Shown: positions 1 through 64,000 of the stretch, in pieces | Position numbering within the stretch: position 1 is the stretch's first letter | Layout: the number at the start of each line of letters is the position of its first letter | Source: Patescibacteria group bacterium | GTDB taxonomy: Bacteria; Patescibacteriota; Microgenomatia; UBA8517 | Length of the DNA: 64,000 nt | Assembly (NCBI GenBank): GCA_041742135.1 | Contig: JBGSJG010000001.1 | Location: 131,151-195,150 of the forward strand | Reading direction: 5' to 3' | The notes under the pieces: generated by a model | What the model saw: the letters and a program-made list of their open reading frames with translations, nothing else | What the model was told of the DNA's origin: nothing | Databases searched by the model: none | Position numbers and translations under genes: made by a program

Positions 1-638
1 TTGAGCCAAATTCTAGCAAAGAAACAAAAAGACTACTGGCCTTGGGTTTCAAAACCGCTTCTCCATCCTTACCTAGTAAAACCATTATTCTTGATTTAAA
101 TCTTTCAGAAGAAAAGCTTCTTGCCCAAATGCATCCAAAAACTCGCTATAACATCAAGCTTGCTGCCAAGCGTGGAATCAACATAGTTCACTCAGATAAA
201 GTAGAAGAATTTGCTGACTTTTGGCAAAAAAATCGTAAAGGAGCTCTTCCTCAAAAAAGATTCATCATAAATATTTTTAAGGCTTTTGACGATCAGGCTG
301 TGATTATTGAAGCCAAGTACAAAAGTGAATTGGTTGCCGCAGTTTTGCTACTTATTGCGAGTAAAACCGCTTACTATATGTATGCAGCTGCCAACACGCA
401 GGGCAAAAAACTTTTTGCGCCAACTCTCGCTACTTGGGAAGCAATTACACTCGCCAAAAAAATGGGTGCTACCGAGTTTGATTTTGAAGGCGTTTTTGAC
501 GAGCGCTTCCCATTGCCTTCCTGGGAAGGCTTTTCTAAATTTAAAAAAACGTTTGGCGGGCGAGAGCTCAGCTTTCCTGGCGCCTACAGAAGTTTTTATA
601 TTCGCAAAACTCGCAAAAAGGATGAGCTGAGCAGCTAA
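1..638 (+). CDS. FemAB-family peptidoglycan interpeptide-bridge transferase (GNAT fold), 5'-truncated by the window edge. The reading frame is open from nt 3, so the gene starts upstream of the window.
   Basis: Open frame from nt 3 with no upstream stop. Composition and motifs (…AAANTQGKK…FAPTL…) resemble the FemX/FemAB C-terminal half. The first in-frame start at 42 is TTG. Confidence 0.5.
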   Translation, partial: EPNSSKETKRLLALGFKTASPSLPSKTIILDLNLSEEKLLAQMHPKTRYNIKLAAKRGINIVHSDKVEEFADFWQKNRKGALPQKRFIINIFKAFDDQAVIIEAKYKSELVAAVLLLIASKTAYYMYAAANTQGKKLFAPTLATWEAITLAKKMGATEFDFEGVFDERFPLPSWEGFSKFKKTFGGRELSFPGAYRSFYIRKTRKKDELSS

Positions 639-3456
639 AATTACTGCTTTCAATCTCACGCCGTATCTCAAAAACCTCATCAACAACTTGCTTGATTTGA
701 TCCATGGAGCGAGTAGTTGAAATTTTTGTATTCTCATCCAAAAACCATAGTGTAAGTTTTATGTTTTCAAGTTTGCCTACAAAAGGCGGCTCAGAAATCT
801 TGACTGCTGCCAAAGCATACAGACTAAGCTGCAAGTTCTTGTCGACCTCCTTTTGAGTCGGGATACGGGCACCGGTTTTGTAATCAATAATTTCAATTCC
901 CCCAGAAGTCTTGTCCACCCTATCCATTACCCCACCGATTTTTAAAGGTGCCTCGCCGAGCACTTCCAAAGGAATTGTGAAAGGGCGCTCAAGAAGAACG
1001 GGTAAAGGCCTGTCTTTTTCAGATTTATAAAAAGATCTAAGCATATCTTGAGCTTTTTGAAAAGATTGCCTCTCGTGCGCCCGGCTTATAAATCCATCGT
1101 CAATCCAATTGGAAGAGAGAAAATTTTGCAAATTTTTAAGTGATGCTTTTTGCCCAGAAATTAAGCTTTCGTGATACGCCTTTATTGCTTTGTGGACCGA
1201 GCTTCCCAAAGAAAGCGCGCTACTGGCAGCTGTGGGAACACCAAGAATATATCGCAATTTATAGTGAAGTGGGCAAAGCTTAAATGCTTCAATTTGCGAA
1301 TAAGAAAGATAGTGAATGTGCAGTTTTTGGTGAGTGTCAGCGCGTGAGGGGGAAAGGGTTGGTGAAAAACTGGCTAAATCAGCCTTCTGTTCCTTTGTGT
1401 TCTCCTCTTCACTTTTTAAAACATCTTCACCGAGCGCTTCAAAAATAAAAGGAGAAAACTTTTTTGGGCGGCTTAGAGTCTCGCCGTAAAAATCTGAAGC
1501 CATAAAGAATAAATGGTCGCGGGCACGCGTCATACCGACATAAAACAAGCGGCGCTCCTCCTCAAGATGGACATCCCCTTCAGGCAAAATTTCCTTTAGT
1601 ATTCCGTCTGGCAAAGGAATTGCATCGTGCCTTCCCACACTCGGGAAGCGAAGAGAAACTAAGTTAACCAAAAAAACCACAGGAAACTCCAAGCCTTTCG
1701 AGGAATGAATTGTTAGAATGTTTACTGCATTTTGGGTCGTCCAGTCTTCCTCGGCTGCCCGTGGAGACTCGCCCATTTCGCTCGCGAGTTCAATCCAATC
1801 AACCACTTCAAAAACAGTGGCTCCGGCGTGATTGGCTTCGTAATTTTTAATGCGCTCAAACAATAGCCCAATGTTGGCAGTGCGCTTTTGCCGTTCTTCT
1901 GTATCTGGCTCAATATACTTTTGCATGATGTCCATATGAGTCAAAAAATCGTAAAGAATTTTGCCCGAGGAAGTGGCCTTTAAATTTACCTGTTGGCTAT
2001 TTATAATCTCTCGAAGTTTAGTCAAGATCACTTCTGAGCTTTCTTCTAACTCAAGATCGTGGGAACTTTCCAGAACCTCAAACAAAGTTTTATTTTTTCG
2101 TTTGGCATAGGTTGTCATTTTGATTAAATCAGATGGTATAACTGAAATCTCTGGCATCGACAAAACCTGATACATCGCGGCACTATCGTTTTGGTCGGTA
2201 AGAATTTTAAGATACGAAATCATCTCCACCACCTCGGGTTGAAGAAACAGTTTTTCGGGCCCCAGAAATTGAAAAGGCACATTGTGATATTTGAGTGAAC
2301 TTATAAACGGATCTGCGTGGGCATTAGCGCGAACCAATATTGCAAAATCGCTCCATGCCAGTTTGTGTTTATCTGCCAACTTTTTAATCGTTTGAGTAAC
2401 CGCCTCTGCTTCATCGGCAACTTTTTTTCTATGAATAAACCGAATGCTACTTTTGCCCTTTCTTTGAGAAACTAGTTTTTTATTTATTCCCTCACGAGAC
2501 TCCAGCCGATCTGGGTCGTTGTGTTTTATGAGCCTATAAGAAGCATCCAAAATTGTTTGGTTGCTACGATAATTTTTTGTTAAAACTGCCAATTTTGAAT
2601 TGGGAAATTTTTTCCTAAACTGCAAAACATTTGATACCGATGCTCCACGAAAACGGTAAATACTTTGGTCATCGTCCGCCACTGCGGTGATATTGGCGCG
2701 CTCTCCCGCAAGCATCAGGGCAAGCTCAAACTGAGAATAATTTGTATCCTGAAATTCGTCCACCATAATGTACTTATATTTTTTTTGATACTCTTTTAGG
2801 ATATTCGGGCGCTTTTTAAACAAGTCGAGCGTTTTAACAATTAAATCGCCAAAATCAAAAAAACCTGCATGGGCTTTCAACTCTTCATATTTTGCGTATG
2901 CATTTGAAAGCTCTTGCCATTTCTTCTTTTCAATTGCATCCATTTTCCTTTGCTTATTAACCCAATTTTTATAATCCCTCGGAGTAATATTTTCATCTTG
3001 AAGGCGGCTAAAGTGCGTCACCATTCCTTCGACAAATTTCGTTGGATTTCCTACGGGGCGAAAATAATCTAAATCAAATTCATACATATTTTTTCGGAAA
3101 AACTGAATCGTTTCAGCGCGGCTCAGAAGTGAATAGTCTGTCGTTAATCCAATAGCCAGCACTTCATCTCGCAAGACGCGATCACAAAAACCATGGAATG
3201 TTGAGATCTGCATCTCGGTGTACCCATAAGGCATAGCCACATCGACTCGCTCCTGCATTTCGGCTGCTGCTTTTTCTGTGAAAGTTAAGGCCAACACCTC
3301 GGACGGTTTTGCAGCACCAGTTTTGATTAAGCGCAAAATTCTCTCTGTTATTACTGTAGTTTTTCCAGTCCCCGCTCCAGCAATAATAAGCAGCGGCCCC
3401 CGACCGTGCTTTACAGCTGACAGTTGTTCTTTGTTTAGCTTTTTAGCGACCATCAT
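568..3456 (-). CDS. Single-chain helicase-nuclease: UvrD/PcrA-type SF1 helicase fused to a C-terminal PD-(D/E)XK Cas4/AddB-like nuclease with a 4Fe-4S Cys cluster.
   Basis: N-terminal Walker A (IIAGAGTGKTTVITER) and UvrD motifs (DEFQDTN, TKNYRS, TIHSSKGLEFPVVFL). The C-terminus has the nuclease core (IIDYKTG) plus CPLHYKL…CEFCEYKNFC, i.e. C…CxxCx5C, which is the Cas4/AddB Fe-S signature. Confidence 0.8.
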   Translation of the reverse strand: MMVAKKLNKEQLSAVKHGRGPLLIIAGAGTGKTTVITERILRLIKTGAAKPSEVLALTFTEKAAAEMQERVDVAMPYGYTEMQISTFHGFCDRVLRDEVLAIGLTTDYSLLSRAETIQFFRKNMYEFDLDYFRPVGNPTKFVEGMVTHFSRLQDENITPRDYKNWVNKQRKMDAIEKKKWQELSNAYAKYEELKAHAGFFDFGDLIVKTLDLFKKRPNILKEYQKKYKYIMVDEFQDTNYSQFELALMLAGERANITAVADDDQSIYRFRGASVSNVLQFRKKFPNSKLAVLTKNYRSNQTILDASYRLIKHNDPDRLESREGINKKLVSQRKGKSSIRFIHRKKVADEAEAVTQTIKKLADKHKLAWSDFAILVRANAHADPFISSLKYHNVPFQFLGPEKLFLQPEVVEMISYLKILTDQNDSAAMYQVLSMPEISVIPSDLIKMTTYAKRKNKTLFEVLESSHDLELEESSEVILTKLREIINSQQVNLKATSSGKILYDFLTHMDIMQKYIEPDTEERQKRTANIGLLFERIKNYEANHAGATVFEVVDWIELASEMGESPRAAEEDWTTQNAVNILTIHSSKGLEFPVVFLVNLVSLRFPSVGRHDAIPLPDGILKEILPEGDVHLEEERRLFYVGMTRARDHLFFMASDFYGETLSRPKKFSPFIFEALGEDVLKSEEENTKEQKADLASFSPTLSPSRADTHQKLHIHYLSYSQIEAFKLCPLHYKLRYILGVPTAASSALSLGSSVHKAIKAYHESLISGQKASLKNLQNFLSSNWIDDGFISRAHERQSFQKAQDMLRSFYKSEKDRPLPVLLERPFTIPLEVLGEAPLKIGGVMDRVDKTSGGIEIIDYKTGARIPTQKEVDKNLQLSLYALAAVKISEPPFVGKLENIKLTLWFLDENTKISTTRSMDQIKQVVDEVFEIRREIESSNFSCSAHPFCEFCEYKNFCRRQES

Positions 3457-4417
3457 CGATTTGAGTAGGCGGCTCTGGGGTAGTCAGATTCACGCTTGCA
3501 ACTTTTTGTCCAAGTTTTCCAAAAGTATTTACCACATTACCCATTGCGTTATTGGCATTTACAACATGCTTTTGTAATACCGACAAGCTCTCGTCCACTT
3601 TTTCGTAGTCTTTTCTAATTGCTCGGATTGCTCCTAAAACCTCTTTTGCTTTAAGACTCACAGCTTGGCCTTCAAAACTCATAAGAATCGCTCGCATGTA
3701 TGCGTAAAAAGTCGTAGGGGAAACGGGAAGTATTCTCTTTTTGCTAGCGTAATCAAAGAGGTCTGCGTTGTTGACTATTTCGTAGTACACCGCCTCGGAC
3801 GGAATATACATTAGTGCATAGTCAATCGTCCCTTCGTCGGCCAAAATATACTTTCGGCCGATGTCGTCTATGTGTTTTTTAACATCTCTTTCAAAATCAC
3901 GAAGCACACGAGCGCGTTCGGCCTCATCAGGAGTTGCCATAAGTTTTCTAAAATTTTCCATTGGGAACTTTGAATCAATTGGCACAATCCCAGCTGAAGT
4001 CTTAATTGCAGCGTCGACCTTTTCACCTGATTTAAAAGCGTACTGCAAGTGAAATGAATTTTTAGGGAGCATCTGTCCCAAAAGCTCTTTTAAAATGTGT
4101 TCGCCCATGTTCCCTCGAAGTTTAGGACTTTGCAAAAATTCCTGGAGCTCTTTCATGCCGCGTCCTATTTCGTTCATTTCGCCTAAATTTTTTTGAACCT
4201 GCGAAATGACCCGCGCCGCGGAGTCTAGTCTTTGATTGATGTCGCTTGAGTTTCTCTGCAGCGACTCAAGCATCATCTGTCTATCTTTTACTGAAGTGTC
4301 TTGGAGCATCGAGAAAATTTTAAGCATGTCGCCTGAGGGTTTTAGTTTATAGTTGATAAAATACAAAACTACCAAAAACCCCACTACAATTACTGCTATT
4401 ATTAGAAGTACATCCAC
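3443..4417 (-). CDS. rmuC: DNA recombination protein RmuC
   Basis: N-terminal TM helix, a coiled-coil middle region and a conserved RmuC C-terminal domain (…GTIDYALMYIPSEAVYYE…KRILPVSPTTFYAYM…). Confidence 0.75.
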   Translation of the reverse strand: MDVLLIIAVIVVGFLVVLYFINYKLKPSGDMLKIFSMLQDTSVKDRQMMLESLQRNSSDINQRLDSAARVISQVQKNLGEMNEIGRGMKELQEFLQSPKLRGNMGEHILKELLGQMLPKNSFHLQYAFKSGEKVDAAIKTSAGIVPIDSKFPMENFRKLMATPDEAERARVLRDFERDVKKHIDDIGRKYILADEGTIDYALMYIPSEAVYYEIVNNADLFDYASKKRILPVSPTTFYAYMRAILMSFEGQAVSLKAKEVLGAIRAIRKDYEKVDESLSVLQKHVVNANNAMGNVVNTFGKLGQKVASVNLTTPEPPTQIDDGR

Positions 4418-4783
4418 ATGCCCATTGTATCAGACAAGATAAAATCTAAAGTCAAGCGTAGGAGGGAAAAAAAGATCGCTTACAAAAGCCGCCTGCCTTT
4501 AACTCTGGTTACTGCAGCCATTTGGGGAATACTCATATCAGTTGTGCTTTTTTTAGATCCCTCGCGAAGCTGGGCTCTGGAGATATTTTTGATTAGCTTA
4601 TACTTGTGTTTGCTTTTAACCATTTCACTTTTTACCAAGAAGGTTTGGCAAGGGCTTCTGTGGGCTTCGGCAACTACCTTGTTTCTTGTCTTAAGATACG
4701 TTGGTATTGGAAATCTGTTTAATTTTTTTCTTATCATTGGAGTGGTGTTGGTCGTAGAATTTCGTCTTTTAAAGCGACCTTGA
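4418..4783 (+). CDS. Hypothetical small membrane protein with 3-4 hydrophobic helices. The ORF is questionable: its only Met abuts the rmuC start codon, leaving no room for divergent promoters.
   Basis: ORF-track entry only. Hydrophobic segments are present. There is no intergenic space upstream. Confidence 0.25.
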   Translation: MPIVSDKIKSKVKRRREKKIAYKSRLPLTLVTAAIWGILISVVLFLDPSRSWALEIFLISLYLCLLLTISLFTKKVWQGLLWASATTLFLVLRYVGIGNLFNFFLIIGVVLVVEFRLLKRP

Positions 4784-4825
4784 CTGGCTGTGGTCGTATT
4801 TATATACTGGTTTAGTTGACTAAAC

Positions 4826-5179
4826 ATGCGATCTTCAAATAATAAAATCAACAAATTACTCAAACGGCAAATCGACGATCTGTTTTTAAAGACAATACTG
4901 GATCTTAAAAATCCTGTCGAAACGGAGGATTTTGTTAATGATTTTTTAACTGAGTCGGAGCGAGACGTTTTGGCAAAACGGCTGGGGGTTGCCTATTGGC
5001 TTAAAAAGGGCAGAAGCTACGCTAACATAAAAGAGAACCTCAAGGTAAGTAGTGCAACAATCTCTAGTGTTCAAGGTATTTTAAAGCACAAAGGTGTTGA
5101 AAATGCGCTTAAAAAAATGGAGGCTGAGGAATGGGCTTCCCAGTGGACCGAGAAGATTAAAAAGTTTGTACGTAAATAG
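4826..5179 (+). CDS. TrpR-related YerC/YecD-family small DNA-binding protein
   Basis: About 115 aa with a helix-turn-helix-like segment (…YANIKENLKVSSATISSVQ…) typical of the TrpR-like YerC family. Confidence 0.5.
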   Translation: MRSSNNKINKLLKRQIDDLFLKTILDLKNPVETEDFVNDFLTESERDVLAKRLGVAYWLKKGRSYANIKENLKVSSATISSVQGILKHKGVENALKKMEAEEWASQWTEKIKKFVRK

Positions 5180-5230
5180 GATTTCTTCATTAGGTTTGGG
5201 GGTACGACGCTTCGTGTTAAAATAGTCCAG

Positions 5231-6622
5231 ATGGCCAATAAATTTTATATAACAACTGCAATTGACTACACAAATGACGTAGTTCATATAGGCCACTCCT
5301 ACCAAAAAATATTGGCGGATGCCCTCGCTCGTTACCATCGTTCTGTTGGCGATAACACCTTTTTTTTGACAGGAACTGATGAACATGGGCAAAAGGTAGA
5401 AAAAAGCGCAAAAGACAAAAATATTGACCCTAAAAAGTTTGTAGACGAGATTGCCAGCAAAGATCGTGAACAATGGGAACAGTTAAACATTTCATTCGAT
5501 AGATTTATAAGAACCACAGACGAAGATCACATAAAAGTAGCTCAGGATTTTTTTTCAAAAGCTAAAGAGAACGGCGATATCTATTTAGACAAATATGAAG
5601 GTCTGTATTGCGAGGGATGTGAGGCATATTATGAAGAAAAAGATCTGATCGACGGGAAATGCCCTTTTCACCCAAACAAGGAAATACAAAAAATTTCCGA
5701 GGAGAATTATTTTTTTAGACTCTCGAAATATCAAGATTTTTTAAAGGACTACATTTCCAAGCACCCAGAGTTTGTCCAGCCTGAGAACCGTCGAAATGAA
5801 ATATTGGCATTTATTAACTCCGGACTTAAAGACTTTTCCGTAAGTCGACAGAATGTCTCTTGGGGTATTCCTGTTCCCGGTGACGATAACCACACAATCT
5901 ATGTGTGGTTTGATGCACTCATTAACTATTACACTTACGGAGAACAAGTTAACGCTTGGCCTGCAGACGTTCATGTACTTGGCAAGGACAATCAACGCTT
6001 CCATGCGATTTATTGGCCTGCGATGCTTCAATCGGTCGGCTTACCACTGCCAAAAACTATATTGGTTCACGATTTTTTTAGTCTCAACGGTCAAAAAATT
6101 AGCAAGTCACTTGGCAATGTAATTCTTCCAAGCGATCTAGTAAAACAATTCGGTACAGACGGTGTGCGATACTTTTTTTTGAGACATGGTCCGATCGTAG
6201 ACGATGTAGACATAACTATTGAAAAAATTGCCGATTCTTATAATGCAGATTTGGCCAATGGATTGGGCAATTTAGTTTCTCGTATTGCGGCATTATGCGA
6301 AAAATCAACATTTACTTTTCCGCTTAAGGAATCTAAAAGCGATCATCACGTAAATCATGCCATGGATCGCTTTCGCCCAGACGAAGCGCTTGAAACAATT
6401 TGGGGACACATAAAACACACTGATCAGTATTTATCTGAAAGTACGCCTTGGAAAAAAGAGGGAGATGAATTGTTTGAAATTCTCTCTACTGTAGTTGACG
6501 AAGTGCGGCTAATCGGCTCACTTCTTGTTCCGTTTCTTCCGACCACTGCCGAAAAAATTCGTCGTCAATTTGACGAAACAAAGATTAAATCACAAGAGCC
6601 ACTTTTCCCCCGTATTACATAA
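5231..6622 (+). CDS. metG: Methionyl-tRNA synthetase (short form)
   Basis: Class I HIGH motif (VHIGHSY), the Cys knuckle CEGCEAYY…CPFH, and KMSKS as KISKSLGN. The MetRS core is recognisable throughout. Confidence 0.9.
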   Translation: MANKFYITTAIDYTNDVVHIGHSYQKILADALARYHRSVGDNTFFLTGTDEHGQKVEKSAKDKNIDPKKFVDEIASKDREQWEQLNISFDRFIRTTDEDHIKVAQDFFSKAKENGDIYLDKYEGLYCEGCEAYYEEKDLIDGKCPFHPNKEIQKISEENYFFRLSKYQDFLKDYISKHPEFVQPENRRNEILAFINSGLKDFSVSRQNVSWGIPVPGDDNHTIYVWFDALINYYTYGEQVNAWPADVHVLGKDNQRFHAIYWPAMLQSVGLPLPKTILVHDFFSLNGQKISKSLGNVILPSDLVKQFGTDGVRYFFLRHGPIVDDVDITIEKIADSYNADLANGLGNLVSRIAALCEKSTFTFPLKESKSDHHVNHAMDRFRPDEALETIWGHIKHTDQYLSESTPWKKEGDELFEILSTVVDEVRLIGSLLVPFLPTTAEKIRRQFDETKIKSQEPLFPRIT

Positions 6623-6623
6623 A

Positions 6624-8114
6624 ATGAAAAAATTCATCCGCAGCCACTACCGCTTTTTCTATAGACTACTAGAAATTCTTCCTGGCCTTTTTTCTTGGAA
6701 CTTGATCCTTTTTCCCTACTGGGGCATTTTTGTAATGCCGAACGCCGTCGCTTATTTCGTACTTTTATTTAACATTTATTGGTTTTACCAATCTTTTCAA
6801 ATCGCAATTAGCGCCACACTGTCGCATTTTAGAATGCAGGCCGCTATGAAATATGATTGGGTGGAGGATCTTAAGAGTTTTCCCGACTGGCAGAAAGTAC
6901 ATCACGTAGTCCTTATTCCAACCTACAAAGAGCCCTTACATGTTCTGGCACGCACCATCGAATCACTGGCAAAACAAACTCTTCCTCTAAAACAAATTAC
7001 TGTAGTTCTGGCCATGGAAGCTCGAGAGCCGGAAAGCGATCGACAAGTAAAAGTAGATGCTCTTAAGAAAAAATATGGAGCAGGTTTTGGGAACTTTTTG
7101 GTCACAGTCCACACGCTAAAACCAGGAGAAATAATTGGCAAATCATCCAACGAACGCCATGCGGCCATTGAGGTCAAAAAACAATTGGTTGACGACGGTG
7201 AGTATGACATAAATTACATGACAGCAACGAGCTGTGATGCTGACCATGTTTATCACCAAAACCACTTTGCATCTCTTACTTTTAAGTTTCTTGATAACCC
7301 CAAACGCTACAATTTCTTCTGGCAACCGGCAGTCATGTTTTACAACAACATTTGGGAGTTGCCCGCCATAACTCGCGTTCCTGCGACGTTAAGCTCTATT
7401 TGGAATTTGTCACAATTGCCTCGCCGAGACAGGCTTATTAACGCACAAAATTATACTTTGTCATATAAATTACTTGATGAAGTTGACTACTGGGACCCTG
7501 ATAAAATTCCTGAAGATTGGGGCATTTTCTTTAAAGCCTTTTATGCCAAAAAGGGTGGAATCGAAGTTGAGCCAATTTATCTGCCTCTTAGTGCTGATGC
7601 TGTGCAGTCTACTACGCTACTTAAAACTCTTAAAAGTCAATATCAGCAACAAAAACGCTGGGCGTGGGGAGTCTCAGACGATCCTTGGATTATCAAAAAT
7701 TATCTTTTTGTGCCCGGAGTGCCTTTTGTCGACAAGACCACTCGTCTTTTCTCGGTAATCTGGCAACATTTTATGTGGCCGGTGAATTGGTTTATTGTCA
7801 CTGTCGGACTAACGCTTCCAACAATCATCAATCCCGCATTTGGCCGCACGACTTTGGGCTACACAGTTCCAAAAATTTCTTCGTTCGTTCTTACTCTAGC
7901 TCTTGCTTTCCTAATAGTAATGCTTGTTTTGGATAGAATTTATAAACCCAAAAGACCCAAGAACTTTCCTCTTTGGCGAGCAATGTTAACTCCTTTTGAG
8001 TTTATCCTCATGCCTTTTGCAGGTTTCGTTTTTGGGGCCCTTCCCGGCCTTGATGCTCACACGCGCCTTATGCTTGGAAAATACATTGAGTACAGAGTAA
8101 CTGAAAAGGTTTAA
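6624..8114 (+). CDS. Processive family-2 glycosyltransferase (cellulose/chitin-synthase-like), membrane-embedded
   Basis: GT2 motifs: VVLIPTYKE, CDADH (DxD) and QQQKRWAWG (QxxRW), with multiple TM helices at both ends. The start is re-set to the ATG at 6624, 2 nt after the metG stop, because the longer 6525 ORF overlaps metG. Confidence 0.75.
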   Translation: MKKFIRSHYRFFYRLLEILPGLFSWNLILFPYWGIFVMPNAVAYFVLLFNIYWFYQSFQIAISATLSHFRMQAAMKYDWVEDLKSFPDWQKVHHVVLIPTYKEPLHVLARTIESLAKQTLPLKQITVVLAMEAREPESDRQVKVDALKKKYGAGFGNFLVTVHTLKPGEIIGKSSNERHAAIEVKKQLVDDGEYDINYMTATSCDADHVYHQNHFASLTFKFLDNPKRYNFFWQPAVMFYNNIWELPAITRVPATLSSIWNLSQLPRRDRLINAQNYTLSYKLLDEVDYWDPDKIPEDWGIFFKAFYAKKGGIEVEPIYLPLSADAVQSTTLLKTLKSQYQQQKRWAWGVSDDPWIIKNYLFVPGVPFVDKTTRLFSVIWQHFMWPVNWFIVTVGLTLPTIINPAFGRTTLGYTVPKISSFVLTLALAFLIVMLVLDRIYKPKRPKNFPLWRAMLTPFEFILMPFAGFVFGALPGLDAHTRLMLGKYIEYRVTEKV

Positions 8115-8122
8115 TTGAATAA

Positions 8123-9655
8123 TTGCTTCAGATGCCGCTATACTTAAAAATAATGCGGCACGCCTTCCACGAACCCAAGTGGCTACAGAAGATCCATGCT
8201 CCTTCGTGGGTGGTTTTAATCCTAGCCATTATTTTTATCTTTCGCATTCCCTCTTTCTTTGAACCTTTTTATTACGGCGATGAGATGATTTACCTGAACC
8301 TTGGCGAAGCTACCAAGCGGGGAATGGTTTTATATCGTGACATTCACGACAACAAGCCTCCGCTTTTATATTTAACCGCGGCTGTTGCTGGAAACGTGTT
8401 TTGGTTTCGAGCAATTTTGGCTGGATGGATGATGCTGACCACAGTTGCTTTTTGGCGACTATGCACGGCTCTATTTATCAAAAATCAATGGATTGTTAAG
8501 TCTTCAGTCGTAGCTTTTGCAATACTCACCACACTACCTCTTTTAGAAGGCCAATGCGCCAACGCAGAGCTATTCATGATTGGCCCGACGATTTTGGCCT
8601 TTTATGTACTTCTGACAAAAAAACTTAACGCAATCAATTTGTTTGCAGCCGGACTGTTGCTGTCCGTAAGCACACTTTTCAAAGTACCTGCAGCTTTTGA
8701 TATTGGAGCAATTATCTTTTTGTGGTTAGTTACTATTAAACTAAGACGCAAAGATCTAACCAACTTCGTGCGCCAGAATTTGCTTTTGGTTGCTGGTTAT
8801 CTACTTCCAATTCTTGTTAGTTTAGTTTGGTACTATTCACGCGGCGCGATCAGCGAGTACCTTATTGCTGCATATTTACAAAATTTCGGTTATTTATCTT
8901 CATGGAGAGCCGGTGGCGCAGCCGAGCCTTTCCTTGTTAAAAACGGCCCACTTCTGCTTCGTGGGGCGGTTTTGCTTGTAGGGCTTGGGGTCATGTGGTT
9001 TTTCAGAAACAAACTTACTCGACAATTTATGTTCGTGGTTGGCTGGTTCTTGTTCGCACTTTTCGCGGCGACTTTGTCTGAAAGACCATATCCTCACTAT
9101 CTGATCCAGGTAGTTCCTGCGGTCAGCATACTTGTGGGCATGCTACTTGCGTCGCGATCGGTTCAACAGTCACTCGTAGTTGTACCGCTGTTTGTGTTAG
9201 TGATAGCCGTAATTCGTTTTCAATTTTGGTATTACCCAAGCGCCCCATATTACGAGAGGTTTGTGTCATACGCGTTAGGGGAGAGCACGCACGAGGAATA
9301 CTTTAACTCTTTTGACGCAGCAACAACTAGAAACTACGAAATCGCTAAGTTTATAGTTACCTCGACTCACGAAGACGACAAGATTTTTGTCTGGGGAGAT
9401 TCACCTACCATCTATGCGCTGTCAAAAAGATTTCCACCACTTAAATATGTTGCCACTTATCATATAAATGATTTTTCCTCGCCCGTAGAAACAATATCAG
9501 CTATCAGCGAAAACAAGCCAAAGTTAATCATTGTTTTGCCCAATTCCCAGTCTTTCCCCGAGCTTGAGGCTTTCATTCGCAATTATTATATTGAAATAGA
9601 AAAAATTGACGGTGCTGGAATATGGATGTTTTCAAATTCGCTGAGCCTCCTTTAA
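8123..9655 (+). CDS. GT-C fold glycosyltransferase (ArnT/PMT family-39-like), polytopic membrane protein
   Basis: At least 10 TM helices. The first extracytoplasmic loop carries YYGDEMIYLNLGE…DNKPPL, a DE-containing loop characteristic of the ArnT/PMT_2 family. Confidence 0.6.
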   Translation: MLQMPLYLKIMRHAFHEPKWLQKIHAPSWVVLILAIIFIFRIPSFFEPFYYGDEMIYLNLGEATKRGMVLYRDIHDNKPPLLYLTAAVAGNVFWFRAILAGWMMLTTVAFWRLCTALFIKNQWIVKSSVVAFAILTTLPLLEGQCANAELFMIGPTILAFYVLLTKKLNAINLFAAGLLLSVSTLFKVPAAFDIGAIIFLWLVTIKLRRKDLTNFVRQNLLLVAGYLLPILVSLVWYYSRGAISEYLIAAYLQNFGYLSSWRAGGAAEPFLVKNGPLLLRGAVLLVGLGVMWFFRNKLTRQFMFVVGWFLFALFAATLSERPYPHYLIQVVPAVSILVGMLLASRSVQQSLVVVPLFVLVIAVIRFQFWYYPSAPYYERFVSYALGESTHEEYFNSFDAATTRNYEIAKFIVTSTHEDDKIFVWGDSPTIYALSKRFPPLKYVATYHINDFSSPVETISAISENKPKLIIVLPNSQSFPELEAFIRNYYIEIEKIDGAGIWMFSNSLSLL

Positions 9656-10069
9656 TTGAATACACCCACAGGCGTAATATACAATAAGCTCGCAATGAAA
9701 AGTTTATCTTTTAAATTTACGGCTTTCGTGGAACTCATACCTGGAAAAAAAATTGGTTTGGGGTTTATTCTTGTAAATGCTCTGGCAATTTTGGTGGTCT
9801 ATATAATGTCTCACTTAATCCTTCCTCCTTCTGTCCCACTTTTCTACGGTAAGCCGTACGGCGCTGAACAATTGGCATCTGCTTTACACTTGGTCATTCC
9901 ACCCTTGGCCGCGATTGTCCTGTCAGCTGTCAACGTTGTAGTTAGTCGAGTTGCAAAGGACGAATTCATAAATAACGTTTTATTTGGAGCGATAGCAGTC
10001 GTCACGCTCCTTTCTTTGATAACCATAGTCAAAATTATCTTTTTAGTCGGAAATATTAATGTTATTTGA
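9656..10069 (+). CDS. Hypothetical small polytopic membrane protein within the glycosylation operon
   Basis: Hydrophobic 137-aa ORF in series with the flanking genes. No recognisable motif. Confidence 0.35.
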   Translation: MNTPTGVIYNKLAMKSLSFKFTAFVELIPGKKIGLGFILVNALAILVVYIMSHLILPPSVPLFYGKPYGAEQLASALHLVIPPLAAIVLSAVNVVVSRVAKDEFINNVLFGAIAVVTLLSLITIVKIIFLVGNINVI

Positions 10070-11129
10070 AAAATTATTCATAGCTCCTGCTATTATCGCA
10101 GGTCTTATCGCCTACTTAGCAACACCACGAGTTATAAAACTCGCCTGGAGATGGGGATTAATTGATGACCCTAAAAAAAACCATCACCCCAAGGTAATCC
10201 ACACCAAGCCAACTCCTCGCGCTGGAGGAATTGCAATCTATGCAGCAATTGTCATAAGTTCGATAGTGCTGTTGCCTTTAGACAAACATCTTGTGGCAAT
10301 ACTTATTGGCGCGACCCTGCTTGTGGTCTTGGGGGTCCTGGACGATAAATACAATCTTAATCCGTACATACGGCTTTTTGTCCAATTTGTAGCCGCGGCC
10401 ATTCCGATCGCTGCGGGGATCGGTATTGCCTATGTTACAAACCCTATAGGTACGGGCTTAATCGATCTTTCGCACCCGCAAATCGTTTTTGAGATTCTTG
10501 GAGAAAGCCGAAGCATTTGGATTCTTTCTGATTTATTTGCAGTTTTTTGGATTGTCACTCTTATTAATTTTTTGAACATGGGCGCCAAAGGGATAGATGG
10601 CCAACTTACCGGGGTAGTAGCTATCGCGGCAATCACAATTGCCATACTGTCTTACAGTTTTTCAGCTGACATCACAGAGTGGCCAGTAACAATTCTCGCC
10701 TCGATTGTCGCCGGAAGTTATCTTGGATTTTTGCCTTGGCATGTATACCCACAAAAAATAATGCCGAGTTTCGCAGGCTCAAACCTGGCCGGCTACTTCT
10801 TGGCAATCCTTTCAATTCTGAGTACAACCAAGGTTGGGGTTTTGGCAATAGTTTTGGCGGTTCCACTGGTGGACACCGGCTACACTATCATAAGAAGAAT
10901 TCTGTCTGGCAAATCTCCAGTTTGGGGGGATAGGGGGCATCTCCATCATCGCCTCCTAGACAGCGGGCTAAGTAAAAACCAAGTTACACTCTTTTACTGG
11001 GGAAGTGCTGCACTATTAGGCATACTTGCTTTGTCATTTAACTCACAATATAAGTTGTATACTATGTTAGGAATTTCTCTAGTTTTGGGAGGTTTTATAT
11101 TATGGCTAACATATCGCTCTCGACATTAA
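10059..11129 (+). CDS. Polyprenyl-phosphate N-acetylhexosamine-1-phosphate transferase (GT4 MraY/WecA/TagO family)
   Basis: Has the DDxxN-like loop (GLIDDPKK), NFLNMGAKGIDG, and the C-terminal VWGDRGHLHHRLL histidine motif typical of WecA/MraY-family enzymes. 10-11 TM helices. Confidence 0.75.
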   Translation: MLFEKLFIAPAIIAGLIAYLATPRVIKLAWRWGLIDDPKKNHHPKVIHTKPTPRAGGIAIYAAIVISSIVLLPLDKHLVAILIGATLLVVLGVLDDKYNLNPYIRLFVQFVAAAIPIAAGIGIAYVTNPIGTGLIDLSHPQIVFEILGESRSIWILSDLFAVFWIVTLINFLNMGAKGIDGQLTGVVAIAAITIAILSYSFSADITEWPVTILASIVAGSYLGFLPWHVYPQKIMPSFAGSNLAGYFLAILSILSTTKVGVLAIVLAVPLVDTGYTIIRRILSGKSPVWGDRGHLHHRLLDSGLSKNQVTLFYWGSAALLGILALSFNSQYKLYTMLGISLVLGGFILWLTYRSRH

Positions 11130-12061
11130 TCGCACTAGTCAAGCTGATGCGCCCAATTCATTGGGTGAAAAATCTGGGTATTTTTGCTGCATTAGTCTTT
11201 TCAGGTGGCCTTTTTGACCAACAAAAAATAATATTACTATTTTTCTCGTTTGGTGCTTTCAGCTTAGCCGCTTCTGCCGCTTACATTTTCAACGACATTT
11301 TGGACGTAAAATCGGACAGGCTTCATCCGATCAAAAAAAACCGACCTATTGCGAGCGGCAAAGTCCCTGTCAATGTTGCGTTACCCGCATCAGTCGTTTT
11401 ATTGTTTGTAGCTTTAGTGTGGGCTGAGTCAATTTCACACATATTTTTCGTTTTACTTTTTGTGTATGTGCTGATTCAAATTGCCTATTCACTAATTCTT
11501 AAGCACATTCACATCCTTGATATTTTAGTAATAGCTTCGGGGTTTGTAATCCGAGTTTACTCAGGAGCGTTTATTATCGATGCTCATTTGTCAGTGTGGT
11601 TTTTGTTATGTGTTGTGTCTGTGGCCTTATTTCTCGCCTCTGGCAAAAGGCGAGCAGAATACGGGGCCATGGGTGCTTCGGGAGGCACAAGAAAAAGCTT
11701 GACTCAATACTCGCGCGAGCTACTAAATTCTTACGTTACGATGTTTGGCAATGCAGCCTGGCTCAGCTGGTCGTTGTTTACTTTTTTTGAAAGCCCAAGA
11801 GTCATTACCCCTTTGTGGGTGTTTCTGGCCGAGTTTTCAAAGACAGCTTCGATAAACAAGCTTCTTATGATTACAATCCCGGTCACCATCTTTGGTATCA
11901 TGCGATACGAATCTTTAATTTTTCAAGAACGATCTGAGTCTCCAGAGAAGCTTCTTTTAACAGATAAGGCATTGGTGGCATCAGTGGTTATCTGGACTGC
12001 TCTTGTGGTTTGGATTCTTTATGGCGGAGTAGCCTCTTATTCGCCATCGCTTACGATTTGA
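11102..12061 (+). CDS. UbiA-family prenyltransferase, subfamily resembling decaprenyl-phosphate 5-phosphoribosyltransferase (DPPR synthase-like)
   Basis: RPIHWVKNLGIFAALVFSG start and NDILDVKSDRLHPIKKNRPIASG (NDxxDxxxD), with about 8 TM helices. It resembles the Rv3806c-type subfamily; this is a by-eye call. Confidence 0.6.
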   Translation: MANISLSTLIALVKLMRPIHWVKNLGIFAALVFSGGLFDQQKIILLFFSFGAFSLAASAAYIFNDILDVKSDRLHPIKKNRPIASGKVPVNVALPASVVLLFVALVWAESISHIFFVLLFVYVLIQIAYSLILKHIHILDILVIASGFVIRVYSGAFIIDAHLSVWFLLCVVSVALFLASGKRRAEYGAMGASGGTRKSLTQYSRELLNSYVTMFGNAAWLSWSLFTFFESPRVITPLWVFLAEFSKTASINKLLMITIPVTIFGIMRYESLIFQERSESPEKLLLTDKALVASVVIWTALVVWILYGGVASYSPSLTI

Positions 12062-12870
12062 GCGTATTGCCCAGAAACCCAGCCGCTGTCCTCACTTGGA
12101 AGTTTTATCCTATACCAATCACCCTCCTGGCTTTGCTCCAGTAACTCGTATGTTTGTTCTGGCAAGACTTGACCTACTTCTGCCGAAGAAGTGCCCGGCT
12201 CGGCTCTTACCCTTAAAAACCCAGTAGGGGTAGAAAGTATCTTTACCTGCTCGACAACCTCAACGGGAGGCTCTTTTTTGTAAGCTAAATCTACAGAGAA
12301 GACCAGTTTGTTTCCTTCTACAGAGTTTACTTTTGTTGTTTCCTCCACGTACCCTTGTTTTTTTACCGCGATTTCATAAATACCCAAAGGCAAGACGGTT
12401 GCCAGGGGAGTGAGGCCTTTAAATTGGTCATCCACAAATACTTCAGATTCAACTGGATCTGAAATTACCACAACTTCTGCGCTACTAGCATTACTTGATT
12501 TTTCAAATGTAATTATTTGAGTCGAGCTATCTCCCTCGCTCTCCCCGAATTTGTGTCGCACAATGGTTTTAATGTTGTCATTTAGTCTCAGCTTAGCAGT
12601 ATAGAAATAGGGGAGAGGCTTAATACTAACCACCCTTATCTCAATCTCACCCGACTCTATTTCAACTTCTAAAGGGGTTTTGCCACTTTCTTTACCATCT
12701 ATATACACATTCGCCTCGATGTTTGACTCCACTACCAAAGCTGATTTGCCTAATGATATAGTTTGATACATATATAGTCCTATAACAATAACGAGCAATA
12801 AAAGCAACATCCCCAGTTTCAGGAGAGGTAGGCGTAGAGCACGAAAAACAAAAGAAGAAAATGACTTCAC
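12037..12870 (-). CDS. Membrane-anchored PEGA-repeat protein with a C-terminal SH3b-like domain
   Basis: N-terminal TM helix. Two PEGA-like repeats (…VYIDGKESGKTPLEV…, …VFVDDQFKGLTPLAT…). The C-terminal segment (…GDWYRIKLPSEDSGWVSGQY…) is a bacterial SH3 signature. Confidence 0.6.
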   Translation of the reverse strand: MKSFSSFVFRALRLPLLKLGMLLLLLVIVIGLYMYQTISLGKSALVVESNIEANVYIDGKESGKTPLEVEIESGEIEIRVVSIKPLPYFYTAKLRLNDNIKTIVRHKFGESEGDSSTQIITFEKSSNASSAEVVVISDPVESEVFVDDQFKGLTPLATVLPLGIYEIAVKKQGYVEETTKVNSVEGNKLVFSVDLAYKKEPPVEVVEQVKILSTPTGFLRVRAEPGTSSAEVGQVLPEQTYELLEQSQEGDWYRIKLPSEDSGWVSGQYAQIVSDGE

Positions 12871-13017
12871 AATAGCCAGTTTAACAACCTCTTGACAAAT
12901 TATCTATGCCTTTTTATTATTCACTTATCACTTACTTGGCACGAGTGATAAGTAAGTGACATTATCAAAACATATTTTTCACTCGTGAAAACTATCCACA
13001 AAAGGAGGTGATACACT

Positions 13018-13416
13018 TTGAATCAGTTAACTATTCGAGATCCGTTAAGGTCCCTATTCTCTTTCCCCCGCTTTATGGATGACTTTGATGATTTTAGTTC
13101 ACAACGAGGTTTAAAAGTTTATGAAACCCAAAACGATATTGTGGCTGAAGCAGTTGTGGCTGGAGTTGCCGCTTCTGACGTCGAAGTAAATATCGAAGAT
13201 GGTGTCATGACTATTAAGGCGGAAAAGAAAGAAGAGCAAAAGACCGAAGAAATGACGAGTTCAACGAGTTATAAATACTACTACTCCCTCGCCCTTTCCG
13301 GTGGTCAATGGAACAAAGCCGCTGCAAACGTCAAAAATGGCGTGGTTACGGTCAAAATTCCCAAGTCCGAGGCTGCAAAACCTCAAAAAGTAAAGGTCGT
13401 AGAAGAAAAAGAGTGA
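13018..13416 (+). CDS. Hsp20/alpha-crystallin family small heat-shock protein
   Basis: Alpha-crystallin domain features (…VYETQNDIVAEAVVAGVAASDVEVNIEDGVMTIKAEKK… GVVTVKIPK). A strong RBS AAAGGAGGTG lies 6 nt upstream. The start is TTG per the ORF track. Confidence 0.8.
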   Translation: MNQLTIRDPLRSLFSFPRFMDDFDDFSSQRGLKVYETQNDIVAEAVVAGVAASDVEVNIEDGVMTIKAEKKEEQKTEEMTSSTSYKYYYSLALSGGQWNKAAANVKNGVVTVKIPKSEAAKPQKVKVVEEKE

Positions 13417-13436
13417 AAATAATTTCTTTACACTCT

Positions 13437-13470
13437 CCCCTCGCCGATTTACGGCGGGGGGTTTTGTTTT
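13437..13470 (+). terminator. Rho-independent terminator after hsp20
   Basis: CCCCTCGCCG-atttac-CGGCGGGGGG stem-loop followed by a TTTTGTTTT tract. Confidence 0.7.
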
Positions 13471-13514
13471 CAAAACAAACTTATTGAAAAATGAGCTATA
13501 ATAGCGTTACATTC

Positions 13515-13586
13515 GGCCGGATGTCGAAGTGGTAACGAAGCGGTCTGCAAAACCGCCATGCGCGGGTTCGACTCCCGCTCCGGCCT
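13515..13586 (+). tRNA. tRNA-Cys (anticodon GCA)
   Basis: Acceptor stem GGCCGGA/TCCGGCC. Anticodon stem-loop CGGTCTGCAAAACCG with GCA. T-arm CGCGGGTTCGACTCCCGC carries the GTTCGAnTC consensus. Confidence 0.8.
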
Positions 13587-14479
13587 CAGGAGTTTACTTT
13601 TTGCTTTAGGTACTCGACAAACTCACCGTTAACTTGGGGATGACGAAGAGCAAAATCGATGACCGCTTCTAGGTAGCCTACTTTGTTTCCAGTATCGTAA
13701 TACTTCCCGTTTTCAATTACTTGTGCATAAATTGGCACACCATCTTCGCGAAGCAGGTTGATTGCGTCAACCAACCAAATCTCTCCACCTTTTCCGGGCT
13801 TTACGCGTCTTAGGGCATCAAAAATCTCAGGAGGGACGATATAGGCTCCGTGTGTAGCAACATTGGATGGTGCGCTGTCTGGATCCGGCTTTTCTACAAT
13901 TGATTTAATTTTATAAAGATTACCTTCAACCGGCTCCAGATCCGCAATACCGTAACGCTTCAGATGTTCGCGGTTTGTAATCTCCACCCCCGAGATCACT
14001 ACCCCACCGTATTTTTCATAAACTTTAGTCATCTGCGAGAGTCTTGGCGGCTCAGCATATATAAATTCGTCTCCCCACAAAATGGCAAAGGGTTCATTGC
14101 CAACTGCGGGCTCCGCCGAGAGCACAGGTGTCCCGTTACCATATGGGCCTTTTTGGCGAATATAAACAAAATTGGCCAGCTCAGATATTTTTTCAATTTC
14201 TTTGAGAATGTCCTCCTTGCCTCCTGCCAGAAGATTTTTAACAAGCTCTGCGTTAGGAGCGTCAAAATGGTCTTCGATTGCTCGCTTTAGCGCGCCTGTT
14301 ACGATAACCACATCGCGAATGCCGGAAGCAACTGCCTCTTCCACTACATATTGAATAACTGGCTTGTCGACGATCGGGAGCATTTCTTTGGGCATTGCCT
14401 TGGTTTGTGGCAAGAAGCGAGTCCCAAACCCAGCAGCCGGAATCACAGCTTTGGTGATCTTTTTTGTCATGGTATGCAA
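13586..14479 (-). CDS. galU: UTP-glucose-1-phosphate uridylyltransferase
   Basis: KAVIPAAGFGTRFLP…AMPKEMLPIVDKPVIQY N-terminal signature of GalU. The real start may be the second Met (MTKK). Confidence 0.85.
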   Translation of the reverse strand: MHTMTKKITKAVIPAAGFGTRFLPQTKAMPKEMLPIVDKPVIQYVVEEAVASGIRDVVIVTGALKRAIEDHFDAPNAELVKNLLAGGKEDILKEIEKISELANFVYIRQKGPYGNGTPVLSAEPAVGNEPFAILWGDEFIYAEPPRLSQMTKVYEKYGGVVISGVEITNREHLKRYGIADLEPVEGNLYKIKSIVEKPDPDSAPSNVATHGAYIVPPEIFDALRRVKPGKGGEIWLVDAINLLREDGVPIYAQVIENGKYYDTGNKVGYLEAVIDFALRHPQVNGEFVEYLKQKVNS

Positions 14480-15358
14480 TTATACAACATAATATCTACC
14501 TCCAGCTTCAGCTATTAGTCCTTTCAAAGCCATCACCGAAAGTGTTGTGCTCGCTTCCACCATGCCCATTCCTGTGGCAACAGCAATCTCATCAATATTC
14601 AAATCTTCATTTTTTAAAATACCGAGAATCTTTTTTTCTTCATTTGAAAGTGTAATTTTTGACTGATGACTGACTGAAGCTTTCGTCGGAATTCTTAGGA
14701 TATCCTCCGGAACTGTTACTATCTGGGCAATCCCCTCTTTTATTATTTGGTTGGTGCCCATCGAGACAGAAGAATTTATAGGTCCAGGAATTGCATAGAT
14801 TTTCTTTTTTAGTTTTTTTGCAAAGTCTACTGTTATCAAAGACCCACTGCTCTCCCCCGCTTCTATCACCAAAACTCCGACAGTAGCCAAAGCCGCTACG
14901 ATACGATTCCTTTGCGGATACATCCAAAGCTTCGGTTTTTGGTCGGGTTCATATTCAGACAAAACTGCTCCCCCACTTTGTAATATTTTTGTATACAATT
15001 TATCGTTATCTGGCGGATAAGGCTGGTTTAATCCGTTGCCCATAACAGCTACGGTTTTGCCTAAAAAGTCTACCGTCTGCGTATGGACCTCCGTATCTAC
15101 TCCATACATATAACCAGAGACGGTGGTGATGCCAGCTTGGACAAAAGAGCTTACGAATCTGGTTACGCACGAGGCTCCATATCTAGTCATGCCTCGCGAG
15201 CCAACAATCGCTATGGTTTTATCTAATGCTCCCAAATCAAGCTCGCCACGGTAATATAACTGCTTGGGAGGCTGTGCTAAATCAAGTAATATTTTCGGGT
15301 AATCTTTTCCCCCTTTAATTACCTTTTTAATCTCAAATTCGGACCAATGCTTCTTCAT
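14480..15358 (-). CDS. dprA: DNA-processing protein DprA/Smf
   Basis: Rossmann-like DprA core (…IAIVGSRGMTRYG…GVDTEVH…GKTVAVMGNGLN…VIEAGESSGSLITV…). Confidence 0.85.
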   Translation of the reverse strand: MKKHWSEFEIKKVIKGGKDYPKILLDLAQPPKQLYYRGELDLGALDKTIAIVGSRGMTRYGASCVTRFVSSFVQAGITTVSGYMYGVDTEVHTQTVDFLGKTVAVMGNGLNQPYPPDNDKLYTKILQSGGAVLSEYEPDQKPKLWMYPQRNRIVAALATVGVLVIEAGESSGSLITVDFAKKLKKKIYAIPGPINSSVSMGTNQIIKEGIAQIVTVPEDILRIPTKASVSHQSKITLSNEEKKILGILKNEDLNIDEIAVATGMGMVEASTTLSVMALKGLIAEAGGRYYVV

Positions 15359-15732
15359 ATTATAGTCAAGTTTTTGTAAAATTTAATGCTTTCCACTTGG
15401 TCTTTTGAATCCACCACAATACATACCGCGTCTATTTGCGTGATAAGAAATTGCGTTGCTGTTTTCTTGTTCTTAAGAAGATATGCCTCTGCAGTTTTTT
15501 GCACTTGCCATATTTTTCTCTTATCGATCATTTCCTCCGGAGTTCCAAAGTAATCTCCCACTTTTAATTTTACTTCTACAAAATGTAAAACATTGTCTTT
15601 GGTTGCAATTAAATCCAACTCTCCAAAACGTGTGCGCCAATTTTTGTCAATTACACAAAAACCGTTTTCCTCTAGATACTTTTGCGCAATGCTCTCCCCT
15701 TTTCTTCCTTTGGAAAAATTATATTGCTTCAC
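15355..15732 (-). CDS. yraN: YraN-family (UPF0102) predicted endonuclease
   Basis: GESIAQKYLEENGFCVIDKNWRTRFGELDLIA…HFVEVK, the PD-(D/E)XK-like YraN signature. Overlaps dprA by 4 nt. Confidence 0.75.
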   Translation of the reverse strand: MKQYNFSKGRKGESIAQKYLEENGFCVIDKNWRTRFGELDLIATKDNVLHFVEVKLKVGDYFGTPEEMIDKRKIWQVQKTAEAYLLKNKKTATQFLITQIDAVCIVVDSKDQVESIKFYKNLTII

Positions 15733-15767
15733 TGTTTCATATTATCAGACCTTTTATTTAGCCCCTC

Positions 15768-17039
15768 TTGGTGCTAGAATGTTGTGGCATGGATCCTTAC
15801 AAAAACGCGCTAACGCAACTTAACTCCGTAGTGTCAGTTCTTGGCACAGACTATGAAGACCAGAAAGCGTTTGATCGCACAGTCAAAATTCTCCAAAGAC
15901 CTCAAAAATTAATAGTTAAAGAGTTAGCCGTTAAAGGTAAAAAATACAAAGCTTTTAGAAGTCAACACAACGACGCACTTGGCCCTTTCAAAGGAGGTAT
16001 CAGATTTCATCCAAACGTTAGCCGTGAAGAAGTAATGGCGCTTTCGATGTGGATGAGCTGGAAATGCTCGCTCATGGGTTTACCTTACGGCGGAGGCAAA
16101 GGCGGGATTGTGATTGACCCAAAAACACTTACCCCAAAAGAGCTTGAAAATTTATCAAAAAAATATGCAGACAGCTTCGCTGCTCATTTTGGGCCTTGGA
16201 TTGACGTTCCAGCTCCAGATGTTAATACTGATGGCCGAATTATGGCGTGGATGCTTGAAGCTTACGAGAAAAAGATAGGACAGCATGCGCCAGCAACCTT
16301 TACAGGAAAGCCTTTAAGCCTAGGAGGAAGCCTAGGGCGTGAGGAAGCAACAGGCCAAGGAGGAGCGTTTGTGCTGGAAAGCTATGCTAAAGCCAAAAAA
16401 CTTAAGCCATCTAAAGTTTACATAGCAGTTCAAGGGTTTGGCAATGTCGGTTATTGGTTTTCTTTATTAGCCCAAAAAATGGGCTACAAAATCGTTTTGG
16501 TTTCAGACTCCTCGGGCGGTGTTTATGATCCTAAAGGACTAACGATTTCCAAAATTAAAACAGCCAAAGATACATACGGATCGCTTCTTGAAGTTAGCAA
16601 GAAACTCGCGCTTAAGTTTATAAACCCCGAGGATGTTGTCGCGACCAAGTGCGATGTTTTGGTGCCTGCCGCTTTAGAAAACGCAATTACAAAAGACAAT
16701 GCAAAGACTGTAAAAGCAATGGCGATTTTAGAGCTGGCCAATGGCCCCACCACCCCAGAAGCGGAAGAAATATTAACCAAAAAAGGTATTGAGATTATTC
16801 CTGATATTTTAGGCAACGGCGGTGGTGTTACGGTCAGCTATTTTGAATGGGTTCAAAACCTGCATGGCTCGCGATGGGAGCTGGAAAGAGTTAACACAGA
16901 GCTTAAGCAAGTGATGAACAACGCATTTAATGAAGTTTATAAAGTAGTAAGAGCCAAAAAGACAACTTATAGAAAAGCCGCATATTTGATTGCAGTTAAG
17001 CGAGTAATTGATGCCATGATTCTTCGTGGAAGGATATAG
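15768..17039 (+). CDS. gdhA: Glutamate dehydrogenase (Glu/Leu/Phe/Val dehydrogenase family)
   Basis: Catalytic Lys motif GPFKGGIRFHP, then PYGGGKGG, and the NAD(P)-binding GFGNVG. Confidence 0.9.
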   Translation: MVLECCGMDPYKNALTQLNSVVSVLGTDYEDQKAFDRTVKILQRPQKLIVKELAVKGKKYKAFRSQHNDALGPFKGGIRFHPNVSREEVMALSMWMSWKCSLMGLPYGGGKGGIVIDPKTLTPKELENLSKKYADSFAAHFGPWIDVPAPDVNTDGRIMAWMLEAYEKKIGQHAPATFTGKPLSLGGSLGREEATGQGGAFVLESYAKAKKLKPSKVYIAVQGFGNVGYWFSLLAQKMGYKIVLVSDSSGGVYDPKGLTISKIKTAKDTYGSLLEVSKKLALKFINPEDVVATKCDVLVPAALENAITKDNAKTVKAMAILELANGPTTPEAEEILTKKGIEIIPDILGNGGGVTVSYFEWVQNLHGSRWELERVNTELKQVMNNAFNEVYKVVRAKKTTYRKAAYLIAVKRVIDAMILRGRI

Positions 17040-18566
17040 CTACCCCTCCACTCTCACTCTGTATTGCAACGCTTCGGCCACGTGCTTTACGCCGATGATT
17101 GTCTCCTGACCCAAATCCGAAATAGTTTGAGAAATTTTAATAAGCCGGAAATATGTTCTGGCTGAAAGGTTGTAATTATTTACAGCTTGTTTTAATAGTG
17201 CTTGGGCTTCCGACTCGATGTGGCAGAACTCTTTAATGTGTTTGTTTTTCATGTCACTATTTGTATAAATGCCGGCACGCTTTAATCTCTTGTTTTGAAT
17301 ATTGCGTGCAGCAATAACACGAGCCAGAATATCTTCCGAGCTTTCTTCTTTTTTAACTTCCCCGTTTTTGGGAATGAGTTTTTCAATGTCCACCGTTGGA
17401 ACGGTAATGTGGATATCAATTCTATCCATCAGAGGCCCTGAAAGCTTGCTGTTGTATTTCATGATCATGCGAGCGCTACATTTACAGTCCCTTTTTGGGT
17501 CTCCTAAAAACCCACAGGGGCATGGGTTTGCTGCGGCTACGAGCATAAACTCAGCTGGAAAAGTAACTGAACCAGCCGCTCGGGTTATTGAAACCTTACC
17601 ATCTTCCAATGGCTGGCGCAGAGCTTCGAGTGTGCTTCTGCTAAACTCGGGAAATTCGTCCAAAAACAACACACCACGGTGCGCCATGGAAATTTCGCCG
17701 GGGTGTGGGTTACTGCCTCCACCAATCAGGCCAATTCTACTTGTTGTATGGTGGCTAACGCGAAACGGGCGAGTCCACACCAGCGATTCACCGGGCGGAA
17801 TATTTCCAGTGACTGAATAGATCTTCGTTACCTCAAGGCTCTCCTCTTCGGACAGTGGCGGCAAAATTCCAGCTAGTGCGCGGGCTAACATGGTTTTGCC
17901 CGAGCCCGGCGGACCCTGCATAAAAATATTATGCCCGCCAGCTGCGGCCACCTCCATTGCCCGCTTAGCTTGGCCTTGGCCGACTATTTCGGCAAAATCA
18001 AATTCTGGAGTCAAAACTGGCTCAGCCTTGTGAAATTTTTTTATTGGATCAATTTTTATTTTTCCACTCATGTGATTCACCAGCTGCACAAGGCTTTCAA
18101 CTGGGTAGACATCTACCCCAGCGACAACGCTGCCTTCACCGGCCGAATCTTTGGGTACAAAAAGGTGTCTAACTCCAAGTTTTTTTGCCCCAATAGCCAT
18201 TAAAAACACACCTTTGGTGTGCCGAAGTGTTCCGTCAAGTGAAAGTTCTCCAAAAAACATGGCTTTGTCAAATTTGGGAACTACTTCAAGGGAAGTTAAT
18301 ATTCCAATTGCGATTGGTAAATCAAAGCCGGCGCCTTCTTTAGGGATATCCGCCGGTGCAAGGTTAACCACAATTTTAGCCTGAGGAAACTCTATGTTTG
18401 AATTATCAAGCGCTGTTTTGACTCGTTCTCGAGCTTCTTCGACCGCTTTATTGGGAAGGCCGATGATACTAAAACCCGGGAAACCCTTTTTAAAAATGTT
18501 AACTTCCACATCAACAGGAGTAATTTCCAAACCCAAATGTGATGCCGAAAGAATTCGGGTGAGCAT
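17040..18566 (-). CDS. comM: Mg-chelatase-like AAA+ protein YifB/ComM
   Basis: Lon-like N-terminal domain (…FPGFSIIGLPNKAVEEARERV…), a Walker A (MQGPPGSGKT), a Walker B (LFLDEFPEF) and a C-terminal ChlI-like region. Confidence 0.85.
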   Translation of the reverse strand: MLTRILSASHLGLEITPVDVEVNIFKKGFPGFSIIGLPNKAVEEARERVKTALDNSNIEFPQAKIVVNLAPADIPKEGAGFDLPIAIGILTSLEVVPKFDKAMFFGELSLDGTLRHTKGVFLMAIGAKKLGVRHLFVPKDSAGEGSVVAGVDVYPVESLVQLVNHMSGKIKIDPIKKFHKAEPVLTPEFDFAEIVGQGQAKRAMEVAAAGGHNIFMQGPPGSGKTMLARALAGILPPLSEEESLEVTKIYSVTGNIPPGESLVWTRPFRVSHHTTSRIGLIGGGSNPHPGEISMAHRGVLFLDEFPEFSRSTLEALRQPLEDGKVSITRAAGSVTFPAEFMLVAAANPCPCGFLGDPKRDCKCSARMIMKYNSKLSGPLMDRIDIHITVPTVDIEKLIPKNGEVKKEESSEDILARVIAARNIQNKRLKRAGIYTNSDMKNKHIKEFCHIESEAQALLKQAVNNYNLSARTYFRLIKISQTISDLGQETIIGVKHVAEALQYRVRVEG

Positions 18567-18570
18567 TAAT

Positions 18571-19179
18571 TTAGTTTAGCACTCTTAGCTCGTTTACATC
18601 TTCTTCTTTGAACACATTCAGAAGCTCCACTTCAAGACTAATCAAAAACCGCCGGAGCTCTCTCCATAGTGGGTCTTTTGGAGAAATTGCCCGACTATTT
18701 TCTATGTTGCGTGCAGTACTTAACGACAAAGTAACAATACGCCCCCAAGTTTCTCTTAAAAAATTGTCCTGGCCACTAAAGGTTCGCCAACTGGCGCTTT
18801 CTTTCATTACCACTTTTATCTCCTGGTCGTATTCTCGCACACGTAGGTCAATCAGCTTTTCCCAAAATACTAACTGGCGAGCGTCAATCTTTGTATCCAC
18901 CATGACGTCAAGAAATGCTTCTTTCATGTATTCTTTGATGTTGCGGTAAACAACACTTTGGCTTCCGCGAGACTTCTTGGCTTGCTCTTCTAAAAAATAC
19001 AGCACATAGACCAAGGAGTTGACCTGAAGTTCATTAAAAATGATGTCCTGTTTTTTAACTCCCAATTTTTCAAAAGCAATGGTTTTTCTAAAAGCAACGT
19101 CTTTCCAAAACGAATAACTTTTAATCGCGACAATCTCGCGAACAATTCTAATTGCAAACTCGCGCGTACTCATATTCAC
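18571..19179 (-). CDS. Hypothetical cytoplasmic protein, 202 aa
   Basis: ORF of plausible length. No motif recognised. Confidence 0.35.
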   Translation of the reverse strand: MNMSTREFAIRIVREIVAIKSYSFWKDVAFRKTIAFEKLGVKKQDIIFNELQVNSLVYVLYFLEEQAKKSRGSQSVVYRNIKEYMKEAFLDVMVDTKIDARQLVFWEKLIDLRVREYDQEIKVVMKESASWRTFSGQDNFLRETWGRIVTLSLSTARNIENSRAISPKDPLWRELRRFLISLEVELLNVFKEEDVNELRVLN

Positions 19180-19204
19180 GCCATACTAACACAGCTGCCT
19201 AAAC

Positions 19205-19233
19205 TTGACAAAAACAGGTGTTTAGCCTAAAAT
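19205..19233 (+). promoter_or_regulatory. Near-consensus sigma70-type promoter (TTGACA-17 nt-TAAAAT) upstream of the M23 peptidase gene
   Basis: TTGACA at 19205-19210 and TAAAAT at 19228-19233 with a 17-nt spacer. GC-rich hairpins follow in the leader. Confidence 0.55.
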
Positions 19234-19290
19234 TCTCGCATTCCCGTTAGTAGCGGGATTTTTTTGTGACCCTCGCTCGACGGGGGGCAT

Positions 19291-19968
19291 ATGATAAAAA
19301 TATCAACAGTTCTACCTTTCAGGTACCGACTAGATATACATTTAGTAAAAGCTCGGGGAACTTCTCGTGAACTTCAAAATTTAGTCCCTAGCATCCGAGA
19401 AATTCTCGCAACACGCTCAGGTAACAAAATTTCTAGATTTTTTAGGCACATTTTTGAGCACAAACATGCAAGGCGCATCTTAGGTTCAAACATTGCCCTA
19501 GCCATAATTGCAACCTCATTTATCCCTGGACAAGGAGCGGCTTTTACCGCTGAAGCCGAAGAAACTCTGGTTGGTGCAGACCAGGTGGTTATAGCAACAC
19601 AAGGCGCCGTTCAATTCCCGACTGAAACAATCAAGATTAATCAAAAATTTTCCTTTTATCACCCTGGGCTCGACTTTGACGGCATAACAGGAGACCCTAT
19701 CCGACCAATAATGGCTGGGGAGGTACAGATGATTCAGTATTCGAGCATCGCATACGGTAACGCGGTGTTAATTCGCCACGGAGACAATTTCTCTTCACTT
19801 TACGCTCATTTGTCTAAAATTGAGGTAGTAGAAGGCCAGAAGGTTGACCTTGGTACAATTATTGGCAAAATGGGCTCAACCGGGAGAAGCACTGGGGATC
19901 ATTTGCATTTAGAAGTTCGTGAAAACGGTAGACCAATCAATCCGCTTATCATGCTTCCGAAGATTTAA
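19291..19968 (+). CDS. M23-family (LytM-like) metallopeptidase, membrane-anchored
   Basis: M23 signatures YHPGLDFDG…, MAGEV…, and GSTGRSTGDHLHLEVRENGRPINP (HxH). Hydrophobic anchor near the N-terminus. Confidence 0.8.
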   Translation: MIKISTVLPFRYRLDIHLVKARGTSRELQNLVPSIREILATRSGNKISRFFRHIFEHKHARRILGSNIALAIIATSFIPGQGAAFTAEAEETLVGADQVVIATQGAVQFPTETIKINQKFSFYHPGLDFDGITGDPIRPIMAGEVQMIQYSSIAYGNAVLIRHGDNFSSLYAHLSKIEVVEGQKVDLGTIIGKMGSTGRSTGDHLHLEVRENGRPINPLIMLPKI

Positions 19969-20618
19969 TTTGCTCCTACAATAACCACAATATCGTATTC
20001 ACTGGAAGCCGCAAGCGCACTACCAATTTCGACTGAATAATCACCATCCTCCAGAGCCTTTTTAACTTTGGCAACTACAGCCGCAGAAATACCGGACTTA
20101 GATTGGATAACTGTGTTTTCGTAATCGTATTTACCTGCATTGCCAGTTTTGGTAACGGTAAAACCTGCCTCTTGAAGGACTTCCTCGCCACCACTTGCCG
20201 CTCCAATTGCGCCGCTACCGTTTAATACTTGGACTGAAAGAGTAGATACGTCAATCTCTGGCTCTGGGGTAGCAGAAGGCGTTACAGTTGCCTGTGGAGT
20301 AGCTGTAGCTTCGCTCTGGCCGACTTGCTCATCTGAGGGCGTTGAAATGCCAGACAAATAAACATACACTCCCCCTGAAACCACCGCTGCAACCAAAGCA
20401 CTCACAAGTGTAATAACCACAATCAACTTCAAGTTCATTCGTTTTTCGTTAACTTGTTTAACTTTCGCTGGCTCAGAAGCCACTGTTTCTACTGTTTCTG
20501 TTGCCTCTACCTGAGGCGTTACTTGTGGTTCTTCTGTTGTTTCTACAACTTTTTCAACCGGAGTATCAACTATTTCTTCTATTACAGGTTTGATTCTTTT
20601 CTTGCTTGAATCGGGCAT
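19965..20618 (-). CDS. LytR_C-domain (LytR/CpsA/Psr C-terminal) membrane-anchored protein
   Basis: Acidic N-terminus, one TM, a Thr/Pro-rich linker, then a C-terminal …VQVLNGSGAIGAASGGEEVLQEAGFTV… domain typical of LytR_C. Confidence 0.55.
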   Translation of the reverse strand: MPDSSKKRIKPVIEEIVDTPVEKVVETTEEPQVTPQVEATETVETVASEPAKVKQVNEKRMNLKLIVVITLVSALVAAVVSGGVYVYLSGISTPSDEQVGQSEATATPQATVTPSATPEPEIDVSTLSVQVLNGSGAIGAASGGEEVLQEAGFTVTKTGNAGKYDYENTVIQSKSGISAAVVAKVKKALEDGDYSVEIGSALAASSEYDIVVIVGAN

Positions 20619-20659
20619 AGGTTAATTCTACCTAAAAAAGGGAGGTGGTTTCAAGTGGC

Positions 20660-22288
20660 TTAATAATCCATTCCGCCCATACCTGGAGCCGGTGTTTCTT
20701 TTTTCTCCTCGGGAATGTCTGCCACTAAAGCTTCGGTGGTTAGGACCATAGAGGCCACGGAGGCCGCGTGTTGTAAAGCCGAGCGAGTCACTTTCAAAGG
20801 ATCTAAAAGTCCATCTTTGGTCATAGATCCGAACTTGCCGGTCAAAACATTGTAGCCATAATCGCGGTCATCCTTTTCCTCAATTTTGCGAAGTATGTAG
20901 CCATCGTCTTCACCTGCATTTTTAACCAAGCTTCTTAGGGGCTGTTCCAATGCATCGTAAACAATGTCAATTCCTACTTGCTCGTCTTTGCCTTCTGCGG
21001 TAATGGTTTTAAGTACTTTTCGAGCAATAAGAAGGGCCACTCCGCCACAGGGAACAATTCCTTCTTCGATCGCAGCTTTTGTAGCACCAACAGCGTCTTT
21101 AACTCGCTCTTTTTTCTCATTAAGCTCGGTCTCAGTTGCTGCACCGACATTAATGACAGCGACTCCCCCTACGAGCTTCGCAAGTCTTTCTTCCAGTTTC
21201 TCGCGGTCAAATTCTGACTCTGTCTCGTCTATCTGGCGACGAATCAAAGCAATTCTCTTTTTAAGCTCATTTGCATTCCCTTTGCCGCCAATGATTCTCG
21301 CATTGTCTTTGTCTGCCCAGATTTTATCTGCGCGGCCCAAATCGGTTACTTCAATATTTTCAAATGTGCGCCCGGTATCTTCTGAAATTACTTGGCCACC
21401 TGTTAAAACTGCTATGTCTGCAAGCATGTCTTTCCTGCGATCCCCAAAGCCTGGAGCCTTAATGGCTAATACGTTAAAGCTGCCACGCATTTTATTGACA
21501 ACCAGTGTTGCGAGGGCTTCGCCTTCCACGTCGTCTGCAATAATTACCAAGTTTTTGCTGATCTTTACGAACTTTTCCAAAAATGGCAAAAGTTCTTGGA
21601 TCGATGCAATCTTTTTGTCAGTCAAAAGAATGTAGGGCTGATCGATTTCGGCCTCCATTTTTTCAGGATTAGTCACAAAATATGCTGAAGCGTAACCGTG
21701 ATCAAACTCCATGCCTTCGGTGTAAACTATTTCAATTTCAAGACCTCTTCCTTCTTCAACGGTAACAACACCATCGCGACCCACTTTTTCCAAAGCCTCG
21801 GCAATTTTTCTACCGATCTCTTCGCTTCCTGCCGAAACAATAGCAACCTGAGCAATTTCTTCCTGATCTTTATCTCGAATTGGCTTTGCAAGTTTTTTAA
21901 GTTCAGAGACAACCGCTTCAACAGCACGGTCAATACCTTTTTTAACAATCATCGGGTTAGCCCCAGCGGTTATGTTTTTCATTCCTGACTGGCTCATGTG
22001 AGCAGCCAAAAGGGTAGAAGTTGTCGTACCATCCCCTGCTACATCGTTAGTTTTACTCGATGCTTCTTTGACAAGCTGGGCTCCCATATTTTCAAAAGGG
22101 TCTGGAAGATCAATTTCTTTAGCAACCGTAACTCCATCATGAACAACTGTTGGGGCTCCCCATTTTTTATCCAAGGCAACATTTCGACCTTTTGGCCCGA
22201 GGGTCGTTACCACTGCACGGCTTACGGCATTAATGCCTGCAAGCAGAGCCTGTCTTGCTTCGTCTCCGTATTTTATTTGTTTTGCCAT
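20660..22288 (-). CDS. groL: Chaperonin GroEL
   Basis: [19 protein letters not shown]…, [11 protein letters not shown], and a C-terminal GMGGMDY tail. Confidence 0.95.
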
Positions 22289-22290
22289 AA

Positions 22291-22605
22291 TTATTTCTCA
22301 ATCGCCAATATATCGTCAAATTTTGCGAATAAATATTCTTTCCCGTCAATTTTAACTTCACTTCCACCCCATTTTTTATAAATCACGACATCACCAATTT
22401 TTACTGGTGCTTTTCTAACTTTTCCATTTTCTAAAATTTCATCATCGCCAACGGCCAACACTTTTCCTTTTTGAGGCTTTTCTGAATTAGCACTATCTGG
22501 CAAGTAAATTCCAGAGGTTGTTTTGGTTTCAAGCTCAGCTGGTTCAATCAATAAGTAGCCCGCGGTTGGGTGAAGATTTATTTTTTTTGAAGTCTTTGCA
22601 CTCAT
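22291..22605 (-). CDS. groS: Co-chaperonin GroES
   Basis: …[12 protein letters not shown]…[11 protein letters not shown]…[10 protein letters not shown]…[11 protein letters not shown]…. The start is trimmed to MSAKTSKK at 22605, because the longer track ORF would add a non-GroES 19-aa extension. Confidence 0.85.
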
Positions 22606-22670
22606 GTTTGTCAGTAACTTACTACGAGTGCTATTGTAAGAATAGCCGGCCACCTTTGTCAAGTGGCATC

Positions 22671-23537
22671 TTATGCTTCGACCACGCCGCGCTTTGCCAA
22701 CTCTTTAACAATTTTCTGGCTCCAGTCATGTGGGTGAAAAAAAGCCCTTGACGGCATAACCACTTCGTGGGTAATTTTCCTAGCCATATAAATTCTCTGG
22801 CACAAATAAGCTAACTTCTCAATAAAATATTTAGCTAAATTAAACTTAAGATTGTCGTCCTTAAGACTCGAGCTTGGGTCCGTGACTGCACTCGGCCAAT
22901 AATCCGTAACCCACGGGTTTCTTGCCAAGAGCTTCTTGTGGGTATTTTGCCTATCGATTACAGGAACTATCTGAGCTAGCTCATGGGCGGTGTAAGCATT
23001 TTTGTTATCAATCGCGAGGTCGCACTCGTCCATCCAAATGTTTAAGCAGAGCCTATCTTTTTGAAGTTTGCTTCTTGGCTTGCGAGTTGCGATTTTTTGT
23101 CTTCTTAGGGCCATAAGTGTTTTTAACCGTGTAATCCAAAGAGTGTTGTGTTTAGTAATTATCAAAAGATCGATATCAGAAGATTCGCTTGCAGCATTCA
23201 TAGCCAAAGACCCAGTAATTCCAACGAACAATATGCTGGGTGATTGTTCCAACACCTCCTTTGCACGCGCCAAAAGAATCATCTTTTTTCGCGAAGACTG
23301 CTCTTGGTCTAATCGCTTCGCCACCAAGCCTTCGTGGCCTTTTGCGACAAAATAATCCCCAACCACTGCCACGCGTGGCCGAGCAGAAACAAGTTTTTGA
23401 GCCTTGCCAGCTTCCCAGCGGAGTAGCTCTACTTTGTTTAACGGCCAACCAAAAAGATCGTGATAAATAAGGGCAATTGAAAACTCTGAAGAAAGTAAAT
23501 TATTTTGCAGGAACTGGCGCTGCCCGTTGTAAGCCAT
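22671..23537 (-). CDS. Nucleotidyltransferase-domain protein (Pol-beta superfamily)
   Basis: GITGSLAMNAASESSDIDLLIIT is a GS…D.D nucleotidyltransferase motif. The remainder is unassigned. Confidence 0.5.
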   Translation of the reverse strand: MAYNGQRQFLQNNLLSSEFSIALIYHDLFGWPLNKVELLRWEAGKAQKLVSARPRVAVVGDYFVAKGHEGLVAKRLDQEQSSRKKMILLARAKEVLEQSPSILFVGITGSLAMNAASESSDIDLLIITKHNTLWITRLKTLMALRRQKIATRKPRSKLQKDRLCLNIWMDECDLAIDNKNAYTAHELAQIVPVIDRQNTHKKLLARNPWVTDYWPSAVTDPSSSLKDDNLKFNLAKYFIEKLAYLCQRIYMARKITHEVVMPSRAFFHPHDWSQKIVKELAKRGVVEA

Positions 23538-25005
23538 ATCTTGCCAAAACCTGATTCACACCAGCGGCCAGTGTCACAAGTGAATTGCCCCCGCTTCTCT
23601 CAGGATCAATTTCTGCCAAGGCGTCCGCGTAGTACTGTGACAGTGAAGTGTTAATTCCGCTCACTCCATCAAATGTTCGCGAATGCAAAAAACCTGACTT
23701 GGCAGTGGGTGCAAGCCTCATAAAACCACCAAGCACAGGGTGTGCCAACAACAACTCGCGCATATCTACCCTTGGGTACGGCTCTCCAAAAGGACGGGCT
23801 GGATTTTTGGTGGCGTTTTCATAAAGCTTTGCGAGTGATTCTTTTTCAGACAAGAACTTCAAAAACTTCCAAGCTTCTGTTGACCCAGCACTCTTATCAG
23901 AAACCGCTTCTGCCCAGTACGACGCGTATGTAAAATCTGGCGTGTCTGAATCTCCTTGTGGAATTTGAGGAACAGCTTCAACCCTAAATCGCAGTGACGG
24001 GTTTCGTTCCATAATTTCAAGGGCACGCCACGACGGACCAAAATAAATACCGACTCGCCCTGCAGCAAACGCTACAGTTGATTCCGGCTGAGTATCGTCC
24101 CAAATTCCATCTGTCTCTGCAAACTGTTTATAAAAACTTAATGCTTCTGCGCCCCTGTGATTTGCATCTTCCGGCGTGTTAGGGTTGCCAAGGTTCTGAA
24201 GCATCAAAAGTGCAACTATTTCTGGCCAGTGGTCAACATTTGCAGTGGTTCCAAGTGAAGCTCCTGACTGAGTAATTACTCCTCGCTCATCCTTGATAGT
24301 CAATGCACGAGCAGTCTGGCGCAGCTCGTTCCATTCTGTTGGAACCGTCTTTCCATAAGTCGTAAAAATGTCTTCATTAATAAACATAGCCAAACCGTCG
24401 TACATCAGAGGAATTGCATAAGGGCCTTCTGGCCCCAATAAATCAGCTGAAGCAACTGGGTAAAAAGTGTTACTAAATTCTTCAGAACTCATAACCGAAG
24501 CCGGTGCTGTTGAAAGCTCTCCTTTGAACATTGGCACCCAACTGCTGTGGATGCGAAACAAATCTGGACCTTCTCCGCGAGCCAAAGCACTCATGAGCCT
24601 TTCACGATAATCTTGTTTATCGTTTTTTACATATTCAATAGTAATACCGGGATTATTTGTTTGGTATTCGTCAATTAAAGGTTGAACTAATGTCGCATCC
24701 TCCCACAAGCCCCACCACACCAGGTTATTTTTTGAGCCTCCTGAACCTCCAAGGCTCGGAAGAACAAACTTCACAACTGCAAAAACCACCAAAGCTAAAG
24801 CCAGAATTCCCATTAATATAAACAGTATCTTTTTAGGAAACTTACGAGGAGATGGTGTCACGGGAGGCAATCCGCCAGAGGGAGTTGAAGTAGTTTCAAT
24901 TGGCGGCACAGGAGTCTGGCCCGCAACTGGAGGAAGGCTTACTGGAATCTCGCCTTCTTGAGGCATTGATGCTGGCGAAGGGGTGGTTGGGTTGATTGGA
25001 TCCAT
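23500..25005 (-). CDS. Extracellular solute-binding protein (ABC-transporter SBP family-1-like), membrane-anchored with a Pro-rich N-terminal stalk
   Basis: N-terminal Pro/Thr-rich region plus a TM. The SBP-like fold region begins …NNLVWWGLWEDATLVQPLIDEYQTNNPGITIEYVK…. Confidence 0.6.
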   Translation of the reverse strand: MDPINPTTPSPASMPQEGEIPVSLPPVAGQTPVPPIETTSTPSGGLPPVTPSPRKFPKKILFILMGILALALVVFAVVKFVLPSLGGSGGSKNNLVWWGLWEDATLVQPLIDEYQTNNPGITIEYVKNDKQDYRERLMSALARGEGPDLFRIHSSWVPMFKGELSTAPASVMSSEEFSNTFYPVASADLLGPEGPYAIPLMYDGLAMFINEDIFTTYGKTVPTEWNELRQTARALTIKDERGVITQSGASLGTTANVDHWPEIVALLMLQNLGNPNTPEDANHRGAEALSFYKQFAETDGIWDDTQPESTVAFAAGRVGIYFGPSWRALEIMERNPSLRFRVEAVPQIPQGDSDTPDFTYASYWAEAVSDKSAGSTEAWKFLKFLSEKESLAKLYENATKNPARPFGEPYPRVDMRELLLAHPVLGGFMRLAPTAKSGFLHSRTFDGVSGINTSLSQYYADALAEIDPERSGGNSLVTLAAGVNQVLARYGLQRAAPVPAK

Positions 25006-25038
25006 AAACTAATATACATAAATGTTATCATACAAAGT

Positions 25039-26787
25039 ATGCTTAAAAAAGTTCATTTCAAACTCAGCGCTTTGCGCCTTGTAATAATTGTGTCTCTGGC
25101 AGCTTTTTGTTTTTCTGCAGCACTGTCTGTTGCACTAGTTATATATTTTCAAGACAGATTCATGCCAAACACTTTTGTTGGCGAAATTCAAGTAGGGGCT
25201 TTAAAACGAAGCGAGGCAATCTATGAAATAACAAAATCCAATTTACCTCAAGAATTTTCACTTATTATTCGGGCTAAAGAAACACAGTCCCACAGTATTC
25301 CGCTTGAGGATTTGGGGATTCAAATAGATATTGATTCGACCGTCCAAACGGTCTTGACTAGCCAGTCAAAAAATTTTGGTCACAACATTTTTCGACAAAA
25401 ATATTACGACTGGTTGCTCAATATTAATCACACAATACTGGAAGCGAAACTTGGCGAAATTGCCCTAGCTGTTTCAGATTCACCAGAAGATCCTTCGCTG
25501 GTCTTCAATAATGGTATAACAGTATCTGCCGGAAAAGCAGGTTATTTGATCGATCACAAGAAATTAGCCCAAGAAGTGATCGCTTCGGTGTCCCAAAACC
25601 GCTTTAGTTTAACCAGTGTGGTTGAGTCGGTTGACCCAACACTCAGCCAAAGCCAGACGATAAGTTTTAGAAGCCGCGGTGAGAAAATATATCCCAAAAC
25701 ATTAACGCTCAAAGCTCAGTCGCAAGAGTTTGGTTACTCCGGCCAAGAGCTTCTCAACATTCTTTCTTTTAATGATGAGTACCGGTTGGACTTTTTAGCA
25801 CCCAGTTTGGAAGACTTAAAAACTGCTCTAAATTCACCACCGAAAAACCCGGTGTTTGAATTTGTTGATTCCGAGCATGGTAAAGGTAGAGTTGAAGAAT
25901 TCGAACCTGCACAAGACGGTTTGGAATTAAACGTAGACGAGTTGAAAGACAAAATCACAAAGGGCTTAAGAGAACTTGAGAATACCGAAGTAGACGAAGT
26001 AATTGTTGAAATTCCTTTTACACGCACTCCTCCTGAGTTTCAGACATCCGATGTCAATAATCTTGGAATTCGCGAGCTTATAGGCACTGGCGTTTCAAAC
26101 TTTAGGGGTTCTATTTCTTCGCGTATTCACAATATTAACCTAGCCGCTTCTCGCTTAAACGGCGTACTTATTGCTCCAGGCGCAACTTTCTCTTTTACGA
26201 ATACATTAGGTGATATTTCAGCCCTTACAGGTTATAAACAAGCCTATGTTATCCAAGGCAACCAGACTGTGCTTGGAGACGGTGGCGGTGTCTGCCAGGT
26301 CTCAACAACTTTTTTTAGAGCAGCGCTCGCCGCAGGGCTTCCCATTGTTGAGAGACACGCGCACTCGTACCGAGTTGGCTACTACGAGCAAGGCTCTCCT
26401 CCCGGCATCGATGCTACAATTTATTACCCAAGTGTTGATATAAAAATAAGAAACGACACGCCGGGGCATATTCTGGTGCAGACCATAGTGGATGCTAAAA
26501 CTGCAACTCTAAAGTTTGATTTATATGGCACAAGTGATGGCCGCGTTGCGACTATTAGTAAACCCGTGGTTACACAAGTCGTTGCACCTCCCGAAGATTT
26601 ATATATGGATGACCCTACGCTGCCAACTGGCCAAGTCAATCAAATTGATTACAAAGCTTGGGGGGCAAAAGTTTCATTTGACTACACTGTAGTACGAAAT
26701 GGGGAAACAATTTTTGAAGATTCTTTTTATAGTAACTACCGCCCATGGCAAGCGAAGTTTTTAAGAGGAACAGGCCCTGCACAATAA
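25039..26787 (+). CDS. VanW-family protein (N-terminal TM, C-terminal VanW domain)
   Basis: GDGGGVCQVSTTFFRAALAAGLPIVERHAHSYRVGYYE is the VanW hallmark. Confidence 0.8.
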   Translation: MLKKVHFKLSALRLVIIVSLAAFCFSAALSVALVIYFQDRFMPNTFVGEIQVGALKRSEAIYEITKSNLPQEFSLIIRAKETQSHSIPLEDLGIQIDIDSTVQTVLTSQSKNFGHNIFRQKYYDWLLNINHTILEAKLGEIALAVSDSPEDPSLVFNNGITVSAGKAGYLIDHKKLAQEVIASVSQNRFSLTSVVESVDPTLSQSQTISFRSRGEKIYPKTLTLKAQSQEFGYSGQELLNILSFNDEYRLDFLAPSLEDLKTALNSPPKNPVFEFVDSEHGKGRVEEFEPAQDGLELNVDELKDKITKGLRELENTEVDEVIVEIPFTRTPPEFQTSDVNNLGIRELIGTGVSNFRGSISSRIHNINLAASRLNGVLIAPGATFSFTNTLGDISALTGYKQAYVIQGNQTVLGDGGGVCQVSTTFFRAALAAGLPIVERHAHSYRVGYYEQGSPPGIDATIYYPSVDIKIRNDTPGHILVQTIVDAKTATLKFDLYGTSDGRVATISKPVVTQVVAPPEDLYMDDPTLPTGQVNQIDYKAWGAKVSFDYTVVRNGETIFEDSFYSNYRPWQAKFLRGTGPAQ

Positions 26788-26789
26788 AA

Positions 26790-27785
26790 ATGATAATCCT
26801 AGGAATTGAGACCAGTTGCGATGAGACTGCAGCGGCGATTGTCAAAGACGGAAAATTCGCCGTTTCTTCGGCCGTAAATACGTCAATATTTGAACATGTG
26901 AAAACTGGAGGTATCATCCCAGAGATTGCGGCGCGAAAGCAAATTGAGTACATGATCCCCGTCGTCGAACATGTTCTAAAAGATGCGAGCCTTACTCCAG
27001 AAAATTTGGATGCTATTGCTGTGACTTATGGGCCCGGGCTTATCGGCTCGTTACTTGTTGGGGTCGAGACAGCAAAGACTTTGTCTTTGGTTTGGAATAA
27101 ACCCATTGTTCCGGTAAACCACTTAATCGGTCATGTTTATGCAAATTGGATTGACAACCCAAATCCGCCGGAGTTTCCCGCCGTGTGTTTTGTTGTTTCC
27201 GGAGGCCACACTGATTTAGTTTTAATGAAAGACCATGGCCAAGTCAACCGACTTGGAGGAACACGCGATGATGCCGCAGGCGAAGCATTTGATAAAACTG
27301 CACGCATTTTAGGCCTTGGCTACCCCGGCGGACCGGCAATTGCTGAAGCAGCCAAAGACGTCCATCCTCCGTTTAATTTATTCCCCCGCCCCATGATTGA
27401 CTCGGGCGACTTAGATACTAGCTTTTCTGGCTTAAAAACCGCGGTTGATAATTACATCAAGAAAAATCCGGATTTTGACAAAAACTTAATAGCTGCTGAA
27501 ATCCAAGAGGCAATCGTAGACACGCTTGTGGCCAAGTCCCTCGCCGCAGTCACACTTTATGAACCAAAAAGTTTTATCCTCGCCGGTGGCGTATCTGCAA
27601 ATCTGCGGCTTCGAGAAAAAATTGCTAACTCACTTTCAGCTCTAACCAAAGTTTTTATTCCAGAACCCAAGTACACAACAGATAACGCAACAATGATTGC
27701 TACAGCCGCTTTTTACAACTTTAATCCAATCCCCTGGCAGGACATTGCCGCCAATCCTTCACTGACTATCGAGGAAAAATTCTAG
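26790..27785 (+). CDS. tsaD: tRNA N6-adenosine threonylcarbamoyltransferase TsaD (Kae1/Gcp)
   Basis: MIILGIETSCDETAAAIV…, HLIGHVYAN, and GGVSAN motifs. The start is set to the ATG at 26790, just after the VanW stop. Confidence 0.9.
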   Translation: MIILGIETSCDETAAAIVKDGKFAVSSAVNTSIFEHVKTGGIIPEIAARKQIEYMIPVVEHVLKDASLTPENLDAIAVTYGPGLIGSLLVGVETAKTLSLVWNKPIVPVNHLIGHVYANWIDNPNPPEFPAVCFVVSGGHTDLVLMKDHGQVNRLGGTRDDAAGEAFDKTARILGLGYPGGPAIAEAAKDVHPPFNLFPRPMIDSGDLDTSFSGLKTAVDNYIKKNPDFDKNLIAAEIQEAIVDTLVAKSLAAVTLYEPKSFILAGGVSANLRLREKIANSLSALTKVFIPEPKYTTDNATMIATAAFYNFNPIPWQDIAANPSLTIEEKF

Positions 27786-27817
27786 TAATCAAGCGTGGGC
27801 AATGATATGATACGCTC

Positions 27818-29881
27818 ATGGACAAATCATTTGATCACAAGAAATATGAAGAGAAAATCTATGCCATGTGGGAGAAATCTAACGCTTTCACTCCAAAAGC
27901 AGACAAAGCTAAAAAGCCTTTTACCATCATCATGCCCCCACCAAACGCAAACGACCCTTTGCATATTGGCCACGCCAGATTTGTAACAATCGAAGACACG
28001 CTTGTTCGCTACCACAGACTTCTGGGCGAATCTGCGCTTTGGCTACCCGGAACAGATCATGCCGGAATCGAAACTCAATATGTCTTTGAGAAAAAACTAA
28101 AAGAAAAAGGCAAAAGCCGTTTTGATTACGATCGGGAGACTTTGTACAAAATGATTTGGGATTATGTCGAAGAAAATTCAGACACGAGCATTAAACAAAT
28201 GAAGGCGCTCGGAGCCTCTGCCGACTGGACCCGCTTAAAATTCACACTTGATCCAGATATCGTAAAAATTGTTTACAAGACATTTAAAAGGCTTTACGAC
28301 GACGGCTTGGTTTACCGTGGAGAGCGAATTGTGAACTATTGCACGCGCTGTGGAACTAGTTTTTCGGAGCTTGAAGTAAACCACATCGAACGAGATGATA
28401 ATCTTTATTATTTAAATTACGGCGCAATCACCATCGCCACAACTAGACCCGAGACAATTTTTGCCGACACAGCAGTGGCAGTTAATCCCAAAGACGAGCG
28501 ATACAAAAATTTAGTTGGCAAATTCGCCACCATTCCTTTGGTAGGACGAAAAATCCCGATAATTGCCGACACATTAGTTGATATGGAGTTTGGAACTGGT
28601 GCGCTCAAGGTTACTCCCGGTCACGATCCTCTGGACTTTGAAATTGGCCAAAAACACAAGCTTCCGATTATATCTGTAATCGGCGAAGACGGCAGGCTTC
28701 ACAGTACCCCAGAAAAGTACGCAGGCCTTTATGTAAATCAAGCACGCGAAGCGGTAGTTGCCGATCTAGAGGCCAAAAAGCTTGTTAAACAAACCAAGAC
28801 TATACATCACGTTGTTGGCGTTTGCTATCGTGACAAAGGTGTTATTGAGCCTTTGATAAGTAAACAATGGTATATAAAAGTTGCTTCTTTGGCCAAGACT
28901 TCTTTGGTTGCCATTAAATCTAAAAAAGTGAATATTGTTACGAAAAAGTACGAAAAAATTGCAACCCACTGGCTTAAAAATTTGAAAGATTGGAATGTAA
29001 GCAGACAGATTGTTTGGGGGATTCAAATTCCGGCCTATCGATGCGACAAGTGTATGGCGTGGACAATTACAGATGGCGCCGCGCCTGAAAAATGTAAAGA
29101 GTGCGGGGGTACTAAACTAATCCAAGATTCAGATACTTTTGACACTTGGTTTTCCAGTGGCCAATGGCCTTTCGCCACACTTAAATCTATTTCTGAGAAA
29201 GATTTTGACTATTTTTACCCAACTTCGGTGATGAACACAGCCTACGATATTTTGCCCTTTTGGGTAATTAGAATGATTATGCTGGGACTTTATTCAACCA
29301 AAAATGTTCCGTTTATCGACGTTTTGTTTCATGGTTTAGTTAGAGACAAAAACGGGGTAAAAATCAGCAAGTCCAAAGGCAACGTAATAAACCCCATCGA
29401 AATGGCAGACAAATATGGATCCGATGCTTTAAGGATGAGCCTTATCTGGGGAGCGCTTGTTGAAAACGATATTGCCCTTTCGGAGGAAAACATAAAGGGC
29501 CAGAGAAATTTTGCAAACAAGCTTTGGAATATTGCGCGCTTTGTAGAGCCCGAGGGAAACATTTCTAAGCCTAAAACCACAGACAAAGACGATAAATGGA
29601 TTATTTCCGAGTTTGTAAAATCGCACAAAAAAATAACCAAGTATCTTGATACTTATCGTCTAAGTGAAGCCGCAAGTGAACTCTATGATTTTATCTGGAA
29701 AAAATTCGCCGCTATTTATATCGAGAAGTCCAAAAAAAGAAAAGATATGGCTCAACCTACCCTAAATTACATACTGGCAAGAACTCTAGTGGTTGCGCAC
29801 CCATTCATGCCATTTGTGACAGAGGCCATTTGGCAACAAAATCACATGGAAGGATTGCTTATAACTCAAAGCTGGGATTAG
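27818..29881 (+). CDS. valS: Valyl-tRNA synthetase, short form lacking the C-terminal coiled-coil
   Basis: PPPNANDPLHIGHA (HIGH) and KISKSKGNV (KMSKS), with a ValRS-like editing/CP1 region. Confidence 0.8.
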   Translation: MDKSFDHKKYEEKIYAMWEKSNAFTPKADKAKKPFTIIMPPPNANDPLHIGHARFVTIEDTLVRYHRLLGESALWLPGTDHAGIETQYVFEKKLKEKGKSRFDYDRETLYKMIWDYVEENSDTSIKQMKALGASADWTRLKFTLDPDIVKIVYKTFKRLYDDGLVYRGERIVNYCTRCGTSFSELEVNHIERDDNLYYLNYGAITIATTRPETIFADTAVAVNPKDERYKNLVGKFATIPLVGRKIPIIADTLVDMEFGTGALKVTPGHDPLDFEIGQKHKLPIISVIGEDGRLHSTPEKYAGLYVNQAREAVVADLEAKKLVKQTKTIHHVVGVCYRDKGVIEPLISKQWYIKVASLAKTSLVAIKSKKVNIVTKKYEKIATHWLKNLKDWNVSRQIVWGIQIPAYRCDKCMAWTITDGAAPEKCKECGGTKLIQDSDTFDTWFSSGQWPFATLKSISEKDFDYFYPTSVMNTAYDILPFWVIRMIMLGLYSTKNVPFIDVLFHGLVRDKNGVKISKSKGNVINPIEMADKYGSDALRMSLIWGALVENDIALSEENIKGQRNFANKLWNIARFVEPEGNISKPKTTDKDDKWIISEFVKSHKKITKYLDTYRLSEAASELYDFIWKKFAAIYIEKSKKRKDMAQPTLNYILARTLVVAHPFMPFVTEAIWQQNHMEGLLITQSWD

Positions 29882-30453
29882 CTTTGTACTTCTGGAGCCA
29901 CAAACTTAATACCTGTTACAATTTCTTCAACCAATTCACTTGACTCATCAATTTTCACTTCAAGGTAATTGTTCCCGGTCAGAGGAAACAAATAGTGGGT
30001 CACAGGGCCATCTTCAAGCTTAAAGCCAGTTCGTGAATCGACGGTATAAAAAGATTGAACAAGACCTGTTTGGGTTGCGGTCGCACTCAATGGGCCAACA
30101 GACTGCTTTACAGTAAATGCCGCTTTCTTGTCTCCCGGTAAAACCAACTCTCCTGTTTCGCTAGTGAAATTTAGATTGTTGGGGTACTTGAAACTAAAGC
30201 CGTTTGGGTTTTTATATTCGGTCCAAACTGCCTCCCCACTTGTGGCATCAGCTTCTGTGGTTTCAGGTCTATTTCTTGTAACGACTAATGCGGCTACCAA
30301 GGCCACAATCAACACCAACGAAACGATGCCAAAAATCAAAGGTTGCTTACTTTTGGGCTTTACTACAACAGGTTCAACTGGACCCACAGAAGGGGCAACG
30401 GGTTCTGCGACGTCTTGAGCTTGAAATACTTCCCCACTTGCACTGGTCTCCAT
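29878..30453 (-). CDS. Hypothetical membrane-anchored extracytoplasmic protein
   Basis: Pro-rich N-terminus, one TM helix, and a beta-rich C-terminal domain. No motif recognised. Confidence 0.4.
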   Translation of the reverse strand: METSASGEVFQAQDVAEPVAPSVGPVEPVVVKPKSKQPLIFGIVSLVLIVALVAALVVTRNRPETTEADATSGEAVWTEYKNPNGFSFKYPNNLNFTSETGELVLPGDKKAAFTVKQSVGPLSATATQTGLVQSFYTVDSRTGFKLEDGPVTHYLFPLTGNNYLEVKIDESSELVEEIVTGIKFVAPEVQS

Positions 30454-30473
30454 GGTTGGGGTTAATATAACAT

Positions 30474-30782
30474 ATGCCTGCCCAAAAATCCAAGGACAAT
30501 AACCTCAAACTTTTATATAGGCTTTTTATCCTGACACTCCTGGCGCTTAGTGCCATGAATCTTGTAATTTTTAAGCTTAACAATCGTGAAACCATTGTTT
30601 ATGCAACTACCGAGCCCACCAGCGAATATTGGGAAAGCTTGATTGCCAAAAACCCGACATATAGAGATGCTTATTTAGTGTTGGCAAGCATCAACAAAGG
30701 CCGGGGGGATTTGGATAAAGCCCAAGAGCTTATAACTAAAGCAAAAAATATTGATCCATATTGGGCACTTGAAGGACTGTAA
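30474..30782 (+). CDS. Hypothetical small protein with an N-terminal TM and a TPR-like repeat
   Basis: …AYLVLASINKGRGDLDKAQELITKAKNIDPYWA… is TPR-like. Confidence 0.35.
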   Translation: MPAQKSKDNNLKLLYRLFILTLLALSAMNLVIFKLNNRETIVYATTEPTSEYWESLIAKNPTYRDAYLVLASINKGRGDLDKAQELITKAKNIDPYWALEGL

Positions 30783-30785
30783 AAA

Positions 30786-31460
30786 CTATTCTGCCGCAGG
30801 TTCTTCGGCTGGAGTTTCGCCTTCAGCTGGAGCTTGTGCTTCTCCTTCAGCTGGTACTTCTTCACCTTCTGCAACTTCAGCTGGTGCTTCTACGACGTCT
30901 TCTTTCTGTGGAGGCTCGACTTTCACAACAATCTGCTCGGCGTCTGCCTCAATTTGAACTTTGGTTTTATCATACTTTAAGTCACTTACAAAAATCGCAG
31001 CGTCTACTTCAGTAAGCTCGGTAACATCAACTTCAAACTTTTCAGGCAAATCAGCTGGCAATGCTGTCACATCAACCTCTGAAATCTGTTGTACAACTGT
31101 GCCAATGCCAGATTTTTCAGCAGGAGACTCGCCAACTATTTCAATAGAAACTGTGGCACTAATTTTCTGAGTTAGGTCAATTTGTCTAAAATCTACATGA
31201 AGAACTTTGTCAGTCACCGGGTGGACTTGAACGTTACTTACAAGAACAGGGTTTGTTGACTTACCAACCGTCAAGTCAATAATTCCAGTCTCGCCTGCTT
31301 CTTTATACACTTCCTCGAAAGCCTCGCTTGAAACTTGAATAGCTTGCGACTTAACTCCTTTGCCAAAAACATTGGCTGGAACCAATTTCTCTTGTCTTAA
31401 TTTTTTTACCTTTCGGCCAAGGATCTCTCTTGGGTCTGCAGATAATTTGTGTTTATTCAT
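30786..31460 (-). CDS. rplY: Ribosomal protein L25 / general stress protein Ctc with an acidic C-terminal extension
   Basis: …REILGRKVKKLRQEKLVPANVFGKG…VLHVDFRQIDL… is the L25/Ctc beta-barrel signature. Glu/Ala-rich tail. Confidence 0.8.
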   Translation of the reverse strand: MNKHKLSADPREILGRKVKKLRQEKLVPANVFGKGVKSQAIQVSSEAFEEVYKEAGETGIIDLTVGKSTNPVLVSNVQVHPVTDKVLHVDFRQIDLTQKISATVSIEIVGESPAEKSGIGTVVQQISEVDVTALPADLPEKFEVDVTELTEVDAAIFVSDLKYDKTKVQIEADAEQIVVKVEPPQKEDVVEAPAEVAEGEEVPAEGEAQAPAEGETPAEEPAAE

Positions 31461-33825
31461 TTGTGAAAGTAAGTTCAGAAATAAAATCAGAGCTTAGGTT
31501 CGTATTATAACCAAAGCTACCCTCATCGGTCAAGCCGAAAGGGGGATTTGAACTAAACTGCCGGACATTGGGAGCATCCAGTGTCACACTTAAAGGAAAC
31601 TCTCCTGTTCCCGACTGTTTCCAAAAGTGAAGCTTAAGCTTGTTTGGTTTTTGGTCAAAGGGAACCCTCCAACTATAAGTAAGAGTTTTTGTTTCACCCG
31701 GTAGAACTTCCAAAATTACCCCATATTCGTTTCTGTTTGACAAACGCGTACTGTCAATATCTAGCCACTCGGCCTTACTTCCTGACAGCTGTGCTGTGGG
31801 AAACTGTGCTTCTAAAGGCGCCAAGCCTCGCACGTAGACTTTGTAGCGCTCCTCCGGGATGCGCTCCAGCCCTTCTGAAGTGTTTGTGAGTGTGAGGCTA
31901 AGTGCTTGCTCAATGTATATATCTTTAATTGTGGAGCGAAGCGCAACTTGTCTTTTTACAAAATAATTAGCTTTATTAACGCCAACATTGGCCTCTACAA
32001 CACCTAATGGTAAATACATGCAACCCTCTTCACAATCCTTATTAAAGACTCCCCCATCCCAACCTAAATCTGAAAGTAGCGTGGCAACATCGGTGTTGTG
32101 CAAATACACCTGAATATCCCTCGCATCAACGCTCTTAACTGTCGAGCCCAAAAGATCAATCGTTTTTGTGCTTAAAGACTCGCCCATCTTAAGAATTAAT
32201 GCATCAGACAAAGCGGACAAATACTGAGCTTTTTTTCTCGACCCCGGAAAGAAGTTGTCCTCCACTTCGTACTTAACTTTTTCGTACATATTTTTGCTGT
32301 CTATGGTTTCGCCAAAAGTAGAAAGATAGACCGGGCCCAAAACCTCCAAATAATTTTTGACGCTTTCAAGATTGATGGCAATTACCCCTGCCACGTCTCG
32401 ATCAAGAGTCTTGTCCAAAAACCACTCTGCTCGCTCTGCAGATGTGGGAAAATCCGGATCCCAGTTTGAGTCACGCATTTTCCAGCTTGCCTCACCCAAG
32501 TGCTCGACAATTGGTGCTGGCGGCTCAATATAGCCTTTAAGCTGGCCATCAGCGGAGTAGACGTCATAGACGGTGTCATCGATTAGTTCCCCGCGCGCGA
32601 GTGTGACTAACGCAAACGAACCAATAAAACCTCCTGTAGGTCTAAGTTCCATGTTGTTTTGCAGAAGTAACAAATATGTCTGTGGTGTGTTATAGCCGAG
32701 AAGCTCGGGGAGATTTTTTGTAAACTTGCTCGACAAAAGAACATATTCGCTAAGTTTCGCAACGTCGACTTCAAGCGAAGGGGTGAAGCTTAAAACGTAT
32801 TCAAGATCAGTTCTAAAGACAATCATGTCTTGGTAAAGCGATGCAAGTTTCACAGACAAGTTGTGAGACAGGCCAGCTACACTTGTGGCATCATTGGTTT
32901 GAGCAATATCTTTAGCTAACATCAGCGCGTCGACAGCTTTTTGTAGAACTAGGTTTGCATTTGAAAGTGAGTTGGCGGTATTTCTCGCAGGAAAGCGAAG
33001 CGTGTCCAACACCTTCGCTGTGGGTACCGAAAGTGTACTCGAAGCTTTCAGAAGATTAATTGTCTTTAGATAATTTCCAGTAGTCAAAGATTTATACCCC
33101 CAATAGCTTAAACCCAAGGATGCACCGAGAAGCAAATACGGCATAACAAGTAAGGCCATAACCAGAAGCAGAGCCGAAACGATAGTTTTTTTGGGAAAGC
33201 TAGTTGTTTTAGAAGGTGTCTGTTTTACGGCTAACTGTGCTAGATCAATTTTCGCTTCTTCAACTTGAATGTCTCCTCTTGGCATTCTTGGAGCAAGGCG
33301 TAAATCCACCGAAACGGTTGCGTTTGGGTTTATAAACTTCACATACTCCCCGAACGACACAAGCTTGCCAAAAAGAAAGGATTTATTCTCGGGAAACGAA
33401 AACAGCAAAGCAACTATCTTGGCAAACAGCTCTTCCTGAGTAACCACAGCAAACCAAGCTTCTTTGGGAACCAAAACATGTGGATGCTGCGACTTAGCAT
33501 GCAGATCAGATATTAACTGGGCATGCCCAGGAACGACGTTGTCGACGAATATTTGCTTTGCCAAAACAGACGAAACCAGTCCTTCCCTACTCTTTGATGA
33601 ATTGACCACCACAACTCTGGGTTTTACTTGTTGAATAAAGGACAAAAGATTCCGGTCCGAAACCAACTTTCCATCCAAATCAAGAATTACCAAATACGTA
33701 ACGTTTAGTGGAATACGAGACGGCTTAGAAACTAAACCGGCGGCGCAACCTTTAGTTTTTAAATGCTCAACAAGAGCACTGCCAAGTGTCCGTTCACGAG
33801 AGATCACACATACGATTGGAGACAT
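31453..33825 (-). CDS. Large (790 aa) membrane-anchored hypothetical protein. It recalls the DUF4012-type proteins common in CPR genomes, but the family assignment is unverified.
   Basis: A cytoplasmic N-terminal ~200 aa, a single TM at about 210-235, then a long extracytoplasmic region. No catalytic motif recognised. Confidence 0.45.
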   Translation of the reverse strand: MSPIVCVISRERTLGSALVEHLKTKGCAAGLVSKPSRIPLNVTYLVILDLDGKLVSDRNLLSFIQQVKPRVVVVNSSKSREGLVSSVLAKQIFVDNVVPGHAQLISDLHAKSQHPHVLVPKEAWFAVVTQEELFAKIVALLFSFPENKSFLFGKLVSFGEYVKFINPNATVSVDLRLAPRMPRGDIQVEEAKIDLAQLAVKQTPSKTTSFPKKTIVSALLLVMALLVMPYLLLGASLGLSYWGYKSLTTGNYLKTINLLKASSTLSVPTAKVLDTLRFPARNTANSLSNANLVLQKAVDALMLAKDIAQTNDATSVAGLSHNLSVKLASLYQDMIVFRTDLEYVLSFTPSLEVDVAKLSEYVLLSSKFTKNLPELLGYNTPQTYLLLLQNNMELRPTGGFIGSFALVTLARGELIDDTVYDVYSADGQLKGYIEPPAPIVEHLGEASWKMRDSNWDPDFPTSAERAEWFLDKTLDRDVAGVIAINLESVKNYLEVLGPVYLSTFGETIDSKNMYEKVKYEVEDNFFPGSRKKAQYLSALSDALILKMGESLSTKTIDLLGSTVKSVDARDIQVYLHNTDVATLLSDLGWDGGVFNKDCEEGCMYLPLGVVEANVGVNKANYFVKRQVALRSTIKDIYIEQALSLTLTNTSEGLERIPEERYKVYVRGLAPLEAQFPTAQLSGSKAEWLDIDSTRLSNRNEYGVILEVLPGETKTLTYSWRVPFDQKPNKLKLHFWKQSGTGEFPLSVTLDAPNVRQFSSNPPFGLTDEGSFGYNTNLSSDFISELTFTNE

Positions 33826-33992
33826 TACTCATAATAGCCGTAGTACTCATTTGGGGCAACTTCTTGCCATGAACTTTCACTTATAGTTATTCCTTTTATA
33901 CACGCATTTTTTAACACTCTACACTCGATTTTTCAAACTATAAGTGAAATTATTTCCACAAGGCATATCCTATATTACACGTCGGACAAATC

Positions 33993-34391
33993 CTATTTTC
34001 GGGAGTCGAGACACTGATTAACCAGTAGATCTGCCACGGGGTTACCTTCCCGAACAGTATGAAGATATTCCACTGAAACTTGCGATTGGTTTTCAAGGTT
34101 TTTAGCCTCTTGCCACAGATCGTAAAGTGCCGCGTTTTTAACTTTGTATCTGCCTATCATTTGCCTCTGCACAAGTTCCGAGTCCATCACGATCGCCGTG
34201 TTGTCTGTAGCGTTTTTTACTGTCCAGCTTAAGGCCATTATTAAAGCGTTATACTCTGCAACGTTATTGGTGGTCTCCCCTAAGTACTTTGACTCGTGGT
34301 AAACCTCTTGCCCCTGAGCATCTACTACAACAATCGCTGAAGCCGCAGGCCCCGGGTTTCCTCGTGAGCCGCCATCGCAATATATTTTCAT
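33993..34391 (-). CDS. rnhA: Ribonuclease HI-like (RNase H fold)
   Basis: MKIYCDGGSRGNPGPAASA…AEYNALIMAL…VMDSELV…NPVAD matches the RNase H DEDD layout. Confidence 0.75.
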   Translation of the reverse strand: MKIYCDGGSRGNPGPAASAIVVVDAQGQEVYHESKYLGETTNNVAEYNALIMALSWTVKNATDNTAIVMDSELVQRQMIGRYKVKNAALYDLWQEAKNLENQSQVSVEYLHTVREGNPVADLLVNQCLDSRK

Positions 34392-35569
34392 TTCTCGATT
34401 TTAGCAGAATTAGGAGTAAGCCCCAGTACCAAAAATAACAAATAGCTCGTCTGGGTTAAGGTTAGCCAGTAATGATCAAACATCCCCGTGAGAACAATTG
34501 CGATAACAGCCAGTGTGTTAATTTTATTCATACGAGTAACAACCGCAAACACAGAAAGGAGTAATCCAACAAAACCCACTTCCGAGATTAAAAGTAAAAA
34601 AATATTATGAACGGGTTGAAGCCACCAGCCTGTGCCGTTTGACGAAAACTCACCAACCATTGCAGGAAAAGCTCCTAGGCCCACACCAACCAGCGGAAAA
34701 GTAGCGACGAGCCTGCCAGCAATTTCGTTTAGCTGGGCTCTTTGCACTAGCTCTCGCGAAGTAAACGAAAACATAAACCCACTAATAGTTAAAAAAAGCG
34801 AAGCTAAGACTGAGCTGACCACAAACTTTAATTTGGCCAGCTTTAGTTTACTTACAACAGGCAAAACCAAAGGAGCCATGAAAAGCGCTAGCCATGCATT
34901 TTGCGAAAAAGATAAAATTACCAACAATATGCTTACCAACGCTATCGCGCGGCTGGCAAAATGCTTCTGGTGAATATATAAAAACAGAGTAACGAGCGCA
35001 TAACCTCCAAGCGCGTTTGGGTGAGGAAATGTACTATATGGCCGGAGAAACTCTCTTCCGAAAATGCTGGCCAACGCAATTCCCGGAGTGTTTGCATTAA
35101 AAGACCTCTCCCCCAGAAGATAGAAAAGTCCTCCAATAGACGACGATCGCAAGACTTGAAACAGGGCCAAAACCAAAACTACACAAAGTGAAATAAGCAG
35201 TGGAGTACGAATAGTTTCTAAGACATTTTTCTGCTTATGTATGTAAAGCGCTAGGCTTAGCATCAATGCCACCCTTCCCCACTTATAAAAGCTGACCCAA
35301 GGCAATTGGGAAAATACAGTGTTTGCCAGCGCAAGCAATATGAACATGCCTATCACATAACGATACTTAAGAAGAATTGACAGTCTGTATTCGGTCGACA
35401 TAAACCAAGCCAAAAAAGTTAGCGCCCAGACAAGATCGATAAAATATATAGCAGGGGCTAAATAATCAACGCGAAGGCCATAGACAAATGCGTAATCTGG
35501 CCAAAAATAAAGAGCTAATTGTGAAGGTAGTAGAAGTACGAAAAGAAAAAAAAGTTTTTTATGAATCAC
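34388..35569 (-). CDS. O-antigen ligase-like (Wzy_C) polytopic membrane protein
   Basis: About 10-12 TM helices. The periplasmic loop has …PHPNALGGYALV… and …PVHNIFLLLISEVGFVGLLL…, resembling the Wzy_C signature. Confidence 0.55.
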   Translation of the reverse strand: MIHKKLFFLFVLLLPSQLALYFWPDYAFVYGLRVDYLAPAIYFIDLVWALTFLAWFMSTEYRLSILLKYRYVIGMFILLALANTVFSQLPWVSFYKWGRVALMLSLALYIHKQKNVLETIRTPLLISLCVVLVLALFQVLRSSSIGGLFYLLGERSFNANTPGIALASIFGREFLRPYSTFPHPNALGGYALVTLFLYIHQKHFASRAIALVSILLVILSFSQNAWLALFMAPLVLPVVSKLKLAKLKFVVSSVLASLFLTISGFMFSFTSRELVQRAQLNEIAGRLVATFPLVGVGLGAFPAMVGEFSSNGTGWWLQPVHNIFLLLISEVGFVGLLLSVFAVVTRMNKINTLAVIAIVLTGMFDHYWLTLTQTSYLLFLVLGLTPNSAKIEK

Positions 35570-36042
35570 ACGGGTTTAACCACCAAGTAACGGGCTGCAC
35601 CTTCTCCGACCGATTCTGTGACCACATCGCCTTCTTCTGATAACACCAAATGAACCACGCGGCGCTGCGAAGGAGACAAGTTGTAAAGCATTTGTGGCTG
35701 TCCAGTAGTTTTAGCCCTCTCTGCTGTTTGATGCGCCAATTGGGCAAGATGCTCTTCATGCTTACTGCGCCAGTCTCCCACATCTACAACAACCCTCACC
35801 CATTCCCCTGTTTGTTGCTTGACTACCATTGCCAAAAAAGACTGTATTGCAGTCAAAGTTGACCCGTGTGCCCCAATTAAAAGACCCGCCTCTTCAGGAG
35901 CATTTATGTTGACATTAAAAACCGACTCCCCTGCCTCGTCGGTATCAGTAACCGTAACCTCTGCCTCAATACCAACTTTGCTCAAAAGCTCGACTGCAAT
36001 TTTTTGTACCTCGTCAGAAGAAATTACCTTTTTATCAGCCAT
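35566..36042 (-). CDS. jag: Jag/KhpB-like RNA-binding protein (KH + R3H domains)
   Basis: The position immediately downstream of yidC is conserved. A KH-like region is followed by an R3H motif (…LSPSQRRVVHLVLSEEGDVVTESVGEG…). Confidence 0.75.
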   Translation of the reverse strand: MADKKVISSDEVQKIAVELLSKVGIEAEVTVTDTDEAGESVFNVNINAPEEAGLLIGAHGSTLTAIQSFLAMVVKQQTGEWVRVVVDVGDWRSKHEEHLAQLAHQTAERAKTTGQPQMLYNLSPSQRRVVHLVLSEEGDVVTESVGEGAARYLVVKPV

Positions 36043-36060
36043 GGCGCAATTGTAGCAAAA

Positions 36061-36942
36061 TTATTTTACTTTAGCTAGCGCACGAAGCTTGTTAATGATT
36101 GGCGTGGCTCCACCCCAACCTGTAGCACGATACTGCTGCCATATTTGGAAGGTGGAAAAAGCCAACCAATAAAGAGCGAGGGAAGAAGGGAATGAAACAC
36201 CGATCAGTATCGTCATGAGCGGGAAGGTATAAATCATCGAAGACTGCATTGCCACCTGAAAATCATCTGATTTATCTTTTGTCTTTGCTGCCACCTTTTT
36301 CTCGGCCTCAACCAAAGGAGCAGACATTTTGGCTGATATAAATTGTAGTGCGCTTGCCAGTAGTAAAAATACTCCCGGAATTGGTAAAGATACATTGGTA
36401 AGACCAAGAAGCTGATTAAGTGTGTCGGGCTTAGTAATGTCTAAGTACAAAAACCTTGTGTTTACCACCTCTCCTGCAGCAATCTTAAGTGGCTCGTACA
36501 AAAGCACGTTAAAGTGCTCGGCCACTGTTCCCTCGCCGGTAAACACTAAAGTAAATACGCGAAATAGAAAAATCAAAATCATAATTTGAAGAAGGTATGG
36601 CAAGCAACCATTTGAAGGGTTAATCCCCTTCTCTTTATAAAAATCAGCCTGTGCTTTGGCGAGCTTGGCCTTATCTCCTTTGTGTTTTTCTTTTAGTCTT
36701 TGAATGTCTTTCGCGTAAGACTTCATCTTTTTCATAGAATCCATGTACGGCTTGGTTAAAGGAGTCGTCACGAATCGCAAGAAAACTGAAAAAGCAATTA
36801 TAGCCAAGCCCATATTGCCTCCACAAATTCGGTAGAAGATTAAAAGTCCGTTGGCCAAAGGCTCTGTGAAAATAGTTCTAAATATGTCCATGCTATGTAT
36901 TGTCCCCTTTCTTGGGCACCGGGTCAAATCCGCTTCCGCCAA
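36061..36942 (-). CDS. yidC: Membrane protein insertase YidC/Oxa1 (short form)
   Basis: YidC core (…[22 protein letters not shown]…) with 5 TM helices. The true start is probably MDIFRT at about 36891, so overlap with yidD is small. Confidence 0.85.
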
Positions 36943-37111
36943 AAGGGTGGCAGCGTGAAATGCGCTTAACGCCCAACAAGCTCCCTTTTAAAAGTCCATG
37001 TTTCTCAATTGCTTCACTAGCGTACTCCGAGCAACTCGGAAAATACCTGCACCCTCCTCCAAATAATAGCTTAATCAAAAATGAAAAAGTAGATTTATAA
37101 AGCTTAAGCAT
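36893..37111 (-). CDS. yidD: Membrane protein insertion efficiency factor YidD
   Basis: …[19 protein letters not shown]…[14 protein letters not shown] is the YidD signature. Confidence 0.8.
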
Positions 37112-37454
37112 TTTTAGTTAACCCAGCCTTTTTTAAGGCTTCAAAGGCTTCAAGCATAAGCTCAGAAGTGTACTTTTTCACGATTATTGGCTTAGCCAAA
37201 TAAACAACATCGTAACCCGGTTTAAGCTCGGTTAGTTTAACTCTCACGCCTTCGGAAAGAGCTCGTTTTGCAAAAGTTCTTTTACTTGCATTGGGGGTAA
37301 TTTTTGAAGAAACTACAAAGCCAAACCTTGATGGCTCACTATCCCCTCTTTTAAGGACCGCGATAGAAAAGGATTCACTTCCAAAAAGTTTGCCACCATC
37401 TTTCACGCGCTTAAATTCTCGATCTTCACGCAATCGGTTAGCATAGGCAAGCAT
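37104..37454 (-). CDS. rnpA: RNase P protein component
   Basis: Basic about 115-aa protein with an RNR-like motif region (…FGFVVSSKI…[13 protein letters not shown]…), in the canonical rpmH-rnpA-yidD-yidC context. Confidence 0.8.
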
Positions 37455-37457
37455 AGT

Positions 37458-37598
37458 TTAAACAGTTAATCTGGCGCGCCCTATCGCGCGTCTTCTTTGA
37501 AGCACTTTTCTTCCGCCTTTTGTGGCCATTTTAGCTCTGAAGCCAAATCGCCTCTTTCGCCTTAGACTGCTTGGTTGATATGTCCTTTTGGTTGACAT
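37458..37598 (-). CDS. rpmH: Ribosomal protein L34. Not in the supplied ORF track because it is too short.
   Basis: The reverse complement translates to [46 protein letters not shown], a textbook L34, immediately upstream of rnpA. Confidence 0.9.
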
Positions 37599-37715
37599 GG
37601 TGAAATTTTAACACACAAGAGCCGACCTTGCCAGTTTAGAATATTAGTTCGCATATTTTGTGGGTTGAGTTTTGTGGATAACTTTTCTACCATGTAGTAC
37701 TTCTTCTGCCCGAAG
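37599..37715. promoter_or_regulatory. rpmH-dnaA intergenic region, a putative oriC segment with a DnaA box
   Basis: Perfect TGTGGATAA (reverse complement of TTATCCACA) at 37673-37681. A weaker TGTGGGTTG lies just upstream. The region holds the divergent rpmH and dnaA promoters. Confidence 0.6.
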
Positions 37716-39095
37716 TTGAATATGCAAAAACCAGATAAAGAAAAGGTTTGGGCGGAGGTGTTGGCAAGCGCAAGAGTCGCAGTTTCTGACGCCACTTACA
37801 ATACTTGGCTGGTTAACACACATCTGGATTCACTAAGAAAAGTGGACACCAATCGCTATATTGCTGAAATAGGTTGCAACAGTTCATATGTAAAAGCGAC
37901 GGTAGAAAAACGTTACTTCGGTCTTCTGCAAGATGCGCTTATTAAGGTTCTTGGAAGCCCGTGCGACCTGGTATTTGAAGTGAAAGGGGGAGTAGAACAA
38001 ATTGCCAACTTTACACCAGCAGTTACCCCACTTTTTCAAAAAGAGGAGAGTGAGGAAAATCTTATGCGTAAAGTTGCCAGTTCAAGACTTAGGCCGGGAT
38101 TTAAGTTTGAGAACTTTGCCGTATCAGCCACAAATCACATGGCCCAAGCAGCCGCCGAGGCAGTAGCCCGCGAACCCGGCAGCTCATACAATCCACTTTT
38201 TATTTGGGGTGGGGTGGGGGTAGGAAAAACTCATCTGATGCACGCAGTAGGGCACAGACTCCTTGCCACAAGTGATAAACAAGTTCTAGCTGTGACAGGG
38301 GAGGATTTCACAAACGACATTGTGGAGGGAATAAGAAACAAAACAACCCAAGCATTTAGAAATAAATATCGAAAGCTGGATGCCTTACTGATTGATGACA
38401 TTCAGTTCATTGCAGGCAAAGACGCGGTTCAGGATGAGTTTTTTCACACTTTTAACGCGGTTTTGGCAGCGGGGGGACAAATAATCATGACTGCAGACAA
38501 ACCTCCCCAAGAAATTGCGAGGTTAGAGGAGCGCCTTTTGAGCAGGTTTCAAGCTGGGCTAATTGTGGACATTAGCCCACCAGACTTCGAGCTTCGGTGC
38601 GCAATTGTCCAAATTAAGTCAGACGAGAAAGCCTTGGGGATCACGCCAGAGCTGGTACAAGTAATCGCTGGATCGGTGGTTTCAGCCCGCGCCTTAGAAG
38701 GCTTTTTAACCAGACTTCAATCCGAATCAAAACTTAAAAGTCGACCAATAGACATGGAGCTTGTGAGCTCAATTTTAGGCAAAGGAGTGGAGGAGAAAAA
38801 AATGGTAGTTTCAGATCCCGATAAAATAATCGATGCGATTTGCACTCACTACACGATAGGGAAGCGTGCACTACTAGGCAAAAGCCGCAGCCGGCTGTCT
38901 GCTCACCCTAGACAAATCCTTATGTATATTCTTCGAACAGAACTTAACCTGCCACTCGAAGAAGTGGGGAGGCTTGTTGGGGGGCGAGATCACTCAACCG
39001 TTATTCACGGTGTGGATAAAATCACCAAAATGGCCGCGGTCAATGTGGGTATCCGTGAGGAAATCTTCCGGATAAAAGGTTTTTTTGGTGGATAA
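37716..39095 (+). CDS. dnaA: Chromosomal replication initiator DnaA
   Basis: AAA+ Walker A (FIWGGVGVGKTHLMHAVG), box VII/sensor motifs, and a C-terminal DNA-binding domain (…HSTVIHGV…). Confidence 0.95.
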   Translation: MNMQKPDKEKVWAEVLASARVAVSDATYNTWLVNTHLDSLRKVDTNRYIAEIGCNSSYVKATVEKRYFGLLQDALIKVLGSPCDLVFEVKGGVEQIANFTPAVTPLFQKEESEENLMRKVASSRLRPGFKFENFAVSATNHMAQAAAEAVAREPGSSYNPLFIWGGVGVGKTHLMHAVGHRLLATSDKQVLAVTGEDFTNDIVEGIRNKTTQAFRNKYRKLDALLIDDIQFIAGKDAVQDEFFHTFNAVLAAGGQIIMTADKPPQEIARLEERLLSRFQAGLIVDISPPDFELRCAIVQIKSDEKALGITPELVQVIAGSVVSARALEGFLTRLQSESKLKSRPIDMELVSSILGKGVEEKKMVVSDPDKIIDAICTHYTIGKRALLGKSRSRLSAHPRQILMYILRTELNLPLEEVGRLVGGRDHSTVIHGVDKITKMAAVNVGIREEIFRIKGFFGG

Positions 39096-39251
39096 CTTGT
39101 GCAAAAGCGTAAACACTTGTCCACGTTTCCACACGAAATACTATATAAGAAACAAATTGTAAACAAAAATTGGCGAGCCTAGCTTGAAGCTGATATTCCC
39201 CAATCCACATTACTACTACTGCTACTACTATTTAAGTAATGTATAATCCTA
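39096..39251. promoter_or_regulatory. dnaA-dnaN intergenic region, a putative oriC segment with degenerate DnaA boxes and an AT-rich (TAC)n tract (candidate DNA unwinding element)
   Basis: GGTGGATAA at 39087-39095, TTGTCCACG at 39117-39125, TTTCCACAC at 39126-39134, AATCCACAT at 39202-39210, and tactactactgctactacta at 39211-39230. Confidence 0.55.
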
Positions 39252-40349
39252 GTGAAGATGAAAACAACCGTTTTACAAAAAGATTTGAATAAAATATTGT
39301 CTATTTCTTCTCGTTTTGTTTCTCCTCATGCAGCACTCCCAGTCCTTTCAAATTTCAAGATTCACACTAAAGGCGCAAAACTAATAATTGAAGCTACAAA
39401 TCTTGAAATGTCGATCTCTGGCTCAATCGGAGCACAAACCACGGAGGAAGGTGAAGTGGCAATTCCAGCACGCGTTTTAACTGATGTTGTTTCCAATCTT
39501 TCAGGAGAAAAAATTGAGCTTTCGCTTGATGGAGAAAACCTAACTGTTGAATCTGAAGGTTTTAGTGCGCAGGTTTTGGGCTTAAATGCTTCGGAATTTC
39601 CGGAAGTGCCAAGCGCTGCTGATAAGGCTGTTGAAATCCCCAAAGAAGAGTTGTTGAATGCTGTTTCTAAAGTCATTTTTGCAAGCTCGGGGGACGATAC
39701 ACGTCCTGCTTTGGCAGGGGTTTTGTTTTATTTTGAAAGTGAAAACCTTTCTCTTGTAAGCTCTGACGGCTTTAGGCTGTCTAGGAAAATTGTTAAACAT
39801 AAATCGCCCGCAAGCTTTAAGTTGATTATCCCGAAAAATATTCTCCTTGAGCTTGTAAAAATCGGAAAAGATGCCAAGAAGCTTTCCTTGCATGTTAACC
39901 AAGATGATAAACAGATTATTTTTTTAGTAGACGATATCGTTTTATCTAGTAGGTTGGTGGAAGGGGAGTATCCGCCATACGAGAAGATTATTCCCGAGTC
40001 GGGAAGTACGGTGGTAAATGTTTCAAAGGTGGATCTGCAAAAAGCGGTTAGGCTTGCTTCAGTTTTTTCACGCGATGGGGCTAATATTGTTACTTTAGAG
40101 ATTAAAGAGGGGAGTGTGCGTGTTTTGGGCGAAAGCGCTAAGTCGGGAAGTCAGGTTAGTCTTGTTGCGGCAAAGCTCATCGGGCCCGAGCTTTCAATTT
40201 TATATAACTACCGATACCTTGAAGAGTTTCTAGGTGTCGTGAGCGGGGAGAGTGTCGAGATGCGTTTTAACAGTCCCACTGCCGCTGGGGTGTTTCTAGA
40301 TTCTTCAGATGGTTTCTATCTCCACCTGATCATGCCAGTGAAGAGTTAA
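39252..40349 (+). CDS. dnaN: DNA polymerase III beta sliding clamp
   Basis: About 365 aa with the three-domain clamp pattern (MKMKTTVLQKDLNKILSISSRFVS… at the N-terminus), directly downstream of dnaA. Confidence 0.9.
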   Translation: MKMKTTVLQKDLNKILSISSRFVSPHAALPVLSNFKIHTKGAKLIIEATNLEMSISGSIGAQTTEEGEVAIPARVLTDVVSNLSGEKIELSLDGENLTVESEGFSAQVLGLNASEFPEVPSAADKAVEIPKEELLNAVSKVIFASSGDDTRPALAGVLFYFESENLSLVSSDGFRLSRKIVKHKSPASFKLIIPKNILLELVKIGKDAKKLSLHVNQDDKQIIFLVDDIVLSSRLVEGEYPPYEKIIPESGSTVVNVSKVDLQKAVRLASVFSRDGANIVTLEIKEGSVRVLGESAKSGSQVSLVAAKLIGPELSILYNYRYLEEFLGVVSGESVEMRFNSPTAAGVFLDSSDGFYLHLIMPVKS

Positions 40350-41395
40350 TTTGTTAAGCTTTTAGCACTCATAATAAATTTACATAATGTCTTATTGTTG
40401 TTATCTAACACAATCTCTCCAGTTAACATAAATACTGGCTGGAGAAAACTTAAGTAGTTTTCGGTTTTTTCCATATACACAAGCTCGATCGCACTTAGCT
40501 CTATTGGTTTTTGGTTTAATATGTCAGAGTCTGTTATTTTTAAGGTCTGGTCTTGGCACTGGTAGAGAATTGCGGTCTTTGATGCTTGGCGCTCCAGCTC
40601 CTGAACTTTCATGGTTTTTATTGTTTCCTTTTCATTGTATGTTGAGTCGTGTTGAAGCCTTACGTGTGCAACCTCGTATTTGGAGTTTAAAACAACATCT
40701 ATAAGTCCTTCTGAAGATAAAGACAATATCGGATATCCTGCTGCATTTTTAGTAAAGGAAACCGAAACAGCGTTGTAGTCGGTGGAGTTTGGCACAAACT
40801 CATCAGAAATCAACAAAGGTTCGACACGTTGCGGTACCAGATCGCCAACTGGAAATGTTTTTATTCTTTCAAGGAAATCTTGAGCGGAGTTTAAGGCGGT
40901 AGTTTGGTCGGGCAGACCTGTAAATGGCTCATCTGTAAAGGAATATGTCTTATACTCAATCTTGCCGGAATAAGATTCGATCCTAAGCGACCTACTTGTT
41001 TCGGAAAACATAAAAACCTTTGCATTTTCTGAGCCAAAAACAAGAGGTTCACCTTCGAAACCGAAGTCTACTCCGATTTTGTCGACAGTGGATTTATCAA
41101 GTTGTATTGAATCAGACGAGAAGATTGGCAATTGGTCTGGGATTTCGAAATCTGCAAATTTTTCAAAGCCGTTGAAAACAAAGCCTTCCATGCTGGGGGA
41201 CTTTAAAATTGGAAGGCTGGTTATCGCTGGTTCATTGGTGGGAGGTATGTTGCCGATGTCTGTGTCTTTGTCTCTGTTTTGTTTAATGATTAAAAAGATC
41301 AACACTAAGGAACACAAAATTATAGTAGCTAAAAACAAGCCCCTTTTTGTAAATTGTATTTTTGAAATTTTTATCATGGTATTGTGGTCCCACAA
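40346..41395 (-). CDS. Hypothetical bitopic membrane protein, the last gene of the T4SS-like operon (VirB8-like topology)
   Basis: N-terminal TM (LFLATIILCSLVLIFLII), then a 300-aa extracytoplasmic domain. Overlaps the M23 gene by 22 nt, consistent with being in the operon. Confidence 0.4.
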   Translation of the reverse strand: MWDHNTMIKISKIQFTKRGLFLATIILCSLVLIFLIIKQNRDKDTDIGNIPPTNEPAITSLPILKSPSMEGFVFNGFEKFADFEIPDQLPIFSSDSIQLDKSTVDKIGVDFGFEGEPLVFGSENAKVFMFSETSRSLRIESYSGKIEYKTYSFTDEPFTGLPDQTTALNSAQDFLERIKTFPVGDLVPQRVEPLLISDEFVPNSTDYNAVSVSFTKNAAGYPILSLSSEGLIDVVLNSKYEVAHVRLQHDSTYNEKETIKTMKVQELERQASKTAILYQCQDQTLKITDSDILNQKPIELSAIELVYMEKTENYLSFLQPVFMLTGEIVLDNNNKTLCKFIMSAKSLTN

Positions 41396-42372
41396 TTGGT
41401 GGTGCAGCCTCGCAGTATTGACGCAGGGATATAAGGAAATTGCATCGGAATTGGTGATCCCACAAACCGATCATCAAGACCAGCTGCAGCTGGTCTAAAT
41501 TCGTAATGATCATGAATACTGTTTGCATATCCGGTGTCACCCACTACTCCAAGTATGGTTCCTCGAGTTACTGGAATTTGGAAAACTTCGTCCGTAACAG
41601 GATTCCATATGTTTGATGAAATTGTCGTAAAATGTACATGTCTGGTTCTGTAAGGCACTCCATTTGAGCATTCTCCCAATATGTCCACAAATAAGCCATC
41701 ATATCTGTCTGTGCCGGCCCATCTTACAACTCCGTCGTGAGTTGCGATAATTGTGTGATTTGGTGTTATAAGTTGTCCTGAAGACAGTCCAACATCTATA
41801 GCTTCAAGGCCAAAATGCGTCCAGCCGCTGGGGGTGAAAGGTCCTTGTTGGATCCAATAGGCTTGACCCGAGCCAGTTGTGACAGGCCACCCAGAAGGTC
41901 CTCCCGATGGGCAATCCTGATAACCTTCTGTGCCACCATCTGTCACGATCGTTCCTCCTCCAGGCGCTACATAGGCCCCAGAGTTGATAATAAACAACAT
42001 GAAACCTATAAAAAGAACCAGTACCATAGCGGCTCCTATGAGAAAACCAAAAGAGATAGTTGCCGCTTGTGCGACTGCTGCCCCAAATGCTGCGGCTGCA
42101 TTAACAAAAGCAAAAGGGATTGCTCCAATCACGCGACCCACATCTTTTAATCCTTTTGTTGCTGCCGCCCCAAGAAGATTGCCCACAAACGCTCCGAGGA
42201 TGTTTCCAATCACAGGCACAGCCGAACCCAGAGTGCTTCCAAGTGCACTCCCAATAGCTTTGGCTGTCGCCGTCTGTGCAATTTTTTGGCCAATTGCTTT
42301 TCCGGCTGTTTTGCTTATAGCCGTTTGAGCGGTTCTTTCAACCCTTCCTGGCTGCTTGTTTTTGTCTTCCAT
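41374..42372 (-). CDS. Membrane-embedded M23/LytM-like peptidase with a Gly/Ala-zipper N-terminal region, a candidate cell-wall hydrolase for the T4SS-like machine
   Basis: The N-terminal 130 aa are Gly/Ala-rich amphipathic/TM (…IGNILGAFVGNLLGAAATKG…). The C-terminus has HTIIATHDGVV…, a TRHVHF-containing segment, and …GDTGYANSIHDHYEF (HxH), resembling the M23 active-site arrangement. Confidence 0.55.
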   Translation of the reverse strand: MEDKNKQPGRVERTAQTAISKTAGKAIGQKIAQTATAKAIGSALGSTLGSAVPVIGNILGAFVGNLLGAAATKGLKDVGRVIGAIPFAFVNAAAAFGAAVAQAATISFGFLIGAAMVLVLFIGFMLFIINSGAYVAPGGGTIVTDGGTEGYQDCPSGGPSGWPVTTGSGQAYWIQQGPFTPSGWTHFGLEAIDVGLSSGQLITPNHTIIATHDGVVRWAGTDRYDGLFVDILGECSNGVPYRTRHVHFTTISSNIWNPVTDEVFQIPVTRGTILGVVGDTGYANSIHDHYEFRPAAAGLDDRFVGSPIPMQFPYIPASILRGCTTNCGTTIP

Positions 42373-42373
42373 T

Positions 42374-44287
42374 TTATCTAATTTTGGCTGCAGCTACCGC
42401 GACTTGCTCGCTTGAGATTGTTTGCTGTTTTTGAGCCATGTCTTGAGGCCTTGTTGTCACAAATTCATACTCCTCTGGAGAAGCAACAATTTTAATTGGT
42501 GCGTGATGAGGCCCGGCAAAAAGGATACCTTCACCAATGTCGGCGGCAAGTAAAAGTTGACGCTCCCCTTGGGACAAATAAAACACCTCACCAATCTTGT
42601 CGATAGCTGCGGGGGACTGGCGCAAGAGAAGCCTCATGGCGGCGTTAGTTACCACAGCCTTTCCAATGTCATGGTTTAGGAAGTCCTCGACGTCCTGAGT
42701 GATTGTGGTAAGCCCTAGATAGTATTTACGGGCCCTCTTAGCGATGGACCACATAAATTGCGCCGAGTCTTGATATCGCATCATATGCCAGGCCTCATCC
42801 ACAATAAGTAAACGACGCTTGATATCGCGCCGCACCTTTGTCCAGATAAAATCAAGAATGATAAACATGACAACCGGGCGAATGGCGTCTTCTACATCGC
42901 GTACTGAAAAAACTGTATAAGGATTTTTGATATCGATGTTGGTTTGCTGGTCAAACACGCCGACGTAGCTTCCTTTAACAAACTTCTCGATACGTGCCGC
43001 CAAGTCCAAAGCGTCAGTGGTTTCCATGCCGATAAGGGATTTGTATAAGTCTTCAATCAGTGGTGGCTCTAGCTTTTGTGTTTCCGGATCGGAAGTAATA
43101 CCTTTGGCGCGGTAAGCATTCATAAGCGCGCGGTCGAGTAGGGCCTCTTGGGTTGGGGTAATCTCGCCCATAATGACTTTAAAAAGTGAATGAAGCGTTA
43201 GAATTTTAAGACCCAGCTGATCTTCACCTTCGACATATACTTGGCTTAAGTCAAAAGGGTTAATTTTGGAAGGGGAGGACGCGCTAAAAACTATGTACTC
43301 ACCACCCGCAGCCTGAGCCAATGCTTTGTACTCGTTTTCAGGATCAATCACGATTACCTCGGTTCCAAGCATCAAAGAACGTACGCTTTCAAGTTTCACA
43401 AAGAAAGATTTTCCAGCACCTGAGGTAGCAAAAACTACCATGTTGCTGTTTTCAAGTTCAAAGCGATCAAAGATAATAAATGAATCGTTTTGTGAGTTTA
43501 TGCCGTACAAAACTCCACGGTCGCTTGAAAGCTCGGCAGTTGTGAAAGGAAATGTTGTCGCAAGGGAAGTGGTGTCCATATTGCGGCTGACAAGTAATGT
43601 ATCGCGGGCAAATGGAGCTGCTGACGAAAACGCCTTTTCCATGTCAAGAGCCGCAAGCTTTGCTGAAATTAAAACCGAACCCAAAGTGGACTCGATGCGT
43701 TTGGTCACGCTGTCAAGCTCGTCTGGGCTTGTTGCAGGAATTGTTATATAGAAGGAAAACTGGAAAAAGCGCTCGGCACCTTTGACAAGAAGATCTTGAA
43801 GGACTTTAGCGTCTTCAAGCTTAGCTTCTGTTCCGGGGTTTACAATTTTACCCCTTTGAATATCAGTCGACATTTCAGCTTCCATCTCAGTAATCTTGCG
43901 GCGTAGCTCGGACAAAATTTCCTGTCCCTCAACTGGATAGATGAAAAATGATATATCCAAGCTGTGGTCAAAATTTATAATTGGGTTTAGCCAACCCGGA
44001 GATACAAACCTGGGGTAGCCTGAAACATAAAGCGTTCTAAAATAGATGTCGTTAATCTTGACGTGATCAAAGCTTACTTCCATCTGGCTTGGGGCGATCA
44101 GATCAGTCGGGCTCATGGCGCGCTCTTCGGCGGAGTCAAAAGGTAGCTTGACCAATGGCTTTTCGGGTTTGGGAATTTTGTAGCCAAAGTAATCAGAAAA
44201 ATTAGGGTCCTGCTCTACTGGGGCAGGAGGTGTAACCGCTGAAGCGGCAACTGGTTGATTTTTGGTTTTTAGTATAAATAACTTCAT
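42374..44287 (-). CDS. virB4: VirB4/TraC-family conjugal-transfer-type ATPase, C-terminal portion including the ATPase domain
   Basis: Walker A VVFATSGAGKSFFVK and Walker B RRLLIVDEAWHMM (the DEAW typical of VirB4), and …LGLTTITQDVEDF…. The N-terminal part carries the YFRTLYVSGYPRFVSPGWL motif of Gram-positive-type VirB4. Confidence 0.8.
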   Translation of the reverse strand: MKLFILKTKNQPVAASAVTPPAPVEQDPNFSDYFGYKIPKPEKPLVKLPFDSAEERAMSPTDLIAPSQMEVSFDHVKINDIYFRTLYVSGYPRFVSPGWLNPIINFDHSLDISFFIYPVEGQEILSELRRKITEMEAEMSTDIQRGKIVNPGTEAKLEDAKVLQDLLVKGAERFFQFSFYITIPATSPDELDSVTKRIESTLGSVLISAKLAALDMEKAFSSAAPFARDTLLVSRNMDTTSLATTFPFTTAELSSDRGVLYGINSQNDSFIIFDRFELENSNMVVFATSGAGKSFFVKLESVRSLMLGTEVIVIDPENEYKALAQAAGGEYIVFSASSPSKINPFDLSQVYVEGEDQLGLKILTLHSLFKVIMGEITPTQEALLDRALMNAYRAKGITSDPETQKLEPPLIEDLYKSLIGMETTDALDLAARIEKFVKGSYVGVFDQQTNIDIKNPYTVFSVRDVEDAIRPVVMFIILDFIWTKVRRDIKRRLLIVDEAWHMMRYQDSAQFMWSIAKRARKYYLGLTTITQDVEDFLNHDIGKAVVTNAAMRLLLRQSPAAIDKIGEVFYLSQGERQLLLAADIGEGILFAGPHHAPIKIVASPEEYEFVTTRPQDMAQKQQTISSEQVAVAAAKIR

Positions 44288-45018
44288 TTTTTAGTATCTT
44301 TCTCAACCTCTAGTATTACAGGTTCTTTCTTTTCTTTAACTGCCTCGGCTGGCGGGTTATATACGTTATAATACAACTCTGTCACTTGCTCGCTACTTAG
44401 GTGGCGAAGGCGTAGTCCCAAACGTGCAGCCTGGCGAATCAAATGATCGCGTTTAGGAAAAAGTGCAATCTTTGCTTTTTTGACCACAAATTCTTTTGTG
44501 TAAGGAAGTGCCGCGCTTCTTTTAGACAACATCTTAAAAGATTGAGAAAGCCCAAGCTCAAGCGGCGAGAAGGGAATAACCAAAAAGAATCGCTTGCCCA
44601 AGACGTTTCTTTTTTTGGTAGTTTCGATGACGAAATTGTAATAACTATCCATAAGGAATTTCAGCTTGGGGCTCTGAATTTGCTTTGCTGACTCCTTTAA
44701 GTATTCCAAATACTGGGTAATGTCCTTTCTTTGTGTACGGATGACAATTTGAATCGAAAAGGAAAGACTGTTAATAAGCGCGGCATATGCCGCCACGACC
44801 GCTTCTTGCTCGTTATCGCTTAAGAGACCAAAGTTAAGCGAAGTTGACTCAAGAACAACAGCCGCCCCGCCATCTTTGTATAAAACAACCCCGTCAACAA
44901 TATCTGCAATAGGAAGATGAGCTTGAGTGGTAGTCACAAGCGGCCTGTTTGGTGCATTAAAAATTGGAACTTTTGAAAAAACGTTTTTTACAGGTGATAT
45001 TTTTGGCATATTAAACAC
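44284..45018 (-). CDS. VirB4 N-terminal-domain protein, a separate ORF translationally coupled (ATGA overlap) to the ATPase ORF
   Basis: LPIADIVDGVVLYKDGGAAVVLESTSLNFGLLSDNEQEAVVAAYAALINSLSFSIQIVIRTQRKD matches the start of Gram-positive VirB4/PrgJ/TcpF-type proteins. Its stop TGA overlaps the next ATG. Confidence 0.6.
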   Translation of the reverse strand: MFNMPKISPVKNVFSKVPIFNAPNRPLVTTTQAHLPIADIVDGVVLYKDGGAAVVLESTSLNFGLLSDNEQEAVVAAYAALINSLSFSIQIVIRTQRKDITQYLEYLKESAKQIQSPKLKFLMDSYYNFVIETTKKRNVLGKRFFLVIPFSPLELGLSQSFKMLSKRSAALPYTKEFVVKKAKIALFPKRDHLIRQAARLGLRLRHLSSEQVTELYYNVYNPPAEAVKEKKEPVILEVEKDTKK

Positions 45019-46027
45019 TCCAAACCGCGCGGTAAGGCGCGGCAGAATCGGGTAAAGCGTCTTTGGATTTTATCGCAATTGGCATTATTAGCTCCCCAGT
45101 GGTCCTAAAACTTAAAGGCTCAAAGTTTAAACCTTCCTTTTCAATTGCGATTTTGTATTCACCGTTAGGAAGTGGAGTGACGATCATAAAATGCCCAGCT
45201 TTGTTGGTTTTGAGAGCTCGAACAGGGCGACCGTCTGTGTCTGTAATTTCAAGTATTGCTCCTTCAACAATTTTCCCAACTGAATCCATCACTTGCCCAA
45301 CAACCGTGTTTGGCATAGTAGGAGGAGAAGGTGGTGCTGCCTCTGGTGAAAAGTCTGCGTTTTGAGTTTGTGGAGTCGTGCTTTGGGTAAGTGGCGCGGT
45401 AACCACTGAGGTTGTGACTGGTGTTTGTGTAGGAGGCTGGTTAAAGCCGGCAACCGGCACTTGAACAGAGGGAGCAGTTGGAACAACAAGAGGTTGTTTT
45501 TGCTCACTAGGGGCAATCGGTGCCACTGGGGTTACTGGTGGCGGCGGGGTTTCGGCTACAGCAGGAGAGCCCGCGGTATGCTTACCTCCAAGCATATGGG
45601 AAAGCTTGGAAAGAAAATCTTTCTCCTGTGCTTCTAGGTTGCGGGTGGCGTTATCTGCAGGCAAACTTTGAGGCACTTCTTCAACAGGAGTGTCTGCGCT
45701 AGCTTGTGTGTCAGCCGCAAAATACTGATCCGGGCTTCCTGTTTTTTTCCAAACAAACAAAGTTGGTGCATAGATTGACCTAAAAAATGCAACCAACCAC
45801 TGCTCAAGAGGCCGGTCTTGGATGGGCAAAAAGGCAAATGCTGCTCCAGCGACTACAGAAATCACAATCATCGGCCACTTAAAAAAGCCGGGCAAAGGGA
45901 GCGAATAAATTATAAGGCCCAAAACCGCGCCAACAGCAAGTTGGAAAAACTGCTTCAAAGTCATGTCTCCCACAAGCCGGAATTGGTAAGAGCTTATTTG
46001 TTGAGGTACAGGGTGTTGTTCAAACAT
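45011..46027 (-). CDS. VirB3-like two-TM protein fused to a Pro/Thr-rich linker and a C-terminal carboxypeptidase-regulatory-like beta-sandwich domain
   Basis: The N-terminus has 2 TM helices and …DRPLEQWLVAFFRSIYAPTLFVW…, a VirB3/TrbD-like layout directly upstream of VirB4. The linker is PPPVTPVAPIAPS…. The C-terminus (…DTDGRPVRALKTNKAGHFMIVTPLPNGEYKIAIEKEGLNFEP…) is CarbopepD_reg/transthyretin-like. Confidence 0.5.
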   Translation of the reverse strand: MFEQHPVPQQISSYQFRLVGDMTLKQFFQLAVGAVLGLIIYSLPLPGFFKWPMIVISVVAGAAFAFLPIQDRPLEQWLVAFFRSIYAPTLFVWKKTGSPDQYFAADTQASADTPVEEVPQSLPADNATRNLEAQEKDFLSKLSHMLGGKHTAGSPAVAETPPPPVTPVAPIAPSEQKQPLVVPTAPSVQVPVAGFNQPPTQTPVTTSVVTAPLTQSTTPQTQNADFSPEAAPPSPPTMPNTVVGQVMDSVGKIVEGAILEITDTDGRPVRALKTNKAGHFMIVTPLPNGEYKIAIEKEGLNFEPLSFRTTGELIMPIAIKSKDALPDSAAPYRAVWSV

Positions 46028-46135
46028 TTTTTAAGATTTTAAAAATCTAGTATTCTACTATATTCATCTTACCTTGTGAAAGGTTCCTTTCAAGTAGAGG
46101 GATATTTTCACAAAAAATGAGGTTTGTGGTAAAAT

Positions 46136-48568
46136 TTGGCCATGACAACTGAACATGGTGATGATCCGATGTCTCCTAGGCCGGAGGAATCTGAATTTGA
46201 AGCAAGAAGACTTACTGGGGAGAGAGGGTCTATTTATCGAGTGGAACTGTCGCGTTTTCCTGAACTTCTCGATCCAAGGGCTGTGGTGATACAAGGTAGG
46301 GAATTTATCGGGCAGATGGTAGACACCTTTTACGAAACAGGGGAGACCGTGAGTCCATATGTCGTTCAGGACACAAAACGTAGGACCAGAGAGAAGCCGG
46401 AATTATATCGTGACATTATGGAGACAGGCGCTTATTCTTTTACTGACGAAGAGCTGAGAGCTGGCCTAGTAGAGCGCCCACAGCAAACACTATGGATGCA
46501 AGTTCCTGATGCCTATATTGCAAGATTGTCTTTACCTGCTGGTGATCCCCAAAAAGTAGACATTGTTGACGATGGAACAAAGAAATATTGGTTAGTCGAT
46601 GGTCAACGTATGCCCTTTGCAGACAACGGTGAGCTTATGAGGCGAACAAAAGGCGAGAAGGCTGAGTCGAATCGATTTTATGTTGGTGTTGAGTCGCGAG
46701 GTGTTAGCAAAGAAGATGCTCGCAGGAATCGCGAGGTGTTAGCACATTCAATTGAAGGTGTTGGTGTAATTCTTGAAGCTTGGGATAATTTAATACAAAA
46801 AACTCACGAACAAGACCTTTTTGCTGATAGTGACGAAAATTACGTTAAACAGAAATTTTTAAGGATTGGCAAGGTAATAATGAGGGCACGGTATTACGCT
46901 GAAATCTTTAGAGCCCCAGAGACCCGAGAGGGTCTTGCGCCTGCTGGTGCTAAGCTTGAGCAAGCGGTTCTTGCTTGGCAGGATTTGCTTCAAAATAGAG
47001 CGGTTGTTGAAATTGAAATCCCCAATCCTAATAAACCAGAGGAAACTATTAAGGCAAAACGAGTCATGCCAAACGCTCACGCTTATGCCAAAAACTGGGG
47101 AATGCGTGAACTAAACACCGAATATGTTCAAAGTCGTGTTGCTCAGCAGTTTGCTGGTGAGCGAGCCCCTGAAGGAGTGGACCATCAACACTTCCGCCAT
47201 GTGCGAGATAAGGACAATAGGAGAATTGCACGGCAAGCGGCGATTTTGGTGGACCATTTTGATTTAGATGCTGCTTATCCTTTTGACCTAGTATGGGAGA
47301 GAGACGCTTCAGGTAAGATGCGAATAACGAGTGTTGTTGAGGAGGTTGCCTATGTTGACTCTGCAAAACTTACACACCCTACTGCGCGAAGGGTCAAAGA
47401 GCGTTTCGGGGATGTGTTGGTTGTTTCAGGTATTCATGATCGGAGGAACGCGGAGAGCAGGCGGGACCACCCAAGAGCTTCTGGGTCACCCGTAACTCTT
47501 TATACACTTCCCGAATTGTCGAGTGATTTTTTGAATGTCACCTCAGTGGAAGTGGTTGCTTTTAATAAGGGCGACCTTGAAAAACGGAAAACAAATCGCG
47601 AGCAACAAGTTAGAAGAAAAGTTATTAAAGTAACCATAGATCAAAGAGCTTTTGGTGCAAAAGATCCCAAAGAAGACAAAAGAGTTTTTTATGGGACTTC
47701 TGACTCTCGGCGTTGGAGTTATGTTAGAAAAGCGAAAGAGGCAGGAAAGAAATCCGACGACGACGTTTGGGTATACGAGGTAACCGGTTTGGGAGACAAT
47801 CGAATTTGGGATGAAGTGCAGGCGGTAGTTAAAGTGGATGGTGAGACAACAGCGTTTGCAAGGGAAGACATTCTTGCGATTACACCAGTCGACAGCAAAG
47901 GAAAAACTGCAAGAGAACTTATGGCTGATGGGGTAGAGAAACTCGAGGTTGCCATGGGCACAACCACAAATGCGACTGAAATTCCAAAAGGTCTTTTGGA
48001 ATTCTATGCTTGGGCTGGAATTTACGGCGAGTTTACAAGGGAGGATTTCGAAAGACAGTTTGCTGAGTATACAGACAAGGACCCTGCGAAATTAAGAAGC
48101 ATTAGTAAGCAGCTTGGCGTGGCAGTTAATCAACTTGCTAACACACACCAACTATCGCGCGATACTGTAGCTAAATTAGAAGAATACCTGAGAATTTCGT
48201 TAATGGCGGGTTTAGCTGCTGCAATTATAGTTGGTAAAGACGTTAAAACAGGCACTCGATCTGAGGAGCAACCTACTCTGATTCCTTTAGAGGCTCGAGG
48301 TAAAGATAACATATTTATACCACTAAAGAGAGCTATGCTAAAAGCGGAGTTTGTTAAAAGAAAAGAAGGCAAGCTTGGAAACGAACCAGAATGGGCAGAC
48401 AAAGACGAAGAGGGACTTTTTGATTTTATTGTTAACAGCCAAAACTTGGGGCCGATGAGCCCGTGGGACTTGGCAGAAAACGGTAGACGTTTTTTTACTG
48501 ACGCACAACTTGAAGAGCTACGACCTTTGTACAGTATTCTCTTTTTGCCTGGCAGCACAAGGGAATAA
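46136..48568 (+). CDS. Hypothetical 810-aa soluble protein (no TM, no Walker motifs), divergent from the T4SS-like operon
   Basis: Long ORF, rich in Arg/Glu/Asp. No recognisable catalytic motif. GC appears higher than in the neighbouring genes. Confidence 0.5.
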   Translation: MAMTTEHGDDPMSPRPEESEFEARRLTGERGSIYRVELSRFPELLDPRAVVIQGREFIGQMVDTFYETGETVSPYVVQDTKRRTREKPELYRDIMETGAYSFTDEELRAGLVERPQQTLWMQVPDAYIARLSLPAGDPQKVDIVDDGTKKYWLVDGQRMPFADNGELMRRTKGEKAESNRFYVGVESRGVSKEDARRNREVLAHSIEGVGVILEAWDNLIQKTHEQDLFADSDENYVKQKFLRIGKVIMRARYYAEIFRAPETREGLAPAGAKLEQAVLAWQDLLQNRAVVEIEIPNPNKPEETIKAKRVMPNAHAYAKNWGMRELNTEYVQSRVAQQFAGERAPEGVDHQHFRHVRDKDNRRIARQAAILVDHFDLDAAYPFDLVWERDASGKMRITSVVEEVAYVDSAKLTHPTARRVKERFGDVLVVSGIHDRRNAESRRDHPRASGSPVTLYTLPELSSDFLNVTSVEVVAFNKGDLEKRKTNREQQVRRKVIKVTIDQRAFGAKDPKEDKRVFYGTSDSRRWSYVRKAKEAGKKSDDDVWVYEVTGLGDNRIWDEVQAVVKVDGETTAFAREDILAITPVDSKGKTARELMADGVEKLEVAMGTTTNATEIPKGLLEFYAWAGIYGEFTREDFERQFAEYTDKDPAKLRSISKQLGVAVNQLANTHQLSRDTVAKLEEYLRISLMAGLAAAIIVGKDVKTGTRSEEQPTLIPLEARGKDNIFIPLKRAMLKAEFVKRKEGKLGNEPEWADKDEEGLFDFIVNSQNLGPMSPWDLAENGRRFFTDAQLEELRPLYSILFLPGSTRE

Positions 48569-48637
48569 AACAATCTTCTTATACAAAAAACCCCACCCAA
48601 GTTTGCGATAGTGAAATTGTCTTTTTGAGTGAAGAGT

Positions 48638-50272
48638 CTAAAGTGTTTTTGGTGTTCGATCTCCTCTACGGCCAATGGCCTTAACAACCCCTGTACTACT
48701 TTCTCTTAAGACTTGAGCACCCATACCTTCACCGGTTGACAGCAGAGTTCTGCCGACAGCATTTCTGAGCCACCCTTCACCTGATTGCATCCCTGCTCCT
48801 CTGAGTGCCAGTCCGTAGCCAATACCACTCTTTGCACCACCTGCGGCAGCCCCAATCGCCATTCCAGCGAGTCCTGCTCCAATCATACCTGAACGTTCTC
48901 TAGACATTTGCCCTGATATTATCAAGGATTTAATGTTATTAGCAAGACCTGGAGCCATCAGAAGCAGTGTTGAGCCAATAAATATTGCAAGCAGAGTAAC
49001 ATCTATACCACTAAAGCCGGGGAAGCTGATTTGCCCTGAGTTGACCAAAGGCTCGACACCATACGGATTTCCAGCGACAGTGTTTTCTAGAAGTCCACCA
49101 GATCCGCCCCCCATACCAAAAAGTAAAATATGGGCGAACATTACAGCAACTGAAATAGTTACGAATATAGATGCATGCCCAACAAGAGATCGAAGCATTT
49201 GAGTAAACATATTCCCACTTGGCGAGGCGACATATCCTAGTGCAGCGAAAGGCAAAGCAATAACATGGAGGATAATCATCACATATGTTCTTAGAAATAT
49301 CCAAAATATGCGAATGATGGCCAAAATAATCAATAGAAGCATGACCACCAACACTAGAATGCCAGCCACTATCCCGAGCACCCACCCAACCACTGGAAAC
49401 CCTCCAAAACCGCTTTTAAGAACAATCCAAACAACTGCGAGACCAAAATTCAATAATCCTCCGCCAATATCGTTGATAAGATTAAATATTGCTACGGGAT
49501 CTAGGCTGGATACTCCAGATTGCGACACGACAGCAGCAATGACTCCTTGAATAACATAGGACATATCAATTACAAACCCTGCAATTGCGTAGGAAAAAGT
49601 AATTAAAATAAAACCAATAATTACTCGAGGAATAGCTGAGGTGACACTGACACTTACTTGTGGCGAGATTCTCGCTCTAAACATGACCATGAAGGCTAAA
49701 AGAATAACTGCCAACGCCATAAGCGCGTAAGCCGCATTTCTAGAGGCTGCCCAAAGTTTTAAGATTGGTGCTAATGACCCGAAACCAAATCCTGCCTGTT
49801 GAGCATATGCTGGCTGTATTCCAATATTGTCCATAATTCCAGCAACATACGAAACCCCAGAGACAGGCCTGGTGGTTATCATTAAGTCAGAAAGCCGTGC
49901 AAATTCCAGAAAACCAAGACTCTTGCGAGGGGAAAGGGCGGTATCGGGTGAAGATGCGTCTGCAGTTGTAACACAACCCACAAAGTCGTCAAGCGCTGGG
50001 TGTTGTGTAGCACACTCAGAAATGTCGTGCTCGATGGCAAAATTTATTAGCGAATAAATGACCCACCAAACTTGTGCATGTGTGTATCTTTCACCAAAAA
50101 TTTCATTGTCAGGGATCGCTGTGTTGTTAACTTTGTCATTAAATTGCTGAAAGGTAGGAGCCCACCATTCGGCCTGAGCAGAGACAGTAGAGGGTTTAAC
50201 TGCTCCTATGAGAAAGATGGACGACAGTAGTGCGGCGACTAAGAATTTCTTAAACATCGATGATAATATCAT
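48638..50272 (-). CDS. VirB6/TrbL-like polytopic membrane protein
   Basis: A signal peptide, an about 130-aa extracytoplasmic domain, then at least 7 TM helices and a Gly-rich C-terminal tail. The architecture and its position next to VirB4/pilins fit VirB6. Confidence 0.5.
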   Translation of the reverse strand: MILSSMFKKFLVAALLSSIFLIGAVKPSTVSAQAEWWAPTFQQFNDKVNNTAIPDNEIFGERYTHAQVWWVIYSLINFAIEHDISECATQHPALDDFVGCVTTADASSPDTALSPRKSLGFLEFARLSDLMITTRPVSGVSYVAGIMDNIGIQPAYAQQAGFGFGSLAPILKLWAASRNAAYALMALAVILLAFMVMFRARISPQVSVSVTSAIPRVIIGFILITFSYAIAGFVIDMSYVIQGVIAAVVSQSGVSSLDPVAIFNLINDIGGGLLNFGLAVVWIVLKSGFGGFPVVGWVLGIVAGILVLVVMLLLIILAIIRIFWIFLRTYVMIILHVIALPFAALGYVASPSGNMFTQMLRSLVGHASIFVTISVAVMFAHILLFGMGGGSGGLLENTVAGNPYGVEPLVNSGQISFPGFSGIDVTLLAIFIGSTLLLMAPGLANNIKSLIISGQMSRERSGMIGAGLAGMAIGAAAGGAKSGIGYGLALRGAGMQSGEGWLRNAVGRTLLSTGEGMGAQVLRESSTGVVKAIGRRGDRTPKTL

Positions 50273-50300
50273 ATGCTTTTTGACTGTACCAGTGCAATAG

Positions 50301-53300
50301 TTAAGGTTGGCAAGTTAGTGACTTAGGGCTAACCGGCATTGGACAAGCGGAGAAATAATCCCAAGCTGTAGATGCTATCGCATCAAAGTATGTTGGTGAA
50401 GCAAAGCTCGTGCAACTTGATCCTCCTCGGAAGAAAATCTCCATGGCAATTTCCATGTCAGACCAACCTCTTGCTCTCAGTGTTGTAAAGCAGTTTGGGT
50501 AAGTTGATTGATAGGGGGTTTGGCTGTTCCAGATTTGTAAAAATCGAGTGTATTGAGCGTTGAAATTTTCAGGCGGGTATGCGGCATTGTTGATTCCAAA
50601 GTCCTGCCACAGTAGTGGCGAAGCTGTGTAGTTGCTGCAAGCGCTTTCGTGAGCCCAGATGGCTAACGCAAACGTTGGGTGAACGCCTAACGCGACCGCT
50701 CGGGAAACCACGTCGTTGTAACATCTTCGACCGTTTGACACCCCTCGGGAGTCCCATTGTTCACAGATTCTGATTGCATTATCTTTAAATGAACCAAGGT
50801 ATTGTGCAGGTAACGCAGTGTCTGGAATATCTGTCCTACAATTTGCTTCTGAGGCAATAGGTGGCGCAGGTTCGTCTGGTAGCTCGTCTTCCGAGAAGGT
50901 TTCATTTCCACAAAGCCCCAGAGGTCGAAGTGCACACTGAATACCTTCTAGGAAATAATCCTGCACACTTCCGATGTGAGGGAAATAAAACTCAGCTGCA
51001 CTACCGGGGCGGTTATTGCCAGACAGAGCTGAAACAGAGGCGGACGATCCATTTTCGACACTGATACTATTGGCTAAATACCCAGAGGTTGTTTCAGCCG
51101 GGATGTCTTTTATTGTTGAAAGAGGAGCGTCGGCGCTAATTCTAGGAAAAATACGTCTAAACACTGACCACGATCCCGCTACGAGCCGTTGCCAGACACT
51201 GTCTGCTTCTGGTGTATTTGCTGACATCGCAAGTGGAATGGTAATAGTTTTTTGGCAAGTGGTTGGGTATGTCATAGCTGCTTCTCTACAACCAACATTG
51301 TCAAATACTCCAGCGGGGGGGAGTGGAAGGACACATCGGCCAAGTCCTGGGGTACAGCTTGGGTCAGGATTCCAGGTACCCCCTATTCCGCAAGCTGCGG
51401 GCGACTCGCAATATCCAATTAACCAACAAGCGTTGTAGAGGTTTTGGTCTACTGAAGGTGTGAAATCACAGGTAAAGTCAGCGGTATAGCTTAGTGTGGC
51501 TTGGAGTGGATTTTCTCCAGCTACACCCTCTCGTTCAAGTTCGCCGTACAAATCATCTCCAGCATTTGATCTTGTGTCTTGGAATTCGCAACCCGGCATG
51601 CGTTGTGGGAGAGTGATGTCATCAGTCTTAGGGCTGTCAAGTGCACCAGTATATTCACCTGGAATGAATGTGCGCTGTGTAACCTCTGCCAATTCTTTCG
51701 TTTCTTCCATGTGAGCAAAATATAGATTTCTGCTGGCGCTGCCTGTTGGTGAATCACTTCCTTCTTGAGTTACAGTAAAATCTGTAATAGTTACCCCTTC
51801 GCCAGAAGGTAAGCCTATCGGGCTAAAAGAGGCCATGCCTATACGATCTTCTGTGGAAGAATATGGTACATATCCCAGAGCTTCTGGGCTTGAGAATGTT
51901 GTTGCCCCCATAGTTTTTAGAAATGTGTTAGCGAGCACCCCAGTCAGCCGGTTGTAGGTATTGCTTTGGCTGTAACACGCTTCGGGCGAATCGACAGAGC
52001 CGCACTCCACAATTTGATCATGTCTTTGGGTGCCAACATTATATCCTTGCTGAAACCTAAGGCCGTCAAATTTGTTTTCGTAGTAAGGAATAAAGCCAAA
52101 ATACCAACCTGCTATGTATCTGTCACCACTTTGAACTCGTTGGGGGAGAAGTTTTTTGATCGGGCCAGACATCGAAAGGAGCAGGTCTTGGTCGCTGGGA
52201 AAGCTAAAAAAACGCTCTTCAGCTCTTTGCACTACACCATTTAAGTACCAACTGGCATACCCCGCCATACGGTCTTTGTAGGTGAGTGTCGCGTTGGGAC
52301 CAGTTGCGTTGGGAACCAGTTGAGTATTTCCCATTATAGGCAACTGGGCTCTACTCAAATCGATTTCGGCATTTAAGTTACTATCTACGATAAACCTACA
52401 AGTTTGCGTCTCACCCGCGTCCCCGGTGCAGCTACCGGGGACTGCTTGCCCTTGGTTAACCTCAAGCGTTTCAATTACCGTAAAATCATTACCACACTGA
52501 TTAACGCCGCTGGCGGTTTTGTTGCACGGGTTTGCTGGGTATGGGCGAAGAGAGTGGTATTCTGGGTCGGTTACCGTGTTGCAATCCCAATTTTCGATTT
52601 CGTATGGCGTTGTAGTAATACAAGCAGGAGTTGCCCATAGCTCTGTGGCTGGTTCGTTAGGACCAGCAATTACCCACAGGTCGCCCGATATTTTTGAATT
52701 AACGTCTGCTAGAAAGTTGGCGTACTCCACTGGGTTTGCGAAATCACAAGTGTTTCCCGCACACACCCTAAGAATTGGTTTTTTACCCAACTCGTGAGCT
52801 CTGTTTGCAAAGTCTGCAACCGTTTGCACAGCTCCTCGGGAATAAGCAATTTCAAGTATCCAGTTAACATTGCCACTGTAGCCAACCGCAGTATTCACAA
52901 ATGTTCCAGGAGTGACCTCCATCGCCGAGTTAACACCTGCCTTGCCCGGATTGGTGCTGGTAATAGTGTCAAACTCCGCCTTATCAAGTTGGTGGCGAGT
53001 AAATTCTTGATTTCCGCCGAGGGCATTAAAATAGTTAATTGATGAAACCTTCGGGTCGTTTGCAGTGATTTGGTGTTGAGAAGCGGCAAGGCTGATCGAC
53101 CCAGGATTGGCATCATAATTAAAGTCACCATATTCTGTGAAGAATGTCGGGCCTCCAGTAAAGCGAGTTTTCCAAGATACACCCCGACCATCGGGTATGT
53201 CCGCTCGGGAATACCAGTCGTACGATGTAAAACTAAAACCACCACCCGGGACGTGTGAGTAAGAGTTACCCGCAAAGCCGTCAAGCCTACTGAAATCACC

Positions 53301-53585
53301 CCTTTCGCCGGGTTGAGTAGTCATCAAATCAAATATTTGCCATTCTACAGAGCTTGTTAGATTAAATGCGGGAGAGAGAAGCTTAATGTGGCTTAAATTT
53401 CCAGCACGAGTAGTAAGGGCGTTCATGTATATTGCCAAGTCGCGCGCAATGCACTGCACGTCAGGCTCGCCTGTAGTTTGAGCTTGTATTGCTGGGGGGG
53501 CAGAAGCTCTAGGCAACAAAACAACAACTAATGCAGTCAAAACAATTGTTGAACACAAAAGAAGCTTGGTGGCTAAATGCTTCAT
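50301..53585 (-). CDS. Large (1094 aa) Cys-rich secreted protein with a glycoside-hydrolase-like (NEP motif) region and a C-terminal lytic-transglycosylase-like (…HES…) region
   Basis: Signal peptide MKHLATKLLLCSTIVLTALVVVLLP. The segment …KKPILRVCAGNTCDF…WVIAGPNEP resembles a GH5/GH26-type strand-4 NEP. The C-terminal …FALAIWAHESACSNYTASP resembles an SLT catalytic Glu-Ser region. More than 30 Cys. Confidence 0.45.
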   Translation of the reverse strand: MKHLATKLLLCSTIVLTALVVVLLPRASAPPAIQAQTTGEPDVQCIARDLAIYMNALTTRAGNLSHIKLLSPAFNLTSSVEWQIFDLMTTQPGERGDFSRLDGFAGNSYSHVPGGGFSFTSYDWYSRADIPDGRGVSWKTRFTGGPTFFTEYGDFNYDANPGSISLAASQHQITANDPKVSSINYFNALGGNQEFTRHQLDKAEFDTITSTNPGKAGVNSAMEVTPGTFVNTAVGYSGNVNWILEIAYSRGAVQTVADFANRAHELGKKPILRVCAGNTCDFANPVEYANFLADVNSKISGDLWVIAGPNEPATELWATPACITTTPYEIENWDCNTVTDPEYHSLRPYPANPCNKTASGVNQCGNDFTVIETLEVNQGQAVPGSCTGDAGETQTCRFIVDSNLNAEIDLSRAQLPIMGNTQLVPNATGPNATLTYKDRMAGYASWYLNGVVQRAEERFFSFPSDQDLLLSMSGPIKKLLPQRVQSGDRYIAGWYFGFIPYYENKFDGLRFQQGYNVGTQRHDQIVECGSVDSPEACYSQSNTYNRLTGVLANTFLKTMGATTFSSPEALGYVPYSSTEDRIGMASFSPIGLPSGEGVTITDFTVTQEGSDSPTGSASRNLYFAHMEETKELAEVTQRTFIPGEYTGALDSPKTDDITLPQRMPGCEFQDTRSNAGDDLYGELEREGVAGENPLQATLSYTADFTCDFTPSVDQNLYNACWLIGYCESPAACGIGGTWNPDPSCTPGLGRCVLPLPPAGVFDNVGCREAAMTYPTTCQKTITIPLAMSANTPEADSVWQRLVAGSWSVFRRIFPRISADAPLSTIKDIPAETTSGYLANSISVENGSSASVSALSGNNRPGSAAEFYFPHIGSVQDYFLEGIQCALRPLGLCGNETFSEDELPDEPAPPIASEANCRTDIPDTALPAQYLGSFKDNAIRICEQWDSRGVSNGRRCYNDVVSRAVALGVHPTFALAIWAHESACSNYTASPLLWQDFGINNAAYPPENFNAQYTRFLQIWNSQTPYQSTYPNCFTTLRARGWSDMEIAMEIFFRGGSSCTSFASPTYFDAIASTAWDYFSACPMPVSPKSLTCQP

Positions 53586-53622
53586 CGAATATATTATACC
53601 AAGAATGGCGACTAGTTAATTG

Positions 53623-53961
53623 TCAATTGTAGATGTCGAAGTTGAGAATTGCGGGTACACCAACAAAATTGGCAATTATTTGAACAATCAAAAACGCCAA
53701 AGCCAAAACTACTGTTCCCGCTATGGCATAAGTAATTGTGCTTTTGGCTCCCGCAACTTGCCTTGGGTCGCCACCTGAGAAAATAAAATAGAATCCTCCG
53801 ACAATAAGCATTACAAAAAGGATTATTCCACCAATTGGGAGTAGTGATGAAACAATTCTGCCAAAAACATCCGTGAGAGAGTAGAGTCCCGAAGCGCAAT
53901 TTTCACCGACAGCCCCAGGTGGGCACGGCGTGGGATCTTGCGCAAAAATAATTGATAGCAT
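53623..53961 (-). CDS. VirB2/TrbC-like pilin paralogue 1
   Basis: About 110 aa with two hydrophobic helices separated by the SGGDPRQ loop. Same design as the tandem array at 56.3-58.7 kb. Confidence 0.6.
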   Translation of the reverse strand: MLSIIFAQDPTPCPPGAVGENCASGLYSLTDVFGRIVSSLLPIGGIILFVMLIVGGFYFIFSGGDPRQVAGAKSTITYAIAGTVVLALAFLIVQIIANFVGVPAILNFDIYN

Positions 53962-54031
53962 GAGTATAGTTTAAACTAGTTGAGTTGATATATTCAATAC
54001 ATAGCAATATAATTGGCGATTTGCATCAATA

Positions 54032-54775
54032 GTGGTAAACATAAATATGGTTAAAAATAAGATTGATTTTCCGAACTACCCAGAGGTGAATAAAAAGAAC
54101 TTTAAGTCGTGGAACGATGACATGTTTCTGAAATACAACAACGAGCGCGTTTACAAGCACCCTAATTTGATAATTAGATATATTGAGAGGAAAAGAGTAG
54201 AAGCTTTAATACAATTTCTCGGTCGTATCAAAAGGTCAGACAAAATACTGGCTGCTGGTTGCGGGGAGGGATACATAGAAAAGAAGATTAATAAAGGAAA
54301 ACTCTTTTTGGTCGACATCTCGCCCCATGCAGTAGAGAGGGCCAAAAGGGGTCTGCACGATCTAAAAAATATTAAATATTTTGTCGCAGATCTTGAAAAG
54401 TTGCCCTTCCCTGATGGGTATTTTGATAAAATCGAATGCTCGGAGGTCATAGAACATGTTTTATCTCCAGAAAAGATGTTAATAGAATTCAAGCGAGTTT
54501 TGAAATCCGACGGAATTTTGGTGGTCAGCTTTCCCAACGAGCCTCTGATCAATTTTCTTAAAAGCGCTTTGTTAAAGATAGGCATACTCCATCTAGTTTT
54601 TCCAAACATTCCCGACAACATGCTGGAAGAGTGGCACTTAAGATCTATGGACTTAACAACTTTTAAGAATTTTACGAAGACTGATTGGAAAATCAAATCG
54701 TTCGCAGCCGCACCGAATAAACTGTTGCCGATAAGATACGTTGTATTGTGTGAGAAAAAAGTGACTCATTTTTGA
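54032..54775 (+). CDS. Class I SAM-dependent methyltransferase (Methyltransf_11-like)
   Basis: Motif I ILAAGCGEGY and post-I LFLVDIS, plus …YFDKIECSEVIEHV…. Confidence 0.75.
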   Translation: MVNINMVKNKIDFPNYPEVNKKNFKSWNDDMFLKYNNERVYKHPNLIIRYIERKRVEALIQFLGRIKRSDKILAAGCGEGYIEKKINKGKLFLVDISPHAVERAKRGLHDLKNIKYFVADLEKLPFPDGYFDKIECSEVIEHVLSPEKMLIEFKRVLKSDGILVVSFPNEPLINFLKSALLKIGILHLVFPNIPDNMLEEWHLRSMDLTTFKNFTKTDWKIKSFAAAPNKLLPIRYVVLCEKKVTHF

Positions 54776-56271
54776 TAGATTATTGACATCTCGTCTTCAA
54801 AGACCACTTCCCACCCTATCTTTTCAACTTCGCTTTGTAGAGATATTTGTTTTGGGCAATAAGTTAAGCCGAGAGAGTAGGCCAACCTGTCAAATTTCTC
54901 TGCGAAAACGCCCTTTGTCGTCTTTGTTGTGTTAGTGATTTTTGAGACCAAAATTGTATCGGTGTTGTATTTTGTGATGGTTTCATAAAAATCTTTGTAG
55001 CCACAGTTTATGTCTAAGTACTCGAGAAACGCATGGTCACTTTCTCCTTCTGGGGCAATCCATGAAAAGCCAGACATTCTTCCGTCAACAAAAAACTTTT
55101 TATTAGGCATTTGCCATATTAAATAGCCACCTAGGCCGTAATCAGCAAAAATGTTAGTAGAATCATTGTTTAAGGAAAGAAATGTTACGGCTCTGTAAGG
55201 GTAAAAGCCGTCTTCGTTGAGGTGCCGCCATGTGCGTGATGAGGCAAACACCGCTAAAGCCCAAACTAAAACACTTACTAGAACTAGTATTTTATAGAAA
55301 ATATTTAATCTCTCTGAGCCCTTAAGAAATTTTTTTGCCCGCTGCTCTGTGTGGTTTAGGTATTTAACAAGAAAGGGTGCCATTAGAAGTGCAGATAGTG
55401 GTGCGTATCGCCCACTGTAAACGCCTGCAAATATGCTGCCCGCTACAACTACTACTTCCCAAAGCCTTATCTTATTTTTGTTAACGAATATAAAAGTGGC
55501 TGTGAAGGCTGAAATCGCAAAAAAACCCACGTCAAAAGTAAACAATGCCGAGGCCCATTCGCTTACTGATTGTCTGAAAAGCTCACCTTGACTCATTTGT
55601 TTAACGACCTCTTCCCAGTTTCTAATGCCATATGGGTTTGCTAGGGTAGCAGCTATGCTCATCAGAAGAACTAGAAAGTCTGAAGATATAATCCGCCGTT
55701 TCTGGAAAGATTTGAACAGAATTAACAAGGCAGATAGCCCAATACCCAAAACATAGCTTCCGTGAAGATTTGTCCACACAAACATCAAGAGAGGAAGAAA
55801 CAATCGAAGTTTGTTCCAATTCGTACGATCGTAAAAAATTTTAACTAAAATAGCCAGCAGAAACCAATTAAAAACTTGCGGGCGTACTCCAACTCTTAGT
55901 GTCATACTGGAAATGACCAATAACCACGGAAGAAGAAAATACTTAGTTTTTCCGTAGACTGAAATTACAATTGAAGCAGAAGTCAGTGCAATGATGACAT
56001 GCAGGAGCGCAAGGGTATTGTACCCAAAAAGATTGTAAACGTGATAATAGAGAAAATTCGAAAGCCACTCATAGTCAATGTACGGGTATGTCTGCATTGT
56101 ATACGAAAATGGGTTTCCAGTGGGGAAGCCAACCCTCGCAATTATTTCGCCTACACGATAATGCCAACCAAAATCAGGGTCAATGAAGGTCCTTGTTCCC
56201 AGAAACAATAACGTACCCACTATAACAAAAGCTAGGCGAAAAACGTATCGTGGTTTAATGTGGCTTAACAT
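54766..56271 (-). CDS. Polytopic membrane protein (at least 11 TM helices), a possible GT-C-type glycosyltransferase/oligosaccharyltransferase
   Basis: Many TM helices in the first 350 aa, then a soluble C-terminal domain. Family not recognised. Confidence 0.4.
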   Translation of the reverse strand: MLSHIKPRYVFRLAFVIVGTLLFLGTRTFIDPDFGWHYRVGEIIARVGFPTGNPFSYTMQTYPYIDYEWLSNFLYYHVYNLFGYNTLALLHVIIALTSASIVISVYGKTKYFLLPWLLVISSMTLRVGVRPQVFNWFLLAILVKIFYDRTNWNKLRLFLPLLMFVWTNLHGSYVLGIGLSALLILFKSFQKRRIISSDFLVLLMSIAATLANPYGIRNWEEVVKQMSQGELFRQSVSEWASALFTFDVGFFAISAFTATFIFVNKNKIRLWEVVVVAGSIFAGVYSGRYAPLSALLMAPFLVKYLNHTEQRAKKFLKGSERLNIFYKILVLVSVLVWALAVFASSRTWRHLNEDGFYPYRAVTFLSLNNDSTNIFADYGLGGYLIWQMPNKKFFVDGRMSGFSWIAPEGESDHAFLEYLDINCGYKDFYETITKYNTDTILVSKITNTTKTTKGVFAEKFDRLAYSLGLTYCPKQISLQSEVEKIGWEVVFEDEMSIIYQK

Positions 56272-56357
56272 AATCAGACGATATGCTAGTTTAGTGTTTA
56301 TACAAAAAAAACACCAGGATAACCCTGGTGTTTTTTTGTTAATGGAATCAGTAGTTG

Positions 56358-56708
56358 TTACGGAGTAACAACGCTACCAATATTAAAATTCTGAATAATA
56401 TTGATTCCAAAAATTGTGCTAATGAGTTGGGCGAGAGCCCAAGCTGAAAACACTACAACCAAACCGATAAGCGCGCTTGTAACCTGATTCCTAGCTGATT
56501 CAGTCTGGCCTTTATCTCCGCCGGACATAATCCACTTTATTCCTCCGAGAATAAGCATAAAGAAGAATACCAATCCTGCTATAACCAAAATACTGTTGAT
56601 TGCCCAAGAAATCATACCACCAACGGTGATATTGGCAATGGGGCCAAAATTAGTTGGCGCGGTTAAATTTATTGTGTCTTGTGCAAATACTGTTGATAAA
56701 AATGGCAT
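56358..56708 (-). CDS. VirB2/TrbC-like pilin paralogue 2
   Basis: Two TM helices flanking SGGDKGQ. RBS AAGGAGG upstream. Confidence 0.6.
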   Translation of the reverse strand: MPFLSTVFAQDTINLTAPTNFGPIANITVGGMISWAINSILVIAGLVFFFMLILGGIKWIMSGGDKGQTESARNQVTSALIGLVVVFSAWALAQLISTIFGINIIQNFNIGSVVTP

Positions 56709-56732
56709 AATTTAAATTCACCTCCTTTTATT

Positions 56733-56771
56733 GGTTTGCTTTATAAAAAAATAATATTTGTTAAGCAAACC
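56733..56771 (-). promoter_or_regulatory. Inverted repeat (9-bp stem, about 20-nt AT loop) immediately 5' of the RBS of pilin paralogue 2
   Basis: GGTTTGCTT…AAGCAAACC. No U-tract follows on the transcribed strand. Confidence 0.4.
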
Positions 56772-56873
56772 TTAAAATTCAATATACAAAATCTTTCTAT
56801 TATAATGGCAAAAAAGTATTTGTCAAATTTTCAAGAAAGACTATCTATTTATGAACTAAGATAGGGGAGCATG

Positions 56874-57263
56874 TCAAGGGGTACCAACTGTTGCTAGCGT
56901 TGGTATGTCAATAAGAAGAAGATTTATTCCAAAGACATTCTCAATAAGGGTAAAAACTGCCCAAGCTGCAAAAAGTATTACAAGTCCAATAATTGCGTTA
57001 AGAAGCTTCTGTCTTGCTTCTTCTAGTTTGTTTTTGTCGCCTCCCGAGCCGATCCATGCTACTCCGCCAGTCAGGAACTGGAAGACAAAATAAAGCGAAC
57101 CAACAATTAGAATAATTGTTAACATGACGCTAATTAGCGCGCTTAAATACCCAACTCCTCCTGTTGCACCAGGTCCTAATGTAATGAATCGATTCAAATC
57201 ACCAATCGCTGGGTTTTTTATGTTTTCCCCTGGTATTGGTGCGGCCAGTATTGTGCTGATCAT
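56874..57263 (-). CDS. VirB2/TrbC-like pilin paralogue 3
   Basis: Two TM helices, loop GSGGDKNK. Confidence 0.6.
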   Translation of the reverse strand: MISTILAAPIPGENIKNPAIGDLNRFITLGPGATGGVGYLSALISVMLTIILIVGSLYFVFQFLTGGVAWIGSGGDKNKLEEARQKLLNAIIGLVILFAAWAVFTLIENVFGINLLLIDIPTLATVGTP

Positions 57264-57264
57264 G

Positions 57265-57624
57265 TTAAGTTAAACTGAAAATAAGTAAAGGAATATTTAA
57301 GAAAGGAATTCCAAGAATGTCGCCTACAATGTCGATTAAAAATATTGCTGATATAACAACAACAACCCCAATCAAACTCGTAGTAAGCTTTCCCTTTGCT
57401 GCAGCAAGGGCGTTTTTGTCCCCACCAGAGCTTATTATTTGAATTGCTGCCAAGAAGAATTGGATAACAAACCATATAAACGCAATGATCGTGATAACAC
57501 CCAGTGCAGTAGATATTACATCACTAAGCTTGTACACGGAACCTGCTCCTGGATTTTGGCCAAGTGTTCCAGGTAGCGTGAAACCTCCAGATGGAGCTAC
57601 GGGTATGTCTGCTAGTCTTGCCAT
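57265..57624 (-). CDS. VirB2/TrbC-like pilin paralogue 4
   Basis: Two TM helices, loop SSGGDKNA. Confidence 0.6.
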   Translation of the reverse strand: MARLADIPVAPSGGFTLPGTLGQNPGAGSVYKLSDVISTALGVITIIAFIWFVIQFFLAAIQIISSGGDKNALAAAKGKLTTSLIGVVVVISAIFLIDIVGDILGIPFLNIPLLIFSLT

Positions 57625-57972
57625 TTAAGGTGTTGGAATAGATGGGTTGATCAAGAAAGTTGCATCACCAAATATTATTTGGCCAAATATTGCAGCTAGA
57701 ACCAAAGACCCCCCAGCAATCAAAAGCCCAATTACGCTTTGGTATATTTTTGCCCAAGCTGTTTGAACCATTTTAGGGTCATCCCCAGCAGCCAAGAAAC
57801 TGTATCCCGCGAGGATGAAATTAAACAGGGCGTATATGCCCGCAATAACTATCAAAACGTTAAATGCTAACTGAAGCACTGTACCCAAAGCCCCACCTTC
57901 CACAGTCCCAAAATTTTGAGTTGGTTCTGGCTGATTAATGGTACCCCAATTAACTTGTAAAAATTGAAACAT
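57625..57972 (-). CDS. VirB2/TrbC-like pilin paralogue 5
   Basis: Two TM helices, loop AAGDDPKM. Confidence 0.6.
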   Translation of the reverse strand: MFQFLQVNWGTINQPEPTQNFGTVEGGALGTVLQLAFNVLIVIAGIYALFNFILAGYSFLAAGDDPKMVQTAWAKIYQSVIGLLIAGGSLVLAAIFGQIIFGDATFLINPSIPTP

Positions 57973-57975
57973 TTT

Positions 57976-58281
57976 TTAAAAAGGATCGGGAGCAGTCAAG
58001 AAATTCGTCCCACTCCATATCTCTATGATACGTATAACCCAGTAAGCTGTAAAGACCACGACAAATCCTACCAACGCCCAAGTGATAGCCTGCTTGCCGT
58101 TTGCAGCTCCTTTTGCGTCGCCAGAACCAGCGGAAGCGATCATTGAAACTCCACCTAATATAAACAAAAGGACCATTATAATTCCGGAAACAACAATAGC
58201 GGCTGTTACTAAATTACCTATAAAATCACCCACAGAAACAGATCGTCCGAGAGGAGAATTGAAAGTACTGCCTAAATCCAT
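57976..58281 (-). CDS. VirB2/TrbC-like pilin paralogue 6
   Basis: Two TM helices, loop ASAGSGDAKG. Confidence 0.6.
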   Translation of the reverse strand: MDLGSTFNSPLGRSVSVGDFIGNLVTAAIVVSGIIMVLLFILGGVSMIASAGSGDAKGAANGKQAITWALVGFVVVFTAYWVIRIIEIWSGTNFLTAPDPF

Positions 58282-58322
58282 ATTTTGTATATCAAAACTG
58301 ACCCCCCTGCTTAGAGGGTTCT

Positions 58323-58664
58323 CTATAAAAAGGTCCCTCTAAACCCAGGGACACCCAAGAGCAATCCAACAATTTGAACAATCCAGTATGCGCAAAAAAT
58401 AATTACAAATCCTATTAGGGCTTGGGTAAGGCGTGCTTTGGCGCTCTCGAGCGCCTTAGGGTCGCCCTTTGAAGTCATCATTGAAAGGCCAGCGGAAATG
58501 AAAAAGAAAAGAAAGGCTGCTCCAGCGACAAAAAAAATAATATTCATTATCCCCCAATTGAAAAGCCGACCGATTGTGGCGGAACCTGCGAATCTGTAAT
58601 CACTCCCAAGGGCACCTTCAAGTTCTCCATAGTTCGGTAATTGTGCGAGTACAGCATTGAACAT
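58323..58664 (-). CDS. VirB2/TrbC-like pilin paralogue 7
   Basis: Two TM helices, loop TSKGDPKA. Confidence 0.6.
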   Translation of the reverse strand: MFNAVLAQLPNYGELEGALGSDYRFAGSATIGRLFNWGIMNIIFFVAGAAFLFFFISAGLSMMTSKGDPKALESAKARLTQALIGFVIIFCAYWIVQIVGLLLGVPGFRGTFL

Positions 58665-58688
58665 AGTTATATTTTACTATTTATCGTC

Positions 58689-60218
58689 TTAGCTAAACAA
58701 GCCTAAGATGTTTACTCCTACAAATCTTAGCAAAAAGACAGAGAGAACTATCATTAAGAGGCCTCCGATGGATGAAAAAAACAATGCTTTTGAGTTTTCC
58801 AGTTTTTTTGGATCTCCACTTGAAGTGGCAAACATGAAGCCCGCCACAGCAATCAAAAATAGGGCAATGCCTCCGCCCACTGACAATCCCCATTGGATGA
58901 AAAATCTTGTAGTGCTTTGGACTAACTGCAAGGGAATACAGCCGATGGCTGTGTCTATGCCAAGCTCAGTGCCGTCTGAGCACAAAGGATTATTCTGTGC
59001 TGGAACTCCACCTAGCTGTCTGCATAAACCAGAAGTAGGGCAACAAAAGAGCGCTCCGTCGATATCGACCGTGTCTCCTGCTCGATCGCACAGTATTCCT
59101 CCAGCGTTTTCGCAAAATACTTCAGTCGCTCCTTCTGGGGCTTGGATACACTGAGTCGACAGTGAGCAAGTGCCGCCGTTACAGTGTCCAGAAAGGCATT
59201 GGGAATCATCAGTGCATGATCCTCCGAGACCAATTTCTCCACCACCACACCAACAGTAAGTTAGGCCAGGTGTCGCTTGAACTTCCGGTGATCCTTCGTC
59301 GCAATAATATGCGCCACCATCATTCTGGCAGCATGATTGCCCGTATGAGCCGCACCCCGCTGTGTTCCCTGTGACACAACTGCCTCGTAGCCCCGCCGCA
59401 ATTGGTAGCCCAGTTGCACTTGTGGGGTGAATCCAGCACTGACGCAAGCCAAAAAGATCGCAGTCGCTTTGGATAATGTTGTCGAGGCAGGCTTCTTCTT
59501 CAAAAGTTAGGGTGCTACATTGGCCACCTCGATTGCTACAATTAAATACTACGGGCTCAGTTTCGTTTGGAGTGCAAACTCCTGGTAGATCTACATAGCT
59601 TCCAGGAAACTCAGCACACCATTCGGAGGCAGTCATTGACCCGTTGCATCTAAGATCTTCTGTACTACTGCAAGATTGGTTGTTTAAGCAACCATCACCT
59701 TCTAGTCCACCTGTGCGAGGTATGCATTTAAACTGGATGCACTGAAAGGCTGGGTCGCAAAGACTATCTATATCGCAAGCGTCACAAATCAAACCGCCTT
59801 CGACTGGGCTAACTCTTACAAAAACTGCGTCGATGGCTGTACAGAGATTTGTATAGAAAGGGCCTCCATCCCACCTGCGCAAAACGATCGTATTGCCTAT
59901 TGTTCCTTCAACAAAGAGGGAATTGCCATTGTTGTCATTTAATATGGACAACTGGACAGTTCCTCCTGTTTTGACAATATTACCTACGTCAATCCATCTG
60001 TCTGTTCGAGGAGACCAAATGTGATACCTCGTGTTGTCTGCGCTGGGATCATTGGGTGCGTTATTTATTGTGATGTTTACAGATTCGCCAGGATTTACTG
60101 TTGGCGTATTAACTACGATTGCACAACCGGATTGCGCTGAAGCGGTCCGGGGAGCAAGGGCCGCAGTATTTACAAAAAGGCCAAGTCCAAGTAGTAGCAA
60201 AACTAACTTTTTTTTCAT
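58689..60218 (-). CDS. Cys-rich secreted protein (509 aa) with a C-terminal pilin-like two-TM module
   Basis: Signal peptide MKKKLVLLLLGLGLFVNTAALA. The ectodomain has at least 45 Cys. The C-terminus is DTAIGCIP…GGIALFLIAVAGFMFATSSGDPKK…LLRFVGVNILGLFS, the same helix-loop-helix as the small pilins. Confidence 0.6.
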   Translation of the reverse strand: MKKKLVLLLLGLGLFVNTAALAPRTASAQSGCAIVVNTPTVNPGESVNITINNAPNDPSADNTRYHIWSPRTDRWIDVGNIVKTGGTVQLSILNDNNGNSLFVEGTIGNTIVLRRWDGGPFYTNLCTAIDAVFVRVSPVEGGLICDACDIDSLCDPAFQCIQFKCIPRTGGLEGDGCLNNQSCSSTEDLRCNGSMTASEWCAEFPGSYVDLPGVCTPNETEPVVFNCSNRGGQCSTLTFEEEACLDNIIQSDCDLFGLRQCWIHPTSATGLPIAAGLRGSCVTGNTAGCGSYGQSCCQNDGGAYYCDEGSPEVQATPGLTYCWCGGGEIGLGGSCTDDSQCLSGHCNGGTCSLSTQCIQAPEGATEVFCENAGGILCDRAGDTVDIDGALFCCPTSGLCRQLGGVPAQNNPLCSDGTELGIDTAIGCIPLQLVQSTTRFFIQWGLSVGGGIALFLIAVAGFMFATSSGDPKKLENSKALFFSSIGGLLMIVLSVFLLRFVGVNILGLFS

Positions 60219-60219
60219 G

Positions 60220-60990
60220 CTAGAAAAAACCTAACAAATTTACACCAATAAATCTTAATAGGTAAACAGATAGCACTACCATAATCAGGCCGCCGATCGC
60301 CGATAGCAGTAATTCTTGGCCGCCTTGCAAACGCCTCGGGTCACCTTGGGAAGTTGTTATTCTAAAGGCTGCAAAGCCAATAAGAAGAAGGGCAATTCCG
60401 CCTGCTATGCCAATTGCCCATGTAAGAAAAAACTTCGTCATTTCAGGTACGTTGTTTAGTGGTATACAGCCGATCGCCGTGTTGACCCAACCTTCGCCTT
60501 CCTCGCAACCTTGAGATACCAATTCTGAAGCGGGGATTACGGTTCCATCACCTGGGGTGCCGTCATCGGCCGGAGGTATGGTGGTTGTTGGTACGCACGA
60601 AAATATGGAAGTTGAACTGCAAGTAGTAGCAGTAAGGCTTTGACACCCACCCCCCGGCTGATATCCAGATGCGCAGTTGCTGACTGTATTACAGACCCTG
60701 CCTACTGGGTCCCAATTGCAGGTGTATTTATTTATTAACCCGGCTGGTGCAGTACAAGGGAAACTAGCAGAGTTGCATACAGCGGTACCTTGACTGGTAA
60801 GAGAAATACATAGACTAGGATTCGTGCTTTCTCCAAGTGATTCGTCACAGGATTCGCTTCCTACTCCACATGCGCCAAAAGTGTTTTCCCATGCACATGA
60901 GAAAAAATTTGAAGATGCTTGAGCTTTCACATCAGTTGTGAAGAAAAAAAACAGAAACACTGGAAATAGTAAAAACAAAACCCTTTTCAT
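60220..60990 (-). CDS. Cys-rich secreted protein (256 aa) with a C-terminal pilin-like module
   Basis: Signal peptide. Cys-rich ectodomain. The C-terminus is NTAIGCIP…TTSQGDPRR…LLRFIGVNLLGFF. Confidence 0.6.
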   Translation of the reverse strand: MKRVLFLLFPVFLFFFFTTDVKAQASSNFFSCAWENTFGACGVGSESCDESLGESTNPSLCISLTSQGTAVCNSASFPCTAPAGLINKYTCNWDPVGRVCNTVSNCASGYQPGGGCQSLTATTCSSTSIFSCVPTTTIPPADDGTPGDGTVIPASELVSQGCEEGEGWVNTAIGCIPLNNVPEMTKFFLTWAIGIAGGIALLLIGFAAFRITTSQGDPRRLQGGQELLLSAIGGLIMVVLSVYLLRFIGVNLLGFF

Positions 60991-61009
60991 ACTTCAAGTT
61001 TAGCACAAG

Positions 61010-61918
61010 CTAAAACAAGTTAAGAAGTTCTTCGGAAACGAAACGGATAATAAAAATAGACAGAAGGATCATTATAAGCCCTGCTATGGCCGATGATAAT
61101 GTGTCTCGTGCATCCTGAAGCCTTTTTGGGTCGCCCTTGGTTGTCATTATTTTTACAGCTGAAATTGAAATTAAAAATAATGCAATTCCACCTGCGACTC
61201 CCAGACTCCACCTAATCATAAACTGCGTGAACGATTCGACGCTCTGAAAAGGAACGCAGCCGATTGCTGTGTCAATCCAGCCAATACCTTCAATACATTC
61301 ACCCGCCACTTTGGCGGCAGTATGAGTTGCTGTTATGCAGCAGGTTGGTTGGCTGTCTGGGCAGTAAGCAAAAATAATTTCCTCGTCAGGAGCACATGAA
61401 CTTCTACAATTACCGCCGGCAGTGGGGCAGTCTGCTGGAGCTGCAGCCTCACACTGACTTGAGCACTGGTACTCATTGATATATGGCGGGTCCACGCCCC
61501 CTACGCATTCGACCAAGGGTGTGTCTGGGTCAAGATCGCATTCGATACAGGTTCTACTTTGGCAGAAATAACCCAAGCTTCCCGTTGGGGGTGGCATTTC
61601 GAGACAAGCTTGGATAATTGGAGCATTTCCGCATTCTGCAAAAGAGTAGTCTTCACACATTGAATCCAAAAGCAGGTCGTCGATGGGAGGAGGGTCCCCT
61701 GTAGGTGTCCACCCAGGGCGGCACAGCTCTGCTGAGGTATATATACCGCGGGTGGTGTGTGCACACCTTCCTAGCTCATCGCTCCAGGCACAAACCCAAC
61801 AACCACTTTCTTCAAAACCACTACCACATTCTTCAGGTCCAGCTTGAGCGTTTTTGGCTCCCAAGAAGGTAGACAAAAACAAGAGAAAGACAATGAATGC
61901 CAGCCTTATAAACTTCAC
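61010..61918 (-). CDS. Cys-rich secreted protein (302 aa) with a C-terminal pilin-like module
   Basis: Signal peptide. Cys-rich ectodomain. The C-terminus is DTAIGCVP…TTKGDPKR…IIRFVSEELLNLF. Confidence 0.6.
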   Translation of the reverse strand: MKFIRLAFIVFLLFLSTFLGAKNAQAGPEECGSGFEESGCWVCAWSDELGRCAHTTRGIYTSAELCRPGWTPTGDPPPIDDLLLDSMCEDYSFAECGNAPIIQACLEMPPPTGSLGYFCQSRTCIECDLDPDTPLVECVGGVDPPYINEYQCSSQCEAAAPADCPTAGGNCRSSCAPDEEIIFAYCPDSQPTCCITATHTAAKVAGECIEGIGWIDTAIGCVPFQSVESFTQFMIRWSLGVAGGIALFLISISAVKIMTTKGDPKRLQDARDTLSSAIAGLIMILLSIFIIRFVSEELLNLF

Positions 61919-61968
61919 AACTTAGTATAACCCAAAACATCACTTTGTTCAGATTGGTATAATGAATC

Positions 61969-63648
61969 ATGAAGTTGCCGCGCGTGCTTACTGCCTTTGT
62001 AATATTTGTCTTTTTGTCGCATCTTTTTAATCTGGTTTATGCGGCTAATTGTCCCTCAACTGACTACGACTGCCAGATTGCCGAAATTCAAAAAGAAATC
62101 GATGCCCTTTCTCCCGCACACGAAAACAACAAACAGGAATTATCTGATTTACAAAAACAGTTTGTGTCGCTCAAGGCGAGGATCTCGCAGATTTCAAATG
62201 AACTAATTAATGTTGCAAGCAGAATCGAAGATCGGGAAGAAGACCTTGCTTACACAAAAGAGGTTTTTGAAGAGAAAGCAGACAGTCACTATAGATTTAT
62301 CCGTACTTACGACCCAATCCTGCCTTTTATTTCATCGGAGGATGCTTCAAGTGCTCTAATTGAGGTCGGTCTTCGCTCCCGTGCCGCAGATGGTGACCGC
62401 CAGACAATGGAGGGCTACGCCACAGAGCTTATTAAGCTTAAAGAAGATCAAGACAATCTGACCAAAAACAAGCAAAGCTTGGCTAACGCACAAGCAAGTG
62501 TGGATAGCCGCGCCAAATTTTTGGAAGGGGAAATCGGTAAAGTAGAGGATTATATCCAGAGCTTATCGAGCCGACAAGAAGAACTATTAGCACTTAAGGC
62601 AGGAGGCTTTTCAACTTCCATTGGAGACACGCCTGCAACTCTTGAGCCTTGTAGCGGTCCTCCGGGAAGTGCCAATTTTTGCGATCCTGGTTTCAGGCCG
62701 GCTTTTGCCGCCTTTTCTTTTGGAGCTCCACACCGAACTGGCATGAGCCAATACGGTGCACTAGGTCGCTCGAAATCTGGGCAATCTGCGGAGACAATTT
62801 TGTCTGCATATTATCAAGGAGCAGAGCTGACCAAAGGGTTTGGTGTTCCTGACACTATTGGCGTTACGGGGATTGGCCGTGTTTCGTTTGAAGAAAATTA
62901 CTTGATGGGTATTTACGAAGTGCCGGAAAAGTGGGGAGACGAAGGCGGGTTTGAGGCCCTAAAAGCTCAGGCTGTGGCTGCTCGTAGCTATGCCTTGTCA
63001 GTAACCAATAACGGCGCGGGAACTATTTGCCCCACTGAATCTTGCCAGGTTTACAAGCCACAGCTCAAAACTGGTAAGTGGGCAGAAGCTGTACGTGCTA
63101 CTAGAGGATGGGTGATTACCCGTGGAGGCCAGCCTGTGTCGACATATTACTCAGCCTCTACTGGTGGATTTACAATTTCACAGTGGGGTTGGAGCGGAAT
63201 TAAAGACACATCTGGAGATTGGCCGGGGACTGCATACGAGAAAATTGGTGGAAGCCCTTGGTTTTATAAGGGCTGGTACAAAAGTCGGGCAGGTAACAGT
63301 TGTGGTAGAGGTAATCCCTGGCTTTCTTCAGAAGACATGGCAGATATCTTAAATGCTTGGAAGGTTTTATATCAAGGTGGTGGAGATGTGGGGCGTGTAT
63401 CGCCCGTGGGTGAGTGTTGGGGAGGAAACCCCTATCCTAAGGGTGAGCTTGCAAACATTGGGGGGTACACTAGCGTGAGCTCTGTCTCGGTTGTGTATTC
63501 AAATTCGGGTTCTACTCAGTCGGTGAGCTTTTCCACCAACAAAGGGTCGGTAGGAATTTCAGGAGAGGAACTTAAGCGCGCTTTCAATCTCCGTGCACCG
63601 GGATATGTAGGCATCAAGTCTTCGCTTTTTAATATAGAAAAGATATAA
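61969..63648 (+). CDS. SpoIID/LytB-domain protein with an N-terminal signal/TM and a coiled-coil region
   Basis: Coiled-coil at 40-220. The SpoIID/LytB signature is …GAPHRTGMSQYGALGRSKSGQSAETILSAYYQGAEL… and …AQAVAARSYAL…. Confidence 0.7.
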   Translation: MKLPRVLTAFVIFVFLSHLFNLVYAANCPSTDYDCQIAEIQKEIDALSPAHENNKQELSDLQKQFVSLKARISQISNELINVASRIEDREEDLAYTKEVFEEKADSHYRFIRTYDPILPFISSEDASSALIEVGLRSRAADGDRQTMEGYATELIKLKEDQDNLTKNKQSLANAQASVDSRAKFLEGEIGKVEDYIQSLSSRQEELLALKAGGFSTSIGDTPATLEPCSGPPGSANFCDPGFRPAFAAFSFGAPHRTGMSQYGALGRSKSGQSAETILSAYYQGAELTKGFGVPDTIGVTGIGRVSFEENYLMGIYEVPEKWGDEGGFEALKAQAVAARSYALSVTNNGAGTICPTESCQVYKPQLKTGKWAEAVRATRGWVITRGGQPVSTYYSASTGGFTISQWGWSGIKDTSGDWPGTAYEKIGGSPWFYKGWYKSRAGNSCGRGNPWLSSEDMADILNAWKVLYQGGGDVGRVSPVGECWGGNPYPKGELANIGGYTSVSSVSVVYSNSGSTQSVSFSTNKGSVGISGEELKRAFNLRAPGYVGIKSSLFNIEKI

Positions 63649-63656
63649 TTGCTCAA

Positions 63657-64000
63657 ATGCCAGAAGTTTATGTAAGCGACTTGCCAAACAAGCCGCAATC
63701 TTCGCACAATTCGAGACCAGACGTTACCCGCCACAGGCATCTGCCGGACAAGAAGGCCCTTCCTGGATATACAAGAAGTCGAGTGGCAGCCTATTGTTAC
63801 TATCCGGATCACGTTAAATTTGTAGGAGCGGACAGTCAGGAAAAAGTGGTCCTTCTTCTCCGCCGCCACATGATCACCAACTTAGGTTGGATTGTGACCT
63901 CAATTCTTTTAGTTTCAACGCCAATAGTGCTTTTAGTGTTTGAGTTGTTGAGCTTTGTGCCGGCAAATGTGCTTTTGGTGGGGTTATTGTTTTGGTATTT
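63657..64000 (+). CDS. Hypothetical membrane protein, 3'-truncated by the window edge. Absent from the ORF track because no stop lies in the window.
   Basis: ATG at 63657, open to the end of the window. A hydrophobic helix is present (…IVTSILLVSTPIVLLVFELLSFVPANVLLVGLLFWY…). Confidence 0.35.
   Translation, partial: MPEVYVSDLPNKPQSSHNSRPDVTRHRHLPDKKALPGYTRSRVAAYCYYPDHVKFVGADSQEKVVLLLRRHMITNLGWIVTSILLVSTPIVLLVFELLSFVPANVLLVGLLFWY

Follow-up and report, generated by a model that had tools for sequence, protein, structure and literature searches.

Gene content of the T4SS locus

The window, that is, the whole stretch of 64,000 nucleotides analyzed here, covers the origin region (oriC) in a Woesebacteria-like Patescibacterium, a member of a group of ultra-small bacteria, and the GroEL that it encodes is 76–79% identical to Woesebacteria GroELs. 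The window carries a T4SS locus within which one gene, here referred to as X808, lies on the opposite strand. The genes of this region are as follows.

37716-39095: dnaA
39252-40349: dnaN
40346..41395, minus strand: 349-aa protein with one N-terminal TM-like segment, the operon's final gene ahead of dnaN
41374..42372, minus strand: membrane-anchored M23-like peptidase of 332 aa with TM-like segments (PF01551, E 7e-5, under the Pfam cut-off)
42374..44287, minus strand: VirB4-type ATPase, 637 aa (NF045971, CD1110-family VirB4, E 1e-111; PF19044, E 8e-32)
44284..45018, minus strand: TrsD/TraC-like protein of 244 aa, akin to the N-terminal part of VirB4 (NF041427 TrsD, E 9.5e-7, under its curated cut-off)
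45011..46027, minus strand: PrgI/VirB3-family membrane protein of 338 aa (prgI) with TM-like segments and a C-terminal prealbumin-like domain (PF12666, E 3.3e-8; CarboxypepD_reg, E 6e-7)
46142..48568, plus strand: X808, soluble protein of 808 aa (from the ORF list and translation; start inferred from promoter position and homologous loci)
48638..50272, minus strand: polytopic membrane protein of 544 aa, convergent with X808 (many TM-like segments; GRAVY +0.77)
50301..53585, minus strand: exported acidic Cys-rich protein of 1094 aa (31 Cys), with orthologues in L001, L002 and L009
53623..53961, minus strand: VirB2-like T4SS pilin, 112 aa (PF18895, E 1.6e-11)
56358..58664, minus strand: array of six small VirB2-like pilin genes (pilin pattern in the ORF translations)
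58689..61918, minus strand: three larger proteins (509, 256 and 302 aa) with a T4SS_pilin-like domain at their C-terminal end (PF18895, E 0.0098, 9e-5 and 2.7e-6, at or under the Pfam cut-off)

The VirB4 is of the monoderm type, its NF045971 match (374.6 bits) lying above the curated cut-off of 325, and PF12666 matches the PrgI/VirB3-family protein with 34.4 bits against a cut-off of 27. Orthologues of the TrsD-like protein in three other loci (L001, L007 and L010) contain PF26593 (TraC-like). The M23-like peptidase is a candidate for the T4SS cell-wall hydrolase, and its position matches the Southlakia arrangement (PMC10633639). The 544-aa protein has no Pfam match; its orthologue lies immediately 3' of the X808 homologue in L001–L004, L006, L007 and L009–L011, and by position it may be a VirB6 analogue. 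The 1094-aa protein has no match in Pfam, nor in the PDB by sequence, while the 112-aa pilin cross-matches the pilin arrays of L007 and L009 in tblastn. Relaxase and T4CP (VirD4) families were not found among the 39 window proteins scanned. Unrelated genes interrupt the locus: the window has one for a methyltransferase and one for a membrane protein of 501 aa, and other loci have 23S_rRNA_IVP genes. Taken as a whole, the locus has the features of a Patescibacterial/monoderm (MPF-FATA-like) T4SS: VirB4 with PrgI/VirB3 and TrsD-like proteins encoded beside it, VirB2-like pilins, and a place adjoining dnaA/dnaN with no relaxase or T4CP nearby.

Start, properties and composition of X808

The original prediction described an ORF of 810 aa at 46136-48568 on the plus strand, beginning with TTG, and this frame is open throughout. 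The most likely start, rather than the TTG, is the ATG at 46142, which gives 808 aa. An extended -10 element ends at 46135, 6 nt ahead of this ATG, so that the TTG at 46136 would abut it. The described soluble, highly charged character of the protein was borne out. A 19-residue hydropathy scan shows no TM-like segment; the N-terminus is acidic and proline-rich, not hydrophobic as in a signal peptide; and the Walker A motif ([AG]xxxxGK[ST]), HExxH and CxxC are all absent. X808 is very charged (32% charged residues, with D+E 16.8% and K+R 15.3%), with a pI of 5.8, a GRAVY of -0.63 and no Cys.

Sampled stretches of X808 had also looked GC-richer than the surrounding genes, with the reservation that local GC varies a lot; for the gene as a whole this does not hold. 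Over 43 window ORFs GC averages 0.436, and X808 has 0.448 (z +0.44); its GC3 has a z of -0.98 and its codon-usage log-likelihood a z of +0.71, and its tetranucleotide distance falls at the 74th percentile among same-size windows; by these measures it is indistinguishable from the window. The earlier samples of 47–57% arose because local 100-bp GC ranges from 0.30 to 0.57. The gene is real and native, not compositionally foreign. That X808 was recently acquired with a foreign island, for example as an effector derived from a mobile element or phage, is hardly credible. Nothing other than the local 100-bp GC of up to 0.57 speaks for it, whereas all compositional measures lie within the window spread, orthologues occupy the same chromosomal slot over deep divergence, X808 matches no PHROG, and tblastn against 72,556 plasmid and 50,697 phage records gave no match at E up to 1. 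Together, the composition tests and the conserved synteny refute a foreign or horizontally acquired origin.

Promoters and inverted repeats

As predicted, 108 bp lie between the prgI start codon and position 46136, and the neighbour at 45011-46027 (minus strand) belongs to the PrgI/VirB3 family. The intergenic region contains the following elements.

46107..46135, plus strand: promoter-like site of X808, TTCACA, 17 nt, TGgTAAAAT (extended -10; consensus scan, 10/12 match with TG)
46052..46093, minus strand: promoter-like sites inferred for the prgI-trsD-virB4 operon, TTGAAA..TAAGAT and TTCACA..TAGAAT
46034..46048, no strand: inverted repeat AGATTTT-a-AAAATCT, in the A/T-rich 5' region of the prgI operon
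46077..46092, no strand: inverted repeat TGAAAGG-tt-CCTTTCA, which shares sequence with the putative -35 elements of the prgI promoter

The predicted X808 promoter ends only 6 nt ahead of the ATG, which implies a leaderless mRNA. In L002, L003, L007, L009 and L011 an extended -10 element likewise sits 6–9 nt 5' of the homologue's ATG, and in L005 and L008 it is nearby. The same arrangement is found at many other genes of the window, as a genome-wide habit there. For the prgI operon, TTGAAA...TAGAGT is likewise present 5' of prgI in L002. No terminator was found between X808 and the convergent 544-aa gene.

Two perfect palindromes had been reported in this region and taken, together with the divergent arrangement, as a sign of co-regulation. 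Inverted repeats are indeed present, but as 7-nt arms with short spacers (a and tt); three such repeats occur, whereas mononucleotide shuffles give an expectation of 0.12 (P about 0.005). AGATTTT-a-AAAATCT is not conserved in the other loci. At the place corresponding to TGAAAGG-tt-CCTTTCA, the pattern TGAA-N8-TTCA is found in L002 and L008, and this repeat could be an operator, or no more than part of the promoter. Co-regulation through a shared divergent promoter is not conserved: other genes or several kb separate prgI from the homologue in L001, L007 and L009, and the homologue usually carries its own leaderless promoter-like site, separate from the prgI operon. We consider it very unlikely that X808 is a cytoplasmic sensor or regulator, divergent from the prgI operon, that acts on the inverted repeats. 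Its orientation, the excess of repeats over chance in the 114-bp spacer and the recurrence of TGAA-N8-TTCA would suit such a protein, but no HTH or other DNA-binding domain was detected in X808, regulators are seldom as long as 808 aa, the three loci named above no longer have the two genes divergently adjacent, and the recurring repeat overlaps ordinary -35 sequence.

The X808 family

An exhaustive profile search of 1.84 billion representatives gave about 40 clusters of distant relatives at 50% identity, beside three close homologues. Shorter matches that we inspected start within the family alignment and seem to be fragments. X808 might have been a soluble domain split off from an extended VirB6, and this was rejected: the family matches include no fusions, and full-length members (630–890 aa) all share one architecture.

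X808 has no match in Pfam, PHROGs, NCBIfam or PADLOC, and 37 family members searched against Pfam and NCBIfam gave nothing consistent and no T4SS component family. Single members weakly matched DNA-binding models of the Sul7d/7kD type (E 0.03-0.045), probably as noise. The sequence-profile search of the PDB gave nothing but noise, at E >0.3. A word-index homology search with the 37-sequence alignment returned the three close proteins only. Two pattern-based scans of GTDB genomes confirmed no loci, the peptide patterns probably being too narrow, and two loci came from a scan of metagenomes. Members of the family seem to be restricted to Microgenomates-type genomes; the gene is not known from any cultivated organism, and cultivated Saccharibacteria are without it. 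Judged by these comparisons, X808 represents an undescribed protein family.

Predicted structure and conserved residues

An AlphaFold model from 3 sequences was unusable (pLDDT 39), and we used the model from 37 sequences, which is compact and multi-domain (pLDDT 89.2, pTM 0.85). X808 had been called domain-less, and this is true for the sequence libraries but not for the predicted fold. As the original prediction had proposed, the model was searched with Foldseek; no match was found in the PDB or BFVD. That so confident a model has no counterpart in the PDB hints at a new fold. The original prediction had named two findings as adverse to it, a native composition and a housekeeping function from structure searches: the first was observed, and neither a housekeeping function nor a known fold emerged. 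Internal repeats were not detected, hhalign between six segments of the family alignment giving probabilities <=1%. The model and the alignment divide X808 as follows.

46142..46240, plus strand: residues 1-33, low-confidence acidic proline-rich N-terminus (pLDDT <50 for residues 1-11 and 26-32)
46241..46459, plus strand: residues 34-106, N-terminal helical module (helices 45-66 and 72-92 at pLDDT 90-96; family occupancy about 1.0)
46469..46696, plus strand: residues 110-185, small beta-rich insertion in only ~1/3 of the family (occupancy 0.34-0.36 in 37 sequences; pLDDT 66-79)
46697..47581, plus strand: residues 186-480, conserved core module (alignment blocks; pLDDT mostly 90-98)
47594..47956, plus strand: residues 485-605, variable beta-rich module (strands 492-573; occupancy 0.5-0.7)
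47957..48544, plus strand: residues 606-801, conserved C-terminal helical module (G606, K656, P774 and F785 invariant; PLY near the end)

The N-terminus varies in length, with homologues having up to about 35 additional residues. The core contains the motifs EQD (223-225), NAPETxEGxxxxGxK (258-271), LPNxxAxxxN (309-318), DNxxAA...HWDxD (358-376), D406..K409..R416R417..E420 and RRxHPRxxG..P (440-457). The variable module holds a conserved island (541-560) with conserved W556-D557, and the C-terminal helical module is a separate matching stretch in many distant members. The complete list of residues invariant in the 37 members is D406, R416, E420, R445, G606, K656, P774 and F785. No Tyr, His, Ser or Cys is invariant among them, the best Tyr columns reaching 28-32/37 and H443 31/37, which means that known relaxase chemistry is absent. 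A relaxase or enzyme reading was rejected on this lack of an invariant nucleophile and on the loss of the HWDxD motif in divergent members.

These residues also bear on whether X808 handles nucleic acid, as a non-canonical DNA- or RNA-binding or processing factor that replaces the missing relaxase or coupling function and prepares or pilots nucleic acid through the T4SS. We regard this as improbable. The protein is very charged, with an invariant or near-invariant basic cluster at 406-457 (K409, R416, R417, R441 and R445); moreover, most Patescibacterial T4SS loci are without a relaxase, and very different relaxases may await discovery (PMC12102498). However, neither sequence profile nor fold matches nuclease, primase, relaxase or DNA-binding families, and the overall pI is acidic.

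A positively charged or unstructured C-terminal tail, proposed earlier as a translocation signal to look for, is not present: the last 50 residues have a net charge of -3 and a pI of 4.6. The C-terminus is predicted to be folded (helix 787-801, with pLDDT 94-96 to about residue 800), and its 20-residue blocks rank among the best conserved in the family.

Synteny and divergence

X808 had been placed beside the T4SS operon, and its link to the system proved stronger than that, since it is embedded inside the locus. Its slot lies between prgI/virB3-trsD-virB4-M23 and the 544-aa, 1094-aa and pilin genes, all on the minus strand. We assessed synteny in 11 loci (L001–L011). The same slot on the opposite strand is found in L001, L002, L007, L009 and L010, and the partial loci L003-L006, L008 and L011 agree; every locus with enough flank has this layout, including that of the weakest family member (P0042, E 6.6e-5). 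The gene is single-copy, always present in homologous loci, and seen in no other gene context among the 11. It is the only gene of the locus that is kept on the opposite strand with a promoter-like site of its own.

We then compared the window proteins with their counterparts in L001, L002, L007 and L010, in that order. Identities are 85/65/64/57% for VirB4, 63/48/49/45% for PrgI, 47/36/33/33% for the 544-aa protein, 36/30/31/26% for the 1094-aa protein and 58/38/28/27% for X808. Thus X808 diverges at a pace similar to that of the membrane and exposed parts, and the cytoplasmic parts of the machine change more slowly.

Position alone is no proof of a functional link, because the whole oriC-T4SS region including dnaN is syntenic. 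X808 could be a passenger, that is, a lineage-specific cytoplasmic protein with a chromosomal or housekeeping role that sits there through oriC-proximal synteny. It is co-oriented with dnaA, dnaN and replication while all T4SS operons run opposite; dnaN is equally syntenic with the T4SS yet no part of it; the composition of X808 is native; and unrelated genes do interrupt the locus, as listed above. We nevertheless consider this rather unlikely, for T4SS operons flank X808 on both sides in every locus, it keeps its slot despite surrounding insertions and rearrangements, the family was found in no other context, and no known housekeeping family is matched. Embedding and synteny, which are evidence from gene position, suggest instead that X808 works with the T4SS.

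Comparison with known systems

The closest system to the X808 locus is the Patescibacterial T4SS, derived from MPF-FATA, as in Southlakia epibionticum (SEML1_0006-0019; Quinonero-Coronel et al. 2025, PMC12102498; Wang et al. 2023, PMC10633639). The two share a monoderm-type VirB4, a separate TrsD-like protein, PrgI/VirB3, cell-wall hydrolase candidates and VirB2-like pilin arrays, the adjacency of dnaA/dnaN, and the lack of a nearby relaxase or T4CP. However, X808 is not among the components described for it (PMC12102498, PMC10633639), and in the Southlakia locus prgI is directly followed by the gene for a 999-aa VirB6-like protein, with no gene of ~2.4 kb on the opposite strand there. The Patescibacterial T4SS has been proposed to be a repurposed system that may export proteins, and what it transports is not known (PMC10633639, PMC12102498). 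It is also the first T4SS shown to be essential to its owner's life, and it has no relaxase and, in the locus, no coupling protein, the components that set substrate choice elsewhere (PMC10633639, PMC12102498, PMC12857230).

Three kinds of T4SS protein resemble X808 in part. First, like the conjugative relaxases (MOB families), X808 is large, soluble, single-copy and genetically tied to a conjugation-type T4SS, and such a likeness would make it both processing factor and transported substrate. Unlike them, it has no relaxase match in Pfam or NCBIfam and none of their invariant catalytic Tyr or His motifs in the 37 members. Second, T4CPs and adaptor platforms (VirD4/TcpA; DotL-DotM-DotN-IcmSW-LvgA) would be alike in a hypothesised substrate selection at the cytoplasmic entrance of the channel. 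X808 differs from these proteins in that it lacks a P-loop (Walker A is absent) as well as an N-terminal TM anchor, and it resembles none of them in sequence or fold; the known adaptors are small compared with its 808 aa. Third, H. pylori CagA and Agrobacterium VirE2 are large soluble non-NTPase cargos that are encoded in or beside the locus, restricted in lineage and transcribed apart from the machine operons; the CagA fold has no relatives. X808 is likewise large, soluble, non-NTPase, lineage-restricted and a separate transcription unit, its transport being hypothetical. CagA and VirE2 have basic or disordered C-terminal signals and need a coupling protein and chaperones, whereas the C-terminus of X808 is acidic, predicted to be folded, and conserved.

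Possible function of X808

The best reading is that X808 is a dedicated partner of the T4SS, slightly more likely its cargo than a cytoplasmic dock. We tentatively favour a cargo encoded by the locus, or a pilot protein that accompanies the cargo. In this case X808 would be made from its own leaderless promoter, apart from the two machine operons. The VirB4/TrsD/PrgI complex would recognise it on the cytoplasmic side, probably by its conserved core and C-terminal helical modules, and it would then leave the cell towards the host on which these epibionts depend, or enter that host. Most large soluble non-NTPase proteins encoded in T4SS loci are substrates that the system translocates, such as relaxases, plasmid primases, VirE2 and CagA. 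This general knowledge, the separate transcription unit and a divergence like that of exposed parts argue for cargo rather than a machine part; the T4SS embedding, the synteny, the family itself and the window free of T4CP and relaxase also count in its favour. On the other side, the C-terminus is acidic, helical and conserved, with no basic disordered tail. To our knowledge, substrate signals of monoderm T4SSs have not been defined, and the missing tail therefore does not exclude transport. Moreover, a compact 808-residue fold (pTM 0.85), if predicted correctly, would need unfolding for transport, a gene so invariable, single-copy and fixed in position is what would be expected of a machine subunit, and in the Saccharibacterium studied by Tn-seq the corresponding position holds no gene of such size and orientation.

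The second possibility, of which we are slightly more doubtful, is that X808 is a cytoplasmic accessory of the machine: a non-ATPase docking or assembly platform at the channel base, itself not transported, that binds VirB4/TrsD/PrgI and takes over the handling of substrate or pilin in a locus with neither coupling protein nor VirB11. Its invariable, single-copy presence in a fixed slot between virB3 and the gene in the VirB6 position, the compact, confidently predicted fold, the strongly conserved polar motifs, the conserved folded C-terminus in place of a secretion-signal-like tail and the window's lack of a T4CP would all fit. But X808 diverges much faster than its supposed partners VirB4, TrsD and PrgI, it stands alone on the opposite strand with its own promoter-like site, and Saccharimonadia run an essential T4SS without it. 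We also know of no large soluble non-NTPase structural subunit in any T4SS.

X808 may be the missing piece of the Microgenomates T4SS, either an essential cargo to the host or a new non-NTPase substrate receptor or pilot that replaces coupling protein and relaxase, with a fold that has no known relative. The lineage is uncultivated, and the proposed functional tie of X808 to the T4SS comes from gene position. In Microgenomates-type genomes, X808 and the VirB4 ATPase are the only cytoplasmic proteins with a strict link to a locus of this kind, which makes X808 a concrete, clonable candidate for the cargo or cargo receptor, one that can be expressed, purified and tested for partners and whose structure can be solved.

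Genomic setting of X808

The window covers a housekeeping part of the chromosome, with genes for a UvrD/PD-(D/E)XK helicase-nuclease, RmuC, MetRS, DprA, glutamate dehydrogenase, GroEL, TsaD, LeuRS, YidC, Jag, DnaA and DnaN. The cumulative GC skew reaches its minimum beside dnaA (37000–38000), the likely site of oriC. The GroEL shares 76–79% identity with GroELs that carry the label Candidatus Woesebacteria or Microgenomates, which places the organism among the Microgenomates-group Patescibacteria. Directly after dnaN begins a T4SS locus like those known from Patescibacteria. It is composed as follows, with X808 denoting the 808-aa soluble protein under study.

after dnaN (−): 349-aa single-TM protein
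in the T4SS locus (−): M23-like peptidase
42374–44287 (−): VirB4 (NF045971, E 1e-111)
44284–45018 (−): TrsD/TraC-like protein, separate from VirB4
45011–46027 (−): PrgI/VirB3
46142–48568 (+): X808
48638–50272 (−): 544-aa polytopic membrane protein, next after X808
50301–53585 (−): 1094-aa exported protein, acidic, 31 Cys, no Pfam or PDB sequence match
after the 1094-aa gene (−): VirB2-like pilin
56358–58664 (−): array of six small VirB2-like pilin genes
58689–61918 (−): three larger proteins with pilin-like C-termini, of 509 aa (Cys-rich), 256 aa and 302 aa
61969–63648: SpoIID, after the pilin-like proteins, as in the homologous locus L007

The 509-, 256- and 302-aa proteins are possibly pilins with large N-terminal extensions. 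At 54032–56271 the T4SS/pilin cluster is broken, after the first pilin and ahead of the array, by genes for a class I SAM methyltransferase (+) and for a polytopic membrane protein of 501 aa (−). The C-terminal 'AIWAHESACSNY' of the 1094-aa protein looks, by eye, like a lytic-transglycosylase catalytic motif. VirB4 function is split between the 244-aa TrsD/TraC-like protein and a 637-aa ATPase (42374–45018, −), with 4-bp gene overlaps, and all related loci keep this split.

Patescibacterial T4SSs have a monoderm-type VirB4, TrsD, PrgI and pilin arrays, lie near dnaA/dnaN and usually miss a relaxase (PMC12102498). In the Saccharibacterium Southlakia the system is essential and its substrate is unknown (PMC12102498, PMC10633639, PMC12857230). 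The locus studied here is of this already known kind and matches the published one, including that neither a relaxase nor a coupling protein is found in the window. The original prediction tied X808 to the T4SS operon, and the link proved closer than adjacency: the gene is embedded within the locus, with operons on both sides, and its divergent VirB3-like neighbor is indeed a PrgI/VirB3-family protein. To the right of oriC (40346–61918) every T4SS operon is encoded on the − strand and transcribed head-on to replication. Only X808 runs in the same direction as dnaA/dnaN, a layout repeated in L001, L002 and L010.

Sequence, family and predicted structure

The mechanical ORF (46136–48568, +) is present without interruption in both the ORF list and the translation, and starting at its first ATG (46142) it encodes 808 aa. 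As predicted, the protein is soluble and very charged (32% of residues), with no TM-like segment and no Walker A, HExxH or CxxC motif. It has a pI of 5.8, a GRAVY of −0.63 and no Cys, and the N-terminus is not hydrophobic but acidic and proline-rich. The gene had also been thought GC-richer than its surroundings, which did not hold (44.8% vs 43.3% in the window); the GC-rich samples behind this impression arose because 100-bp GC swings locally from 0.30 to 0.57. In GC, GC3, synonymous codon use and tetranucleotides X808 is likewise ordinary, at most one standard deviation away or at mid-percentile relative to the other 42 window ORFs or same-size windows. In plasmid and phage collections tblastn gave no match. 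That it belongs to a foreign island is extremely unlikely.

A word-index homology search recovered only three proteins (100, 60 and 54% identity), and searching 1.84 billion cluster representatives exhaustively with an HMM gave 40 at E up to 1e-3, including 25 below 1e-30. Full-length members have 630–890 aa; the shorter hits look like fragments, since those inspected begin inside the family alignment. Neither domain fusions among the members nor internal repeats in the family were found. Pfam and NCBIfam gave no consistent match for 37 aligned members, and the family profile matched no PDB sequence. X808 represents an undescribed family without sequence or structural relative. Its conserved and variable parts are:

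110–185: beta-rich insertion, in about a third of members
186–480: core module with EQD, NAPETxEG..G.K, LPN..A...N, DN..AA...HWD.D, D406..K409..R416R417..E420 and RR.HPR..G..P
556–557: conserved W556-D557
606–801: C-terminal helical module, conserved right to the end

The only invariant positions are D406, R416, E420, R445, G606, K656, P774 and F785, and the alignment contains no invariant Tyr, His, Ser or Cys. Handling of nucleic acid would suit the conserved basic cluster and the missing relaxase, but X808 is without any catalytic signature, and such a role is improbable.

AlphaFold with a three-sequence alignment gave a pLDDT of 39. When the prediction was remade with 37 sequences, the five models agreed (mean pLDDT 85.9–89.2; best model 89.2, pTM 0.85). 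The predicted fold is compact alpha/beta: long helices (e.g. 190–227) are combined with beta-hairpin insertions, the middle module is beta-rich and the C-terminal module helical, and uncertainty is confined to roughly the first 30 residues. The X808 gene is native, looks expressed and encodes a well-folded cytoplasmic protein.

Conserved position and possible role

All loci with enough flank (L001, L002, L007, L009 and L010) keep the homologue in the same slot: it lies on the opposite strand, downstream of prgI-trsD-virB4, and converges with a 5xx-aa polytopic protein, a large exported protein and pilins. Where the flank extends so far, the far end is dnaA/dnaN. The partial loci (L003–L006, L008 and L011) agree, and even the weakest members, P0040 (E 7e-6) and P0042 (E 6.6e-5), keep the slot. 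In contrast, the Southlakia locus has no gene of X808 size and orientation after prgI, and X808 is therefore lineage-specific, not universal to Patescibacterial T4SSs. L009 lies on JGI contig Ga0209431_10000001 (606,420 bp), possibly a near-complete Patescibacterial genome.

Global identity (%) of proteins in four homologous loci to those of the window
Protein	L001	L002	L007	L010
VirB4	85	65	64	57
TrsD	72	51	50	41
PrgI	63	48	49	45
DnaN	56	39	-	37
X808	58	38	28	27
544-aa protein	47	36	33	33
1094-aa protein	36	30	31	26

X808 has diverged more rapidly than the machine parts of the cytoplasm and inner membrane; its rate is close to that of the membrane and exposed parts.

The one informative property of X808 is that it is strictly embedded in the T4SS locus, and this positional evidence makes a dedicated T4SS role probable. 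Alternatively, X808 could be a passenger in the syntenic oriC region, dnaN being as syntenic with the T4SS as X808 is; we consider this rather unlikely. Within a dedicated role, we tentatively and slightly favor a cargo or pilot over a dock, because it is well established that most of the large soluble non-NTPase proteins from T4SS loci are substrates, because X808 alone has stayed a separate transcription unit of opposite orientation, because it diverges like the exposed parts, and because its N-terminal and insertion regions are variable. A cytoplasmic dock or assembly factor is nearly as likely, and would fit the fixed slot, the single copy, the compact and conserved fold and the lack of a signal-like tail. 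With X808, the Microgenomates version of the T4SS gains a conserved soluble component. The protein, whose carriers are uncultivated, is a concrete candidate for the cargo or receptor of an essential but enigmatic secretion system.

Intergenic regions and translation start

The X808–prgI spacer measures 108 bp to TTG 46136 and 114 bp to ATG 46142. Repeats do exist here, although the "two perfect palindromes" reported earlier are actually 7-nt inverted repeats with 1–2 nt spacers; three such repeats were seen against 0.12 expected in shuffles (P about 0.005). One inverted-repeat pattern, TGAA-N8-TTCA, is shared by the window, L002 and L008 and overlaps −35 candidates of the prgI promoter. In L001, L007 and L009 the homologue and prgI are no longer adjacent, being separated by 23S_rRNA_IVP genes or by up to 3.4 kb, so that the proposed co-regulation through a shared bidirectional promoter is not typical of the family. 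That X808 is itself a regulator is very unlikely. Insertions of small 23S_rRNA_IVP (PF05635) genes next to the X808 homologue or prgI are repeated within the T4SS locus, with none noted in that of the window:

L001: 8860–9216
L007: 7014–7382 and 8467–8841
L011: 4916–5266

At the 3' end of X808, an antisense 185-aa TTG ORF from the ORF list (48130–48687, −) is most likely spurious. The real spacer to the convergent 544-aa gene is 69 bp, in which no hairpin terminator was found.

X808 has a promoter-like site (TTCACA, 17 nt, TGgTAAAAT) whose last base is 46135. We chose ATG 46142 as the start because TTG 46136 abuts the −10 element and the ATG lies six bases further downstream; this ATG is likely the start of a leaderless mRNA. 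An extended −10 ends 6–9 nt before the homologue's ATG in L002, L003, L007, L009 and L011, and near variants of this arrangement occur in L005 and L008. Extended −10 elements close to the start codon are also common at first genes of operons across the window, TGnTAnnnT ending 5–9 nt before the start at many of them (e.g. 3443–4417, 5231, 17040–18566, 25039, 27818, 35566–36042, 50301–53585 and 61969). Together with the near-absence of Shine-Dalgarno motifs in the window, this points to leaderless initiation of translation as the usual mode in this genome.

Follow-up and report, generated by a model that had tools for sequence, protein, structure and literature searches.

T4SS of monoderm bacteria carry VirB1-type wall hydrolases, and PrgK of pCF10, TraG of pIP501 and CwlT of ICEBs1 are the closest described counterparts of the protein considered here. 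In Patescibacteria, which account for a large share of bacterial diversity, the T4SS has been found indispensable to the epibiotic growth of the only species that is genetically tractable (PMC10633639). A 2025 survey of Patescibacteria T4SS reported that VirB1 homologues are rarely linked to virB4, and suggested that other glycosidases might fill the VirB1 role (PMC12102498). The protein family described below is a concrete candidate for this missing wall-opening enzyme.

The gene that we examined lies in a T4SS cluster adjoining dnaN and dnaA within the window, by which we mean the whole stretch of 64,000 nucleotides that was analysed. A sequence-only reading had described it as a 1094-aa Cys-rich secreted protein next to VirB6. 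The open reading frame and all of the quoted motifs were recovered, and the minus strand, omitted in that reading, can be added. The locus contains the following features.

50301-53585, minus strand: whole open reading frame, 1094 aa plus stop, ATG start, 31 Cys
53623-53961, minus strand: upstream neighbour, T4SS pilin (VirB2-like), 112 aa, PF18895 at E=1.6e-11
48638-50272, minus strand: downstream neighbour, VirB6-like polytopic membrane protein, 544 aa, about 8 hydrophobic segments
45011-46027, minus strand: PrgI/VirB3-like, T4SS core part
44284-45018, minus strand: TrsD-like, T4SS core part
42374-44287, minus strand: VirB4, T4SS core part
41374-42372, minus strand: M23 peptidase, T4SS core part
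56358-61918, minus strand: pilin array, 6 small T4SS_pilin genes and 3 Cys-rich pilin fusions

The adjacency to a VirB6-type gene in the same orientation was borne out, and the context is conserved; the 544-aa neighbour itself has no Pfam or NCBIfam match. In most of 83 related loci the order is pilin, family gene, VirB6-like gene, then PrgI-TrsD-VirB4, with the pilin just upstream and the VirB6-like homologue directly downstream of the family gene. Named family records belong mostly to Ca. Woesebacteria and other Patescibacteria. Like a VirB1 gene, the query gene thus lies inside the T4SS cluster and is co-conserved with T4SS genes. We think it reasonably probable that its product, exported by Sec or anchored in the membrane and probably stabilised by disulfides, is a multi-domain protein that cleaves glycans and is a constant accessory to the T4SS of Patescibacteria (Woesebacteria-type).

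Searches with the whole protein gave little guidance. It had 0 matches in Pfam and NCBIfam, phmmer against PDB sequences returned nothing significant, and neither did a profile search of PDB sequences with the full-length alignment (A1). Domain boundaries, conservation and structural models nevertheless allowed the protein to be divided into an N-terminal helix and four domains, A to D, and no second copy of domain A or domain D was found elsewhere in the window. Residue numbers here follow the true numbering; positions in alignment A1 and in the full-length model, both of which cover residues 2-1094, are lower by 1.

53496-53585, minus strand: N-terminal hydrophobic helix, aa 1-30 (hydropathy segment 3-30; model helix 2-27)
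52596-53468, minus strand: domain A, aa 40-330, (beta/alpha)8 barrel, GH-A-like (AF2 model and Foldseek)
53121-53141, minus strand: FTEYGDF, aa 149-155, with candidate nucleophile E151, on the strand equivalent to canonical beta7
52650-52664, minus strand: GPNEP, aa 308-312, with candidate acid/base pair N310-E311, after the strand equivalent to canonical beta4
51996-52583, minus strand: domain B, aa 335-530, first of the two family-core domains (domain boundaries, invariant motifs)
50910-51878, minus strand: domain C, aa 570-892, second of the two family-core domains (domain boundaries, model)
50304-50852, minus strand: domain D, aa 912-1094, all-alpha, sequence-orphan, lysozyme-like (AF2 model, Foldseek, hhalign)
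50616-50669, minus strand: ALAIWAHESACSNYTASP, aa 973-990, helix end with candidate catalytic E980 (conservation and model)

Judging by hydropathy and the model, the segment at aa 1-30 would act as a Sec signal peptide or else anchor the protein in the membrane. A lipoprotein reading was dropped, as LLLC is not known as a canonical lipobox. The earlier count of more than 30 cysteines holds, with one of the 31 (C11) within this helix and the other 30 in the mature part (composition and hydropathy), compared with 0 Cys each in the neighbouring VirB4, TrsD and PrgI proteins and in an 810-aa ORF. Two Cys pairs, C45/C322 and C275/C280, co-vary across homologues.

In the C-terminal domain, the string ALAIWAHESACSNYTASP, located at aa 973 and containing H979-E980-S981, had been likened to the catalytic Glu-Ser region of lytic transglycosylases, the VirB1 function. 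The AF2 model of domain D is all-alpha (pLDDT 85.5, pTM 0.81), and E980-S981 stands at the end of helix 81-92 of that model, followed by a small beta-hairpin. Among 77 domain-D homologues, E980 and G997 are invariant (77/77 each), and S984 (74/77), W977 (73/77) and D995 (72/77) are nearly so; the D995-F-G997 motif stands 15 residues beyond E980. On conservation, a hydrolase of the lysozyme type, with its Glu/Asp pair, would account for the putative E980 and D995 pair no less well than a lytic transglycosylase would.

In fold comparison, lysozyme-fold peptidoglycan glycanases made up 25 of the 31 PDB Foldseek matches of domain D, namely g-type lysozymes, MltE, MltF, Slt35, SltB1, the GH73 enzymes Auto and Ecd09610, phiKZ gp144 and one T6SS effector, presumably a muramidase, and the BFVD list was dominated by LT_GEWL, transglycosylase and glucosaminidase entries. 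None of these matches was individually significant, the best having E=1.2 (PDB) and 0.16 (BFVD), with TM-scores of 0.3-0.54. Sequence searches returned less: Pfam gave no SLT, SLT_2, SLT_3 or other match on 24 query-type tails, even at E<=5; the domain-D profile (A2) found nothing significant among PDB sequences; and in a collection of 5.8 billion proteins the same domain yielded only 2 new proteins, both without annotation.

Further support comes from relatives that carry a recognisable enzyme in the same C-terminal slot, with Pfam SLT_3 in 11/62, SLT in 9/62 and SLT_2 in 3/62 family members. When 77 query-type tails were aligned with 75 SLT-type tails by hhalign, the catalytic helices matched Glu-on-Glu (P=0.0027, over 32 columns); only the enlarged alignments gave this value, and small alignments of the query-type tail (D1) against other tail types were not significant. 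BLAST single-linkage that joined D1 to another tail type, D5, was rejected as domain chaining via proteins with two-domain tails (P0135 and P0226). Tail type D5 itself matched the SLT-type tail profile in a jackhmmer search. Of the proposed SLT-like motif, then, the all-alpha fold, the invariant Glu at a helix end, fold matches almost exclusively to lysozymes and lytic transglycosylases, and the SLT and SLT_3 domains of relatives stand, while a curated model and an individually significant fold match do not, and D995 would suit a hydrolase at least as well.

For the N-terminal half, the sequence-only reading had cited RVCAGNTCDF and WVIAGPNEP as resembling the acid/base strand of clan GH-A glycosidases. 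These strings begin at aa 273 and aa 304, the latter including N310-E311-P312. The AF2 model of domain A has 8 alternating strands and helices, mostly with pLDDT >90, and GPNEP comes right after strand 303-306. In 69 domain-A homologues, G308, N310, E311, E151, Y109, R273 and W317 are all invariant (69/69), and N75, N107, N219 and G153 are kept in 68/69; most conserved residues of the domain are at or near strand C-terminal ends in the model. In the model E151 is placed cyclically three strands after NEP, which is the "4/7" arrangement of clan GH-A.

The order of the strands is unusual. In the query, canonical strands 5-8 come first and are followed by 1-4, so that NEP follows the eighth and last strand, not strand 4, owing to this permutation. 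Relatives in canonical order have NEP after strand 4 (P0104, P0108 and P0236) and TExG on strand 7, and include proteins of about 450 aa, such as one in Haliangium ochraceum (P0236); the genomic surroundings of P0230 were uninformative. A third order, with strand 8 first, occurs as well, and these several permutation points coexist in a closely related family with 30-45% identity. The C45/C322 pair would bridge the new termini of the permuted barrel. Domain A is predicted, from sequence conservation and the model, to be a circularly permuted GH-A-like barrel, and it defines an unannotated GH-A-like family in canonical and two circularly permuted orders. In this family one could follow, in a case provided by nature, how a TIM barrel accommodates circular permutation and how the change becomes fixed.

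The best Foldseek match of domain A was the GH26 mannanase 2bvt_A (E=1.8e-4, prob 0.99). All top PDB matches were TIM barrels, with GH26, GH53 and GH5 also present lower in the list, and generic TIM barrels (enolase, PEP mutase, aldolases) scored only about 50-fold worse than the GH26 match. Pfam searches with native, artificially re-permuted and naturally canonical sequences gave nothing beyond Glyco_hydro_cc at E=0.058 for one re-permuted sequence. The canonical-order profile (A3) found nothing significant among PDB sequences; its sole glycoside hydrolase match, GH2 beta-glucuronidase 7kgy (E=0.89, not significant), aligned to the FTEYG motif over what we take to be the GH2 nucleophile motif. 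The GH-A proposal is partly supported, by invariance, by position after a strand of a (beta/alpha)8 model, by the E151 partner and by a GH26 enzyme as best fold match, and falls short in curated models and PDB sequence matches and in that NEP follows the last strand. For both enzyme-like domains, the links to known enzyme families are weak.

An alternative is that NEP and HES arose by coincidence and that glycan cleavage is the function of neither domain. By chance alone, about 0.2 NEP and about 0.05 HES would be expected at this length and composition, so the tripeptides alone are within chance expectation, and no curated sequence model matches either domain. Conservation of N310, E311, E151 and E980 is nevertheless beyond chance. 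Both stay unchanged in sets of 69 and 77 divergent homologues and stand where the predicted folds would have them, with a partner Glu at the GH-A offset; enzymes of the predicted classes are over-represented among the fold matches, and family members have SLT or SLT_3 at the same C-terminal position. We rejected this explanation because the motifs are invariant, and regard it as extremely unlikely.

Neither enzyme-like domain forms the conserved core of the family. This core (aa 335-892) consists of the two novel middle domains, which the sequence-only reading had missed. Searches with the B and C region recovered 521 clusters (50% identity, E<=1e-3), and B and C are the only parts common to the whole family; many members are without domain A entirely. 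Invariant motifs of domain B include HSLRPYP, GNTxLVPN, YVSWYLNG, SGPLKKLLP and RHNQIV, and domain C has a Cys-rich insert of low confidence at about aa 720-777 in the model. No Pfam match to domain B was found in 62 family members. The tail types are interchangeable across the family, and some members have extra SGNH and NAGPA modules.

The protein's main role may lie in this core. In that case the protein could be mainly a structural or adhesive T4SS component, comparable to VirB5 or to a Gram-positive surface adhesin, and its enzyme-like domains accessory or degenerate. The gene stands between pilin and VirB6-like genes, and in the virB operon of Agrobacterium virB5 is similarly located. 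Moreover, a PrgB-type adhesin was not detected in Patescibacteria by the 2025 survey (PMC12102498). However, the candidate catalytic residues are invariant in both enzyme-like domains, which argues against degenerate pseudo-enzymes, and nearly every family member retains a lysozyme- or SLT-type tail of some kind. In Pfam, domains B and C also show no resemblance to any known family of adhesins or VirB5 proteins. We therefore consider a mainly structural or adhesive role decidedly unlikely.

On conservation and predicted folds, the protein is best read as a VirB1-like wall glycanase with an added glycosidase. It would be exported through the N-terminal signal or anchor helix and would stay at the cell surface beside the T4SS and the VirB2-like pilins. 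Domain D would there use E980, probably with D995, to cut peptidoglycan glycan strands, providing VirB1/PrgK-type wall opening for the secretion channel or pilus; the wall in question may be the producer's own, the host's, or both. Domain A would be a permuted retaining glycosidase of clan GH-A type, in which E311 serves as acid/base and E151 is the nucleophile. Its target would be a second glycan, for instance a polymer of the host envelope or capsule, and probably one with beta linkages. More speculatively, the middle domains (aa 335-892) could serve as a family scaffold, probably docking the protein to the T4SS or pilus. E980, D995, E151 and E311 are candidate catalytic residues for point mutants.

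Instead of helping to assemble the machine, the protein could be turned against the host, as a weapon or a means of feeding displayed where the T4SS or pilus makes contact; there the two glycanase domains would digest host envelope polymers and peptidoglycan. An epibiont could thereby breach or feed on its host. The enzyme modules are modular and fast-evolving, as seen in the interchangeable tails, the three barrel permutations and the SGNH and NAGPA modules, and Cys-rich exported proteins beside a diversified pilin array are a pattern typical of host-interaction proteins. Patescibacteria T4SS are mostly without relaxases and are thought to be repurposed. In addition, an M23 peptidase gene and a 349-aa ORF are found just downstream of virB4. 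By analogy with Southlakia, these two might already supply wall opening, a point against the wall-glycanase reading, and the separate M23 peptidase could handle self-wall remodelling. Against a host-directed role stand the Sec-type N-terminus and the placement of the gene among structural T4SS genes; the enzymology, moreover, is identical to that of the wall-glycanase explanation, and the data fit both. We see a host-directed role as possible, if somewhat unlikely.

A broader and still less probable idea is that the family acts as a dedicated, surface- or pilus-associated 'drill head' of the Patescibacteria T4SS, in which B and C dock on the VirB2-like pilus and carry glycanase cartridges matched to host envelope chemistry. 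The cartridges would be the permuted GH-A-like barrel, the lysozyme/SLT-type tails and the SGNH and NAGPA modules. If this were true, the set of enzymes would be one determinant of host range, and the T4SS itself would serve to breach host walls and not as a conjugation machine.

Under the VirB1-like reading, the query can be set beside the known VirB1-type hydrolases. Like PrgK, TraG and CwlT, it is encoded in a monoderm (MPF-FATA-like) cluster and combines an N-terminal signal or anchor with a lysozyme- or SLT-like domain. It is much larger than VirB1 of diderm bacteria and multi-domain, as in the monoderm versions. Unlike the PrgK/TraG/CwlT type, it has no CHAP, NlpC/P60 or LytM partner, and instead has a GH-A-like barrel and a novel core of about 560 aa. 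It further differs from VirB1-type hydrolases in being Cys-rich and in a lysozyme-like domain that matches none of Pfam SLT, SLT_2 and SLT_3. Gram-positive conjugation systems are without VirB2-like pilins, whereas the query gene adjoins such pilins.

Like family 1 lytic transglycosylases and goose-type lysozyme (GH23; SLT PF01464, SLT_3 PF18896), domain D is predicted to be all-alpha, and in the model it has Glu-Ser at a helix C-terminal end ahead of the beta-hairpin. GH23 enzymes were its top fold matches, but at the low TM-scores given above and with no sequence-model match, and GLMQ and AYNxG, which we take to be GH23 motifs, are not recognisable. Hydrolytic lysozymes have Glu/Asp pairs, such as E35/D52 in hen egg-white lysozyme and E11/D20 in T4 lysozyme. 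The near-invariant D995 after E980 resembles such a pair, unlike the single Glu of lytic transglycosylases.

Domain A, in turn, compares with clan GH-A (GH26, GH5, GH53, GH2, GH128) in its (beta/alpha)8 barrel with Asn-Glu after a strand, and in a second invariant Glu, in T-E-x-G, three strands later. The strand preceding the putative nucleophile has N-x-Y, and the following strand has an aromatic residue. Domain A differs from the clan in having no Pfam glycoside-hydrolase match, a permuted strand order, and the co-varying C45/C322 at the new termini. The GH70 glucansucrases, whose (beta/alpha)8 barrel is circularly permuted with respect to that of GH13 (clan GH-H), are another natural example of a permuted glycosidase. 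They belong to another clan and differ in catalytic machinery and biology, and the domain-A family has several permutation points within one close family.

The query is a 1094-codon ORF with an ATG start at 50301-53585 on the minus strand, located in a stretch of patescibacterial (CPR) chromosomal DNA (G+C 43%) that also encodes dnaA, dnaN, yidC, groEL and leuS. The sequence-only reading had described a Cys-rich ORF with more than 30 cysteines, directly upstream of VirB6 in the same orientation. This description held, as the ORF encodes 31 cysteines (one within the N-terminal hydrophobic helix and 30 in the mature part) and a VirB6-like gene lies directly downstream on the same strand. Both genes belong to a T4SS cluster of monoderm type that adjoins dnaN:

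41374-42372, minus strand, M23 peptidase
42374-44287, minus strand, VirB4
44284-45018, minus strand, TrsD-like protein
45011-46027, minus strand, PrgI/VirB3-like protein
46136-48568, plus strand, 810-aa protein with no family match, mid-cluster on the opposite strand
48638-50272, minus strand, 544-aa VirB6-like protein with about 8 TM segments
50301-53585, minus strand, 1094-aa query
53623-53961, minus strand, T4SS pilin
54032-54775, plus strand, SAM-dependent methyltransferase, breaking up the pilin genes
54766-56271, minus strand, 501-aa multi-pass membrane protein matching no family, also breaking up the pilin genes
56358-61918, minus strand, pilin array (six small pilins plus three fusions with a Cys-rich domain)

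The cluster directly abuts dnaN and dnaA (37716-40349, plus strand). A 2025 survey described Patescibacteria T4SSs as origin-proximal (near dnaA), with pilin arrays and without a relaxase (PMC12102498), and the layout observed here agrees on all three points. The M23 peptidase and a single-TM 349-aa ORF lie directly downstream of virB4 (40346-42372, minus strand), a position shared with the essential peptidase and lysozyme homologues of Southlakia (PMC12102498); the 349-aa ORF matched neither the SLT-type nor the query-type tail profiles. The 810-aa ORF had no TM segment and no Pfam or NCBIfam match, and a related locus (L003) carries a 772-aa ORF of like size and orientation at the matching position. 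Within the pilin array, the six small genes span 56358-58664, and the three fusions (58689-61918, minus strand) stand at its head. Each fusion combines an N-terminal hydrophobic segment, a Cys-rich N-terminal domain and a C-terminal T4SS_pilin domain (509 aa with 36 Cys, 256 aa with 14 and 302 aa with 22). Cysteine counts in exported T4SS-linked proteins range from 14 to 36; the mature query has 30, whereas the 810-aa ORF and three T4SS proteins examined alongside it (VirB4, TrsD-like and PrgI-like) contain none. The query is probably exported via its N-terminal signal and probably stabilised by disulfides.

Homology searching recovered 108 relatives. The few relatives with a named source, together with named genome records, are Patescibacteria, mostly Ca. 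Woesebacteria. Many MAG records with a clearly patescibacterial T4SS locus (L004, L005, L008 and others) are titled 'uncultured Gammaproteobacteria' or 'Pseudomonadales', apparently as placeholders or through taxonomic misassignment. Local-alignment mapping placed four modules after the signal helix: A (~40-330), B (~335-530), C (~570-892) and D (~912-1094). Domain A is absent from many members, which consist of B, C and a tail only, and B plus C alone matched 521 clusters at 50% identity (E<=1e-3; 311 at E<=1e-30) among 1.84 billion representatives. Domains B and C are the conserved family core. Related loci keep the order pilin, family gene, VirB6-like gene, and PrgI, TrsD and VirB4 come a few kb later, indicating that the family is a standing part of this T4SS cluster. 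The core contains many invariant polar residues and has no detectable relatives (Pfam, 62 members). In a less likely reading, B and C would have a purely structural or adhesive role. Some members carry extra modules, namely an SGNH/GDSL esterase, a NAGPA phosphodiester glycosidase or two-domain C-terminal tails (P0053, P0065, P0069, P0077, P0101 and, weakly, P0026; P0082 and P0108; P0135 and P0226).

Three strings had been singled out from the sequence, and all were located in the query: RVCAGNTCDF begins at residue 273, WVIAGPNEP at 304 (giving N310-E311-P312) and ALAIWAHESACSNYTASP at 973 (giving H979-E980-S981). The full-length homologue alignment and the full-length model were built on residues 2-1094, so that their positions equal the true numbering minus 1. 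A protein of this size and composition is expected to contain NEP ~0.2 times and HES ~0.05 times by chance. The tripeptides therefore carry little weight alone, and the evidence lies in conservation and fold.

In the AF2 model of the query (mean pLDDT 78.9), residues ~40-330 form eight strand/helix repeats, mostly at pLDDT >90. N310, E311, E151, Y109, R273 and W317 are invariant in all 69 domain-A homologues, and N75, N107 and N219 are found in 68 of the 69. Most of these conserved residues lie at strand C-termini or just past them, on what in a TIM barrel is the catalytic face. E151 (F-T-E-Y-G) is on the third strand and NEP follows the eighth; the step from NEP to E151 is the same +3-strand offset round the barrel that separates acid/base (strand 4) from nucleophile (strand 7) in clan GH-A. 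The best PDB Foldseek match of the full model was a GH26 mannanase (2bvt_A; E=1.8e-4, prob 0.99), while a second GH26 and one each of GH53 and GH5 appeared at E~1e-2, mixed with unrelated barrels. Pfam returned nothing for native, re-permuted or naturally canonical versions of domain A, the sole exception being one Glyco_hydro_cc match at E=0.058. The canonical-order profile gave two non-significant matches among PDB sequences, one to a GH2 beta-glucuronidase (E=0.89) in a region, aligned with Y...FTEFG, that we take to be the GH2 nucleophile region. Reading NEP as a GH-A acid/base strand agrees with the barrel, the invariant NE and E151, the strand offset and the best fold match; no sequence-level link to a named GH family was found. 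Compared with Pfam and PDB sequences, domain A is predicted to be of GH-A design and in no described family, and would be a putative glycosidase.

Strand order in domain A was read across the family with two half-barrel HMMs. The commonest order, that of the query, is canonical strands 5-8 followed by 1-4 (52596-53468, minus strand). Canonical 1-8 order (GVNS, WxxEI, xxR, GPNEP, SPAFN, GNxY, TExG, YFNA) occurs in homologues P0104 and P0108 and in several Dojkabacteria, Gottesmanbacteria and Amesbacteria loci, and a third order places strand 8 in front of 1-7; further permutation cases include P0030, P0032, P0033 and loci L062-L083. Proteins of ~450 aa (P0229-P0241, locus L084) carry a canonical-order domain A with small Cys-rich flanks, and none has a significant Pfam match. 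One of them, P0236, comes from the myxobacterium Haliangium ochraceum; the genomic context of another, P0230, was uninformative. These profiles show that the circular permutation is genuine and within one family. Members with contiguous half-barrels have two cysteines at a spacing of seven residues, as in NCTPGDFQC of P0033; their query-type equivalents, C322 and C45, are at opposite ends of the domain. They co-vary, both being present in 48 homologues and neither in ~18. This co-variation at permuted ends suggests a disulfide across the new termini, C45-C322 being the natural candidate.

The dedicated model of domain D (24 sequences; pLDDT 85.5, pTM 0.81) is all-alpha, with E980 at a helix end followed by a short beta-hairpin. 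Across 77 homologous tails, E980 and G997 are invariant (77/77), and S984 (74/77), W977 (73/77) and D995 (72/77) nearly so. Pfam matched none of 24 query-type tails, and the domain D profile matched no PDB sequence. No single Foldseek match reached significance (lowest E-values 1.2 for PDB and 0.16 for BFVD; TM-scores 0.3-0.54), yet both lists were markedly one-sided, and 25 of the 31 PDB matches were lysozyme-fold peptidoglycan glycanases. The PDB matches include g-type lysozymes, MltE, MltF, Slt35, SltB1, phiKZ gp144, the GH73 enzymes Auto and Ecd09610, and a T6SS effector, presumably a muramidase; in BFVD most of the list is made up of entries named LT_GEWL, transglycosylase, glucosaminidase or tape-measure.

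Other members of the family back this assignment independently, since the tail that follows domain C can be exchanged. About half of 199 tails fall in one supercluster holding Pfam SLT_3 and SLT matches, and among 62 short members Pfam found SLT_3 in 11, SLT in nine and SLT_2 in three; SLT_3 (PF18896) was not mentioned anywhere in the literature searched. Profile-profile comparison of 77 query-type with 75 SLT-type tails set Glu on Glu over 32 columns round the catalytic helix (P=0.0027). A BLAST link of the query-type tail to another tail type was dropped as domain chaining. Hydrolytic lysozymes use a Glu/Asp pair, whereas lytic transglycosylases use a single Glu. D995, 15 residues after E980 at the start of the hairpin, is nearer to the former. 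The HES motif had been read as a transglycosylase Glu-Ser; the invariant glutamate and the lysozyme-type fold list speak for this, while the lack of a sequence match and the more lysozyme-like D995 do not. The model points to domain D as a sequence-orphan lysozyme-like domain.

The GH-A and lysozyme assignments draw on the predicted folds, on invariant residues in topologically expected places, on weak but enriched fold matches and on the matching slot of real SLT domains in other members. Both enzyme-like domains are sequence orphans, one of them an undescribed GH-A-like family in three circular permutations. The observed features of the query are confirmed, and the interpretation first placed on them is partly supported. 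In general terms, the query is probably a T4SS-associated wall glycanase. Its target may be the producer's own wall, the host envelope or both. A specifically host-directed action, on the host envelope, is clearly less probable than this general statement; two observations nonetheless lean towards it, namely the highly modular and variable enzyme modules (with SGNH and NAGPA in some members) and the separate M23 peptidase adjoining virB4.

VirB1 homologues were seldom linked to virB4 in the Patescibacteria survey, which stated that other glycosidases might take the VirB1 role and gave no description of the query's family (PMC12102498). For work on Patescibacteria T4SSs the query offers a possible missing VirB1 whose candidate catalytic residues are obvious targets for mutation; the finding is also of use to the study of protein evolution, and it alters no concept. 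The query's export signal, 30 mature cysteines, two glycosidase-type domains with invariant acids and fixed T4SS place liken it to the VirB1/PrgK wall-hydrolase class, from which it differs in its new, very large architecture and in adding a GH-A-like glycosidase-type domain.

Follow-up and report, generated by a model that had tools for sequence, protein, structure and literature searches.

Why should a single T4SS locus carry ten genes for pilin-like proteins, and do these genes encode interchangeable variants or distinct subunits of one structure? The question arises from a stretch of 64,000 nt of DNA (the window, that is, the whole stretch that was analysed), which contains the pilin module of a chromosomal, origin-proximal T4SS. 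It comes from a bacterium of the Patescibacteria/CPR (Microgenomatia) that is Woesebacteria-like, to judge by the names of homologues. A sequence-only reading of the window had described a tight tandem array of six divergent VirB2/TrbC-like pilin paralogues, plus a seventh at 53.6 kb. The six minus-strand ORFs, of 101-129 aa, were found between positions 56358 and 58664, with spacers of 41, 3, 0, 1 and 165 bp in order from 58664 down. The array described in this way is real but incomplete, as three larger contiguous genes share the C-terminal pilin hairpin. The gene at 53.6 kb, an ORF of 112 aa, is also real but does not stand apart as a copy of its own: its counterpart (type 7) comes directly after type 6, the last of the six, in most relatives (median gap 56 bp), and in the window a 2.4-kb insertion has moved the two apart. 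Ten genes with the PF18895 T4SS_pilin hairpin, seven small and three large, were counted at the locus (Table 1).

Contrary to what the sequence-only reading had implied, such an array is not new in itself, since multi-pilin arrays of Patescibacteria T4SSs have already been published (PMC12102498, PMC10633639, PMC12857230). They comprise 441 arrays of 2-11 tandem divergent pilins with a mean identity of ~25%, most frequent in Microgenomatia, commonly near dnaA and usually without relaxase (PMC12102498), and the six-pilin array of Southlakia, whose pilin genes are essential (PMC10633639, PMC12857230). These arrays and the one in the window have in common the PF18895 family, a Gram-positive-type T4SS, the closeness to dnaA and the lack of a nearby relaxase or coupling protein (PMC12102498, PMC10633639); the window differs from them in no kind, and the array itself is expected for the lineage. 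What is added here is the fixed order of the types across genomes, the promoter of type 6, the truncated leaders, the L-type fusions as members of the array and the adjacent GT-C gene. Orthology or minor pilins are not mentioned in the text of the published array papers (PMC12102498, PMC10633639).

Table 1. Features of the pilin module and its T4SS neighbourhood (positions in the window)
Feature	Position	Strand	Size, matches and remarks
SpoIID-domain protein	61969..63648	+	PF08486 E 3.8e-14; divergent neighbour of pilin operon
L-type wA	61010..61918	-	302 aa; PF18895 27.8 bits, residues 237-294
L-type wB	60220..60990	-	256 aa, 14 Cys; PF18895 22.9 bits
L-type wC	58689..60218	-	509 aa, 36 Cys; PF18895 16.4 bits, residues 442-499
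Pilin type 1	58323..58664	-	113 aa; PF18895 33.7 bits; type HMM
Pilin type 2	57976..58281	-	101 aa; PF18895 35.6 bits; type HMM
Pilin type 3	57625..57972	-	115 aa; PF18895 22.4 bits, below gathering score; type HMM
Pilin type 4	57265..57624	-	119 aa; PF18895 24.4 bits; type HMM
Pilin type 5	56874..57263	-	129 aa; PF18895 29.6 bits; type HMM
Sigma-70 promoter TTGACA-16-TATAAT	56799..56826	-	12/12 consensus match; in 165-bp gap before type 6
Pilin type 6, candidate major pilin	56358..56708	-	116 aa; PF18895 41 bits
Intrinsic terminator hairpin and T-run	56302..56339	-	directly after type 6
GT-C-fold glycosyltransferase, STT3/PglB-like by fold	54766..56271	-	501 aa; AF2 pLDDT 95.6
SAM-dependent methyltransferase	54032..54775	+	PF08241 E 1.6e-20; islet splitting type 7 off
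Pilin type 7, last gene of ancestral array	53623..53961	-	112 aa; PF18895 44.5 bits
Secreted protein, no known domain	50301..53585	-	1094 aa, 31 Cys; signal peptide/TM residues 6-24
Candidate VirB6/PrgH-like channel subunit	48638..50272	-	544 aa, 8 TM-like segments (TM scan)
PrgI-family (VirB3-like) protein	45011..46027	-	PF12666 E 3.3e-8
VirB4-type T4SS ATPase	42374..44287	-	PF19044 TraG P-loop E 8e-32; DUF87, AAA_10
Membrane-anchored M23 peptidase	41374..42372	-	PF01551 E 7e-5, below gathering score; three TM-like segments

The VirB4 and PrgI genes lie 8-14 kb from the pilins in one co-oriented cluster, and this synteny is kept in five related loci (L001-L005). Together with the M23 peptidase, a candidate for the cell-wall hydrolase of the system, they form a T4SS cluster of Gram-positive type that adjoins dnaA and dnaN on the chromosome. 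The 544-aa protein, which had no family match and corresponds to a syntenic gene of ~550 aa in L001-L005, may be a VirB6/PrgH-like channel subunit. The 1094-aa secreted protein had no match in Pfam or NCBIfam; it is conserved next to type 7, on its downstream side, with a syntenic counterpart in L001-L005. On the other flank, the SpoIID-domain gene occupies the same position in L001 and L003-L005. Neither a VirD4 coupling protein nor a relaxase was found in the window, in which nearly all large ORFs were scanned.

All seven small ORFs matched PF18895 far beyond chance (E 1.6e-11 to 1.3e-4); five of them exceeded the gathering score of 26.6 bits (29.6-44.5 bits) and types 3 and 4 stayed under it (22.4 and 24.4 bits, E <= 1.3e-4). 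Over six genomes, 40 of the 42 small pilins matched at E <= 0.01. The seven window proteins share a common design, in which an N-tail of ~23-42 aa precedes TM1, a short loop links TM1 to TM2, and a short tail follows; a hydropathy scan showed the two hydrophobic helices and the short loop, which is (S/A/K)GGD(P/K)-like with an invariant G-D. The presence of T4SS pilin-family (VirB2-like) proteins in a T4SS locus is thus borne out by PF18895 and by the neighbours. The three large genes were classed as type L by type HMMs, which had been built from six genomes, the window among them; wA passes the PF18895 gathering score, and wB and wC do not. All three encode proteins with full signal peptides. 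In wA the signal peptide is followed by an acidic ectodomain with 22 Cys, a TAIGC(V)P motif and the C-terminal pilin hairpin, wB is the window copy nearest to the single L gene of most relatives (its best match is the L gene of L003-L005), and wC stops 24 bp before the first small pilin begins.

The relation to TrbC/VirB2 itself (PF04956) proved marginal: 3 of 42 proteins matched at E <= 0.01 (best E 0.0025), the gathering score of 27.9 bits was not reached, and in the window only type 7 gave a match (18 bits, E 0.0034). When the 42 pilins were aligned by hhalign to six plasmid VirB2/TrbC sequences, 61 columns fell in register over TM1-loop-TM2 (P = 0.0022, probability 12.8%); with the type 6 profile by itself, 17 columns were aligned at a probability of 1.6%. 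When PDB sequences were searched with a profile of 90 type 6 orthologues, nothing matched even at E <= 10. Homology to the classical VirB2, as judged from these sequence comparisons, is therefore rated as marginal. The window pilins resemble VirB2/TrbC/TraA (PF04956; Agrobacterium T-pilus, RP4, F) in having two helices, a short basic loop, termini predicted outside, genes beside VirB3 and VirB4, and A-Q at the end of the leader, A-x-A|Q being invariant in six real VirB2/TrbC sequences. They differ in a longer loop with the invariant G-D, in mostly having no full signal peptide, in the number of types per locus, which is eight and not one, and in the monoderm host. Type IV prepilins or pseudopilins were rejected as a class for these proteins, which have no G|F(M)xxxE motif, two TM helices and no globular domain.

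The best named family outside Pfam was NF045849, the Mycoplasma ICE Mbov_0395 family pilin-like conjugal transfer protein, matched at E <= 0.01 by 34 of the 42 small pilins (best 3.6e-9), the alignments covering almost all of the 80 profile residues. Types 6 and 1, the two window proteins scored against the 40-bit equivalog cutoff, fell below it (28.8 bits, E 7.4e-7, and 21.5 bits), and the window genes are relatives, not members, of this family. The Mycoplasma ICE likewise has a monoderm host and an MPF-FATA T4SS, a class related to the VirB4 of Patescibacteria (PMC12102498). NF045849 belongs to a mobile element, whereas the window system is chromosomal. We know of no arrays reported for NF045849.

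These comparisons bear on whether the proteins leave the membrane at all. They could remain there as two-TM subunits (VirB3-like or other) of a hetero-oligomeric ring or channel in the inner membrane of the T4SS, and not build a filament. Such a role would accord with the marginal homology to VirB2, with a small Mycoplasma ICE protein as the closest named family, with the generic nature of the hairpin fold, with the description of the comparable small ICE proteins CDS13 and CDS15 as VirB3-like (PMC12857230), and with the fact that Gram-positive T4SSs are normally without a pilus (PMC12102498). We consider it unlikely, however, because a separate PrgI/VirB3-like gene is already present, the family is filed as pilin by the Pfam curators, the same hairpin is joined, in the L-type members, to large Cys-rich ectodomains that are secreted, and a separately promoted member, predicted to be highly expressed, suits a polymer more than a ring of fixed stoichiometry.

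Whether the pilins are interchangeable could be judged from their distribution across genomes. The genes can be sorted into eight ancient orthologous types, L (present three times in the window) and then 1-7. The order L-1-2-3-4-5-6-7 was collinear in 83 of 84 non-duplicate related loci (55 complete), and it is constant across Woesebacteria, Shapirobacteria and Microgenomates. Each window pilin best matched the gene of the same rank in the five syntenic loci, with a score about double that of the next-best gene; type 1 has its orthologue at the same rank in 5/5 of them, and the type 3 orthologues are clear at 48-74% identity. Overall, orthologues were 40-74% identical, compared with 24-46% for paralogues. 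All types are under purifying selection, with dN/dS of 0.06-0.26 in the only unsaturated pairs, L072/L080 and L073/L081, most other pairs being saturated (dS > 1.2 or not computable), as is the window against its nearest relative (70% amino-acid identity), and L024/L025 being too similar. The genes are considered real since purifying selection acts on their one-to-one orthologues, which occur in >80 genomes. The start of type 4 abuts the stop of type 3, and the small genes are separated by a median of only 2 bp, implying co-translation. Between paralogues, no linking DNA repeats >44 nt were found; the repeats consisted only of 18-44-nt patches with 63-89% identity over the conserved core, and gene conversion or recombination between paralogues was rejected on this ground.

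The sequence-only reading had suggested an antigenic or host-specificity diversification of the pilins, which would then serve as interchangeable alternatives for antigenic variation or host-range switching. Such a role has been put forward for the trwL genes of Bartonella and virB2 of Anaplasma, and PMC12102498 suggests it for Patescibacteria. It would suit the low identity among paralogues, the N- and C-terminal tails, which are predicted outside and are the least conserved parts of every type, and the copy number of type 6 and L, which differs among lineages. However, the fixed order with one-to-one orthologues, the low dN/dS and the lack of linking repeats speak against antigenic variation and for non-redundant subunits; in addition, the tight packing suggests co-expression and not one active gene with silent copies, and the Southlakia pilin genes are reported to be essential (PMC10633639). 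The several tandem VirB2-type pilin genes per T4SS locus of Bartonella (Trw; virB2/trwL) and Anaplasma, which, as cited in PMC12102498, are taken for lineage-specific amplifications tied to antigenic or host-cell variation, are similar in arrangement, but the window set is ancient, of fixed order and under purifying selection, without the lineage-specific amplification, the concerted evolution or recombination between copies and the diversifying selection that would mark such arrays. We therefore regard interchangeable pilins as very unlikely and see in the array a constant set of distinct pilin types that has been conserved since ancient times, and no repertoire in rapid change; the alternative of minor pilin subunits, which had also been put forward, is consistent with the data. 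Small size, two TM and multiple copies are features that the proteins share with holins, bacteriocin immunity proteins and the like. Membership of such an unrelated family, placed beside T4SS genes by chance, is nevertheless barely credible, as a match to such a family was looked for and none competes, other Pfam matches were scattered (1-2 of 42 each, below cutoff), the VirB4/PrgI linkage is conserved in all inspected loci, and the window contains no phage or bacteriocin genes.

Within the set of distinct types, type 6 was the slowest-evolving and most conserved, in a collection of related loci that had been found by similarity to type 6, which may inflate its conservation. A near-consensus promoter was present upstream of type 6 in 74% of 87 loci, compared with 4-22% for the other types. 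Because of its slow evolution and of this promoter, type 6 is likely to be the major pilin, as far as sequence features can tell. In the array of the window, the perfect Shine-Dalgarno AAGGAGGTG belongs to type 6 only. The terminator has a folding energy of -19.5 kcal/mol (z = -4.9), and none of 200 shuffles (0/200) was as stable. Type 6 alone among the small types was found duplicated or triplicated (L020, L023, L038, L043, L074). Ribosome-binding site, terminator and duplications likewise favour type 6 as the major pilin. AF2 models it as a helical hairpin (helices 29-61 and 66-100, core pLDDT ~97).

The leaders of the small pilins are short. In each type, an SP-like region was possible in only 3-15% of the orthologues, and in the window stop codons occur just upstream of the short N-termini; the long signal peptide of the TrbC/VirB2 type, cleaved at A-x-A|Q, was not found in the small pilins. 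Most copies thus have no full signal peptide and keep a short leader ending in A-Q, a motif that is still 4-6 times as frequent as expected from shuffled sequences. K/R residues are scarce in the tails, and the loop has a net basic charge. We propose that the small pilins would be placed in the membrane so that both tails face outwards and the basic loop inwards; in most of them this would occur without a full Sec signal peptide, presumably by a YidC-type route. A VirB4-driven machine might then extract them into a pilus or a wall-spanning pseudopilus, in which type 6 would be the abundant major subunit and the variable tails the surface-exposed portions. Types 1-5 and 7 may be low-abundance, non-redundant minor subunits (priming, base or tip), and the L proteins pilin-anchored Cys-rich ectodomains that could act as adhesins or tip proteins facing the host cell; both roles are suggested by analogy. 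To our knowledge, filaments have not been observed in any system of this kind.

For the proposed division of labour, the nearest parallels are GspG with GspHIJK and PilA with FimU-PilVWXE, in which the same logic applies, one separately and strongly expressed subunit being combined with a conserved, ordered operon of divergent low-abundance minors built on a common structural core. Fold and machinery of type II secretion and type IV pili are nonetheless unrelated to those of the window, in which neither a class III leader (G|F...E) nor a prepilin peptidase signature is found, and the likeness is one of functional analogy only. Some pilA loci have an adjacent pilin glycosyltransferase.

The islet inserted after type 6 also carries a gene for a glycosyltransferase, which may modify the pilin or the envelope. 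In a Foldseek search of the PDB, the 501-aa GT-C protein matched STT3 (E 4e-8, TMq 0.64), PglB (4e-5) and ArnT (7e-4), and the acidic motif of the first external loop was found as D31-P-D33, invariant or nearly so across 73 homologues. GT-C homologues lie at the same junction between types 6 and 7 in L002 and L013. The WWDYG acceptor-sequon motif (W-W-D-[YW]-G) is absent from the 501-aa protein, the nearest conserved motif being G-G-Y-L-I-W at 381-386; it is therefore a GT-C enzyme of predicted fold, not a demonstrated OST. The N-tail of type 6 in the window contains the sequons N14-L-T and N26-I-T. Across orthologues, N-x-S/T sequons in this tail reached only 1.6-1.8 times the shuffled expectation, and the sequon is missing in one locus that has the GT-C gene. 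Glycosylation of type 6 by the GT-C enzyme is thus no more than hinted at.

The account as a whole, with a T4SS pilin module of fixed ancient types, type 6 as the major pilin, the other small types as minor subunits and the L proteins as adhesins or tips, seems to us on balance probable. A more specific joint reading appears doubtful when all its parts are taken together, namely that eight fixed types make up a heteromeric T4SS pilus or pseudopilus of a monoderm CPR, with type 6 as the separately promoted major subunit, glycosylated in this lineage on its conserved N-x-S/T site by the OST-like GT-C enzyme encoded just after it, types 1-5 and 7 as obligatory minors, L as a pilin-anchored Cys-rich adhesin, and an ancestry shared with small Mycoplasma ICE proteins. 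If it were true, a logic of major and minor pilins would be added that is not known for any VirB2-type system. If the ancestry with the Mycoplasma ICE is shared, the pilin-like subunits would have come with the monoderm MPF-FATA machinery and not from diderms.

In Southlakia, the sole genetically tractable Patescibacterium, epibiotic life needs the T4SS and the pilin genes. If these systems use an eight-subunit set with one major pilin, the so far unexplained paralogues would become a testable model of assembly. Type 6 would then be the protein to tag or to raise antibodies against, and the deletion of each type would be predicted to be lethal. The surface-exposed parts, that is, the tails and the L ectodomains, and a candidate post-translational modification would also have been identified.

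The six array genes (types 1-6, in transcription order) and the seventh copy (type 7) lie where the sequence-only reading had placed them, and coordinates, alignment and hydropathy agree with the helix-loop-helix design that it described. The array ORFs encode 101-129 aa and are separated by spacers of 41, 3, 0, 1 and 165 bp, in order. In the alignment, the small pilins follow a common plan: the N-tail varies, TM1 and TM2 are joined by a short loop in which a G-D is invariant, and a short tail closes the protein. Hydropathy analysis gave two TM segments for every small pilin, with a net basic loop and scarce K/R in both tails. Their assignment to a T4SS pilin family was borne out by Pfam, in which PF18895 ("T4SS_pilin") matched all seven (E 1.6e-11 to 1.3e-4) and did so above its gathering score in five, and no holin or immunity family was found among the Pfam matches of the seven proteins. 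The inventory, however, had missed three larger genes directly upstream of type 1 (L type), each encoding a signal peptide, an acidic Cys-rich ectodomain, the conserved motif TAIGC(I/V)P and a C-terminal hairpin. As these share the pilin hairpin, the locus holds ten pilin-domain genes. In some other genomes the L type has a minimal form of 103-130 aa, which is simply an eighth pilin type, the Cys-rich ectodomain being a variable insert. The G+C content is ~0.39 over 54001-58000, comprising small-pilin array and an inserted islet, vs ~0.46 in the flanking L-type and T4SS genes.

Pilin-domain genes of the window and their neighbors
Feature	Position	Strand	Remark
Small pilin, type 1	58323-58664	-	
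Small pilin, type 2	57976-58281	-	
Small pilin, type 3	57625-57972	-	
Small pilin, type 4	57265-57624	-	
Small pilin, type 5	56874-57263	-	
Small pilin, type 6	56358-56708	-	
Small pilin, type 7	53623-53961	-	
L type, 509 aa	58689-60218	-	36 Cys; C-terminal pilin hairpin
L type, 256 aa	60220-60990	-	14 Cys; C-terminal pilin hairpin
L type, 302 aa	61010-61918	-	22 Cys; C-terminal pilin hairpin
Secreted protein, 1094 aa	50301-53585	-	31 Cys; directly after type 7; no match to any known family
544-aa protein	downstream of pilins	-	eight TM-like segments (TM scan)
PrgI/VirB3-family protein	downstream of pilins	-	
244-aa protein	downstream of pilins	-	orthologues in relatives labelled TraC-like by Pfam
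VirB4 ATPase	downstream of pilins	-	
M23 peptidase	41374-42372	-	
SpoIID-domain protein (lytic transglycosylase family)	61969-63648	+	divergent neighbor of pilin operon

The relation to VirB2 itself appears, from the sequence comparisons, weaker than the name implies. PF04956 was matched only below its threshold: type 7 scored 18 bits, and 3 of 42 small pilins from six genomes reached E ≤ 0.01. A profile-profile alignment of these 42 pilins with six genuine plasmid VirB2/TrbC proteins covered 61 columns with TM1, loop and TM2 in register, at P = 0.0022 and a probability of 12.8%, a weak result for proteins this hydrophobic. No PDB sequence was matched in a profile search, and the AF2 model of type 6, a confident helical hairpin, gave non-specific fold searches. 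The best named relative was a Mycoplasma ICE family, NCBIfam NF045849 ("pilin-like conjugal transfer protein"), matched by 34/42 pilins at E ≤ 0.01 (best 3.6e-9); both window proteins with listed scores fell below its 40-bit cutoff. Patescibacteria VirB4 is itself akin to the MPF-FATA class of monoderms (PMC12102498); taken with this match, that kinship hints that the small subunit could have arrived with the same machinery and not have been borrowed from diderm systems. Small Mycoplasma ICE proteins have also been read as VirB3-like (PMC12857230), which keeps alive the alternative that the window proteins are membrane subunits of the T4SS.

The N-termini of the small pilins are short and fixed by stop codons just upstream (e.g., MPFLSTVFAQD). 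Most pilins of all seven types carry a hydrophobic leader of 4-12 residues ending in A-Q, without a signal peptide (e.g., at 56679-56708, 58641-58664 and 53935-53961). Only 3-15% of the orthologues of any type have room for a Sec-type signal peptide. The hydrophobic-A-Q motif occurs in the first residues at 4-6 times the shuffled frequency in all seven types. Where an orthologue does have a full signal peptide, it too ends in A-Q; the L type retains a full signal peptide. In genuine VirB2 the A-x-A↓Q is invariant. Entry into the membrane with no more than this short leader would be compatible with a YidC-type route.

In a comparison across genomes, 80 loci from species-representative genomes were taken in addition to the five syntenic ones, and all ORFs were classified by one HMM per type. 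The best match of each window pilin was the same-rank gene in each of the five syntenic loci, with an identity of 40-74% and a score about twice that of the next gene, vs 24-46% identity among paralogues within the window. With loci ascertained through type 6 and HMMs that include the window sequences, 83 of 84 non-duplicate loci were collinear in the order L-1-2-3-4-5-6-7, the set being complete in 55. Exceptions were one Woesebacteria group (among L020, L023, L038, L043 and L074) with two or three type 6 copies and no type 5, L074 having three copies together with type 5, and a Shapirobacteria-like group without detectable L or type 1. All types have a conserved hairpin core and variable tails, dN/dS was 0.06-0.26 for every type (only pairs with unsaturated dS), and the paralogues share no DNA repeat exceeding 44 nt. 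Taken together, fixed order, one-to-one orthology, low dN/dS, conserved cores and the lack of long repeats argue for eight non-redundant subunits and against antigenic-variation cassettes. The antigenic or host-specificity diversification first proposed is not supported; the idea of minor pilins, also raised by the sequence-only reading, fits.

Type 6 stands apart within the set. In the window, the 165-bp gap before it contains a 12/12 sigma-70 consensus promoter, it alone in the array has a perfect Shine-Dalgarno sequence, and a strong terminator follows it directly. In a survey of up to 150 nt upstream of each type in 87 loci, a promoter match of at least 10/12 was found for type 6 in 74% of loci vs 4-22% for the other types, and of at least 11/12 in 61% vs 0-5%, despite a usual gap before type 6 of merely 23 bp. 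Type 6 is also the slowest-evolving type and the only one in which amplification was seen. From promoter, Shine-Dalgarno sequence, terminator, slow evolution and amplification, we infer that type 6 is probably the major subunit.

Insertions concentrate at the 6/7 junction, a hotspot where 12/81 loci have a gap > 300 bp; they were seen in the window (53962-56357), L001, L002, L013, L024, L030, L036 and others. The inserted genes are all enzymes of a glycan/envelope-modification kind: L001 and L002 have an Acyl_transf_3 acyltransferase, and the window has a 501-aa membrane protein (54766-56271, - strand) together with a methyltransferase. The 501-aa protein, directly after type 6, had no match in Pfam or NCBIfam; the best structural matches of its AF2 model (pLDDT 95.6) in Foldseek were the oligosaccharyltransferases STT3 and PglB, along with DPY19, AftA and ArnT, so that a GT-C fold is predicted. 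Its first loop contains an invariant D-P-D, and the WWDYG motif is absent from it. In L002 and L013 a homologue lies at this junction too, and in L012 one follows type 6; homologues are also found together with the closest type 6 orthologues on short contigs. Window type 6 has two sequons (N14-L-T and N26-I-T), and the N-tails of type 6 hold somewhat more sequons than expected (52 observed vs 33 expected; 89 vs 49 in a larger set). One might hypothesize glycosylation of the type 6 pilin.

The window is chromosomal Patescibacteria (CPR) DNA with housekeeping genes including dnaA, dnaN, yidC, tRNA synthetases and GroEL; dnaN and dnaA directly follow the T4SS cluster, and no coupling protein or relaxase was found within the window. 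The 544-aa protein is a putative VirB6-like component. The SpoIID-domain protein, also kept in L001 and L003-L005, and the M23 peptidase might together take the place of the missing VirB1 cell-wall hydrolase. Another large member of the cluster, a highly charged cytoplasmic protein of 810 aa on the opposite strand (46136-48568, + strand), has no cysteine and no known-family match; like the 1094-aa protein, it has syntenic counterparts in L001-L005. The 37-bp spacer between type 7 and the 1094-aa gene (53586-53622, - strand) holds an extended -10-like TGGTATAAT and a TTGACA that shares bases with the stop codon; the two are ~22 nt apart, which exceeds standard sigma-70 promoter spacing. Candidatus Woesebacteria and Microgenomates are among the names borne by type 6 homologues. 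The closest relative found has 70-72% identity. L014, L021, L023, L028 and ~35 other public MAG records that carry this Microgenomatia-type operon are titled "uncultured Gammaproteobacteria bacterium"; these titles appear to be taxonomic placeholders or errors, as gene content and synteny fit Woesebacteria/Microgenomates.

An array of pilin genes is unusual against classical T4SSs, as had been assumed, but not within the phylum, where multi-pilin arrays are already in print. Quinonero-Coronel et al. (2025; PMC12102498), who used PF18895 and PF04956 to search 3,035 Patescibacteria genomes, reported 441 "VirB2 arrays" across 383 assemblies, each with 2-11 pilin genes. The arrays were commonest in Microgenomatia and Saccharimonadia, with a within-array identity averaging 25%, the T4SS often adjoining dnaA and usually lacking a relaxase; the authors compared them to those of Bartonella and Anaplasma and suggested adaptation to different hosts. 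By Tn-seq, the pilin series of the Southlakia T4SS cluster was found to be essential (Wang et al., 2023; PMC10633639). The window array is a further instance of this published kind. What is added for specialists is fourfold: the eight types in fixed order, the promoter of the candidate major pilin, the truncated leaders and the adjacent gene for the predicted GT-C enzyme.
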